From Ascidiella aspersa (Eukaryota): a DNA stretch of 64,000 nucleotides. Made by a program: the position numbers and the translations under genes. The notes under the pieces were generated by a model. The model was not told the DNA's origin and made no database searches. It worked only from the letters and a program-made list of their open reading frames with translations. The stretch covers positions 930,001-994,000 of the forward strand of contig OZ004610.1 of the NCBI GenBank assembly GCA_963924565.1, in the 5' to 3' direction. Of this stretch, positions 1 to 64,000 are shown in pieces (position 1 is the stretch's first letter; every line of letters starts with the position of its first letter).

Positions 1-1369
1 AAAAATATTTTTAAAAGCATTTTTTTCTTATTTTATTTTAAAACCGTTTGAACGGTTCATGTGGTTTTTAAAATTGCGTTGGACACAATCGGATAAAAAA
101 ATGTTTTGTGGCCAAATTTTTGTGTGCTTTCGTAAATCGGTCGGTTCTTATTTTTAAATAATTAGTTGGTGAATTTGATGTTAGCTGTTTTATTTGAACT
201 GTAATATGGTAAATTTTCAACCCTTTTAAATGACAAGCTTGTCCCCTTTGGTTTTGCGCTCAATAACCTGGTTTCCACAGTCAACTTTCCCCGTCAAAAA
301 CATCTAATTATTTTATATGACAGCTGCGATAAATCATTTATGTCGGCGTCTCTTTTTGCAAGTTTTTAATTCGTTGCAAAGTTTACGAATTCATCCAAAA
401 CCAGTCGGCAGCCTTTTTTACAAACATTTTCGCAATTGGTTGAATAGAAAGTCGAATAAATAAAGCAACCTTGTAAACTAATTTAAAGGTTAGCAGCTAC
501 CAAAATTTAAAAATAATACACCAATATCAAAAAAGGCATTTAAAATGTAAAAAGTGGAACTTTTAAAGCGGAATTGTAAACACTCCTATTGTCACGCGAC
601 ATACATAAGCTTGACATGGCCACACTGACTCAGGGGATCCAAACAAAATTAGCCGCAATTTAGTGGCTGGGAGACCCCCGGTTTGGCTTTGACATCAGGT
701 GAAGCGTATTGCGCGTTTTGATTGGATTATTGTTGTACAGAAGCCCTGATTTGCCCTAGATTCGATTAGGCGACGTTTGTGCCGCATGTCGCTTGCGTAA
801 ACCGGCGGTGCGCGGCGTGTTGAGAGGCACAGACGAAATTTAATTATAGTTTATCGAGTTTTGGTGGCGAGAAAACCATCATGAGATAATGTTCACATCA
901 CCATACAATTGGGTAAACAGATGTTAAAAGCGAGTAAATTTCTATTATGAAAGGCAATGGTCCCGAAAAAGCTAAAACCGAAAATAGGATATAATCTTTT
1001 TTTAAAGAAGCCTTTATTTTATTCAATAGAAAAAGTGAAATTGTTGGGGACCTTGATAAAGGACTTTTTCCTTGAGGAAATACTTGGGATCCTAATACAA
1101 TTTTTCATAAAAAATTATAAGGGAAAAAAATTAGAAAAAAGTATATTACAATTTTAAACATTTTTTATGTTATATTTTTTCTTTTAGATTTCTTCATTTT
1201 CGTCCCAAAAACATCAGTTAAGTAATCATACCGTGTTCCACATTTATTATTATTTCTCATGTTTTTTCCAAATGCACATTGGATTTTATTGATTAATAGG
1301 CGGCATAAAGAACGCCTGACTTTGTCCATTTCCCACTCTTGTATTAATAACGCCTTAACGTCAACTTAC

Positions 1370-4300
1370 TGGTACAAGGAGACGTTGCAAGATCAGTAGG
1401 CGCCCTGTAGTATCCGTACATACATTCGCACACAGTAGAGGCGTAATCCCTGGAGTGGCTGTATGCTGGGCACCTCTGGCAATCTGCGTTACCAGCATTG
1501 TTCTTGTACTGGCCTCGACCACAAGCTGGAACACAAAAGAAGGAGTTTAGATTCACGCAATGAAATTAAAGGCAAACTGCAGTAGTAGCTATAACTGTTA
1601 GAATGTTTGTAATTTTGAAGAAAGAATTAAAGGTATGATTATATTGGCTTCTATTTAAAAAGGGTTTATCATTTATATAGTTATAACTGTGTTAATGACA
1701 ATAGAGCCTAAATAGGACAATACTAACTGTAAATACAGATTGATTAGAAAGAACTTTAGCTATGAGATAAAACATTAACTCTTTTTAGATAAAGAAACTA
1801 TATGTTGTATACTTAAAGAAACTGAAAACATTGAACATCGATGTTTTAAACTTGTGTTGTTTAAAAGCACATTGCCTATGCATTCCAAATTGCCCCAAAA
1901 GTCCTAACACACCTGCACTAATTAGGCCTACAACTGCACGCGTCAAAAATTAAACATTTTCTTCAGAAACCTATTTTTGTCGCAACCTTCTAAAAGCCGG
2001 TGACAATTCGACAGGGTTCGTTTCAAAGTAATGGGGTTCGCTTTGTGGGGGTGAAATTCCGCGGAAATGCCCCCTCACCCCCAAATGGGGTCGTGTTTCG
2101 TGCGAGGGGGCATATAAACCACTTCCCGGGTTATGGGTCTTGTTCTTAGCCCCATATCACCCCAAATCTCACCCACAGCTGCAGGGATGGGTTGGGTGGC
2201 GTTACCCGCTTGGAAGAAATGGTCGGCTTGAAATTACTCGGGTTATTTCAGGATTACGTGATTGAAAACCTCGATGGGTGTTCTGACATTTTTTTACTTA
2301 AAAAACAAATGTCCCTTACAAAAGTGAGTAGCATTGTGTAAACCTTTCTTAACAAACACCAATTAAGAAAATCTGTCAAAACTTTCCTAAAATGTTACAT
2401 ACCTCGTTATGGGTTTCTTATTTCTGTTACATATTGCTAAAGCGTTAAACCATTAAGCTATAAAAACTTCAAAGGGCGTGTTGTAGTTAGAATTAATGAA
2501 CTTTATGTCATTCAAGCTGGCCAACACTTTTTGGAATTTAAAAAATTTTTCTCAGTCTCATGAGTTGTTCACCTCGCCGTCTATTGTTAGTCATCGACTC
2601 TAACTATGACCTCATAGTCAAAAGAGTTTCGTTTCACGTCGGATTTTGCGCCGCATTTTTTATCGGAAGTATCAGCGTGCGGTTGCCATGGTTGCACAAT
2701 GGACGCGCGATCCCCGATTGTGTAAACTCGCCTTTTCACAATAAGCGATCCGTGAGTTGGAATGGACCAGGGGTCTTTTGCGCGCGACGAAGCGACACGA
2801 TTCACATTGTGCGCCTCGGACGCGACACAATTGTCGCATGTCGCGCGCTTGTGTAAATACGTGTCGCACAATGCCGAGGTTGTTCGCGACATTTCAGGGG
2901 TGCAAAGATATCTTTCGTCACCCCTAAGTTTTGAATTTATGGCTGAACTTCAAACAAACGATCATTCGACAAGTTAAAACTTACAATGACTTCAAATGAA
3001 CGGGTTTTGAAAGTTTTGTTACGACACAATATGAAGCACAGTTTTAAAAAATATAATAAACTTGATCCTGATTTTTTTCAATTAAAAGTTTATGGGTTAA
3101 AATCATGGTGTATTGTTTCTCAAATTTATTTTCTAAAACAGCGTATGATTTATTTCAAAATCTTTTGATATATTTTTGTTAATATTACAAGCTACAATGG
3201 AAAGTGCCTTTATTATTTATCATTATTTTATCAGTAGTTTTTTTAATGCTTACATTTATAGATTCACTAATAAATTTTAGATTCATTTTCGTCCTAAATT
3301 TAATCCTCGAATTTTACAAGCCAAGGTTCTAATATTTGTGGATCACTTTTTAAGATATCATTGATTTCTTATTCTTTATCTCTTATAAATTCTCTTTTTG
3401 ATATCAGCTTTCACAAGTAAAGGTCAACGTTAATGAAACATGTCACCACATTCACACGCAAAAGGCCCAAAGTGTTTAGTAAACATCCAGCGGTGCTCTG
3501 TACACATCCGTTTGTCAACCCTCAGGAAGGTTACCTTCCCCTTAACCGGCAGAAGCAGCCCTGCGACACTTGAACACCGAATTCTTGTCCACGACCGAGT
3601 TACACTTCTTAGTTGTGCGACCAAAGGTGGCAAAGCAGTGAAACCCGATCATGCGCAGAACCGGACTAAATGTCGTGAGATCCGGGAAATGTTCGCGGCG
3701 AATTTAGAAGCCAAGGCGATTCTCTAAACACTTTGTTCTCATGAAGTAGTTTCCGGTAAGTTTTAAATACAGAGGTTCTTACGCCTTTCTTCAATTAACA
3801 AAGCTTGCATAATGCAAGGGTTGTATTGTTATATGTATATATGTATAAAATATGGGAATAATATGTTGTCTAAATTTGAACACTCTAAAGGGTGGTTGCA
3901 TCTCAACTCTATTTGTAATTATCGTGATTTGAAATTTTTCTCTTCAAATTGGCACAAAAAGGTGCAAAAAAACGTAAAGAAGCAATACTAAACAACTGAA
4001 CATAAAAAGCAATTCGTATGCTTTACGTAGAGTAATAAATTACAAACTACACTAGAGAGATACAAGATTGGTCTAACATTTTAGCAATGTTTATAATGTG
4101 TTTAATAGTGTTGTGTAAAACAGAATTTAACGTAACGTTTAAAAAATGGCTAGATTAGGCTTAGACTTTTTGAAATCAATTTTGACCAAATATAGATCTT
4201 CAGCTTGTTTCGAAAATGATAAAGAATTGCTTTCCGTATACGTTGTTGTGTAGTGTTGTATGAGGGCAGAATTTAACGTAAAGTTAATAAAATAATGGCC

Positions 4301-7300
4301 AGATGAAGCAACAAGCTTATTAAGGCATTACAGTTTTAGTGGAGCCCTGCTAACCAAGTGAATCACGGGGGACAAGACTTCCCCCAAATGCGTTTTTTTA
4401 CTTCCATGCTGACAATTTGTCGCCGCGCTAATTCGTCTCCACTGGGTCTGAGCGTCTGTTTACAAGCTTCGCTTAAGACAGTCTTATCCTCGTTTAACGT
4501 CAGTAGCAGCGTGGAACGCAAACCTACGTGCTACCGGGAGCCTTTAAGCCTCTGTAAATCCCGGTTGACTAGTCGGCCGTTTTATGGCCACTGGATTGGC
4601 ATGGCTAGAGCATTTAAACGCCCTGTTTTTAAACGACGTGTAGTTATGCAAAAGAGATGGGGAAATACAATGAGCTGCATTGCTGGATACTATGTTGTGA
4701 TAAAATACAATTCTTTAAACTGTGAATGACGCTTCAGTATTGTTAATCAATCGTCAAAACTACCTTTTTGGAAAATATACATTCTGGAAATATATTTTTA
4801 ACCGCTTGGGATGGCTAGTGCATTTAGTTTTTATGCCGCATAGTTTTGCAAAAGGGATGGGAAATATGATGGTTGCATTGATAAATACACGAATTTTTGA
4901 CAAAAGACATTTTATTAATCATAAAATTGGCGTGTAACTACTGTTAAAAACTAACAAACAAATCAAACAATTTGGAGCCATAACGTACAAAAAGGGTTCA
5001 TTAGGTTACCGCGTTAATTAGTGCTTTTTTGCTGTTGGGCTAGAAAATTAATTTCAAAACGTCGAAAAGGTTGAGTGTATTATTGTATGGAGTTATGAGT
5101 ATGTTGTATCACATAGAGCCCAGGGCAGGGACACAAGTGTCCTGGTGTTAAGCGTCCGGGCGTTAAACTTACACAAGCGTGTTTATGGAGAATTGATCGA
5201 TTGGTAATCTGCAATTAGTGAATATAAACCGCCCATGCAAGATTGTGTATATGCGATTATTATGCGTGTCGGCATGCAATTGACGCATTGCGCATTTTTG
5301 CATTAAAACCCACACCTTTGAAAGCTGTAAGCCTAACAAGAGATTACCAGTGGAAAGGCGCCGGTAAAGTGTTGAAGCAACAAGCTTAAGTAACATCTTA
5401 GCATAATATCGGGCTAATCGTGACCCGATTATTTCACGGCATTTACTTTGCTAATAAATACGCTTTACTTTATTGCATGTCTCCAATAATTGGACTTTAA
5501 ACCTTAGGGTATGCCAAGCCCTTTCAAGATTTTTTTTTTTCATTTAACAGAACTTCTACGGTTATGGGTGAAGTAAATTCTAAAAACAGTGAAATATTCT
5601 CAAAATCACTGCAGCGAAAGTTAAAAAAGTACATAGAAAGTATAACCTCGCCACAAGGTGGCAGCACAGCGTCAGCATAAATCTCTACAAAATGTCAACT
5701 TCTTCAACTAGCTCCAACTTCGAATCAGACAAGCATAAATCGCGTCCGTTATCTGCGTCGGGGTATTGTAATCCCGGAATAAAAACCACCTTAAAACGAA
5801 AACCCTGTCTACCCCGCCCCTTCGCTACTATTACCCAGACCTCATTCACCCCTTGCTTATCCCCCGCCCCCAAGCTTGTCACGAGCTCTCATTCAAAGGC
5901 CCGAATCGTCTTTTCGCCGCGCCACGCGAGACGCCAACAAACGACATTGTGTGACGTCATAAAAGAAACGCGATTTTAGGGCAGCGATCGGGGTTTGATA
6001 TTAGACGAGCGACGATTTGTCCGGCTTATTGTGAAAGGAGTGGCTGGCGTTTTAAAACGGCGCGTAAACCGCTATGGGCGCGACAACTTTGAAAATGTCG
6101 GTGAAAATTTTCGGTAGATTTTTGAAAATTTATCTGGATTTTCGATTCAGCCGAAAAAAAAATATATTGAAATTACTAGTAGATGGCTCGGTTGCCGTTT
6201 ATAAAAGTTGTTCAACTTATGGAAAAATGGTGCCTTTGGCAGACAGCGAAAGATATTAAAATGATATAAAAGCGCTTAACATCACTCTACAGACCATAAT
6301 GGCATCATAGATCAACTAAGTGTTTTTTAGGGCCATGCTGAAAAGGGCCCTTAAAGGGTTAAACAACATTGTAATAAATAAAGAGTTATTCATAACGTTC
6401 AAAATGACACCTACATCAGTACTGACTTTGAAATGCTTACAACATCTTACTATAACCTCCCACCATTATGCCCCGAAAATATATGAGTTTGCGAAGATTC
6501 TTTTTGTGAGGGTTTGCTTGCAAATACGGAAGGAAATCTACTTCTTTCGCGAAGCTTCCCTTTCCCACGCGTTAATTGTTGCCACAACAAACTACCAAGG
6601 CTGGCGATGTTTTGGGAACTTGTTCGGTCGATGTAAACAACTCCCTTCAACAAACCAGTGGGGGGGTTACCCGAGGTCATTTGCATATGTGCATTAAAAC
6701 CGACATCGTTGAATATTGAGAATTGGAAGAAATAAAGTTTACTGGCCGTCTTGTTTGTTTGAAAAATGGCCGACAATATTAGAAATGCTCTATAAGTTGG
6801 CTATAGTTTCAATAGTTTCACTTAAAAAAACAAGTTTTCTGTGAAGAAAAAATATTTCTTTTAGGCGCTTTCAGTTCGCTTCAAAATAATTGCGACACGA
6901 GAACGTATTTTGGTTTCCATAAATGGAACACATCTCTATGTGGGCGACCCTGGTTCAAGTGACGTCGAGTGTAATCGTTGTGCTATCGTATATATTCGCT
7001 GAGTGGCCTAAAGTACAGCACTTAAACGTTTATCAATTTTGAATTGCAACAGAACAACTAAAATGCCAAATGGTCAAAACAGTGCAACCCTGAACCATAA
7101 AAAAACGGGTTGATCTGTCAATGTTAAGTGCCTAAATTGCTCATAATATGGTAATTCTAAATACATCGTGTAGTTTAGGGTTGTAGTAAGACCTAGAAGA
7201 AATATTAAAGACCAACAAGGGTAGTGTGCGAACTTAGTTAGTAAATACAACCGAGTGGTGCTCATCCAGCAGTTTTATACAAACAATCGACCTACAAGAC

Positions 7301-10300
7301 GCCTTCTTAAGGATAATGGCATGTGCAAGAAATCACTGCTGGATGAGCAACACTCGGTTATACAATAAGCCTGGCAGCAATAGTTTATTTCATATTTAGT
7401 AAATCTTTATTCCGATGTAGGAAATAATTTGCACAAAACCAGTACCTACACACACATACATTGACAGCAAAATACTATAGCAGTAAGGTCGGCATTTATC
7501 AAGGGTCAAGGTGATTTCTATTTTTCACATATTCAGTGCAACATTATTTGGACTTTGATGTTTCTTGCTTAAATTAACCTGACTATTTTTATGGCGATGT
7601 GGGATCAATATAAGACTCATATCGAAACTCATGGGGTTTAAGGGAAATACCCGTCTCACCCTTTCAACGTAAACGTGCTTTGTCGGGATTCCAAGTGCTA
7701 AAGAAACCGGTAAAAACAACACAAGACGCTTGACGTAGATTGTGAGGCGGGGTGACTTTGAACTGGCGCCAATACAAACATCAAGGTCAAATGAAGGGCA
7801 AAAATTTGGCGAGCGTCAGAATACTTTTTCAGGCGCTAAATTTTAACCGACTGTGAACAAATATAAATAACCAACGCTAGTTTGCGGTTTGCCATTGCAA
7901 CAAACTATAGAAAAATATTTAATTTGAAAACATTTTTTTGGCAAGTGTGTTAAATTTTACAAAACAACTTGTTGCATTTTTACAAAACAATTTGTTGCAT
8001 TTTTACAAAACAATTTGTTGCATTTTTACAAAACAATTTGTTGCATTTTACGGAAGAATTTGTTGCACCATTTGTTGAATTGTCTTAAGTAAGTTTAGCC
8101 AATTGTACTGAACAAGTTTAATTGTAAAGCGTTTTTCGCAAAATCGTTTTCACCACTTTATTCACATTTCAAAACGTCAGAATCTAGGGGTGACAACGCA
8201 CCTTTCGTCACGGTTGGTCGCCACCACTTCTAATAACCCCTTCCCCCCCTGTGAACCCCCCCTGTGTAAGGAAGGTTTTTTCAGACCCGAAACCACGCTT
8301 CACGTGAATGTAGGAACGCGAGCAATTTAGCACCGGCTTATATTGCTGGGGCTGGTGAGGTTGGGCTTGTGGGGCTTGTGGGTTCCGTTTCAAGTGGTTT
8401 AATTAAACTTTTTGGCGCTGTGTGATTGAACCGATGTCACACCATCTTAAATCAATTTTGATTTTTCTCACTATTTTTTTTGTCATTATGAGTGGTTTGA
8501 GTTTTTGTAGGGTAATATTGTGAAAGTAATGAAAACATTTTATGGAAAATTAGTAAAACGGTTCATTTTTAGAATATTAACACTAATATTTAAGGAACTT
8601 ATATTTGTCTGTCCTGTATACTTTTTTTAATATTTTGACACGTTGTTGAACTAAAATTGCAATTAAGGGTCCTGTTCTTTGCCAGTGTCGCAACCTTTCT
8701 TCAAAAAGTTCTAGATAACAGAAAAACAAACACTTTTTATAAATGCATTGCACTGTGTCGATTGATATGCGACCTGCAGAGACAAAATCGATTTCAGTCC
8801 AGGTTTAAAATCGCCACTTAAGACAGGTTCGACGCCAATTCCAGGCGTTTGACAAAAATCAATGTTTCAAGCGCAGATGAAGGCACAGGGAGATTACAAG
8901 AATCGATATTTGCAAAACGTTGGCGGTTGTTTGGTGTTTTAATCGCAACAACTGTTTGAAAAGCATTGCGTCCCCATGGGAAAAGTGGGTGGCACGCTTG
9001 TTAAATATTTACAGTCTCCTGTGGAATTAACTGAACGTAACCTTTATACGCCGATGACACAATAATTAGGTAAAAAAATTGACCTGCGAACTAATTTAAG
9101 GTGCATTTCAGTAAGCTGACAATCATAGTGGGATTGGGAACATAGCAAGCTTTTTTCGGGTAATAAGCTCGATTCCAAACTATAATCTTTTTCGCAACCT
9201 TTATAATGTCACAAAAAGCCGCAAAAAGGAGGAAACGTTCATGAAAGCACAAGAACTGCAACATTGGTTGCACTTTTGTTGGAATTACATCAACTTGTTA
9301 ATTTCATATAGTGTTAAACGAACAGCTACTTCTAATTGACTGACTGCAGACAAAAATGTCAGACAAAAACTTTAAAACAATGCGTGAAACGCGCTTCAAT
9401 CTAAGCAAATCGACAAAAAAGTGCCAGCAGGCTTTGTGCAAAAAAGCAAAACTCAAATGCATAACTAAGCATACAAAACAAGCATTCTCACATATTTGCA
9501 CCTGTAGGGTTAAGTTATTTCTACAGAATTCAGACTATTCCTCAAAACAAACTAATCAGCAATGAAGTTGGTTTGGATTGAAGGGGCAAGATCTCGCCCC
9601 ATACATCATTTCGGCAGATAAGAATCTAGCTCTATAAGTCTATAGCTTTCTACTCGTTCGTCTTAATACCAGGATTGTTAAGTCAACATTCTGTCAGGTC
9701 CACTTTCCTAGAAACTACTGTCTTACTTTGCTGGCAGAAAACAAACTTTACCATTTATCGTATTTTTAGAACGGCAAAAATATATGCAGTAGTTGTCAGG
9801 CAGTTATTCAATATGCAGTAGTTGTCAGGCAGTTAGACTCGTTTTGGATAAATGACTTGACTTTGTCTTATGTTGCTGTGCGAATGACTTATATCGGAAT
9901 TAATATGTTTCAAAATGACTTGCTTACAAAACTACCAAATATCCATGAGCCAATTAACAAGTATAAACCATTGTCTCAACATTCCAGTAAAACAACACGC
10001 ATTAAGGCGTCACAATGACACGCAGCAGTGTGTTACCTTGGCATGAAGTTAAGCTCGGGTTGGGGCTGAATCCAGCATCGCACACACAAGAACCTTTAGG
10101 AACCGTCCATTCTCCTTTGCCATTGCAGAAAAGACTGGGACTTTGACCGGCGCCCTGAAACAAAAGTTGATTTCTCAATATAAGTCGCGTATGTAAGCAA
10201 GTTGTCTGAATGTTTTTTGCAAAGTTAAATGATGGCTCTGTAAAACTAACTGAGGGATGTTTGTTACTGTAGCGTTTGTGTTGTCAAAATAAATAAGAGC

Positions 10301-13300
10301 CTAAAGTAAACAATTCGTTTTATTTATTTAAGTTGATGAATAAAAACCTAAAACTTGTTAATTTGACTTAAAGCTAAACTAGAAAGCACTATTGGAACAA
10401 ATATTCAGGAAAACCTGCTAAGAGAGCAAAACACTGATTACTGAATATTTTTCGTGTAAAATAACAAAAAACCTTAGAAGTTCGACAAAAAAAAATTATT
10501 CGACTGTATTCTATAGCTTTTCCAAGGCAAAATATCTATTCCCTGGTATCCACGATTGCATAATTGTACTAAGCATTTACAGAGAACTTCACTAAAAGTC
10601 AAACCCCCTAAAACTGACAGAGAGATGTTTGTTACTGTAGCGTTTTTGTTGTTGAAATAAATATTAACTTAAAACGTTAGCAAGTCAAAATACTCGATCA
10701 GCTAAGTTATAAATAAAAAATAAAAAGTGTGAGCGCGTATATTTGATTTAAAGCAATATTTACATAAGTACAACTAAACATTCACAAAGCACTTTATGTA
10801 AAAGTCTAACTACGAAACTCACCATCATGGAGTTAGCCACGCAACTTCCGCCCACTTCGACCAGTGACGTCATTTCCGGTCCAGCCACAGTTCGTTCGAA
10901 GTTCGCGAGGATTTGTGTGGATGGCGAGCAGTACTTGTAGTAGACCCGCACGTGCATTAGCGCCATACAGGCTCCCGTGTCCTGTGAGTATTAGCAAAAA
11001 AACTTGAAGTTTAAAAACCAGAGTAAAACCAGGATCAGACATTTTATTAAAATGAATATATATTTCACCTATACTGGCATCGTCAGTTCCGATTTCAAAC
11101 TGTAAATATTAGCAGGTGCAAATATTCTTTAGACTTTCCTGTCTTAGTCAAAGTCAGTCATTAATAAGTTCTAGTTATTTACAGGAAACTCTAAATAATA
11201 TTTGCTTCCATTTGTTTTTGTTTTTTTCATAAATTCATTGTCGTCATTTACGTGGAAGGGCGAGGAGATGTCTTCATATTCTACACATTCAGTTTGCCTT
11301 AGCAGGTGTTTGTTAGTGCTTGGGAAACCGCAGTTTACATAAACACGTCAAAAGATCGCTTGCTAAACCCCAGATTGTCTGACTTTTACAAGCAGTTTAC
11401 ATGGCGTTTTAAAAGCGTCCGGTAGGCGTTTAAGTGTTTTTGTGCTGTTCGGCCGTTACAACTCCTTGCATGCAATGGTTAAGGCTATGGAGCTGTTTTA
11501 AAACTAAATTGTTCAGTTTTTGTAAATAGATGTGCAATTAATTTTGTGTTGTTTTTTAATATGCCTAATAAAGGCAAATAATACTTAGCCGCCCAAACCC
11601 AGGAGGTGCCCAAAACAAACAAAACAATTTTGTTTTCCCGAGTTAAACGGCTGTGGCCGATAAAAACTAATATAAAGTCAGCAGTCCCATTAATTATATT
11701 ATTATTAACAACGTTATGTTTTACGCATTGCTTTGCCAAATCTAATTAAACAAACAAGACGGTACATTGCATTTTCACGAAAAGAAGCTTTCTTTACTAT
11801 TTTAGTAATAAGCTACATATCCGCCTCTACACTTCAAAGGAAGCTTATTAGCGTATTTTTTGACGAACAGAGAGTGGAAAACCTTGTGAATGGTAGCACG
11901 TGAGCAGAGCGATTGTTTAGGCAAGTGGCGACTGTTTATATAAACACACGAGTCGTGTCCGACAAGCGAATAAAGACCGATCGAATTTACGACCCGGTTG
12001 GAAACGCGACTTCTAAAGCGACGCAACCCACAAAAAGACTGCTGGCAATAGACAAAAAATGTGCCTGGTTGGCGAAAATACAAATACACGTCAACTTTGT
12101 GCGATATACGGTCACTTACCATTAACAACATTGGCTAAAGTTAAGAAGCAGCAATATCATATACAAAGCATTACCCACGCATAACTCTCCATTGCAAACT
12201 TATAAACCAGGTGTAGCTATCAACGAAAAATAACAAATGTCAGTATTCTAACGCATAGAACACGTTTTGTCTAAAATGCCCGTTTTTGTCTTTAATTTGC
12301 TGAAAAAAAAACAATGTACAAATTAAACTATTAACTTGTTTGTAATTGTTCGAGTTGTTTTCACAAAACCTGATTTCACTCCAAAAGTGTGTGGTTACGA
12401 ACCTGAAGTGCCAAGTAAATTCCTTTCTTCGTCAAAGGTCCGATTTCTCTCGTTTCGAAGTTGGTTTCTTCCGATCCGGGTCCAAAGCGTTTGTCTGCGG
12501 CGATTGTGTCGACCTGGATGTGAGAAAACACCAAATTAATGAACCGAGACGTACATTGATAGCCTGGTGTCGTTTTAACGCCTTGAACCTTGAAAAAAAA
12601 CGTGTGAATTTGGCTTGAAATCGCTTGTGGTCTGCGCCTAAAGGATTGTGGTTGCCTAATTGCCGTAACTTTGCACCCGGCTATGCACCAGCACTGCCTC
12701 ACGAACAAATTACTTTGAATGGTTAATTAACTGATGTTTAAGTAATGTTGCTGCAAAAATAAGATGAAAGACTCAACTTCGCGCAAAATAACGTTAACCA
12801 TTGATTAATATAGAGCACTGATCCAAGGTATTTTTGTGCAACTTAAGTAATGCCTTTTTACCACGAAAACTTGATTTACGATAGGAGGCAACTATTACAT
12901 AAACCTTTTTTACAGTAGAAAGCATTAGAAGGTTGTAAATCGTTTTTAACCGTATAGAGAAAAGCAAACAGCATACAAAACGCCTAAGTATGCTTAACTG
13001 CTAGTCATAAATCGTTATATTGCTATGCAAGGGAGTTTTCAATGAGCTGTTATTACCACGACTGGCAAACAAGGCTCACTAACACTACAGCATTTAGTGC
13101 AAGTGTGCAAGTCAGCAAAATGCGTGTAATCTGCTGCGTGGGAACAAATACTGGCCAGCTAACATGGCCGCTTGAAAAGGCCCAGGTTTTTTTTATGCCT
13201 ACTTTTTAAACCAGGCCGACAGCAGGCCTCATTTTCTGTAACGTGGAATTAAAAGCAACTTATTGATTTTAAATTGGCCTGTTTCATTTATTGTGGCCTT

Positions 13301-16300
13301 TAAGGTATTCCAAACGGTTTAAAAGACAGTACATTCGATAGCGCTAAAAAGCTAAAAAACGATTAACTAAAAGATACTTTACAGAGCGTTTTTATCTTTT
13401 GTAAAGCAATCAACAAGTTTGTATGAGAATTATGTTTCATATCAAATGTTTGCGAATTATAATAAGACATAGTTGGGTTGGAAAAGTGGCGTACTTCTTA
13501 ATTAAGTCATATCATAACTGATTTAAAGCGTGAAAGTCCACAAAATCATTTTGATTAAAATATGGATTTCTGAAATTTCTGGTATAGGCTTTAAAAAAAA
13601 AACATAACTATGCGGTCGGATAGGATCTTAATGCTTCAGTGTGCCAAAAAGCCGAGCGACTGTTTAACATGAGTGAAGGGGAGTAAGTAAAGCGTGTCGA
13701 GCTATACTGTGAGAGCCTGTGGTGCAAAAAAAACGAGATTAAGTGTTCTTTCGTTGCAAGCCGAGCGCCTTGGGTCGGAATGCGAGGCGTGGGACTTTAG
13801 TGGGTGAAGAAACCCTCGTTTACCAAACATGGTTTTGCGGGCGACGTTTTCAGTGGGTTTTACGGCTGTCTCTTTGTTGAAGGCTTTACGTTACGCATGT
13901 GGGCGTTTTACGATTCACCTGACTCACAAAAAAGGCTTTAGGACGAATGAATATTGAAATACGTCATTGTATAACATCGGTTTATATCTCGTGACTGGAA
14001 AGAAATTGTCGTGGAAGAAAATCTTATAGATAGACAACACTATGTGAACGACTGGACGTTTCGAATAGTTCTTTAGTCATTTTTAACATGAGAAAAGTTA
14101 CCTAGTTTAATGTATACCATAGTAATACAACTTTTAACCATTTAATTTTACATTTTTATTGTATTTAAATTACGAACGGCTCAACTAATATTAAACATAA
14201 TTTTAATACATTTGTGATTTTTTTGTTAAGAAATTTGTAAACCAAAAACGATGCAACAAAATTATCTTAAGCAATATTGTGAACTTAAAACCTTTACCTA
14301 AAACGAAAATTGATTTTTTTTCTTAGGATTTATTGTACACCTGTGAAATGACCACATGCAAACCTATTATGCCAAAAAATGACTCTATCGCCTGTATATA
14401 GACTTGGAATCAATTCGAATCTTCTTTTGATCTCCAACCTATAATCTCCCCACACAATTTCCCTCGCAATAGTTTGGAAATGAAAATTGCCGCCCAGAGC
14501 CTCTTTGAGCCGCGCAACCGACATTTACTTTACACAGGGGAAATATGACAGGTGCGTAATTTAACGTCGCGTCCCTAACCACGCTTTGATGCCACCGTCA
14601 CTTCGGGCGACCTTTGCTTGTAAAGGTTCCTAAACATCCAACAGTAAACACGCAAGGTGTTGTGTAAACCCGTGAGCACAAATTGCGCCATTTCCATTAA
14701 CTATGTAGGTCATAGTAAGAATATCGAAGACGACCACGTTCGTTCAAAATGCAACCTACTTCCGTATGGGCATTGATATTCTTACTTATTTACAGAAGAC
14801 AAATTGGGATGATGTTAAAGATAACAAATTTCATTCAACTGTTCTCTCATTACTCATAGCTTTGTGTTTAGAATACCCTTAGCACTTATATATTATTTTC
14901 ATTTGAACGTGATTTTATCACATAAATTCTAAAAAAACCTAATACTGGTAAAATTGTCCCTTTTTCTGTTTATGCCCTTTTCTGTTATATTTTATTGTTT
15001 ACAGACTTTCCAATTTCACAAATTAAAGAAACACTAGAAAAAACTAATTAAAAGTTCGTCGGGGTTTTCATACAGCCAAGCTCATCTATTGTTTCATATT
15101 CATACGAACCTTAATATAAGCTCCCTCTCTCCAAGGGGGGAAAGTGGTGGACGCCTCGTCGCGGTCTGTTTCGTAATAATACAAGTTGAAAGTCTCTTTG
15201 CAAGTCGCAACGTTGGGGACATCCTCGCAAGATCTGCAACCAAATATTGCATTTGTTAATGGAAACCGTATGTTATTAAGAATAAATAAAAAGTTAAAGA
15301 ACGATAAACCAAAACCAATTTAAAAATGCTACCAAATTTTTTTCAAATATTTGAGCAGAAAAATTGTCTTTTAAAGTTCATTATACTTTTTCGGAAAAAC
15401 AATTATTTTAAAAAATATAAAACTACGAAGTGAATAAAGTAATCTGTTAATTTAATTATGCTTAAATTTGTATAAAAATATATTAAAAAAGCTGTGAACG
15501 TGATTTTAAATTGCCAATAAAATACAAGATATTACGTTCATTCGCTTAATTAACAGTAATACTGCAGTTAGTCCTGTGTTTATTTCCGCATACCTGATCG
15601 TGAACTCGAACTCCACAAAGACCCTCATGGCCCCATCGATGGGTATGAACGGGGTCCGTGCCCAGTTGTCTTGGTGCGCTTGCTTGATCTGGCAAACTAC
15701 CAACATCCGACGGTCGCTCTTGTCAGGATGGGGACTGCTAATCTCTTGCCACTGTGAGGAAATATAAAGGTCAACGTTGTGATTGAGAGATAATTAAGGA
15801 TAAAAGGTTTAGCTTTACATTTTGATAATGTTTGTTTAAGGACATATAATTTAACAGGTAAAAAAGCAAAAACAATTTTTTTTTACCTCGGGTTAAAAGC
15901 TTGTGCTATAAACATTCAATGAAAAAAACAAAAAAACATTCAATGAAATATGATACATTGAAAGTTTTTGCCATTAGGTTTGGCCACTAACATTTTAGGG
16001 TAACTAAATACTTCGGATGAAAAGTTATTTAAAAAAATCTATTTTTTTCGTTTTATGTGTGAACTAATCTTACCTGTAAGATAAGATACAGTATTGTAAA
16101 ATCATTATTTACCCTTGTAAACTAGAAGTAATATTAAGATTTTTTAGTATTTTTAAGCAGGGATACTGACAAGCGACCAACGGACGGCGAGTCAGAGGTT
16201 TGTTCCTTTTCATAAAATTTGTTGAAAAGCACAATGTCAAGCAAAGCCAACAACGCCAATAGGTTTAAACAGAGGAAACCTCAAATTCAATCAACATTAT

Positions 16301-19300
16301 TCGAGAAATCACAACGAGGCCCCCCAAATCCCGGTTGCCACGGAAACCAACCGCGCGATCGAATTGTGACGTCACACAGCGCATTGTCCCCCGAAATCGA
16401 GCGATATTCCAGGGGGTTTGGTTATCTCTGATGCGATCTGTGTTTTCTTTTGTCGTCTCGTCGCGATTAGAGCTTTCCTGCTTGTAACAACACAAGCTTA
16501 CCAGGCCAGTTTACATTTGCTCGCTTTTAGAGATTCAGGCTCAATTTTACACATAGAAATTTCCCACATAGAAAAAGTGCTAATTGCTTTTTTAAATTTT
16601 GTTTTTTCAATGTTACGATGTAAAAGGACCTTTTTTGAAAACCGATTTTAAAGGTTGTTGACGCTTGGACAATTTTCTTTATACAGAATTGTGTCATTTA
16701 TCCAACTTTCACTCAGTTTCAAAAGTTGTGTTAAAGTCCCATTCCCCACTGCGTTGTTAAAACTTGCCAAAATTTGAGCTGTTTGGACAAAAACTTCTTT
16801 TCAACCCTTTTAGTGTCACTTTTTAACAGGAGCTGCACAAAAAAATGGGTAAGCCCAAATTTGATCGAAATACCTTAAAATCATGGCAAAAAGATTTTTC
16901 AACCCTCCAATGCAAACAGGACTTTAATCGCAAACGAGTGCCAATTACACAACGGAAGTTTGCGTTGGAAGAGAGAAAGCGACGACCAACTCCACGTGTG
17001 CTTTGATCGGGCAGCTTTCTATAAGCGCGCTCGCGTCCTGTCGGCCCACAAATGACCCCTCATTAGAAGGTGCAAGTCACGCCCTCAGGCCGATGCTGTA
17101 ACCATCTCTCTAGGGTCTGATCGTCGCTCGTTTTAACATTTTTTTCGCATTAAATTTGTTAAGATTCGTCTACAGGAAATATTTTTATATTGTTTATCAC
17201 AACATTTCTTTATTTCAGCTCGCTGTTTCGAAGGGCAGCGTAAATTTGCGGCTAAAACTTTCTTAACACTAACTATATTCAGGGTTTTCGTTTTGTTTCA
17301 TTTATTTTAAATTTCCCGAAGTAAACGGAATTTAAAACCTAAAATCTCGATTTAATACCGTGTTTTGCCGGACAGAGATTGCTAATGATATACAAAAAAA
17401 TGTTTTTTACATAAGTAAAACAATTAAGCATATGAGTTTTAGACGTAGAATGAATATCAAAGCCACCAGTAGGCTGAATTATTTTCTGATGTTTGAAATG
17501 AACAAAGAGTTATTCAAAACGTTCAAAATGTTATCTATTCTATATGGGCTTTGATATTCTTACTACGTTTAAAAGCAATAGCTTTGACAAGCTTTAAAAA
17601 GCTGGAATCCTTGGGCGTTGCTTTCACTTGTTTCAGCAAGTTCGTAAAGTGACCGCGACTTATTCTGCGGTAACTTGTCGAAGCGGTGCGATTCAATTAC
17701 GGTTGCGTTTCATCGGGATACTCGCAATTACGCGGCTTCGGTGGAGAGAAGGGCCTGGTTTGCAAATTGTGAGATTGTTGGCCCTGTAATGGGGCGGATG
17801 TGAACGATTTGCTCGCCTGTGATTAACACGTGTTGATCACATATGAATGTCCTGTTAATTATTTTGTTCCCTGGCATGAAAAGATCCCACAGCAGATAGC
17901 AAGCAAAGCTTGCGGTTTTGCGCAAGATTGTTATGTTTTTTTGTTTAATCCAACAAAATGCAAAAACAATCTCAATCTTGGTCTTCGCATTACACCCTGT
18001 TGTAGTTTTTTTACGAATATCTTCTCTTGTACTTTCGAAAGCTTACGTTGGATTTTGAGATTTATTTTTAATTTTTTCCATAAAGTTTGAATCTTGATTG
18101 TATACTCTTGTTTAATTAATCATTGATAATTTTATAGTTGAATGTTGTTTGTTACAATCATTGCTTCACTTTAAAATTCATGTGTTACTCAAGACTCAAG
18201 ACTCCAGTATGATTTTCAAACCAAAATTGCCCGAAAAGCACCCAATGTGTTGTATGCGTTACAAGTGATAGTAATAAGGTGTAATGATCGGTGTGGAACG
18301 GAGCTCAAACTTCGCCTTTCTGCCTTTCCTGGGAACCTTCGCTGAACTATTTAAATTGCAGGCTACGCTTCCCGGCCAGAAAGCCAGGACTCTAACCTTC
18401 AACAAGAACCTCAAGTTTTAGGGCTTTTCTCCCAATGTAATGAGCTAAACCGACTCGAAGATGGAAAAAATCGCTCTTTTAAGCGCTTGTGTGGTTTTTC
18501 TATAGGCCGGTATACAAGGTTTATTATGTTTTTACGTTATCTAGGTTGCCTACTGTAAACGTTGTAGAAATAGTCGGGCTTTTTAACCTATGTCGATATT
18601 TTGTAACTTCAAGTTTCAAGGCTTTTCTCTCAAAGTAATGCGCTATACTGACTCGAAGAACAAATAACACCTTTTTTGTCCTTTACCAAATCGAGTTTAA
18701 AATCACCAGAATCGGTTTTTCCCACATTTTTTGTTATGTTTGTAAACCCCAATGTAGTTCTGTAAACGATGGGAACAGTGGGCTTTTTCCAATTTCTTTC
18801 CATTTTCAATCTTCGAAATAATTTTAGACCCCTTCAATTAGCACCCAGCAAATTTTCAGCCATTTTATGTCTGATTTTAGCAATCCTTAAACCGCTAAAG
18901 TGGCAACTATAATCTCCAGGCGGATCCAAGTGCTTACCAAGTCCGTTAAAAGCTTTATCTCTCTCGCCGATTTGTAATCCGTGCGCGATTACAATCAACA
19001 CTAGAACAACTGCTCTAATGAAGAACGCCCCAAGTGTATCACGAAGCACTAAATAAACAGGATGAACGGCGCCCGTCAATGCACTTTCGCCAAGCAGCAG
19101 CTAATAGCACGCCTAGCTGAAAATCTCGGCACGGACGGCGGCAATTTTAATGAATTAACAGCAGTTTTACACGCTGCCGACCCGGATTATCTGCCCTAGA
19201 TAGCGCTAGTCTATTATCGCATGAATAATGCATTAGCAGAGCTCATTTTTTGCCACGGCTTGTATATGGTGATTCCACGTTGTGATGTGGAATGATGCTT

Positions 19301-22300
19301 ACCTTGGAACCCTGTGACATCGTCCACCCTACGTCTGACGTAGCTGTCCGCGTGTCCATTAAAATCGCTGAAAAATAAAAGAGCTGGGTGTTAATTGGGC
19401 TAAAACTTGTGTAGATCTGTGAAACCTAAAGGTACTGCAATATTGAATTGAAATACAGTCCTACTATATGAATTTAAACGGTGCCAATCACATATGTATT
19501 TGCATTATAAGATTATATCAAATTTAGCATTTTCCGAAAAATCATGTTTCACAACTCAAGTCTTTTAGATTAAACATAGCTTGTGAAAAGAATAACATTT
19601 GTAAATGCGTTGTTTTAGCTTGTGTTATACAAGCAGGTGTAACCACAGGTAATAGTGTTACAACATTGTTATTCATTAACGAAATCGCACCGACCCATTG
19701 TAAAACCGAAGTCTGATCATATAAAAGTCACGAGCCTTAATATTGACATTACGTCTGACACCACTGTTTGGTCTGAAGGCACAAAGTACCACACACAAAG
19801 TTATTATGGCTTTTATGAATAAAAGCCAATCTTAAGGCGTTGTTCAACCCCGTTCTATGCTTTAGGTGGCCTTTAAGACCAATGTATTTCTACTTCGCCT
19901 TATAGCATCATCAGTTTCTTAATTCGAATGAAACTTTGTCTGAGGGAGATTCCTTACTTCCATAAGTGTTAAGCTTACTGCCAGTTAAAAGTGTATTTAA
20001 GGTCAATTTAAACGTGCAAACCAAGTTGTTTTAAACCCTGATGTAATGTAAATTACACAACAATTATTTCCACGAGGAATTTAATCAAAATTCTAACTAG
20101 GAAAGCGTTTGTTTTAACTCAAACATTCCCCATACAACCATTTTCCGGGCTGTTTTGCAAGTAAAGAAACTGCTTTGTTAGAAATACAGCCATTGTCTAT
20201 TGTTACAAAAATTGCCCTTTTTTTGAGATAATTGAAAGGCGCGTTCAATGAGCCCTGTGAAATTTATAGTTAGTTAAATACGGGTTCCTCTAAATGTCAT
20301 AAGCACGCTATGCCAGGTGCTGCCTTATTTTAAATTCCCCTTGAATGTGAGATATACGTCAGGATTGGAGCCTTTTGTGTACAACCAGCTGCCAAAACCA
20401 ACACAATTTCACATAATGGCTCCAGTGCTGCTGAACGACTTGAAATAACATTGGCAGTAAGATTCCGGAAATATTTCAAGAATTGGTTTATTCTACGTGA
20501 CTATTTTGGATCTAAACTTCATTTTTTAAGTTTAATTTATTTGCGATGTTTAAGGATTGTGTATAGAAAATTTAAAAGCACTAAAATAAATGTCGTACTT
20601 TTGTGTGTGTTTCTCTAATGCTTTTTGGTGAAAGTGGTGATCAATTAGGTTGGGTGTACATGACACCAAGCCAGTCATGTTCTGTTTAAACTGGCACACG
20701 TGTTCTTGTTTTGATTAGCATTACTTGTGTGAGCTTTGCTGGAAACCACTCCGCACCAAGTAGAGACTCAAGACAGCTTTACGAACATAATCTGCAGACG
20801 CAGTGTAAGTTATTGCTTGCTATCACAGTGAATCAACATTACACCCTTGACTGGATAAGCGTTTGGTTTTATCAAAGCTCCTGGTATTGCAAAAAATGTA
20901 GTTTTACACAAACAAAAATTTGATAAATGTTTAGGTTTTTTACAGCTCCTGCTTAAACACAAAAACAAACAAAAGTTGTTTTTTTACATAAAAATAAACC
21001 AAGACTATTAAAATTATTAGATTGATTGTCCGTTAACTATCAATTTGTGTGGCTGTGGACTGGTTTAAAATAGCCTTTGTTACATTTTTATTAAGTTCGA
21101 AAACGACAAATAAACGTACAACAATATTTGTTATTTAAGAAAAAACAAAAACAGTTCTGGTGTGAAACAAACAGTGTGAGAATCTAGCACGGAAACAGTT
21201 TGAGAACAAAACTAGTTCCTTTTGAAGTGGCAAAAGCAAATAGCAGCAGGTTTGTAGAACCCAGTATACCCGCTGTGGAAAGGACTGGCTTCCATTAGGA
21301 TATTTGTGTGCTTGTCCACTTTATAGACAAGGCTTATGGGGGCACAAATATTTGCAGGCGCGGTACGGAGTGACGCAGTATAGGCCAGTCTTTGTTTAGG
21401 CGCTTCTCAAGTAAATAAGCACCACTAACCAGACTGATGGGCGCGAATTACGAAGCGGTTTTAGCCAGACTGGATGGCATCAGCGAAATTGCACAGGGCC
21501 GTCGTAAAATCCGTGGACTGTGTGAATTTTTAACCCGTACACAGCGGTATTGTTGAGATGGACATTTGGTGATTGTAAGCGAATGTTATTTTGAAACGAA
21601 AAAGAAACTTTACAATGAAGGAAAAAATGGAGGCTTTTTATGTAAATATTCAGGAATCCAAAGGCAATAATATTCAGATGGACATTTGGTTCTGAAAGTT
21701 TTACCGACATATATATACGTTGAACATAAGGGGAAACATGATTGATATTAAGCTGTTTTGATACGTACACGTACAAACAGTAATCCGATGGTTAATCAAA
21801 ATACTAAAAAATGACAAAAAGGGTATCCCCTTGTATTTTCCCTCAGTTGTTTTTCAAACCTGTGCGCTCAGAGTTTTTAATATCACGCGATTATTCATAT
21901 TGAGCTTAATGAAACCGCATCACCGGTATAAAGTAGGCACTATACTGGTGGCTATGAGCACCCTTGGAAGGGCTTAGAGAATTTCATTTCGTGTTCCGAC
22001 AAAGCAATACTAAGGGTTCTTAGGTCTGCTCTTAACATCAAGTATTGCGACAGCGTCTGCTGTTGTGATTCAAAAAATGATAGGACTGCCACCGAATGTA
22101 CGAGATGAGTTTGGGATTTTTTATTCTTACAAAAACAGCCTAAAACTGACAGATTTATGGTATTTTTTTTTAATTTTACTGTGAAGATACCCCTTTTTAG
22201 CGGAGTTGAGAATAAAACAACTTTTTCAAGTCCAAAACCACAAATGAGTCACAATAAAGAAAACTGTCTTTAAAATAATTAAAATCTGAATCTTTGATAA

Positions 22301-25300
22301 AGTTACAATTTGTTAAATCAAGTTAAGGTAAAAATCCCCCAATTTTCTTTGACAGACTTTACAGTTGCGCAGCCTGTACAGTAACTGTACGTTCAAGGTC
22401 CCATTCGAGCCAGTGTTAAAATCCTTGTTTAAAAGCTGCGCATCCCAAAGGATTCCCGTGTGTTTTGATTCGAATCGAAAACATCGCGGATTCCTTGTTA
22501 TCACAACTGATCAATGGCGACCAACCCGAACCTCAAATCGACGTCGACGCGCGCGTTCTTGCGCAACTTGCAGCAACAAATCGATATCTCGCGGATTATT
22601 TTCATTGATCACACAGAAGGAGACGTCAGCGCCTCACGCCAATGATAAATATTTTATACAAGATACTTTGTGTTTTTTGCTGTTCTATTTGGCCTGGAAA
22701 CTAAAAAAACTTCACCTTACGACTTTAAAGTTTTGAATAAAATCCGACGATTTTTTTGTCAACTTAAACTTTGAGGAAGATGCGTTTTAACATTTGCCCT
22801 GTGAAATGAGAAAGCGATTTCGCTTTAAAACCCAAAGTTTTAAATTAATTTGACGATTCAGAGCAATATTTTACTGAAGTTTACCTTTAATTGTACGTGT
22901 ATGATTTTCGACGTTCCAAAATGAACGCTGTGTTTAAAAATTAAAAAAAATATTCCAAAACCATTATAAATAGTTTCCCCGTAATGGAACGAATTTCACT
23001 TTTCTTTCCAACAAAGCCTTCAAAGTTTATGGGCGGATATCTTCTATCTTTCCATTGTTCCGAAACAATGCGGCATCGCGATGCGCGGATCGTAAGGTTA
23101 CGTGGATGGAAGAACAACACACTACATCCAGTCGCGACGTGCAATTAAAAATTACCCGACGGCGCTCACACCAGCAATAATAATAGCCCAAGGCAATGGC
23201 TTTCACGAAAGTAGCTGTCTATACTGGCCAGCTATGAAAGCTAACATTAGACAGACAAAACTTTTTTGACCAATTTAAACCAGTTTTTACCCGTTTTGAA
23301 ACCTTTTTAACCTCTCAATAGTCCACACAACCCTTTAAAAGCAGCTTTCATCATTCTACTTTCATTGGTACAAAAGTTATAAAAAAACAACTTGATAGGG
23401 CTTTTATATATTATAGGTCCATATTTTGAACATTTTAGTTCCATTTTGCCATATTATCTCTTAGTTAGTTTATGCTGCTATTCATAAAGCAGCTTTCACT
23501 TTTTTACGCTCATTGATACGAAAGGTTGTACGGAAAGTTTGTAAGTAAGCAGACTGCTACGATGCAGACACAAGGATCAGTTGCTTTCTGCGGCTTTCGA
23601 GACGATTCGTTTCCGCCAAGGACAGCCACAAACACACCAACAAGTCCCGGGACTTTACACAGGGGACTTTGACTCAAACAACATCTAAGGACAACCCTGC
23701 CTATACTTCAAACGACCACTTTTACACTATTTTCTCTACCAGTGTAAAAAATAAGGAAGGAAAACGTAAACGCCCCGTTTAAAATCTGTCTGTGTTTTTT
23801 ATAGATTTAACAATCAGTCTTGCGACTGGGAAATTTACCTTGGCTCAATTTATAGCGAGTTATGTAAGAATTTGAAATAACAACACGTTAACAGTTTTAC
23901 AAAAGTGTGCAAAAATTTTACATTAAATTCTAGAACAATTAGTCTCTCTGTATTTAAATTACCCAAGGCGCAAATGAAGTTACATTAAATTTAACTGAAA
24001 ATTGGGCCACCCATAATTTGCACCGATGTTTAAGATTTGCTAGGATTTGTTACTTAGTTGGCACGCGAAGACGCTTGTGTAGCAGCGAGAGTTCATTGAT
24101 ACACATCCAAGCGCGACCAGTCGGTGCCATTCAAGCTCAAAAGACCAAAACACGGACTGTCTTTTCAGCCTCTTTTATGTGCTTTTTCCAACACTTGGAA
24201 AGCATAATGCCCCAAATAATGAAACCGACTCCATATTTCCACCCAATTTTAGCATCACTTATGATAGAATACAGCCGTTTTGTTTTTGAAGGGGACACAT
24301 ATTTTAGACAAGTAATGACAAATGCAAAATCTTGGTTAAAAGTGTGCCTGGCCCTTTATAAAGTGGCCACATAGAGCGTCCTATTCATGCTCAAAAGTCC
24401 AGGACGCTAATTGTCTTTGTGTATCACGGCTTCGTTGGATCCAGTATTAGGTTACCGAATCAATGACTGCCTAGATTTCCTTAACACTGATTTAAAATTT
24501 ATAAGTAAGCGTGAGAAAAAGTGGATAACATCTAGCGATTTTATATATGCGCGTCTTTTTACGTATAATTATTACGTCGTCTGTACAAAGACCGATTGAA
24601 AGGACGAACGTTACAGAATAGATTTGGTTAAACTTGAAAAATATGTGTATTTTGCGAGGCGAGTTTGTTGTTTTTGTCAAAAACAAGTAATTCTTATGAC
24701 AGATATACTAGAAAAATCTGCAAAAGGCATTAATTACATTGACTGTTTTATTTAAATCCATTTTTTTGATGAAATCACCCCAAAGTGAACTAGAGTGGGC
24801 GAACGACTCCCCATCACCCCCACAATAAACGATCAGGGGGTACAAAGCTACTTTACGTCACTCATCCAAAGGATGACGTCATCGCAAAATCGATGTTCGC
24901 TCGGAGACAAATATTGCGTTGGCGCCCTTCAAGTGCTTCGGTCAATAAAGCTGATTCAAAACGATCCGGGATCTCTCACAGATGCGTCAATCCTGCATGT
25001 TCGGCTAAATTCACACTTTATACGTATCATTTAATATTGGTTGCTTTTTTCTAATAATATGACTGATTGTACGGTTTTTCAGTTTTGTAAAATGTAAGTA
25101 GTTTCAATAACAATAGTTTTCGAATATGTATTGTTACTTGGTTTTAAAACCTGCTGTCGTTTAGTGACATTAGTTTTAGAAAACTAATATCGCATAATAC
25201 TCTCATGATATACGGATTAACAACTTCCAAATATATTGGGTAAAGCAATTGATTTACATCATTAAGTTAATACATGAAACACAAGCACTGTTTTTTTTCT

Positions 25301-25529
25301 GGGAAATTCTGATAACTTTGCTATAGACTAACACTTACAGCATAATGCGAATAAACGGCAATTTTATAGATTAAACAACTTCGGATTTAACTATTATCGC
25401 TTGTGATCAACAAGGATAAACACTTATATTTTCAATTCAAATCTTACCTTCATTGGCAGACGCTGTCCAACTGTAAAAACTTGAAATGCATATAAGGCAG
25501 CATACTGTTCGTATCCATATCCGCACCAT
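1370..25529 (-). CDS. Eph: Eph receptor tyrosine kinase, 5' part (signal peptide, ephrin-binding domain, sushi and EGF-like Cys-rich region); gene continues beyond the window start
   Basis: Eight phase-compatible GT-AG exons: 25448-25529 (MVRIWIRTVCCLICISSFYSWTASANE), 19303-19367 (ILMDTRTATSDVGW), 15594-15751 (WQEIS..VCQIK..DNWARTPFI..VFVEFEFTIR), 15110-15233 (SCEDVPNVATCKETFNLYYYETD), 12403-12513 (VDTIAADKRF..GPLTKKGIYLALQ), 10823-10981 (DTGACMALMHVRVYYKYC), 10037-10154 (LFCNGKGEWTVPKGSCVCDAGF), 1370-1525 (CGRGQYK..CQRCPAYS..CECMYGYYRA..SPCT). These are hallmark Eph motifs; the paralog is not assignable. Confidence 0.96.
7249..7359. mobile_element. 111-bp miniature inverted-repeat element
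   Basis: 25-bp terminal inverted repeats AACCGAGTG(G/T)TGCTCATCCAGCAGT with one mismatch. Confidence 0.7.
7955..8067. repeat. Minisatellite, ~23-bp unit TTTTACAAAACAATTTGTTGCAT, about 5 copies
   Basis: Directly visible tandem copies; the last copy is degenerate. Confidence 0.85.
9782..9835. repeat. Short tandem duplication ATATGCAGTAGTTGTCAGGCAGTTA x2
   Basis: Two identical 25-bp copies with a 29-bp period. Confidence 0.8.
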
Positions 25530-27199
25530 TTTGTGGCCAACTACACTTGGGAAGTCGTTTGCAGTCTAAATATTCCCGTTAGCTTGGCTTCACTTTGCTA
25601 AACTTCGTTGCGGCGCATCAAATTTTCATACAGTTTACACAACACTAATCGCTCGTCGTTTCGCCCAATAACCGCATCTGCGAGAGAAGCAACGTAGTCG
25701 GCAAATATTTGCCTTTTTCTCGACGAAATTTTTTCTCCCTCTTCTGCGCTGCTCTCTGGCGCTACTGAAGTGTACGTGGTTGTTTTGAATGCTGTTTTTA
25801 AAATAAAGCTCAAAAATACACCTGTTTTTATTCGTTTTTAGAGAAAATCAATATATTTACACAACCATCTAATTGCAGCAACAAAAAAATTAAAAAAAGC
25901 GGAAATAAAAATTAGGAAATAGTTTAACTTGTAAAATTGGTCAACAAATAAGGTTTTACGGCACTATTTAGTTTGCTTTGTTAAGAAATGCTAGCTAGGC
26001 CAATGTCTATTTGACAAACCCAAATATCAAGACTAGAATGTATGCGTTTTATGGGTTAATAAATGTTATGTAAGCCATATAGCGGTGGTATTTAGCGAGT
26101 GAATGCAAATAGTTTGACTTTGTAAAATTTTTGTTTAATCATAGCAATTAACCCCCTTACACTTATTAAAGAACAGGGGCTTTAACTGTTGATTAAAAAT
26201 GAGCTGTTTTGGATCCCTGTTGCAATCACAGCTCCAAACCCTTTGTGACGTAATAATACGGAATTATGACGTAACACCATGTTCGCCAAAGACACTCACA
26301 GCTGTTTCATCATGCATAAATTGCTGCGCAGGCATAATATATATACATAAGCGCTATACAGGCATATGGAAATCCATTTACAGTATGTTCTATCGCTTAA
26401 CACCAACGATAAAAGTCACAAAACAGCTTTGGCGGTTAAAGCCAAGGGCCAAGGCCAATGCGGTCTAACTTCCGATTAACATTGTCTGGAATACATTTCG
26501 TAATACTCTCGGTCATTCGAACAACACATTAAATGCAATTATTGTTTAATGATTTTCAAACATGGCTAACTAAGGCCCTTTTATGCAGTTCTTCATAACA
26601 ATATCCTACCATTAACATTTGCAGCGGACATAAGTTGTGCCTAATATCTTGCTAAACTAGCGTTTTTAAACTGTTGTCCAATAATAAACCCTTTTGGGTA
26701 CGCGGAAAAGTCTTAAGCTTGGTTCACACTAGACGCGTCTGGCGTTAAAGTTAAACGTTTTTTTTAAACCTTTCTGTTGCACGTTGAATTATTTCAACTT
26801 TCCCACTTTCGGTTATTCTTTTCATGAAAAATGATATATTGCTTTCACAACGTTAAATATTATGCGACGGAAATCATAAAGGGGGTAGGGATTGAGCTAC
26901 GGAAAAATGCAAAAAAATCGTAAAATGACATGCTTGACATTTGTTAAAACATTTTTGGTACCATTTGAAGCCAATCTAGAGGGCGTGGCCGCAAAAATTT
27001 TTACCGGGGGAATACCCCCGCACCCCCCAATATTTCTGCTCGCTACGCTCGCTTGCGGTCTATGCTGCCCTTACCAAAAAAGTCACCCCCCTTGCCCTGC
27101 AATCGCTCCGGCGTCCCTGGTTGTGGTACTATGAGGTGGTCTAAATGTCCGCATTTCTTAAGAATTTTTGCAAGAATAAATCCAGTTGCACTGTTACTG

Positions 27200-27990
27200 C
27201 GATAATATCGAAGCCGATATCCGATGCCAAGTTGCAGCATCGGTACTTGTCCGATACTGGAGGGTATCATATCTAACAACTGGCGATTAAACCAGGGAGT
27301 CGAACCGTTTGGCTTTCCCGGTTCAGGTTCGGTTCGGGTTCAAAGATTTTTTCGGAATACGGTTCAGTTCCGGTTTCGGTTTAGAGGAATTTAAAAGTTC
27401 CGGTTCAGCTCCGGTTCAACCATCGTTATTTCAAAACCGGTTCAGATACAATATAAGTTGCGTTAAATCTCAAAATGTGGGTCGATAAATGTAGAGAATA
27501 ATCTTTGAATTGTAAGTCATTCAATCAAAGTCACGTGACGTATTAAAAAAGCAGCTATTGAAATATCTAAAAAATAAAAAAATTAACTTTTTTTTATTCA
27601 ATTTTCAAATTTGTTCATAAAATTTTAAACATGGCGAAACTTGACACTTTAAAAATACAAGTTAAGACGTCATGCTGGAGTGAACCGCTTTTATTTACAG
27701 GTACGGGTTCGATTAAGGTTCAGGTACTTTCAAATTATTCGGTTCAGTTCCGGTTCGGCTCCTTAAAAACTTACACAAAACTGTTCAGGCCCGGTTCGCT
27801 TTGACTCCCTGAATTAAATTTCCTAACGCTAAAGAAAAGTTTGGCCTAATATTCTGAAAAACAAACCTTTGAGCGTTTTTATTTCATTCATTTTCCTTGT
27901 CACTTGGTATCGGATCGAATCGTGATGCTTTTTATTCAAAAATATCGGGCATCTGTATCGGAATAAAAGTCAAGAATCAGAAATCCCTGG
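27200..27990. mobile_element. Decayed CCGATA/TATCGG-rich MITE, interrupted by the GAACCG MITE
   Basis: Similar to 35058-35443 (TAGGGATGTCCGATA...) and to ~34560-34660; repeated CCGATA motifs on the left and TATCGG motifs on the right, ending in ATCCCTG. Confidence 0.5.
27293..27811 (+). mobile_element. Non-autonomous hAT-like MITE (GAACCG family), copy 1
   Basis: TIR CAGGGAGTC(G)AA...TTGACTCCCTG, subterminal GAACCG/CGGTTC arrays, degenerate 8-bp TSD (GATTAAAC/AATTAAAT); homologous to 46035-46627 in the opposite orientation. Confidence 0.85.
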
Positions 27991-28614
27991 TTTCGATGCC
28001 TTATCCCTACCTATTTGTTTGTCATTAAAATCACCGAAAAAGCTCAATGCATTTCTTAGTTACTAGTTGTTTTCATCAGTTTACATTTAGGCGATCTTTT
28101 CGTGTATTGTGGCACGTAATTTCTAGATTAAAAAACTCTTATGAAAAGCTCTGCGTTCGTCTTCTATAAGTGTAGAAGACGTTACGAATGACTGAGAATC
28201 GTTCTACACGAGTGCACATAATTTTTTTTGTAATTTTGAATTATTTTTTGAGAAAAGTGTTTCTAAATATTATGTTATTTTTATCTAAGCAAAAATGTCA
28301 TTACTTTTTTAGAACAAATACATTTTAGTTAACGTTGTATTACGAATAAACTCACAACGTTATAAGTAATATTTGTAAGATCATTTATTTTCCGAAATAA
28401 ACGCAAAAACTTACTCAAAACCTAGGTTTTGGAACTATTAACAGGGATAGCTGAAAATATTTGTTAACTTGTTATATGATATACGGTTCAAGAATTAAAA
28501 AAAACATGTCAAAAAGGTTGAAAATCTTACAAATTTGCAGACTTAAAAATTGGAAGAATAAGATTGTTTTGGCAAAGATAAGTTGTTTTCGATTGACTAA
28601 ACAAAGCTGCTGCT

Positions 28615-31544
28615 ATGGTAAGTAAGAAATGTTATTGTACCTAACCTGTTGTTATTGTACATTACTGGACTTTGTGTATTATCTCTTATTACCGGTTGTT
28701 GTATTACGTTTAAAATACAAATGAAGTTGCGTAAGATTTGTAAGTTTCCTAGTCAGCTTAAAGGTAATTAACCAACAAACTACTTGCAATATTGTTAATA
28801 ATGTGAAAAGTTACCGTTTTGTATTGTATAATAAAGTTTTTGCTAATCTTACATTGTTTTCATACTTTAGCAAAGTTAGTTTTTGACACATTTACCTCCA
28901 AGAGCTGAATCACAGTTGTTGTTCACATATGGATATACATTGTAGATATTCTTATCTTATCACATATGTAATATGGCACTCTTATTCTGTCGCGCGGATT
29001 GCCTGGCGGCTATTCGCTTGGTTATTCGTTAAAAGCTTTAAATTAATAAACATATATTTTTAGAGATTCAAGTTCTGTGGTGATCTGGATTGCCCGGATT
29101 GGGTTCTGGCAGAAATCAATATTTTATCTCGTCTGGTAAGTTTTTTAAATTTGTATCTTTTTTACTGACTATTTATTATGATCTACTTTTGTTTCAACGT
29201 TGGAAGTAAAAGATTTTTGCAAACTAACTTATATTTATTTATTGTGTGTATGTTTGGTACTAGAAGTTTCAAGTTTTCAGAGCATTTTTTCCAATCAGTG
29301 TAAAAATGATTACTAATCGCACAAATACCGTGACATCACTTAGTTACCAGAATTTATGCTGTAGCACATTATGGCTGATATAAACCATTTCGCATAGTGT
29401 CACTTTCTTACAGCGCCTGTAAGCTAAAAAAGTTTCCAATAAAATGGAAAACTTAACATTAAATAAATAAAAAAACATTTACATATAATTAATAATATAA
29501 TTTGAAGGCTTTATGGCCTCGTGCCTATACTTGGTTATTCTGAAATTTTTTTTAAAAAAGAACAGGGTATCTTCAAATGCCCAACACACCCACGTTCAGC
29601 ACCTGTGGCTATGATAGCTATTCTATTTCTTATAAGCAGAAAGTTTAAAGTGCATACTTTTGATTTCAGTTTCATGTGTATTTCTATTTTGATTAAAGTT
29701 TTGTTTGTAAAGTAGCATTTAAAATATGTACTTGCAGGCCTAGACTAACTTTATTTTGTAAGACTTATTTCATGTGTTATATTTACATGTAGACGTCTGT
29801 TAAAATGAAGCTTTTTGTGACGCAAGTGATCAAAGGAATCCTAGGTGAAGAAGTTGATGTAAGTTTGTTAGGTTGCCACCTAGTTGAATTATTCTAGTTT
29901 TAAATACGTGTTTCAAAATTTAACTACTGCTGAATCCTTGCTGGTGATTTAATTTACTTTTATAATATTTTTGTGTTTTAATTTTTAAATTAAATTTTAT
30001 AATATACTAAATTTCTGCCTAATGTTATATATTGCCTTAAAACACTGCACTTACTAAGCACAACTTCATTAGTACCTTTAAAATAATTTATTTTGTTCAT
30101 AGTTAAATCTTTACCTATAAAATATTGTTTTTCAGTACGCCAAAGTTGAAAAAATAACTTCTGATGCAAAGTTCGGTAAGTCTGACGTGTGAGTGATAAA
30201 CTAATTATTATGTACTATGTTTTAACCCCCTATTTATTTCAGACATTGGTGACATTAAAGCGAGCATAGCTGGTCTGCAGTTCATAATTTCAAGTGCAGC
30301 CAAACACGACGTCGACGGAGATACTTTATCGGATGAACTACAACAACTTGGGCTTCCTAAAGGTTGGCTTTATTCTTAAGAAAATGTTTTTATTTTGTGA
30401 GACCCATCCTTGTAATGTTACACCACTGTTCTGCAATAATGCTTTGTTCATTGGTGAAATATTGTCTCCTATTAAAAATAAAAATAAGACAGTCGTAATT
30501 CCTTTTCTGCTAATAATATTTTGTTATGTTTTAGATTTACTTGGTGAGAGCAAAGGGATATAAACCTTTGATGTTTCGAATCTTAATATGGATAATGTTT
30601 TGTAGAACATGCCACAAGTCTTTGTAAAACCTACGAATCAAAATCATCGGCAATTCACGACGAGCTACTCCTGAAAAGTCTTCGTCGCAGCGCTCACTTC
30701 AAGGACATCGATTGGAAGATAAACCCCATTGTTGGAAACAATGAAAGGACAATCGATGTCAGAATAGTGGTCGGTAGTGGTGTTATAGCTTTCATTCAAT
30801 TTTTATTTTATTTAGTATATCTAAAGTTTGTTTAACGCCAAGTTCTGTTCTATTTATGTTTAGAAAGTGTTAAATAGAGTTGACTTGGAATTTTATCTCA
30901 TAATAATTTCTCCCAGCCCACACCAAGTGGTTACACAGGATCAGTGTCACAGAAAAATGTGTCCTAAACATTGCACAATACAATTTTGATATATGTTAAC
31001 CTTAGCCACTACTATAATGTTATAATCCTCTATTCTGTGTTAGCCACACTCTTTAAATATGTTTTCTATTTTTAAAAAACATGCAAGGCAGTTTAAACAG
31101 TTTTTACAAGCCAATATATTGGCCATTCGTTTTAGTTTACCAATAACTATCTTATGAATTTTATACAAAAGATTAGCCTTCCTGGCCGAGAAAATAGTTT
31201 CTAACAGTGTCAAATAAATATAGATAAATATAAAAACTAGGACAAATCGAAATAACACTTGTGAATGACCTATGTCAGTATAGTGTCTTTATGGAACCTA
31301 GTGCATGCTTTTTACAAAGTAAAGGTTTTATTTGTTGATACCGATTTGCATTTTAGCTTGAAGACCCACATACAACAAAGAAGGAAGTTATTGAGTTTGT
31401 ATCCACTGAAAGTAAATTTAAAGTCTTGCTGCACGGTATGTAACTTTTGTTGTACTCACAAAATGTTCTAAGTTTCTAATTTATTAACTTTTTGTTGCAG
31501 AAATGAAGGTTCTTCAAACGCAAATGCAGCAAATAGACATTTAG
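28615..31544 (+). CDS. COMMD4: COMM domain-containing protein 4
   Basis: Exons 28615-28617 (ATG|gtaagt), 29064-29135 ([24 protein letters not shown]), 29793-29858 (TSVKMKLF), 30136-30175 ([13 protein letters not shown]), 30243-30362 ([32 protein letters not shown]), 30606-30769 ([16 protein letters not shown]; donor position less certain), 31357-31435 (..KFKVLLH), 31501-31544 (stop). The N-terminus closely matches the known COMMD4 sequence [19 protein letters not shown]. Confidence 0.96.
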
Positions 31545-32461
31545 TTTTCAATCATCATTATTCAAAGTATTTGATTTGTCATTTTGTAGCGCCATTTTAC
31601 ATTCATTTTTTGTGCAATAATAATTTTTAACTCTTTTGATTGCATTTTTGTAGCATTTTTATACAGTTTTAGAGAAAAACTACTGGCTTTATTTCAAAAC
31701 TGTATTTAAATTAACAAATGCATGACGCAACAAAAAATATCATATGAAAAAAACAAAACACGTCCCAAAAAACACAGTAAAACAAAATAACATTATTGTT
31801 CAACATTGAGATTACACGCACATAATAACCAACTACACAAAAATATCATGGACTTGATTGGAGTAATTCGCAAATCGCAATACATAACTTCTTTTTAACA
31901 GCATAGCAGGAGTACCAAGTAACATTTTGCAGTTTTAAAATAACCCTTGATTCATTTTTAACATCAACATATATAAAAAAGACGAGTTATTCGAAACGTT
32001 CACACAACGCTCCCTACTTTTAAATGTGCTTTTATATCCCTTTTATGTATAAAACCTCTGTCAATTATGCTTTAAAATATTTAACACCAAATTTACCGAT
32101 TATATTGTATTAATATAACCACGATAAGGTTATTTTTGAAATGCATAGATTAAGTGACTTTTCCTACTGGTTCATTTTTATTTTGGCGCAAATGTCTCAA
32201 AACGTAAAAAAATATATATTATTGTTGGACGTTAATGGTATCTACGTTTTTAAATGATCAACGCTAAATAAATCACCTTGTTACTGCTTAAAAACTATAA
32301 CGCCATAGACCTACTTTAAATGGTATTCAACAAAATTCATTCTATTTTTCATTGAGAAACAGCCTATACGGTTGAAACACTCCTTTTTGTATCACTGTTC
32401 AAAACTCTTGGGAATTTTCTGTTGAAAATAACCTCCACTTATAGTGGAGGCAAATCCAATT

Positions 32462-35400
32462 TCAAGGGTAAACTTGTGTCCTGCTTGTATTAACCGGCTC
32501 CCCTTTGCCAAACATACTTCGGTTCCATAAACTTGGTCGCGACTTGTTTCTGAGAAAAAAACGAATAAAGTTTTGCAATTACTAAGTCACTGGACTCGAG
32601 ACCCAAGACTCGACGGTGTCGGTTTATTATAGCTTTCCTTGATTTCGGGACTCTAGTAAGACTACCTGAGAACCGTGTCCCTAATCGGACGTGCGCATGC
32701 GCAGTAGCAAATTTAGGGCTACTAAGCTACGAATTGTAAAGGTAAAATAGCATGAAGTGGGATATTTTCGAACCACGTATGGTGGGTGTTTTAATAATAT
32801 GAAACCTCTATCAGGGGATTGCTGTATACCCACCTTATTTTAGTTACGTAAATGGGTAAAGTACCAGCTGTGGGGTCAGCCGGACTCGGGAGATGGCGAA
32901 ATCGGTAAATTTGCCTAACTAAATATGGCATGGAAATGTAAAGTTTGATATAACGTCAAAAGATTTTGTAGCCAATTCTTTTAATATTTAAAAACTATAT
33001 AGTCTAAATACATTTCAGACCTTACATATCTTACCGTAGTCCAAGCACCCGTTGTATCGATGGCCACTTCTTTGGCTTCTTGCGTTTCATTGAAGCCGTC
33101 ACAATGATTGCGCTTGTCATAAGTATGGGGCCTCCTATAGCCTTGATCAACGTGTCTATGGTCTCCACTGGTTGGGACGAACCTTTGAAATATTGTTTCG
33201 TTAAGTTTAAACCGGAATTAATCGGTAAATGTGATGTCGAGGCTACTATTTCTCATCACGGTAAATTAATTGCTAGAAGAGCAACTCGTTAGTATACAAT
33301 GCATATCGCAGGAAACAGGATTTAGCCTTTCACTGGTCTGGCCACAGTTCAAAAGAACTGTTGTTTTCACAAGAACACACCATGAAGATCAATAGAACAA
33401 CCATTTCTGAAGCGGAATTATCTGTCATACCGTAGTTTTAAGACCAACTACATAATAAAACTAAACACGTAGTAATATCTACGACAAAATAAGTTCCAAA
33501 CCCTTTGGAATAAGACCTAAATGGCTTAAATAACAACTGAAATCACATAGGAAGAGTCAAAATACAGATAACATTTGTCAAAAAATCTCAAAACAGAGCA
33601 ATTCCCTTGTAATGATAAGTTGTTTCTCTATTTGAAGTCAAGCTCCGTAGGCACTTTATTTCATATCTAACGCTAGATGGCGTATTAGGGTCGCTTAAAG
33701 CAAATGAGTAGATTATATTCTATTTGAGATTAGATTGTGTCGGTCCGTGTACGTCTCTATTGAAACCTGCAATAAGAGCTCGTTCTAGCAAAAGTATATT
33801 TGAAAAAAGACGTAAACTGCAAATCGTTAAAGTGGAATAACATATGGTGGATAATTTTCTAACCTTGTATTTTGGGTTAATGCGTCGTATGAGTGGATTG
33901 CTGTATATTCACCATAATTTAGTTTCGTAAATCGGCGAGACACAGGCTAGAGTCGAACCCGGGACTCGATTAAATCGGCACATTTGGTCGGAGTCGGAAC
34001 TCTGGTTGTTTTAACCGATTCCGCAGCGCAGTTAAAAAATGAAGAGACATTCGAAACGTTCAAAATGGTACTTCTACATGGGCTTTGGTATCCCTATACC
34101 GCGAACCTTCATTGTGCCCGGAGTTCCTTTTGCTTTGGCTGGGGCGTTTTGACCCCGAGGGGCTTGGGGTTGTGCAGGGTTTCAGTGTGTCGTTACAGGG
34201 GACAGAGGACCGGTTTGTGGACACGATAAAGTTCTTCAGAAGCTTCTTGGCGGCGTCTTGGCGCAAAAAATGTCGGTTGCTCTCCCTTATGACTCGAACG
34301 AACTGCTCGTAGTCGATAGATCCGGACTTGTCCTTGTTTCCAAACCTTGGGGGAAATATAGGCTACATATATCATCTGTAGTTGTCCAATATTAACATGG
34401 TATTTAAAGAGTTAGCCCTAAGGAAATTTGCATGTACAGATTTTACCAAGTTTGGTTTTGTCGATCGCTGAAATAGATTTTAAGACCGTAACTATTATAT
34501 CTGATTACTAACATTTTATGTTCTAGTTGTACAAGTAAGTTATATTTTGTTCCTAAAACAGGGGTAAGGTGGGTATCATATAATATCGTTAGCTGATAGT
34601 AAGTGTATCCGTACTTGTCCGATATAATTAATAGGCTGGTATCGGTGCCGATCCGATGTAATATATTTTAGCTATCGAAGCGATTTCTATCCATAAGTTA
34701 AATTTATCAAAAAATATTGACATTGCCTTGTAATTCGAAATTTTTTTTTTGTAAAACATTTTGATTATAATAAAACTTCAAAGATCGAATATTTTCCACC
34801 TTATCATTTCGTTGATCTCCTTGAGCGACATTTCCTCTCCGTGTGTCGTCATCATGGTGATGAGGTCATCAACCTGAACCATTCCGTCATCATTGTGGTC
34901 CAAGCACCGAAACGCTTCCCTGGGAAGAATTACAATTTAGGAAATAAATAGATTATGCCGCCATAAAAGTCCTGCTGTGCATCACAATACACGCCTAATT
35001 ACTTAACATCAGGTCACTTGTGACTTTCCTTAGTCTGTAAGCTTTAAACTTAAAACTAGGGATGTCCGATAATATCAGATCGTGTCGATACCCGATGCAA
35101 TGTTGTAGTTTCTGAATTCGTCCGATACTAGGGTGGTATCGGTGACGACCCGATCCTATTTTATTGTAGGAATCTCGGCTATTATTTGCGACCCACGCAG
35201 TGATTTTACCCTTAAACCTTTAAACGTAGTAGTATGGCAATTTTAGGTAACAAAGCGTATGAACAGTAAAACATTATAGCCTAATAGTCTGGAAGAATTT
35301 ACTTTTAAGGGTTTTATATAGTTTATTTTGCTTGTTTAAGGACAGTAAAGACCTCATTTGGTATCTGATTAAATCGCCATACGTTTTTTTTTTACTATGG

Positions 35401-38400
35401 GGTGTCGTTATCGGAATGTCAAGTATCTAACTTAGAACCCCTAGTAATATGTCTGCTTTTAGTTTTAACTTTTAGAAAACTAGAATTAAATCTGAAAGGC
35501 TCATTAATATTTAATCTCATTGAATTAGGCTTTATTTTTTTCGAAACATCGAAAACGCATGCTTTAATATTCTATTAGGCCTACCATGTCTACGACGAAG
35601 ATAAAAGTCAAATAAAAATTTGAATAAAATAAGTTTTAAACAGAATAAAGCTTGATAAATATTTGTAGAAAGTATATACTCCACCATTAATGGGAATTTT
35701 GCGCAGCCTGCTAATTCAAATATACAGGTCGATAATGATTTCCCTCTAAGCATCTTATAAAATTTTAAACATCTCCTGACTTTGGCCGTTTTTCATTTTT
35801 GTCTGAAGCTCAAACCGCTTTGTTTTGTAGTTTGAATACGAGGTAAATTTTTTTATTTTAGAATTAAAAAAAAGTGATACACGTAATTGCCTAACGTCAA
35901 AATTGAGTAAAAGTTTCATCCAAAATTCCAAAATTTAAATCCGAAAAATTAAAGTGGATAACAATTGCTTAAAACAACAAGTTCACTTCACTGCAAAAAC
36001 TTCCACGAAACGAAGTTAAAAGTAAGGCTTTTTAGCATTAAATACAACTGAGCTATATTTCCAGTATTGAAGCTTATTGATCGGTATTACAATCCAGCGG
36101 TAATATGATTTTGTCAAATCGTAATATTCGTGCCACATTCAGTGGTATTTGATGCTTAGCCAAAATAGTAAATTACTTCCTATTCCACAACACAAAACGT
36201 GGACCTGCAAGTCGCAAATTATTTGCAAAATGCGGAATAAGTATCAAACGACGGTAAAATGTTTGAATTGAGTAAAAAAACTTTAACGTAAAATAAAGAA
36301 ATCAATTTGTTGCAATTAACGTGCAACTTAAAATCGAGCAAACTTTTACCTGAGTTCGCCGTACTCTCCCCTTTCTTCTTTAATGTACTCAACCAGCATA
36401 CAGAACTCGCTAAAGTCTATGGTTGGGTCTCCATCGACATCCATGAGACTCACAAGCGTTTCCACTTCATCCTGATGAGGATTGTAACCCAAAGCTCGCA
36501 AAGCCATCTCTAGGTCACTGTAGATTGTATAACGTCGAGATAGTTGTTAGTTTGAGCGTCATAGAATACTTAAATCGCTATCAATCTTAAAACGCCATCT
36601 TTAGGTCGCTGTAGGTGGTTAACGTCAAGCTTGTTGTTAATTTGAGCATCATAGAATACTTAATCCGTCATTATTCTTAGCATGGTGGATAAAACGACAT
36701 AGCGGCTGTTGATTTGAGTATCATAGAATACTTAAACCATAATTTGCTTAGACTACTTAAACCATTAAGTTTCTGTGGTTATAAAAAACAACAACTTATG
36801 TGGTAATTTGAGCGACATAAAAACTTTAAACTACAACAAAATAGCCTGCTAACTAAAGTTGCTGTATACAGCCATGGTTTTCCGATTAATATAAACAATA
36901 CCAAGATGCGCTTGGAATGTATGAGGTTGATAGTTGTTCTGAGAGAGTCCTGTGCTTTCCCTCTAGGGAGGCACGTTTTTAGTTTAAGAACTCTTGTAGT
37001 ATATTGTAAAACCACGACGACCTAGCTGTTAATTTCGGCTAAGTGCTACAGAATTCTTAAACCGAGGCGAAAAGACTTAACCGTTGTTGCTGCAAAGATG
37101 TAGGTTTTGGTTAGCTTTCAAAACGAAAAACTATATTGAAGTCAAGCGCCATAAAAATCTTAAGCCGCCGGGAAGCTTCTAAAGTGTAACTTCCTAAAAT
37201 AAGAGCCAGGGAAATGGTAAAACACCGAGCCATAGAATACGCCCGGAATGTCCGTTACCTCGTGTTTTAGTCTGATATATACCTCGATGTTTTGAAAAAA
37301 AGTATGACTGCCTTTGAGTCAATTAAGGCAAATTCAAAACATGACGTAAAACCTAAAAACAAACATGACAAAAACTAAACAAACGACGTAACACCTAAAA
37401 AAAACTAAAGTAAAACCTAAAAAGCATACCGTAAGACTTGAAAAAAACATAACGTAAAATTTAAAAAAAATTAACATGAAGTAAAACCATAAAAACACAT
37501 TACGATAAACCTGCAAACAATACACTGCGTAACACTTAAAAAACAAAAACCCGACTTCAAATCTCACCCCAAGTCCATCATCTTCGAGTTATCGATGTCA
37601 TAGAACTCGAATATCTGCCTGAACTCATCGACCTCGTCAGCTGTGAAGCCAGAGATGCGCCTTGCTTCGTACTGCTGCTGTAACCTCCTGTGACCACCAC
37701 TTGACTTCCTGGATGATCGGTCCCCAGCCCTCCCCTTGCCTCCCCTGCCACGACCACCTGCATCCCTGGCGTAACAATAGGAAGAATGTAAGCGGTTTGT
37801 GGCGTATAAAGGGTTAGCCTAATACAGTGTTTCACAACATATTTTCGCGGCATACAAACACTGAAGCGCAAACTTTTTTTCACTTAACTTTTTGTAAACG
37901 AACAAAACATGAAAGATTGGCATTAATGCAATTTAATTAAAGTGAGCCATGCCTTCGTATAGCTTATGAATTTTTTTTTCAAATAAGTTAAAGCAATCTC
38001 GCTCATAACCAATCTTAATCTAACGTACCCAATAAAACTAGCGCATTCGGCGGCCCAACCAAATTAAGCGACGAACCAATTTGAAGTCGCGCTCCATCAA
38101 TTAAAAAGTAGTGCTTTTATGACAAATAATAAAACCTAAAAGCGTTTAAAACTCTCAACAGTCTCAAGTGACGTTTTATCGCAAGTTTGTTAATTTGTGA
38201 CGTAAACTTTTATTAGGTGATCCTATAATTGTGTTTCGTGCTAATATCAAAGTGCAATTATTCCTACAAACAAATGTTGATCGATTTGCTTAGCATTTGT
38301 TACACAATCTTTTGCAAGATTTTACTGCAACCGGTGTGCTCATTCACACATGGGTAACCCTAGATTACTGTACACCAGGGTCCAGGGGCTCCGAACCTGT

Positions 38401-41400
38401 GGTACGCGAAGGTTTGCAAGTGGTACGAGATCATAAAAGCTTGGGTACCCCTGATATACACTGATAACCTTGGATTACTATACTTTAATGTTGCTGTTTT
38501 TCTCTTTATAGTTACACGAAAAACTATAGCTAGACTGATTTTAAATTTTAAAGAACTACGTTTCTTATGCTGGAAATGAAAAGCTTTGTTCGGCATTAAT
38601 AAATAAGTATGTTAGTGTTATAGCGGCGCATTCAAGCAGTTGGAGAAGGTTTCCTTCGCTTTTCTTGAAGGTATCAAATATCAACTCGCGTACCTTATAA
38701 TTGGTTTTGCATTGTTTTACAATTTGTGGGTCAATTTTGGCATTTCAGAGTCGGTGGTTCCCCTTTTCCCACTTACCCAGTCATCCATCCCATGAAATCA
38801 ATAAGCTGGACATCTTTGCGGCGATTATGGCTCGACATGCTGATGTTTTACAACAAACTACAACTTGCCAACCTGATTCTGCAAATTATTGGAGTTGCCT
38901 GATCAAAAACCCGTAAAATATTTATGTATATGTAACTACACAACGTTTACAAGCCTCAATCAGAACCAACGGCTTGCAAAGGCTATACTGGCCAAAATTT
39001 CACATCTATTTTTCCACCTTAAGATTTTTTTCTCAATTTTTTTCACCGATAAAAAGTAATCAGTTTGGAATTGATTTTTTAACTAAATAACAAATAGTTA
39101 ATTTTGCGCTTTTTATACTAAATTAGTAAAGTTTCTGTGCGTTTAACTTGATTTTTGTATTGATTTAAAGTCCCTGGGATGGATATAGGTAGCTGCCCCC
39201 TATGCCTTTTTCGGACCTCATGTAAACGTTTATCTCTATTTTCATTATGATCGGTAATAAACTTATATACTAAGTAGTTGACATCCAAATCAACTTCATA
39301 CTTCAAACATCGGAAATTAATATGTTTATAATTCGAAAGAACAGCTTTTGAAAATCTTACTTTGCACATGGCAGGTATATCAAAGCCCATACAGAAGTAG
39401 GTAACGTTTAAACATTTTGAAAATATAAAAAAGAGATATTTGAACCGTTCACAAAATGCTCCCTACTTTTGGATGGGCTTTAATATTTCTACTACGCTAA
39501 CCTAAACCTTCAGCCATTATGTTTCCATCTTTGCACAGATATTAACTGTGCGTTAATATTAACTGTGGCAACATTAACTACACACACTGTGCTGCAATGA
39601 CATTTTTTTAGAATCAGACTTAATTAATAACAACTTTGATGCCAGACAATAAACCTAATCTCTTGCACTTAACTGGGTAACATACTAAGAATACTGAAAC
39701 CTCGAATTTTGCTAAGCTCTTATATTTCAAGTGTTTTACTCAAACAATTCTGCATTTAACCTGTTCAATTTTGCCTTAAAAAAACGCTTCACCGCCGCTT
39801 GTTCAGCCTTTGCTTTTACAAATCTCCAAGGTAAACTGAATTAGCAAGAGTGCCAAGCTTTTGCCGTCAAGGCTAAGGTTAAACGGCAATATCGACCCGA
39901 ACAAGAGACTTTGGCCGACCCTTACTGCAACATAATTATCCAGTTAGTGCACCGAAGCCTTGTCAGTCCTGGCACTTCGCCTGTGGCAAGTCTACAATTT
40001 GTTAAAGCGATGACAGCTCCGTCGCTGCTTAAACAAAACAGACGAACCGCTCAATCTTGTGAGATTGATGCGAGCGCCAAGCAACAGTTAAGCATTAGCC
40101 ACGCCGTTGGCTTTCATTTTATTGCGTCGTAATTCGGTAATCAATATTTGCCGTGTAATTCAGCCCTGATTACGACTGGTTTTCATCGATCTAATCACTT
40201 CTCTGCATTTGCCTCGTCTGGACATCTTTCTGAACTTTTAGCTTTGGTGCATCTTAAAGGGCAATTTTTTGTGATGTTATGCGAACTCAAATGCTGACGA
40301 CGCTTCCGCTAAATGACCGAAAAAAAAACGCAAGGTCATATCACTAATTAAATTGTTTATTTGTTGCGAGCGAATTAAGCGTTTGTGTTATAATTAGCAA
40401 GTAGAATATTATGTAATACGAATTGATTGACAGCAGGCTTCTTTTAGTTGATCACTGCTTCGCTAACGCGTTAAACAAGTAAAAAAAAGTGTAAACCTAA
40501 ATTGTATGATTTGTTATATAAAACGTATATTTTGCGAAAGCAGCATCATCAGTTATTTTTAGTAAAATAAATAAATAGAAAAGTAGTCGATAACTTAGTA
40601 CAAAATACATAAAAATAACAATATTTTAGTGCGAAAAACGTTATGCAATTAAATTCACAAAAAGCTTATACCAGTCCTGTAGAGACTCGAGATTTTTTGG
40701 CATATGATTTGGTTTAGCGGCATTACAAATTTACATATGAGCGTTACGTTTGTCTATTTTGTTAGTTTTAGGTTGGTGAGGTGTTACTTGTTAATTGCGA
40801 AAGCCATATCACAACATATTATCAATTCGCGCCAAAACGCCTTAATGTCGTTTATTCCAGGGGTAACTAAACTACGGCCAGTGGGCCAGAACCGGCAAGC
40901 AGAGTTTAGCTATTTAACAGGATTGCTCTTTCACGCTTGCAACTATAGGTCATGAAATGTTGTTTTAAACTACTTTGGTGTTCTGGTGAATAGCCTCATC
41001 CAAAAAGTATGATGAGCTTTGTGTTTGGCAAAGTTAAAAATCAAGAAAGTAAAGTTTTGGCGCTGGTCTAGAATCCTACCACTTTTTTATAGAACGATAT
41101 AAGTTGTCAAAAATGAAATCGTAAGGGAGAAATAAATATGGCAGAATTTTGTTTTAAAAAGTTCATAGTTTTCTCACCAGTAAAAAACTTATTTCATTAT
41201 CTGAGAAAAGAATATAGTCCGACCTAATGGTGTCGTGCGTTTCATGTTTTGGTGGAAAAGTTCAGTTTTAATATTAGTGCAAAAAATGTATTTTTTAGCA
41301 AATTCCTAAAAAACGTGGGATTTTTAGTTTATTACTTCCTTCAGTATGTATGTAGAAATTAACCAACAAAGAGCCATCCACAAATACCAAGTGACGTGTA

Positions 41401-43100
41401 TTTCCTTTATTGAGACAGGTACAGGTTGAAAATGTTGTTGGAAACTAATTTTTGCCGAATGTTAAAATGCACGACAATTTGTTAAAGCCCGCTACAGTTT
41501 CTGTTGCATAGTTGTTTATGTTTCCTGCGTTTAATTATATTTACCCAATAGAGTTGGACAGTAAACTTTATAGCGGGCCCGCGATAGACAGGTCTTAAGA
41601 GTTATCCGGCTAAACCGAAAACCTATGATGACGTTGTGACGCCTGAATTAAGGTAACGAAACTTTTATTTTTAAGGGTGCGATGGGAAAAAATGCATTTA
41701 GGCCGTAAAAAAACAATGAAAAATATCTCTTATTAAAAGAAAGACTTCATTTTAACCAGTGCGACCTGTGGGTGCTTTTGGTTATAAATAAGTTTATGAG
41801 AGCTTCATGTAGCACCGAATGTGTGATATCGGAAATCACCTTGACCATGAAAAACAAATTTCTACCTCAAACATACTAAATTATTCTACAGTTCGTTTCA
41901 TGTAGGTATATTTTAAAGGCTGTATTGTGTTGCAACAAGGTATGATTTGCCTTATAGGACGCCCTTCGTAATTTAAGTTTGGTGTGTATATCGTTCACTT
42001 CTTGCTAAAGATTTAAGCAACCATATAAGTAGGCAGTTAATCTAACGCGCATTTCCGTTGAAAAAAGATCCAACACTATGCGCTCTTTACTGACATCTTG
42101 CGTAGCTTGGTATAAAAGTTGTTTTTCGTTTTACCTGACTAATTACGCGATACTTTTTTTCCGATAATGACTTTCTACAATAAAATATATTTTTACCAAG
42201 ACAATTATTGTAAGAACAGACATTTGTGATTCATACTTAAAAAAACATCCGTATTCTAAACTAGGCGCTTAACGAAACAAACGTTCGTTTTTGTGTCGTT
42301 CTTGCTGCTTAATATTGCAAAAAGACACAAAACGAAATTGTAGTTTGCACAAAACAAACAAATTCAATAAAAATAAAACCTGTTCTAGCAGCACTTAAAA
42401 TGTTTGTTTTTTTATGTTATAACCCAAAATCAAAAAGTTAAGTTGCAGTATATATGCAAATCACAACAACTAAATGGTTAAATTAAAATATTTTTCTTTA
42501 AACGCGTCGACAGAAAAATTTAAACGTTTTCACTTTGAATTGTTCTCTCTTTTGTTTCTCCAACTTTTTGGCAAAAACATTCTAAATTGTAGTTTAACCA
42601 CAAAATAATAAGTGGAGACCTTTTTTGACATGTGTTTATCCGAAGCATGTCGACAAGAGATTTGTGCTTTTGTGTTACTTAAATGCAGATCTTTCTGCTC
42701 TGTACAAAATGCAAATAACATCCAAATAAGTTGCGCAGCTAAATCGTGCAATTATTAAATCCACGAAACTTCTAAAAGTGATTTCGCAAAATTAAATACA
42801 GCTGAAAAACAGACACAATAAACTCATATATTGCTGCCTAATTATAGTTTATAGATACAAGTGACGATTTTATGTAATTAATTCCGAAAACACGTCACAA
42901 AACAAAAGTATCTGGGATGAAAAATAGAAGAGTCTAAATATATGTTTCTCTTTAAAATATAATTTTTCCACCTTTTACGTTTTTCGTTCGCTTTTCATTT
43001 TAATAAAAACTCATCACGATTTGCGCTATTCAAAAGGGGATTCCCCTACAAAACAGACTTACAGCTGGTTTCTTCGTTTCCCGGCAACGGCTCGTGACAT
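32462..43100 (-). CDS. Calmodulin/centrin-like four-EF-hand protein (~332 aa) with basic RG-rich N-terminus and ~130-aa C-terminal extension
   Basis: Phase-compatible exons 37568-37765 (..FTADEVDEFRQIFEFYDIDNSKMMDLG), 36350-36517 (DLEMALRALGYNP..MDVDGDPTIDFSEF), 34800-34919 (EAFRCLDHNDDG..GEEMSLKEINEMIR), 34107-34345 (NKDKSGSIDYEQF..), 33035-33182, 32462-32549 (stop). The first exon 43063-43100 (MSRAVAGKRRNQL, gtaagt donor) is the best but less certain candidate. Confidence 0.88.
35058..35443. mobile_element. Decayed MITE (CCGATA family)
   Basis: Ends TAGGGATGTCCGATA ... TATCGG..CCCCTA; internal similarity to 27200-27990. Confidence 0.55.
36500..36740. repeat. Degenerate ~75-91-bp tandem repeat overlapping an exon boundary
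   Basis: Three copies of TTTGAGY(A/G)TCATAGAATACTTAA; two include GCCATCT(C/T)TAGGTC(A/G)CTGTAG. Confidence 0.75.
37336..37545. repeat. Degenerate ~22-bp A-rich minisatellite (AAAACATGACGTAAAACCTAAA-like)
   Basis: Recurrent AC(G)TAAAACCTAAAAA motifs; explains the spurious ORF 37334-37567. Confidence 0.6.
38378..38452 (+). mobile_element. hAT/Charlie-like MITE terminus
   Basis: CAGGGGCTCCGAACCTGTGGTACGCG resembles Charlie-type element ends; the other end was not resolved. Confidence 0.4.
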
Positions 43101-43302
43101 TATGACGTCACTGTTGTAGTTGATCGATGACGTCAATGATGTACTCGATGCGTTGAACAATCGACCTTTCTAGAGTATATCTCGCAAAGTTTTTGTGCAG
43201 AATTACAGCAAATTTATTGTTATAACCTCAATCGCCCTGCGATCATAAAAAAAGGCAAAAATGCTTTTACGTTTTTTTATAGTGAAACAATTGCCTGAAG
43301 CG

Positions 43303-43316
43303 GTAACCATGGTGAC
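43303..43316. promoter_or_regulatory. Candidate RFX X-box upstream of the EF-hand gene
   Basis: GTAACCATGGTGAC approximates the palindromic X-box GTYNCCATGGNRAC, ~200 bp upstream of the candidate ATG. Confidence 0.4.
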
Positions 43317-44763
43317 TTTCACACAAATGAAAAAAAGTTTTTAAATAATTGTTTTTACATTTTAGATAGATATATAAACGATGTTTCCCCAATTAAATGG
43401 GAGTTTTAATTCGTGCGGTTCACCTGAAAATTGTTTCATAATGAATTCAACATTCAAAAGCAGCTAACAATTTCCAAAACAAATCGCCAAACGACGTTTC
43501 TGCAGCAATTTTGCTGAGTCAGTCGTCCTTTTTCTTGTAATTTTGACGAATTATCTCCCGCGTGCGCCTCGTTATAGCGAGATGTTGGCGAGGACCTTTC
43601 GTAACACCACCAAATGCATTTGTGGGATTCTCGCTTAAACGAGCTTCCACGATCACAGGGAGGAAATTACCACGCTATAAATCTTAATATGTTATTCGAG
43701 TGGTGGATAATTTCCCGCTTATGAGTTTTATTTCCACCTTTTTGACGTGATATTGGAATTTAACACCATGTTTTACAAATTTCCACCCCAAGTGGATTAT
43801 TACAACCTCCAAAATGTACGGTGTAATGTTTAACAGCATAATCTGCTAACGTTCTATCCGACCAAAAAAGCCTCATAAATGTATACTATACTACTATTAC
43901 CGTAATCAATTATTATATGTATAGCTTCTCATAACAATGTCAAAAGTAGCCCTTGTATTTTTTTAAATATACGTTACTCGGTTAATTAAATTAAACGTTT
44001 AAGTTTTTACATGACTATAGCGTTAAGATAAGCAGCTGTTCTGAATTTTTGTTGTCATAATTTATAGCACTTTTATTTTAGCACAGAAAAAGTATTCTAT
44101 ACCGCGGTTATTTAAAATAAAAATTACTGACATTTAACTTCGTACGTTCCACTCATACACCAACTGTGTGGCTTCTAAGTGAGCACTCAGCGTTTGACAA
44201 ATATCAAGTGAACTGCTACAAATGATTACACTGCCGCATTGTCAATCCACTGATTGGATCACACAGCCTAATGATGCCTGTACATTATAATCCACCATTA
44301 GATCGATACCAGTTAATCACTTACAGCACAGTAGGTTCTAATTAACAAGACAAAAATACAGCGAAGCCATAGTAACCTGTTATACACCATACGTCGAACC
44401 AATACAACATTAGTACGAGTGTTTTGTTGTCCCTAATTGATTTGTCTTAACCAATTATACATACCTAACTATATTCATATTGATTGTAGCAAAACCAAAG
44501 CCATTTACTGCAAACACAAACGTATATATGACATATGAAAGTAATCTGAACAACACCAGAAACATATCTACCATCCCTAAAGTTCTGTATGCATTACTAT
44601 TTCTGAACACTGCGTTTATATATACTTTGTATGTAATTTTGTATAATTACATATAATCTGTATAATGATGCTGTAAAATGTAATAGGGTCAAGGACCTTA
44701 GAGACAAACTTGTTTCTCTAACTAAACCACATGCCTTATTGCGAAGCTTTGTAAATATTTTTC

Positions 44764-44806
44764 ATTTCATCTGATGAAGCACGGTTGTGCGAAAGCTTGT
44801 CGAGAT
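44764..44806 (+). ncRNA. Minimal type I hammerhead ribozyme motif of the Penelope-like element type
   Basis: CTGATGA-A-GCAC/GGTT/GTGC-GAAA core followed by palindromic AGCT helix III; ATTTCAT can pair with GT(C)GAGAT as helix I. Confidence 0.6.
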
Positions 44807-46034
44807 TTCAATACAATTTGTCGTTACATATTGCCACCTTATAACCTTATTGCGAAGGTAATGCTGCAATGATATAGCTCTACACATATATCATTCCACT
44901 TCAAATTCATCTCGATATCAATATAATACCAACCTCGATTCCAACTTCCTTTCTCGGTTTCATAAAATATTGATAAGCTTATTCATTCATCAATTGAAAC
45001 AAACTCGGCCCCCCGTGTCATTTGATCGTTTCGAAAGCTGCCTTAACACCGTATGATCTACGCTGAGTACATTGAAAGCCATTCTTGTGAGTTAACAATT
45101 TGGTTTTAGATGGCTTCATATTTACTGTCAGCAGTTGTCTTAAAACTTATTAAAGCTTATTTTTAATCTGAACCGCCGCATATTTTCCAAATGACCCTAA
45201 AAAATTAATATTTATATATGCGTGATGTTTGTTGGAGGCAAAATTAGCTACGTTTAATATATTTTTAACTTTCATAATAATTAAGTCAATAAAGCTAAAT
45301 GCAGGTTTTATATCCGAAAAAACAGTTTATTTATAAAAAATAATTACACGTAAAAAAAAACTAAACGTAACAAAAACTATTTATTTTTTGCTTCGAAAAA
45401 AGCAATCTGCAATGTTTCTACTAAATAAGACTTTTAATTGCTTTTGCTTTAGACGAGAACGAATCCGCAATATTATTTCCCATTAAAATTGCGGTTGGTT
45501 TAGTTGTGAATAGCTAACAAAAGAGCAATTCAATTTTTACTTTGAATAAGGATCAAACCGCTTTTGTTCGAGGAAACTAGCGAAATGAAATCTATTAATG
45601 TTTACCTAATCACAGTTTTATCTATAGAACATTCCACTGTTTCTGCAAAATAAGTATTTTTATTTTAAAACTATTAAAAATGCTATTATTGAAAAGTTGT
45701 TCAACAATTACAGATTCTGTGGGTATAAAAACAATTCCGCAATGTTACCGGGAAATTAGCAGCAAGTTATATTGTTAAGATAAAAGGAAAATCACTAATA
45801 GAAAACAATGCAACTATTTACCGTTTGACTAAATCAGTCCGCTTTGTTTTTAGGAAAATATATGATAAATTTATTGTTTAGATTAGGGGTCGAAATGTAC
45901 TGATTTAAATTTCTGAACGTGTTTCAACAAAAAAAAAAAAACGGCTACAAAAACAGCAGATTGGGTTCGTTTATAAAATCGACAAGCAACAGACTGTTTT
46001 GCAAAATGCGCCTAAAATGCAAATCATTTAAAAG

Positions 46035-46627
46035 CAGGGAGTCGAACCGGAACCGAACCGGAACTTTATGAACCGGTTTTGGCTCAATTTTTTCCGAACC
46101 GTAACCGAACCTGAACCGGATTTATAAGAATTTAAGGAGCCGAACCGGAACTTAACCGAATAATTTGAAAGTACCTGAACCTTAACCGAACCCGAACCTG
46201 TAAATAAAAGCGGTTCGCTCCTGCATGACGTCACAACTTCTATTTTACAGAGTCAAGTTACGCCATGTTCGAAATTTTATGAAAAAAATATGAATATTGA
46301 ATGAAAAAATCGTTTATTTTTTTTATTTTTTAGATATTTCAATAATGAGTTACTGTTTTGTTAATAAATCACGGAACTTAGATTAAATGACTTACAATTT
46401 AAAGATTATTCTCTATTTATCGACCCACATTTTGAGATTTAACGCAAATTATATTGTATCTGAACCGGAACTTTATGAACCGGTTTTGAAATAACGATGG
46501 TCGAACCGGAGCTGAACCGGAACTTTTAAATTACTCCGAACCGAAACCGGAACTGAACCGGATTCCGAAAAAATCCTTGAACCCGAACCGAACCTGAACC
46601 GGAAAAGTCAAACGGTTCGACTCCCTG
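46035..46627 (-). mobile_element. Non-autonomous hAT-like MITE (GAACCG family), copy 2, 593 bp
   Basis: Perfect 15-bp TIR CAGGGAGTCGAACCG/CGGTTCGACTCCCTG, perfect 8-bp TSD TTTAAAAG (46027-46034, 46628-46635), many subterminal GAACCG motifs. Confidence 0.92.
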
Positions 46628-48162
46628 TTTAAAAGCGATAACGGAAACTAAGCTTTCTATGAAAACAAACACTTCTCTTTCTTATGCCTAACTTTTATGA
46701 AATAAAAATTGATAATTTACACTCTAAATTACAAGAGTATAAATTATTAGGTAAATACTTATTTTTGATTTAACCAATACCTATACAATACCTGTGATAT
46801 AAGCCTTGATTTAACTCATTTAAAAAAATATTTTGACCTAAAATGGCTGCAATAAACATGTTGTTGCTTTAACGTCTTGGTAAACAAAAAAAATAAACAA
46901 AATTTATAATAACAAATAATTTTGTGAGAAGTTCAAAGTAATATTTAACCTGTTTAAATAATAAATTTTCATGGATTTCTCGAAAAACGTATATTGCAGT
47001 TGGGCGAATAAGAGTTTGTTAAAAAATATGTGGTAATTCGCGGGTAAATAAATAAACGTTCACGTTCTTTATGTAACACCACTTTGTCGTCGGCTCCGAC
47101 TGCATTCCATAATTTATTCCCGCCGAATTATTCATGCTAAAATTTATTTCTTGAAATTCTGTAGGCCAGAATGACTATTTGTTATAGTCAACTCACAGGT
47201 TGGTTATTATTTATTCCTAGCCAAATGCTGTCAATAGCGAAGCATTCCTCGCTAAAAACATTTGGCGGACACAGACTGCAGTTAAAAACTAAACAGTTAT
47301 TACATTTCATAAGATGTTAGTACTTTACAGCACCGAAATTGTTATTTAAAAAAAATACAAAACCAAATGATAAATTATAATGGTTGACAGGCAGAGCCAG
47401 TTTTTACAAGACAAGGTGTAAGTGTTGGGTAGTTCTACAGCAGAAATGACAAAAATGCAGATTATTTTGAATTTGTTCAGCTATGGTGCAGTATACACGA
47501 ATGGAAACTTCCCCCTCAAAATTTTGTGTTGTAGCTAGCAGTATAATAAACAATCATGCATGTTTTGTGCTAAAAAGCATAATATTAGCAACTTCTAGAC
47601 CCTATACTGTGAAAAATATGGCAAGCAAGTGCACCCATGAGTAATTTTAACAGGCCCCACCTGAGCACCAAAAATTAAATTTGAACCCTAATTTTTCCAT
47701 TTGTTAAACAAACATGCATTTTTGACCTTGCCACCCTATTTTTTGGCTGTTATCAAATTTGAAATACGTTTTAGATATGACTGAAACTTGTACAGTATAT
47801 CTTATTCCCAATCCTAAAGGAATTGGAATAATATATGCTCTTTTACTTTACATTAATATTGATAAGGTGTGGTATAAGTTTTCTTTTTACATTCTGAAAA
47901 ACCATGTATATATATTATAATTGATTTCTTAGATTAATGAGATTTATCAAATTGTCCATTGATGTAAAGTTAAGTACAGAAAACTTATTATTCAAGGTAA
48001 AACTTTTGCAATTCAATAAATTCTTAATAGTATGAAAAGTTATAATTCCATTTCAGATTTCTCTTTAAGCAAACATTTCCATAGGTATATAACTATAAAT
48101 TCTTATGTTTTTTTTTTGGAGGAGGATGCTTGTAAGTTAGAAATTGACTAACGAAGGGCAGT

Positions 48163-51100
48163 ATGCCTTCTTCCAAATACAGACATAACTTGGAAGGTAA
48201 ATATCGTAATTTTCAAAATGAAATATTTAACTGCTAAAAACTATTTTGCTTTGACACATTGCTGCGAATTTTGTATATTTAAGGTGGCACAAATAGCCGA
48301 CGAGCACGAATAGCTAAGAAGAAGTCTAGCAGCTTTTCCCCGCTTAAAGTTCTTGTTTCAGTGACAATCGTGGTGTCGTTTGCTGGCAGCGGTGGTTTTA
48401 TAACAATTGCTTTAACAGGTAAGTATCTTTTATTTTTTTTAACAAGGGGTATTTTATTGTTGAAGAGTTTTTTGTCAACAAGTCAGGGCCATATGTCAAT
48501 CAAATATCTCTTTTTCTATAATTTCCTAACTTTTCTCATATATATCTTGATTGTTCATTGGAAGGGGTGATGTGTTGCAAGGGTAAGTAATATATTTGCT
48601 TAAGTAACCCCAGCGCACTGCCTTAGGCTGACAGCTTGAATCGCTGCATGTGCTATTTTGTGGCTGACATTTAACTGTCAATATACTCAACGAGCAATAT
48701 CTACTGAGTTAGGTGACTCTGTCAATTCAAGAAGTTAAGGACTGGTAGATAAATGTATTTGCTTCTTGGAATCAGGCTTGACAAGGAGTGTGTAAGAGAA
48801 TCAGGCATAGCCTCAAGGGCCAGGCACTCTAAGCAACTCCAAACTAAACCTTTTTTGTAAGGGCTGCATAACTGTCACCTTATTTTGAATACTAAACCCA
48901 CCCACCTGTTGCAGCACTACCTTATACGCAACATACTCATACCAATAAGGCTTAACACTGTGCAAATTTATACAAGTAATGATTCTTAAGCTATCACATA
49001 ATTTTAGTCTAATGGTTCTCGAAAGAGGCATTGAAAACGACCTCAGATGTGCTGGGACCATCTCCTTTACATGAATATTAAATAGATGCGCACAAACAGT
49101 CCCCAATAATAACTTTTTAATTATAACGCGACTGAAACTAAATATAATCTACTTATCTCAAGCACGTCTCTACCAAACTTTTTGCCATATAACTGTGCTG
49201 ACCAAATATAAACAAAGATATGCATGAAATTTATTAATGTTATTGCTAGGTGCCACTGATCTTTGTCCTTATTTGAGAAGCTTGGTTTTACTGCACAACG
49301 TAACAACATAGTATTTTGTTCAGGGAGTTTTGACACAAAGTTTTAGGTGCAGAACAATTTAAAACTTGTTTCTTTTTATAACAGGCCCTGAGAATGATGC
49401 AATAGCAGAACAATATTTTTGTGCTGCGTACAAAGCAGGAGCCAAGAATCTTTCAGCTGTGGAGCTTAGTGTTTGCCAAAGTAATGTTTTAAATATGTAT
49501 ATCAAAACTGAATCAATATATATTTCAAAGTGTTTTAAACATTGTTGTGGTATTTCACTGTGTTAAACTCTGTATTTTTTTCTATTTGGTCACTAAATAA
49601 AACCCAAAAGGTTTTCTCCATTATATATTTATTGTTTATGTTGAACTAGATATCATTGAGCAACCATTTAAAAAGATAAATTGTTTTAAGAGGTAATATT
49701 TGGTCACTAAACACAACCCAAAAAGGTTTTATTAGTCATACAAGTAACTGTAAAAAACATCACCTCAGATATGATTTTATTCGGAACTTTAAGGACAAAA
49801 ATAAGTATAATATATTGATTGTTCATGTTAAGCTAGATATCATGGAGTCATCATTTAAAACAATAAATTGTTTTAAAGGGTAGTATAAATTTTTTGCCTT
49901 ATTTGCACTAAATAACAAAATAAAACAACTATTGCTTTTATTGCCAACTAATCATCATTATTTGTTTCGTAAATTACAAAATTTTATTTTTACATTGTTA
50001 CGTATATTGACAATAATTATAGAAATACTGGCAAATAACCCAAGAGGTGAATAATAATCTCGCTTGAATTTAAAGAAGCTTTGGCATCATTTGAGATGTT
50101 CAAAAAAATTCATGCATAAATATTTCATCTTTACAAGCTTGTTGTCACAACAAAATTTGCTATTTTCATTTTATTGCTAGTTTTATTGCTAGTTTTGTTG
50201 GTGGTTTTTGATTGGTGGATATATATAGAATTTGTTTTCTTTAGTGAATGAATGTGAGTTTGACATAGCCTCATGTGATCTGCCTTGTCCTTTCGGTTAC
50301 CAGACGGCTGGCAAGGGTGAGATTTGTCCAATAAGTTGTGATTGTACAACCTCTGGTAATTATGAGGGTGACATCCAATTCAGTGAGGATGAACTGCCAG
50401 TTATGCTGGAGGTAACAAGTCAAAAGTGAACCTTATGTCTACTTCGGTTTTAAATTGTTATATATTGTTATTTGTAATACATGATAGCTACGGAGTAAGA
50501 CTTGGGACTTGAGTAAAACTACCTTTAAGTATTGTGAGTGAAGTTATATAACTCCCTCTTTGAGTGGATTACTATATTATTTTACTCATAAATGGGTTGA
50601 ATACAGGCTATAGAGTTCGGACTCGGGAGATAACCAAATCGACAAATTGGCGGAATTTATTTGTTTATTTTTATTTTCTGCCCTGGCTGGTGGTATCCAC
50701 TGTAAGATTACTGTGAATGTTTTAATGCATATAATATTTTTAGCATATATATAAGCTGGATGTTGTCTTAAATTTTTATTAAACAAAGGATTATGGAGAA
50801 TGTTTCGAAGGTATAACCTACAACCTTGTTTGACTTAAAAATAAGTTTTTTTCATATTCATTTTTCTTTCAACTAAAACCTCAAAATCAAGATATCTAGC
50901 TAATTTTGGAATATCTGAATGTAAATGCAAAGTATTTTTTTTTTAAAGCAATCATAAAACGATATTGCTTTGCAGAAATTCGGACTTTCTCAAGGCGGAG
51001 GTGAAATTTCAATCTTCGCCGGAACAGTGTCGACCGATTCCTCGAAGAACAAGTGGCCAAAAAATAAAGATGGAAGGGTTCCCATTCCATACACTTTTGA

Positions 51101-54100
51101 CAACTTTATAAGTAACTAGCATTATTGCGACTATATGTACTGTGTTAATCTATTTGGCTCTTTAGAAAAAATAGAAAATTACCCTAATTGTGAAACTAAA
51201 AACAGATAAAATAAATGGAATGTTGATTGTTTGATATCTTAGACCAGTAATTTTCAAAGTGGGTGCCTTAAAGCTTTATTGCAGTGTTTCTAAACCTTGT
51301 TCGCAGCAACCCAAATAATAAGCGTAAGTTTTACAACAAGGCTTTGGGCGACATAATTCTTTTCACTGACTTATGGTAAGCTTAAAATCAACAAAGTGCA
51401 AAAAAGTTTATTTATTTGATCCATGTCTATTACTGCTGCAATTTTTGAGATATATTTTAAATATTAAATTTAAGCATGTGAACTAATGCAGTCATCCACC
51501 CAAACAACATCAAATGGCCCTGCAATTAGCTTCACGACCAATTGGTTAAAAAACACTTCTTTAGCGGGCCCAACAAAGTTTATAATGCTACACCCTAACC
51601 AAAATAGGTAAATTATAAAAAGTAAACGTATGCCAAATAGGAATCATGATCATTTAAAACACTGCAAGCTCGTCAGCCACATAAAATCCTTTAAAGAGAA
51701 ACTTGCGAATCACTGCTTTCGTCTTTATGATCTTTATTTCATTGTCAATATTGCTGTTAAAAAACAAAAGTATTTCTACCTATGTCTGTCTACTGCAGTT
51801 GTTTAAAAACAATCACCAACATTCCTAAAGTAATATTTTTTTCTTTTATTTTAAGGTGGCGAGATTAAAGAAATGGTTGGAAAAGCAAGCAAGGTGTTTT
51901 CAGAGCAGACCTGCATTGATTTTATCCCCAAAACTGAAACACACAACAAATGGATTATTCTTAGTGGAAAGGGGACCATTTGCAAGTAGATTAATGTTAT
52001 TATTGTATATACATTCCAATTGCTGCTCATTAAATGGTTTCTCTAATTGTATTATGTTGTACTTATTTTTATAAGCTGTTTATTATAATATAATATTATT
52101 TATCTGTCATTAGTTAGTAGTGACTATTGTTAGTGTGACACTGCAACCTAATTTTTAGTAAGAATCGTTTTCACAATTTTTGTGTTCTTATTTAAATTTT
52201 TTTAAGTAACATTTTTTCATTTACTTGTGTATAATTCAGGTCAAATGTTGGCTGGAAAAATGAGGAATCACAAAAAATCTTCTTGGTAGAGCGATGTGCG
52301 AATGCTGGAACGGTTGAACACCAGTTTTTACACTTACTGGGGTTCTTTCATGAGCACGTGCATCCATTGAGAGACAATTATATTAGGATTGTGCAAAAAA
52401 ATATCGCAAAAAGTAAGTCATTAGGTGAAAATCTCCTTCCTTAAAATAATTTATAAACTTTTAAAATTCAATTGATAAACGTTTAGTTATGTCTTTACTT
52501 TACCAATAAAAAACAACTTTATATTTAAAAATGAAAACAAAAACTTTTTCGGAGCTAAAACATTTACTTTCTACGGTTAAACTATTTAAATTTAACAAAC
52601 TTAGTGATAAACTTTCAGTTATATCTAAAAATGTCTTACTCTAAAAAGGCTAAACATTTATTTTATTCAAAAAAAAATATATATATTTCGGAACTAAAAC
52701 TTCCAGTAAAACTTTTCTACACTAAAACAACAAATTAATTTAAATAGATGAAGAAATAAACTTTAAGAAACTTAAGGATGACGACACAATTGGCTTAGAT
52801 GTGCGTTACGACATAAATTCGATCATGCATTTTGGCGGTTACTTCTTCAGTTCATCTCCTTCTGAACCAACTATATTGGACAGGGAATCGAGTAAGTATA
52901 AGAAGGTGTATGTTTGCCTTGATTGCCAGGAACAGATCCAGGATAGGTTTTGGGTGAAAAACTATATTTTTAGCCGAACTTCTATCTATTTTTACTCCGT
53001 TGTTTTTCCGTTTTAATGAAATCTACGGCCAATGACGCCATACATACTATGACGTGTAACGTGTACTCATTAACTTTACAAAGTAAAATTTTGTTAGATT
53101 AAACTATTACTGTTGTTATTTCAACCAATATGTAAGTCTGTCTTATGTGCCTTATACGTCACGTACCCTTCTAAATTAAAAGTTTTGCGAATTTAAATTA
53201 AATGAACGCCTTTTTTGTCGATTCGATTGACTGGCAATTTGCACACGAATTCGCTTAAAACAGCAAGTGTTTTAAAGATGTATATTTTTATGACGTCACA
53301 CCAGAGGTTACTTGGTGACGTGATCCATGCAAATTTTCATTTATAAAAAAAAAGCAAATTGTGAAGTAAAACTGTTGCCAATTGCTATCATCTTATCACA
53401 TTGGGCATTTTAAAACCATTTTTTGATGAATATATAAACATTAAACATTCTTAATAGAATATTTGTTTCATGATTTCTATGTCGCATACAAAATTTTGAT
53501 TTACAGATAAACCTATCAAATTTCAACGAAAAACGATGACATCCAGTGACGTTTTAGAGGTCAACAGACTTTACGCTTGCGGTGAGCTGCTTTTTGACGA
53601 AATTTCAGAACAAATTTCCTGCTTTAAACCTGTTTAATTGTCAGCAGCTTTTAAAAAGTTGGCTCCAATCGGCAGCAACCAACATGCCATGGTTGTGCCA
53701 CTTGCCACTAGCACAACACAGGTTGCCAGTACGATGAAGCCACTTGACGCAAACTTCGTGTCAACCACAGTGGCCACAGCAAGCACAATCACTGCTTCCA
53801 ACTCTGGTATTGAAGTTGCAAAAGGGAGTGAAAGTTCCAAACTAAAGGGCGGAGGTAATTGGAGCAAATGGACTGAATACAGCCATTGTTGGCAGACTTG
53901 CGGAGAAAAAAATGTTAAGAGAAGATTCAGGACTTGCAAAGACAAGGTTAGAAGATTGATTTTACTAAACCGGACATTAAAAACTACAAGTGGGCCGATA
54001 AAACCACAATTTTTCTTTACTTCAGTGGAAATAAACTGTTATGCCAGAATAAAACCTCCACATACGTTTACAGGGGTAAATCGAATCCAACTCAATTTCA

Positions 54101-55642
54101 CTGATAAATCACTTGCGAGCCTAGTGGTCGCACATTCCAACGGTCGTTAGTTCGAATCTCGCTCAAGTTTTTTTTGTGGTAGTGTTTGTATATCGTACAA
54201 AAGTTACCTTATAGCTAAACTAATGTAATAGCTGAGTAAAAATAAATTGTTGGTCGCTGATTGCCACGTTCTTGAGTTCAAGTCTCACCCAAGCTAATTA
54301 ATGTTCAGAATGTGGAGCATTGGGCGCATATATCAGTGTTTTAAACAAGTTATTTTTAAATGACTTTTCAAGTCAAATCTTTTGCAATTTATCAAGTCAA
54401 GTCCCAGTTCAAGTTATTAGAGCCAGCTTCAAATCAAGTCATTGGCATAAAATGAAACTTTAAACTATTACAATAAATAAACTTGTCCGATTTTGAGCCG
54501 TAACTCAACTAAAAAAATAACAAAAACACAACACAAAGCATGAGCAGCTCGACTTGATGGCCGTTAAGGTCCTTTTACTGTCCTTGTGTTTTTCTGTATT
54601 TTTTTTAATGTTTGCAAAGAAGCACAGAAATCAATTGAATCTGAATCTGACAGGCAAATTATTTTATTTAAAAATGGAGATAAAGGCCAAATGTAATTAA
54701 AAATATTTGATTGAAACACTTAATTTTAATCCAAGTCATTTGACAAAATTACTTGAGTCCAAGTCAAGTCATTTGAATACAGTGACTTAAGTACACATAT
54801 GTTAATCGAATTAGGTCATTTTAACAACGGCATATTCCCACGCCTATGTGTTCGAATCCTGCAACCTTATATTTTTTCTGTATTTGTGTACTTTTTATAG
54901 GTGAACGGATGTACCGGCGAATTGGTGGAGAGTGAGTTGTGTCCTGCCCTGAAAAGTTGCATTGAGAACCCTTCAGCTTGGGGAGAATGGACTGAACATC
55001 TTTCATGTTCCAAGACTTGCGACGGCGGTAAACGATGGAGGTATTACCTTTTATTCAGTGGTTCTTCAATGAACAACTGTATGTACGTTATAAGACGTGG
55101 TATGTACTAAAGCAAGGGTTCTCTACCGGGGTGCCATTTCTAACGCTCAAGGGTGCCGAGAGATCTTTAAGAATCTTTTTGCTCAACTCTTACAACTTTT
55201 TGTGTAAGATTAAAGTGGAATAAATCTATTTATAACTTCCTACGTTATGTAGAGCAGATGGGTTTTTGTTCCAGTTCCGTTTATTGTGACATTCTAGTGA
55301 TTTAACTACGAAAACAATCTTGTAGGGGTGCCGGAATCTATTAATTATTTCTGAGGGGTGCCGCAAGCCATAAAATATTGAGAACCACTGTACTAAAGTG
55401 ACGGTCCCGGTTCGACATATCCAAATTTAGGTGTTTAAAAAAGTTTTTGAATGTCTTTAAATTTTATTTAATAAAACTATTTGGCTGCTATGTTGAAACA
55501 TCCTTACTAATATTGTCTTTTGTTTATTACGTCAATAATAGAGTTCGCAAATGCTTGGAATCTGAAGTGGAAGACAGGAAATGCATCGGTGATTACTTCC
55601 TCATCCTGGATTGCAACACTCAGCCATGCTCCGACTCTAAAG
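48163..55642 (+). CDS. Type II membrane astacin-family (M12A) protein with antistasin-like Cys motif, Thr-rich linker and two TSP1 repeats (Tast-like); predicted catalytically inactive
   Basis: Exons 48163-48196, 48284-48418 (basic tail plus TM segment), 49385-49480, 50245-50411 (CDLPCPFGY..CDC; YEGDI prodomain motif), 50976-51111 (KWP..VPIPY), 51856-51985 (TCIDFIP), 52240-52412 (HQFLHLLGFFHEH..RDNYI), 52748-52891 (YDINSIMHF), 53507-53581 (SDVLEVNRLYAC), 53645-53946 (WSKWTEYSHCWQTCG), 54901-55040 (WGEWTEHLSCSKTCDGG), 55542-55642 (CNTQPC). All phases are compatible. The 3' end is either read-through to a stop at 55656 or further exons past the retrotransposon. Confidence 0.92.
48820..49100 (-). 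mobile_element. Possible decayed CR1/L2-type LINE ORF2 3' remnant
   Basis: Translation LFNIHVKEMVPAHL...YVAYK...LQKRF loosely resembles the LINE RT C-terminal tail; weak. Confidence 0.25.
49584..49880. repeat. Degenerate local tandem duplication
   Basis: Two copies of TATTTGGTCACTAAA..CCCAAAAGGTTTT and of CTAGATATCAT..ATAAATTGTTTTAA. Confidence 0.65.
54111..54169 (+). repeat. tRNA-derived SINE-like fragment
   Basis: A-box-like CCTAGTGG, B-box GTTCGAATC and ACTTG/CAAGT terminal pairing; too short and degenerate for a tRNA gene. Confidence 0.35.
55113..55390. mobile_element. Non-autonomous hAT (Charlie-like) MITE, 278 bp
   Basis: Imperfect TIR CAAGGGTTCTC/GAGAACCACTG, perfect 8-bp TSD TACTAAAG (55105-55112, 55391-55398), internal GGGGTGCC motifs. 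Confidence 0.88.
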
Positions 55643-55914
55643 GTGAACATGTGTAGCTAGCAGTGTTGTAATGAATTAAGTCAATGCGCTACAATGCAGT
55701 TAAGTCACTGTATTCAAATTACTTGACTTGACCTGAGTCTTTTGACTCTAATGACTTGCCTTAACGTAGACTACGCAAGCTTAGGAATACCACCCACAAA
55801 CTTGCCAAAAAGCGAGGGGAACAAATCTTACAAATCGTAACAATCTTACGCCTAAGTTCGTAAGGTTCATTGAGTACTTCGGTATAAATTAAAATATTAA
55901 TTTTAGGGATGACA

Positions 55915-56118
55915 CGCAAAATTGTGAAGCGTTCCTTATTTTGAAAAAAAAAATATTAATTTTACGTCGAACTACAACATCCAGCCATATCTTGGGATTT
56001 ATTTCAAACGTTTACAAAATGCTACCTACTTAAAACTTCTACTTTGAACTGATGAATCATGGTTGTGCGGAAGATTGCCAACATTTCAGTATAAATTATT
56101 GGTAAACAGTTCCACCTG
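55915..56118 (+). mobile_element. Decayed Penelope-like element 3' remnant
   Basis: Frameshifted RKIVEAFLI (GIY-YIG C-terminal-like) followed by a degenerate copy of the 44771-44840 hammerhead-containing sequence. Confidence 0.45.
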
Positions 56119-56199
56119 ATTTTCCAAATATAAAATAATCAACATTTAATGCGCAGCCAATTTGCTTGCTTAGCCAAGACCCTGTTTGTTAATATTACG

Positions 56200-56678
56200 T
56201 GTTAGTTTTTTGCCTCTCGCTATTGCTCCATTTCTCGCTTTTGCGCGCGCATAATGGCGCGACGCATCGCATACGCACACTCACTTAATTAGGCGTGGTA
56301 GTGCGCGCCTCTCACGTAAAGAATGCAACTAGCTTCTAGCCTTTGGGGCCAATTTAGTTGATATATAAAGCTTTTGTTTTGCGGTGCTTGGTGCAGTCAC
56401 CACCAGCATCATTACTGAAGACACTATACACGCCAGACATCAAACTTTGGTATGTTTTATTTCGTAACCTTTTTTGTTTGTCTATGAAGTATTGAGCGCT
56501 AACAATTTCCTCTTTCGCCTTACAGAAAACCTGCACCGATTTCTCTACTGTTTTGATTTGTACGTGCGAAAATTGTACGTTCGCTATTGTCCTTGTAGAC
56601 GCAAGTAATAATAGAAAGAAGTGCTGAGTATTGCAAAGCTTGATTTCTACAAAAGTTTTCAAAGTCTCCCGTCTTACA
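56200..56678 (+). repeat. 5' LTR (~479 bp)
   Basis: TGTTAG...CTTACA termini followed by a 2-nt spacer and TGG; the first 290 bp match 63711-64000; the 3' boundary is inferred. Confidence 0.85.
56362..56369 (+). promoter_or_regulatory. LTR TATA box
   Basis: TATATAAA with initiator-like GCAGTC ~30 bp downstream. Confidence 0.6.
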
Positions 56679-56687
56679 GCTGGTGAG

Positions 56688-57123
56688 GTTGTCCCGTTGC
56701 ACTGAAGTGCAGCGTACGAAGTACCGTCGCTCGGCAATAAGTGCCTGCGACTCCTGTTGTCCCGTTGCACCACAGTGCAGCGTACGAAGTACCGTCGCTC
56801 GGCAATAAGTGCCTGCGACTCCTGTTGTCCCGTTGCACCGAAGTGCAGCGTACGAAGTACCGTCGCTCGGCAATAAGTGCCTGCGACTCCTGTTGTTCCG
56901 TTGCACCGAAGCGCAGCGTACGAACTACCGTCGCTCGGCAAGAAGTGCCAGCGACTCCTGTTGTCCCGTTGCACCGCAGTGCAGCGTACGAAGTACCGTC
57001 GCTCGGCAAGAAGTGCCAGCGGCTCCTGTTGTCCCGTTGCACCGCAGTGCACCGTACGAAGTACCGTCGCTCGGCAAGAAGTGCCAGCGGCTCCTGTTGT
57101 CCCGTTGCACCAAAGTGCAGCGT
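56688..57123 (+). repeat. 68-bp tandem array, ~6.4 copies, in the retrotransposon leader
   Basis: Units start at 56688, 56756, 56824, 56892, 56960, 57028, 57096. Confidence 0.97.
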
Positions 57124-57271
57124 CAGTGCTTTCGACACGCTCAAGTTCAGCACGTTGTGCCGTTTGCGCTCTTTGTTTCCGTTGTAGTAAAGCACAACGT
57201 CCGTCGTCTTGTGTCACCACGCATCGTGCCTGCAGGGCTCTGCTTAATTTCCTGCAGCATTAAGTTTTTCA

Positions 57272-60200
57272 TTGCACGCTCTGACCCGAGGCTTCTCCAT
57301 TGTTACCCGAAGTACAGCACATTGCGCATACACCGTGGATGCCATTATTGTCGCATGGCAAGCGCTAAACCGATTGTACGTAGACGTCGAAAGTGAGATG
57401 AAGCAAGCTGAAGGTCGCCCTACAGTCATCTCGTTGTTACCGGATGTCAACGCCCAATACCTTCACCTTATGTCTCTATGTGGCAATATCCTCGACAACC
57501 AAGTCGTGCCAGGATCCAGCTCTACGAAAGCACAGTGTATTATTGGCTACACTGAATTTCAAAAGCACGTGCAAGAGTGGCTTGACCTCGTGAGAAGTTC
57601 TTCCGCAGGCCCATTGCATACGCCGCTGCCTGACAGCCCCGCTGATGATGCAGCTCGTCGTTCAGTCCGAGGAAGCATCACAACAAGACCATCGTCGAGG
57701 CAAAGCAGCACTCGACAGCGGGAGAGCCGAAAAAGGTTGGAATTGGCACGCCTTACTAGAGTACACGAAGAGGAACGTCTCGCGTCGCAAAAGCAAGCCG
57801 CCGAGAGACAACTTCAGCGACAGGCAGAAGAAGCAAAGGAAGAGGCTCAACGTCGGGTAGAAGAGGCGAAAAGAGCGGCTGAGCGGAAGACCCAACGTGA
57901 ACGAGAGGCATTGGAGCTTGAGTTTCAAAAAAGTTTACGCGAGACTCGTCATCGCCACGAGCTATCGGAGCTAGAAGCTGCCTGCGACGAGGAGGAATCG
58001 AACTGCGGCTCTAGTCGTCGAAGAGGGCTCTCTCTCTGTAACTATTCGGATTCCATAAATCCGATTAACCCTCGAGTGTCAAGAAAAGAAGAAGCTGCGG
58101 AGTCCAACTGTGGTTCAACTCGCCGAAGAGGGCTCTTGCAACGCAACTTTTCAGGTTCTATAACTCCGCTTCTTCCCGCAATCGAGTTTCCGCACATATC
58201 TTCTACTCCCAGATTGAGCGGTCCGGCTAGTCTTGGCCATGTCCCCCGTTCAACTCTTTCTGCTTCCGTTGCAATTACGACGTCAGAACGGTCGACAGTT
58301 CCAGTTTTCACTACAACAAGCCACGCACCGGATTTCCGCAACGTTACCCAACGCTCGACCAGATTTCACCCGACCGTCGACACTTTTCGTTATAGTCCTA
58401 CGAATGAACCCCGAAACCTTCAAAACCCCTCGAAAAGCTTGTACAATACGGGGTCACGCCCACGTGATCACACGAATCATTGTTGCAGAGGTGAAGTGGG
58501 CGAACGCTTTCTACCGAAACCTATAGTGGAGAAGTTCGACGGCGATCCGATGGACTATTGGAGCTTCATCAATCGATACACCATACATATTGGCAGGAAG
58601 GTCGATTCGTTTGACTTGAAGCTCAACTACCTTCTGCAGCACTGCCAAAAACATGTTTGCGATAAGGTAAAGCATCATGCTGTAAACCGGAATCCGCAGG
58701 ATGCTTTCGAAAGTACTCTACAAGATTTATACAACCGCTACGGGCAGCCGCACATAGTAGCTCGTCGCTGTGAAAGCCTTCTAAACGAACAACGAAAGCT
58801 AGCTGCTAACGATGCCGAAGGTCTAGAGAGATTCGCCGTCCTTCTAACGAACTGCTGCGCAGCTCTTGAGCAAATACGCGGCGCCTCTACAGTCGATTCT
58901 GTTGGCTTTATAACGGCCATAGCGGCAAAATTGCCAACTAAATTGAGGGACCGTTGGGTGACTTTCTCTACAAGTACAAGATACAGCCGGTCGAGTTGCA
59001 GCGTTTTCAGACTTTTCCGAATTCGTCAACCTTCAGAGTAAGGAGGCCAACTCAACTTACGGAAGAAGTTTTTTGGCGGATCAATACAACAAAGATGTAG
59101 CCCCGCATGGCAACAAAGCTGCCACCTCCAAGTCTAAGCGACAATTTGCTACAACTTACACCACCGTCGTCGCACCAACTTCTACTGAGAGCGAGGCTGT
59201 TCGACAATGTCCACTTTGTGAAAAATCCCATCGCCTGGTGAATTGCGAATAATTTCGTAGAAAGGCCATCTCCGACCGAAAAGAGTACTTGCGAACTGCA
59301 TTTCGCTGCTACAGATGCTTGCGCCACGGCCATACTGTTCGAAACTGTCGCAGTGACGTCACTTGCAGACAAAGTGGCTGTAGAAGCCGTTTTCATCATT
59401 TTTTGTTGCATTTCGTCAAGACTGAACGTCCCAATATCACAGAAAAGACCGCAGCTCGTCAAAGCTCTGCACGAAGTAACTGCCTACATTCTTTATCGAA
59501 GGATGCGAATACGAAGCAACTTTCTGCTTATCTAGACATGGTTCCAATATGCGTTCGTTATGAAGAAAAAGAAGTTCAAACTTATGCGCTGTTAGACTCC
59601 GGTTCTAACACGACGTTTTGCGAACGAAAGTTGGCCAGCTTACTGAACGCTACATCTACTGAAAGGTCAACAAGCATCCACCTAAGCACGTTGGGTTCCG
59701 CAAAGCGGGAAGTCAATACAGCGTCTATATCGCTATCAATACGCCCCTTGGAAGGCAGTGGGGAGATCTTCTTACCGGATGTGTTGCTCATCGACCAAAT
59801 CCCCGCAAAGCCAACTGTTGCCCCACCTCAATACGAATTGGATCGGCATGAATACCTCCGCGGTGTTAATTTGCCATGCATTACTGGCGGGTCGGTAATG
59901 CTACTGATCGGCAACGACAACGCCCTTGCTCATCGTTGCCTGGAGAGTCGTTTCGCACCAAACCCTCGTTATCTTCCAGACGCTATCAAGACACCCTTAG
60001 GATGGCTATTAAAGGGACCTTCACTCGCAACTCGATCAACCGAGGATAGCGCTAACTTCCTGTTAAGAACATCGGGTATACCACGAGAGGTAGACGAACT
60101 TGCAAGCGCTATTGTCAATGACGAGGGAGAAGTTATTCCCTCTCCACACGAAACTGACGTAACGCACGTGGATTCTCTCATGCGCTGGATAAGTAACCAC

Positions 60201-63200
60201 AAGGAAGCGGCCGAATTCGGTTTACAGTATTCCAGAGAAGACGTTGTAGCTTACAACATGATGTCTAGACTGGTGGAACTTGTAAACGGCCATTTCCAGC
60301 TCCCTCTTCCATGGAAGAACGACTCCGCAATCCTCCCCGACAGTATACAGATGGCACGTCAACGATTGACAAGTTTAAAGAAACGCTTATCAAACGACGC
60401 AAGGCTTCGCCAACAATACATCGAACAAATAAAGTGTCTACTCGATAAAGGATATGCAGAAGAAGTACCCTCCGATCAGAGTGATACAACGAGTCGCACT
60501 TGGTATTTACCGCACCATCCAGTCATAAATCCACAGAAGCCGGACAAGGTTCGAGTCGTCTTCGACTGCGCTGCAAGATGCCAGGGAATCGCCATCAACG
60601 ATATGCTAATGAAAGGTCCTGATTTAGTGAACTCACTGGTTGGTGTACTGATGAGATTTCGGAAAGGCCGAATTGCAATAGTGGCAGACATAGAGGCCAT
60701 GTTTCATCAGGTACTTGTCGAGCCTCGAGACCGTGACGCTCTGCGGTTCCTTTGGTGGCCAGGAGGAGATATGTCCAAAACGCCCTTCCCACATCGCATG
60801 ACCGTCCATATTTTCGGCGCCCGGTCTTCTCCCAGCTGTGCAACATTTTGCTTGCGCCAAACCGCCAAACAGTTCGGCAAATTATTTCACCCTGGAGTTG
60901 CGCAAACCGTATTGAAGGGTTTTTACGTAGACGACTGCCTTGCCACAGCACACGACTCGACTACAGGAGTCCAACTAGTAAAAGACTTACGAAAGCTACT
61001 TGCTAAAGGCGGATTTAAACTGACAAAATGGTTGTCAACAAGTGATGACGTCATGGAATCCGTTCCCGTTGAAGAAAGGGCAAAGGCTGTACAGGAAGTA
61101 AAACTGGGCGAAGCAACGCAGCAGCGTGTATTGGGAATAATATGGAACGTAAAGGCCGATGAGTTTCAGTTCGAAATCAGCTTCCCCGAACAACCTCTAA
61201 CACGCCGTGTCATGTTGTCCATCACGAACTCCTTATTTGACCCGTTGGGGTTCGTAGCGCCGGTCATACTCGAAGCAAGGCTGATCTATAGAGACCTCTG
61301 CCATAAGAAGGTAGATTGGGACGAACCAATAACAGGCTCCGAAGAACAGCGATGGAATACATGGCGCCACAGCCTACGTCATCTTCATGACGTAAGGGTT
61401 CCTCGTTGCTTCGAAGCATTGAATATCCGTCCTTGGACAGGAACTCAACTTCACTTTTTCGCTGACGCTTCCAATTCTGCACGTGGCGCAGTCTGCTACT
61501 TACGAAAGTTTAATGAACAAGGTGACGTCAAATGTTCACTCGTTATGGGAAAGTCCTTGTTGTCGGGTGCTGGAAAACACACTATTCCAAGACTGGAATT
61601 GGAGGCTGCACTGGATGCCGTAAAGCTATCCCGCCGTATCCAGGAAGAATTGGAAATCCACGATTGTCCATGTATCTTTTGGACAGATTCCTCAATTGTA
61701 CTTCAATCGTTAAGAGCAGAAACCAAGAATTTTCCGACATTTGCACGAAACCGTCTATCGCAAATCCTCGAACATACGAAATCCTACGACTGGATGCATG
61801 TTCCAACCGAATTAAATCCGGCCGATCAAGCTTCACGAGGAATGTGCGCCCAAGCTCTGGTAAAGTCTGGAATGTGGTTCAACGGTCCGCCTTTCCTACA
61901 GCTTTCTCCCGACAATTGGCCGAACCGTTTTGCCCAACCACCGACCGCTTCCCCGCAATATAAAAGCTTCAACCTCGATAAGACACCAAAGCAAGTGTTC
62001 CTGTGTACGTCCGACGTCCCGGCTACCGATCGCATAATCTTACACTTTTCTTCGCTCTACCGTCTGAAGGTTGCCGCAGCGTGGTTCTTACGAGTGAAAT
62101 CATTTCTATTGTCCCGAAAACGAAACGAACCCGAAGCCAGCCTTGATTGCTCACCCCTTCCTGTTGAAGAGTTACAGAGAGCAGAAGAAGCTCTAGTGAA
62201 ATATGTACAACACGAAAACTTCCCGCAGTGGATGAAGTCCGCGGTGCCTAGACTAATGGGAAAGCCCACGCCTCTCTACAAACTTAACCCAAAATTGATA
62301 AACGGGGTATTACGTGTAGGAGGAAGGCTGCAAAAAGCACAAATTCCCTTCGATTCCAGACACCCAGCAATTCTCCCACAGCTTTCGCGTCTCACATACC
62401 TCATCATCGACCACGCACATCGAAACATAACCGGTCACTCTGGCGCCAATCACACGCTGAATGCTTTGTGCCAATACTACTGGATCTTGAACGCCAGAGT
62501 AGAAGTCAGTCGCGTCATACGCGAGTGTTTGTTTTGCATGAGAAGAGGTGCCAAACCAGGGGAGCAGTTGATGGCCGACTTGCCCACTGCTAGACTTCAA
62601 ATCCGACAGCCACCTTTCTCCCATACCGGAGTAGACTACTTCGGACCGTTCAAAGTTAAACATCGAAGAAGTACTTTGAAACGATACGGATGTATCTTTA
62701 CGTGCATGACCACTCGTGCAATACATTTGGAAGTCGCCCAGACCTCACTACGGACTCTCTTATCAACGCGATGAGGCGCTTCATTTCCAGACGAGGTCCA
62801 GTCACCAACATATATTCCGATAACGGAACTAACCTGGTGGGAGGAGAAAGAGAACTGCGTGAAGCAATACGAGAATGGAATCTGGTTCACGTACAGACCT
62901 TCTTCAGGCAACGTGAGATTAATTGGCACTTCAATCCTCCGAGCGCTAGTCATTTTGGAGGCGCTTGGGAGCGTATGATTCGATCGGTACGCCGAGTTCT
63001 ATTGGCAGTGGCGTCCGACAAGCAACTTGACGACGACGCAATACACACACTGTTCATAGAAGTTGAAGATGTCGTGAACTCCCGCCCATTGACGAAAGTT
63101 CCATTGGAAGCCGGAGAAGACCTTCCTCTTACTCCAAATCACTTGCTGAAGATTAACCCTGCGATCAGCCTTCCCCCGCTCGTCACCGATGCAAGCGACT

Positions 63201-63523
63201 GCTACACCCGACAACGCTACCGACTTACACAGTACGCCGCCGACGCATTTTGGAGGCGCTGGGTAATCGAGTATCCGCGTACTATAATTGCAAGAGGAAA
63301 GTGGCTAGACAGAAACGAAAACTTACGACCGAACGACATCGTTCTAATAATGGACCACTCCACTCCTCGTGGTCGTTGGCCTTTGGGCCGTATCGTTAAA
63401 TTGCACCCGGACAAACACGGAGTTGTCCGCAGTGTTGATGTTACCACATCCGGATCAACATTGACCCGACCAATCGCAAAACTTTGCGTCATCTTTCCAG
63501 CAGCCGCAGACGATGACCAGTGA
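57272..63523 (+). pseudogene. BEL/Pao gag-pol polyprotein, disrupted
   Basis: Gag (coiled coil; FDGDPMDYWSF), Zn knuckles CPLC..H..C, CYRC..H..C, C..C..HH..LH, protease LLDSGS, RT YVDD, RNase H FADAS/IPRLEL/WTDS/NPAD, integrase HHCC plus VDYFG/SDNGTN/WERMI. Lesions: frameshift ~58965-58970, TAA at 59250-59252, frameshift ~62737. First in-frame ATG at 57398. Confidence 0.93.
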
Positions 63524-63710
63524 CGGTGATCGGAAACGGTGATCCCCGATGTACATCCATTATCCCTGACGTCCATCCATGCTACTCTTTGAGTAGCAAA
63601 CATCCACGCTACATCCGTAGCAACGAACATTACGCTAGCCGCGAACGGCAAAACTTTGTTTTTGTATAAAAAATATGTTACTTATCGTACCCTATTTTTT
63701 GGGGGGAGTT

Positions 63711-64000
63711 TGTTAGTTTTTTGCCTCTCGCTATTGCTCCATTTCTCGCTTTTGCGCGCGCATAATGGCGCGACGCATCGCATACGCACACTCACTTAAT
63801 TAGGCGTGGTAGTGCGCGCCTCTCACGTAAAGAATGCAACTAGCTTCTAGCCTTTGGGGCCAATTTAGTTGATATATAAAGCTTTTGTTTTGCGGTGCTT
63901 GGTGCAGTCACCACCAGCATCATTACTGAAGACACTATACACGCCAGACATCAAACTTTGGTATGTTTTATTTCGTAACCTTTTTTGTTTGTCTATGAAG
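63711..64000 (+). repeat. 3' LTR (partial)
   Basis: Matches 56200-56489 with no differences seen by eye; preceded by the PPT. Confidence 0.95.

Follow-up and report, generated by a model that had tools for sequence, protein, structure and literature searches.

The self-primer of Tf1 is 11 bases long, and the cut by RNase H falls after it (PMC7175516, available text). Tf1/sushi, Tcn1, and TAR elements are described as self-primed, on the basis of a contiguous match (PMC6317226, available text), and the accessible part of PMC3601003 mentions hairpin priming only for chromoviruses and their ancestors. The Belpaoviridae, as described by ICTV, are tRNA-primed, with an 18-nt primer-binding site (PBS) for tRNA-Arg or tRNA-Gly, and their replication is poorly understood (PMC8742986); for the Achilles element, the accessible text gives a PBS for tRNA-Tyr (PMC4580426). 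The term "PBS" is absent from the main text, in its accessible part, of three BEL/Pao papers (PMC554778, PMC6238403, and PMC3118150). Priming from a splice junction in BEL/Pao elements was found in no report in a literature search by titles and abstract openings, the scope of which stopped short of subscription journals, Repbase, GyDB, and supplements. For both BEL/Pao and Gypsy elements, 5′ UTR repeats are said to be common (PMC8742986, PMC4580426), and arrays in the leader are known from both groups (PMC3286476, PMC4580426, available text).

The window, i.e., the whole stretch of 64,000 nt of Ascidiella aspersa DNA that was analyzed, contains a BEL/Pao LTR element that starts at position 56200 and ends just past the window (Table 1). 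The reading that we favor, with a probability of roughly 0.8, is that this element would prime its own reverse transcription in the manner of Tf1, the self-primer being gated by the splicing of an intron in the LTR. Taken together with the description given here of the tandem array in the leader, this model is still quite probable.

The element and its supposed tRNA primer site

The two LTRs (452 and 453 bp) are identical at 451 of 452 aligned positions, apart from one indel, and gag-pol is split into three reading-frame pieces. Hence, the window copy is young but broken. The gag-pol domains were found by Pfam search in the BEL/Pao order (gag, RT/RH, IN), the start of gag was placed by comparison with sister copies, and the closest named proteins come from Phallusia (69%) and Ciona (57%). 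Among the characters that define Belpaoviridae, the TG..CA LTRs, the target duplication, and the polypurine tract are all present, and an 18-nt tRNA PBS beside the 5′ LTR was not found with an incomplete host tRNA set of 44 genes. As judged from its coding sequence, the element is a BEL/Pao, with a putative variant of priming. Searches of a phage collection gave no match, and those of viral contigs gave no relatives. Within gag (window 57994–58171), there is a 73-nt direct repeat spaced by 105 nt, and 33-nt repeats in this region differ in number among sister copies.

Table 1. Features of the BEL/Pao element (window coordinates).
Feature	Position	Strand	Remark
Target-site duplication TTACG, 5 bp	56195..56199	.	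Other copy directly after the 3′ LTR, beyond the window end
5′ LTR, 452 bp, TG...CA	56200..56651	+	
TATA-like box	56362..56368	+	Motif position; transcription start inferred at ~56395
5′-proximal strand	56401..56407	+	Predicted 7-bp pairing with 56679–56685 (fold of intron-less L035)
Exon-1 half of predicted self-primer, 6 nt (LTR 245–250)	56444..56449	+	
LTR intron, 76 nt, GT..AG	56450..56525	+	RNA-seq joint; precise loss at 8 genomic loci
Exon-2 half of predicted self-primer, 5 nt (LTR 327–331)	56526..56530	+	
Predicted cut	between 56530 and 56531 (LTR nt 331/332)	+	
Primer-binding equivalent, +4..+14 after LTR	56655..56665	+	Perfect complement of the spliced junction
Supposed PBS region	56679..56685	+	Predicted 7-bp pairing with 56401–56407, closing the 5′ domain; also acceptor- plus donor-like
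Array, 6.4 x 68-nt units	56688–57123	+	TRF; predicted SL1 (unit 8–27) and SL3 (unit 39–64)
gag-pol (DUF1759, RVT_1, Peptidase_A17, Integrase_H2C2, DUF5641)	57339..63523	+	Three reading-frame pieces here
Polypurine tract (PPT)	63701..63708	+	Sequence
3′ LTR	63711..64000	+	Continues to G000:C4:994163

Elsewhere in the window, one finds two inverted copies of a ~490-bp repeat (27287–27773 and 46125–46633), 71–95% alike and probably MITE-like, as well as small tandem arrays at 7955–8067 (23 nt x 5), 36503–36679 (90 nt x 2), and 37336–37475 (22 nt x 6.4). Two stretches are host exons, one with an ephrin-receptor ligand-binding domain (12379–12726, minus strand, E 6e-9) and the other with a weak match to thrombospondin type 1 (53638–54147, plus strand).

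A tRNA PBS had been placed upstream of the array in the preliminary description, and this part of it does not stand: the LTR ends at 56651, and the TGG taken for a PBS begins at 56681, 29 nt after the LTR. The 14-mer of the required tRNA 3′ end occurs 18 times in the genome, 17 times at copies of the window element and once at a non-tRNA site, and a T-arm-anchored pattern for the required tRNA has no match in the genome. Among 44 host tRNA genes, covering eight anticodons only, the 3′-end match to the element is at most 5 nt, and one gene has a 9-nt internal match. A TGG abutting the LTR is absent from all five BEL families of the host genome (the four besides that of the window element show 48–57% RT identity), and a TGG after the LTR is absent from seven of the eight outside groups whose LTR end is defined. 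In the remaining one (L165), a TGG occurs at +2, yet this group fits the junction rule described in the following section.

Acceptor- and donor-like motifs stand 3 nt apart just before the array (window 56664–56687); they are kept in most copies, and the shallow RNA-seq shows no use of them. Host tRNA genes occur in tandem arrays (G000:C3:31376889-31614312, L115, and L116), of the types Lys/Glu/Glu with a period of ~660 bp, Arg-TCG with ~172 bp, and Cys with ~260–280 bp.

The LTR intron and the complement of its spliced junction

A 76-nt intron is spliced out of the LTR, and both upstream ATGs of the leader sit inside it. Its joint is present in 8 of the 86 reads of RNA-seq run X6, with seven different starts, any copy of the family being a possible source. 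Once the exons are joined, the junction is the perfect complement, over 11 bp, of positions +4 to +14 after the LTR, versus 7 bp for the best contiguous match. By the measure used for Tf1/sushi elements (at least 10 bp, starting 0–5 nt past the LTR), this corresponds to 11 bp starting after 3 nt, found only across the splice junction. The primer site occurs with at most two changes in 18 of 18 copies compared, rows that were chosen by the site pattern, and the bases that follow it vary. As for splicing of the array itself, from the donor-like site at 56683 to the acceptor-like site at 57257, no joint or loose end was found in X6 at a depth of 0–4 reads; four reads of this run go from 57100–57200 into the array, and the deletion in L102 ends away from splice sites.

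L035 and L042 precisely lack the intron in both LTRs, and six other LTR loci show the same exact loss. The pattern search for intron-less sites gave 31 matches, 30 of which were examined, and 10 lie in the LTRs of eight loci; a separate genome pattern listed 48 LTR sites. Such exact losses from LTRs show that spliced RNA was reverse transcribed.

The sequence able to pair with +4 to +14 exists in the spliced RNA only, which alone is predicted to form the 11-bp duplex. In the fold of L035, a natural intron-less copy, this duplex comes with helices of 4 bp and 7 bp that would extend it to the 5′ end of the RNA; the 7-bp helix joins the supposed PBS to the 5′ end of the element, and the array begins 3 nt past this domain. 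The probability of the duplex is 0.85–0.91 in L035 versus 0.00 in the unspliced window copy, and in five of seven groups it is 0.56–0.93 when spliced versus at most 0.11 when unspliced. Families D and E give 0.98 and 0.94 with 25 nt of leader and 0.00 and 0.01 with 120 nt, where the duplex is 4–6 kcal/mol worse than local hairpins. These rival hairpins are formed by repeats that duplicate the primer site, one of 37 nt in 2.2 copies in family D (L059:3054-3134) and the other of 40 nt in 3.3–4.3 copies in family E (L064:2964-3094; both in oriented coordinates). It is possible that these repeats, by competing with the priming duplex as predicted, act as an on/off switch.

The complement is also found in most groups of related elements. 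In a first test, 13 element groups were analyzed with the LTR ends given and any GT..AG pair allowed. The own-pair complements are 11, 11, 12, 15, 11, 8, 9, 12, 10, 15, 10, 11, and 10 bp, and the 156 cross-family control pairs reach 10 bp four times and 11 bp never. A blind test on 28 loci, with strict splice signals and without the LTR end being given, found 10–15 bp in 15 loci (six of them from one family), and in all 15 the complement starts 0–6 nt after an ACA or ATA end. In its two controls, 10 bp is attained by 1 and 2 of the 28 loci, respectively, and 11 bp by none. Of the 13 misses, three have a misplaced start codon, three have a contiguous 11-bp match without an intron (family B, L178, and L127), and five (L123, L166, L193, L197, and L202) were recovered at an LTR-like end by the anchored or a relaxed search. 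Because the control of the relaxed search reached 8–11 bp, only position counts for the latter. Two remain without explanation, L173 with nothing at all and L180 with nothing at the LTR end. Overall, the pairing rule fits 19 of the 23 testable groups, the exceptions being L173, L180, and the pair L129 and L139, which show 8 and 9 bp only.

The letters of the junction differ in every family, and therefore junction and site changed together. In the phylogenetic tree, junction and contiguous types are interleaved; it is poorly resolved, so the origin is not datable from it, and it has no named reference elements. BEL/Pao sequences occur in bacterial MAG contigs (L201, L202, and L203), probably as host contamination; L202 is very divergent, yet it has a 12-bp junction complement.

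Some broken copies have ends close to the predicted cut. LTR nucleotide 332 is where L038 and L047 start, and a deletion in L045 ends at 330–332. In L038, an 8-nt match connects LTR 332–452 with unit 2 of the array, and the copy then runs back as far as +3, a suggestive structure, as would be expected if strong-stop DNA had mis-jumped. Since the 56 loci have ~40 internal starts in all, of which these are 3, since two of the three show microhomology, and since a genome-wide pattern gave no further clean break at the predicted cut, the breaks at LTR 330–332 are suggestive only. In L225 (546–1168), the LTR end and the primer site run into the reverse complement of exon 1 and U3. This is a single insertion, with a 5-bp flanking duplication, and its structure is what a fold-back of plus-strand DNA would give. 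A related inverted LTR-LTR structure, also flanked by a 5-bp duplication, is found at L224:726-1151, the two being joined at the primer site or at the exon-1 end. At L215:640-680, an A-rich insertion with short duplicated flanks lies at the end of LTR exon 1, and L224 and L225 have similar runs at the same place.

The duplex might be real without being the primer: it could sense splicing and switch export, polyadenylation, or packaging, with a tRNA fragment or another RNA priming reverse transcription. Copia-type elements are known to be primed by half-tRNAs (PMC6317226, available text), and the variable distance to the LTR end (0–6 nt among families), the local hairpins competing in families D and E, and the 9-nt internal match to one tRNA gene could all be read in this way. 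However, the 3′ end of the duplex is always directed at the LTR boundary, and the breaks at LTR 332 and the fold-back in L225 fit priming. In addition, because the sequence of the site differs by family and tracks the junction, a single host RNA could not be the primer. We consider this alternative to splicing-gated self-priming unlikely.

The leader array

TRF recovered the tandem array of the preliminary description at 56688–57123, with a period of 68 and 6.4 copies. The unit differences given in that description are also correct: the loop variants of SL1, the loop change T51G, T59A, and A63G, the stem breaks (T21C and G34C for copy 4, G25C for copy 6), and the subgroups of units 1–3 and 4–6. 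To this list one can add C6T in copy 4. The units show 94% matches. The array is 60% GC, contains no ATG, and has 49 CpG versus the 16 expected from the window, and a 6-nt palindrome is present in each unit (unit 26–31).

The predicted fold departs more from what had been proposed, which was a unit of three stem-loops. On the sense strand, RNAfold predicts SL1 and SL3, but SL2 is not in the MFE of any unit, and its pair probability is at most 0.16. SL2 competes with SL1 for G27, needed by both, and, in place of its G34, each of A, C, and T is found in six loci. The fold of the sense strand has z values of −3.2 to −3.9 in five of the six units and −1.7 in copy 6, versus −0.4 to −2.0 for the units in antisense; for the whole array z is −5.9. 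Nor do the units behave as independent modules: in the full leader, the probabilities are 0.34–0.89 for SL1 and 0.21–0.55 for SL3 because units pair with one another, and they reach 0.83–0.99 only if the pair span is limited to 60 nt.

A scan of 56100–57500 against Rfam gave one weak, irrelevant match. The open frames that cross the array on either strand have no Pfam match, and they are explained by the lack of stop codons in the unit. Derivation of the unit from U5 was rejected, as the alignment score is equaled by 149 of 1000 shuffles and by 56 of 106 other windows, and the unit as a tRNA copy or a tRNA PBS was ruled out by the tRNA pattern and the gene comparisons.

Two genome searches found 21 loci with 194 array units, counts that are lower bounds because the searches score the best candidates only. 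Elements have 0.6 to 12.4 units, and two loci have far longer arrays with higher-order periodicity: 61 units in L036 (G000:C2:1490126-1494405) and 44 in L038 (G000:C8:19565213-19568218). In the latter, the array is detached from the coding region and inverted relative to its LTR piece. A full or partial unit is present in 21 of the 21 copies found with a leader; L102 retains 0.6 unit, and the other young copies keep at least 4.4. Three sisters with single open frames (2043–2090 aa) carry 6.4, 6.4, and 12.4 units, which shows that the array is no peculiarity of defective copies, contrary to the idea that its amplification helped a coding-dead copy. The number of units tends to fall with distance from the young lineage (Spearman −0.59, p 0.006, for 20 of 21 loci, one locus without a gag match being left out), with the proviso that the loci are related and not independent and that old copies can lose units after insertion. 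A search of 83 outside loci and of 20 loci from other BEL families of the host genome found no homolog of the unit, and most relatives have leaders of 20–320 nt without such an array. The leader of family D (L059) shares an 11-nt word with unit 10–20 (SL1), with no wider similarity and no blast match.

Variants were counted relative to natural copy 3, with L034 and L035 taken as one, after masking the junction columns of last units, the ends of the 60-nt variants in L036, and the columns beside indels. Single-locus variants break SL1 or SL3 in 20 of 51 cases, which is the neutral rate (84 of 204 possible changes, 41%). Variants found in at least four loci break these stems in 3 of 17 cases and leave them intact in 14 (binomial p 0.04), and the comparison of shared with private variants gives a Fisher p of 0.09, or of 0.15 without the two long arrays (range 0.09–0.16). 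The concentration of variation in loops claimed from the window holds only as a trend over all copies, in the weaker sense that shared variants avoid stems weakly (p 0.04–0.16). No compensatory pair was found in SL1 or SL3 among the 194 units of the 21 copies, and one double change occurs in SL2, in two units of one locus. The palindrome is intact in 166 of 178 units. In conclusion, the array is real and probably structured, and selection on it is only weakly shown.

The array lies between the primer site (56655–56665) and the gag ATG (57339). Because of this position, of the strand-biased fold, and of its retention, we tentatively favor, at somewhat less than even odds, a packaging-type module, i.e., a psi-like Gag-binding or dimerization signal. 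It is almost as probable that the array is a functionless minisatellite, in which a GC-rich hairpin unit beside the primer site is gained and lost by RT slippage and unequal exchange, homogenization mimicking conservation. The range of copy numbers from 0.6 to 61, the higher-order repeats of L036 and L038, the lack of covariation with weak stem statistics, and the absence of homologs outside the family all agree with this, and a hot spot of duplication is suggested by the unrelated 37-nt and 40-nt repeats at the primer site of families D and E. Neutral turnover fits less well with the folding bias to the sense strand, with shared variants sparing stems more than private ones, and with a full or partial unit in all 21 leader copies, the young ones having at least 4.4 units except L102. 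Alternatively, the array could act as DNA, as a multimerized enhancer or insulator for which the repeats of the gypsy 5′ UTR offer a precedent (PMC3286476, available text). A CpG-rich multimer near a promoter would suit such a role, but the strand-asymmetric folding and the tolerance of wobble-forming changes fit RNA better, and we regard it as quite improbable. An IRES or shunt, letting ribosomes bypass the folded 5′ priming domain or start after it, would answer the hindrance that an 870-nt structured leader poses to scanning and the loss of the cap that genomic RNA would undergo after the predicted cut, but it is very unlikely. Once the leader is spliced, no ATG precedes the gag start, as suits scanning; related elements are translated behind short leaders; and Rfam gave no match of note.

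Proposed cycle and comparison with known systems

By analogy with Tf1, after splicing and pairing of the junction, RNase H would cut after LTR nucleotide 331, and the reverse transcriptase would extend this 3′ end across U5. The strong-stop DNA would then span LTR 332–452 only, so the intron would be recopied from the 3′ LTR and survive; splicing of the 3′ LTR copy as well would give the intron-less elements. The array occupies the position of the retroviral psi and may be a Gag-binding or dimerization module, in which the number of units would change by template switching during copying, with later amplification at the DNA level to 44–61 units in two loci. In a broader reading, toward which we lean with less assurance, there would be a widespread marine BEL/Pao lineage in which an LTR primer built by the spliceosome replaces the tRNA and splicing licenses reverse transcription. 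The genome would keep intermediates of the process (starts at the cut site, the fold-back insertion with two U3, and the intron-less LTRs), and the units would catch strong-stop DNA through the 8-nt match and seed satellites, as in L038.

If true, a primer made by splicing extends self-priming to a third LTR superfamily and ties reverse transcription to a processing step of the host. It would account both for the persistence of an intron within transcribed LTR sequence and for the empty results that tRNA-based PBS finders can give on these elements. The model predicts an exact nucleotide, LTR 331/332. The array matters less, since leader arrays are known, but it illustrates how kilobase satellites can arise from a module of the leader.

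Arrays in tandem between the LTR and gag, which can reach kilobases, are also found in cqgypsy_24, cqgypsy_25, cqgypsy_66, and the gypsy insulator (PMC3286476, available text). There, they are discussed as DNA regulatory elements, whereas the window unit has a strand-biased predicted RNA fold and its array begins at the edge of the priming domain. The psi of Moloney MLV likewise lies between primer site and gag, with stem-loops and a short palindrome, but it is single-copy and experimentally proven (PMC3265304, available text), whereas the array here has 0.6–61 copies and no covariation, and its psi role is predicted. With the Belpaoviridae (PMC8742986) and Achilles (PMC4580426, available text), the element shares the LTRs, the PPT, and the set and order of gag-pol domains; the difference is the tRNA PBS, present in those and not seen in the lineage of the window element.

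The closest likeness in priming is with Tf1/Tf2, Tf1/sushi, Tcn1, and TAR elements, which have no tRNA PBS and in which a stretch of 11 nt of the element's own R complements the bases after the 5′ LTR (PMC7175516, PMC6317226, available text); the polarity of the duplex is also right for priming after an RNase H cut. The window element differs in being BEL/Pao rather than Ty3/gypsy or copia, in having its primer strand ~50 nt downstream of the inferred start (near LTR 196) instead of at nucleotides 1–11 as in Tf1, and in a primer that exists only after splicing. Because the intron splits this primer, a contiguous search such as that described in the available text of PMC6317226 misses it. The priming architecture is a variant of known self-priming, for which the comparative evidence is strong and the direct evidence weak. 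Going by its sequence, the window element would work like Tf1 without being a member of Tf1/sushi, as it lacks the phylogeny of a Ty3/gypsy chromovirus.
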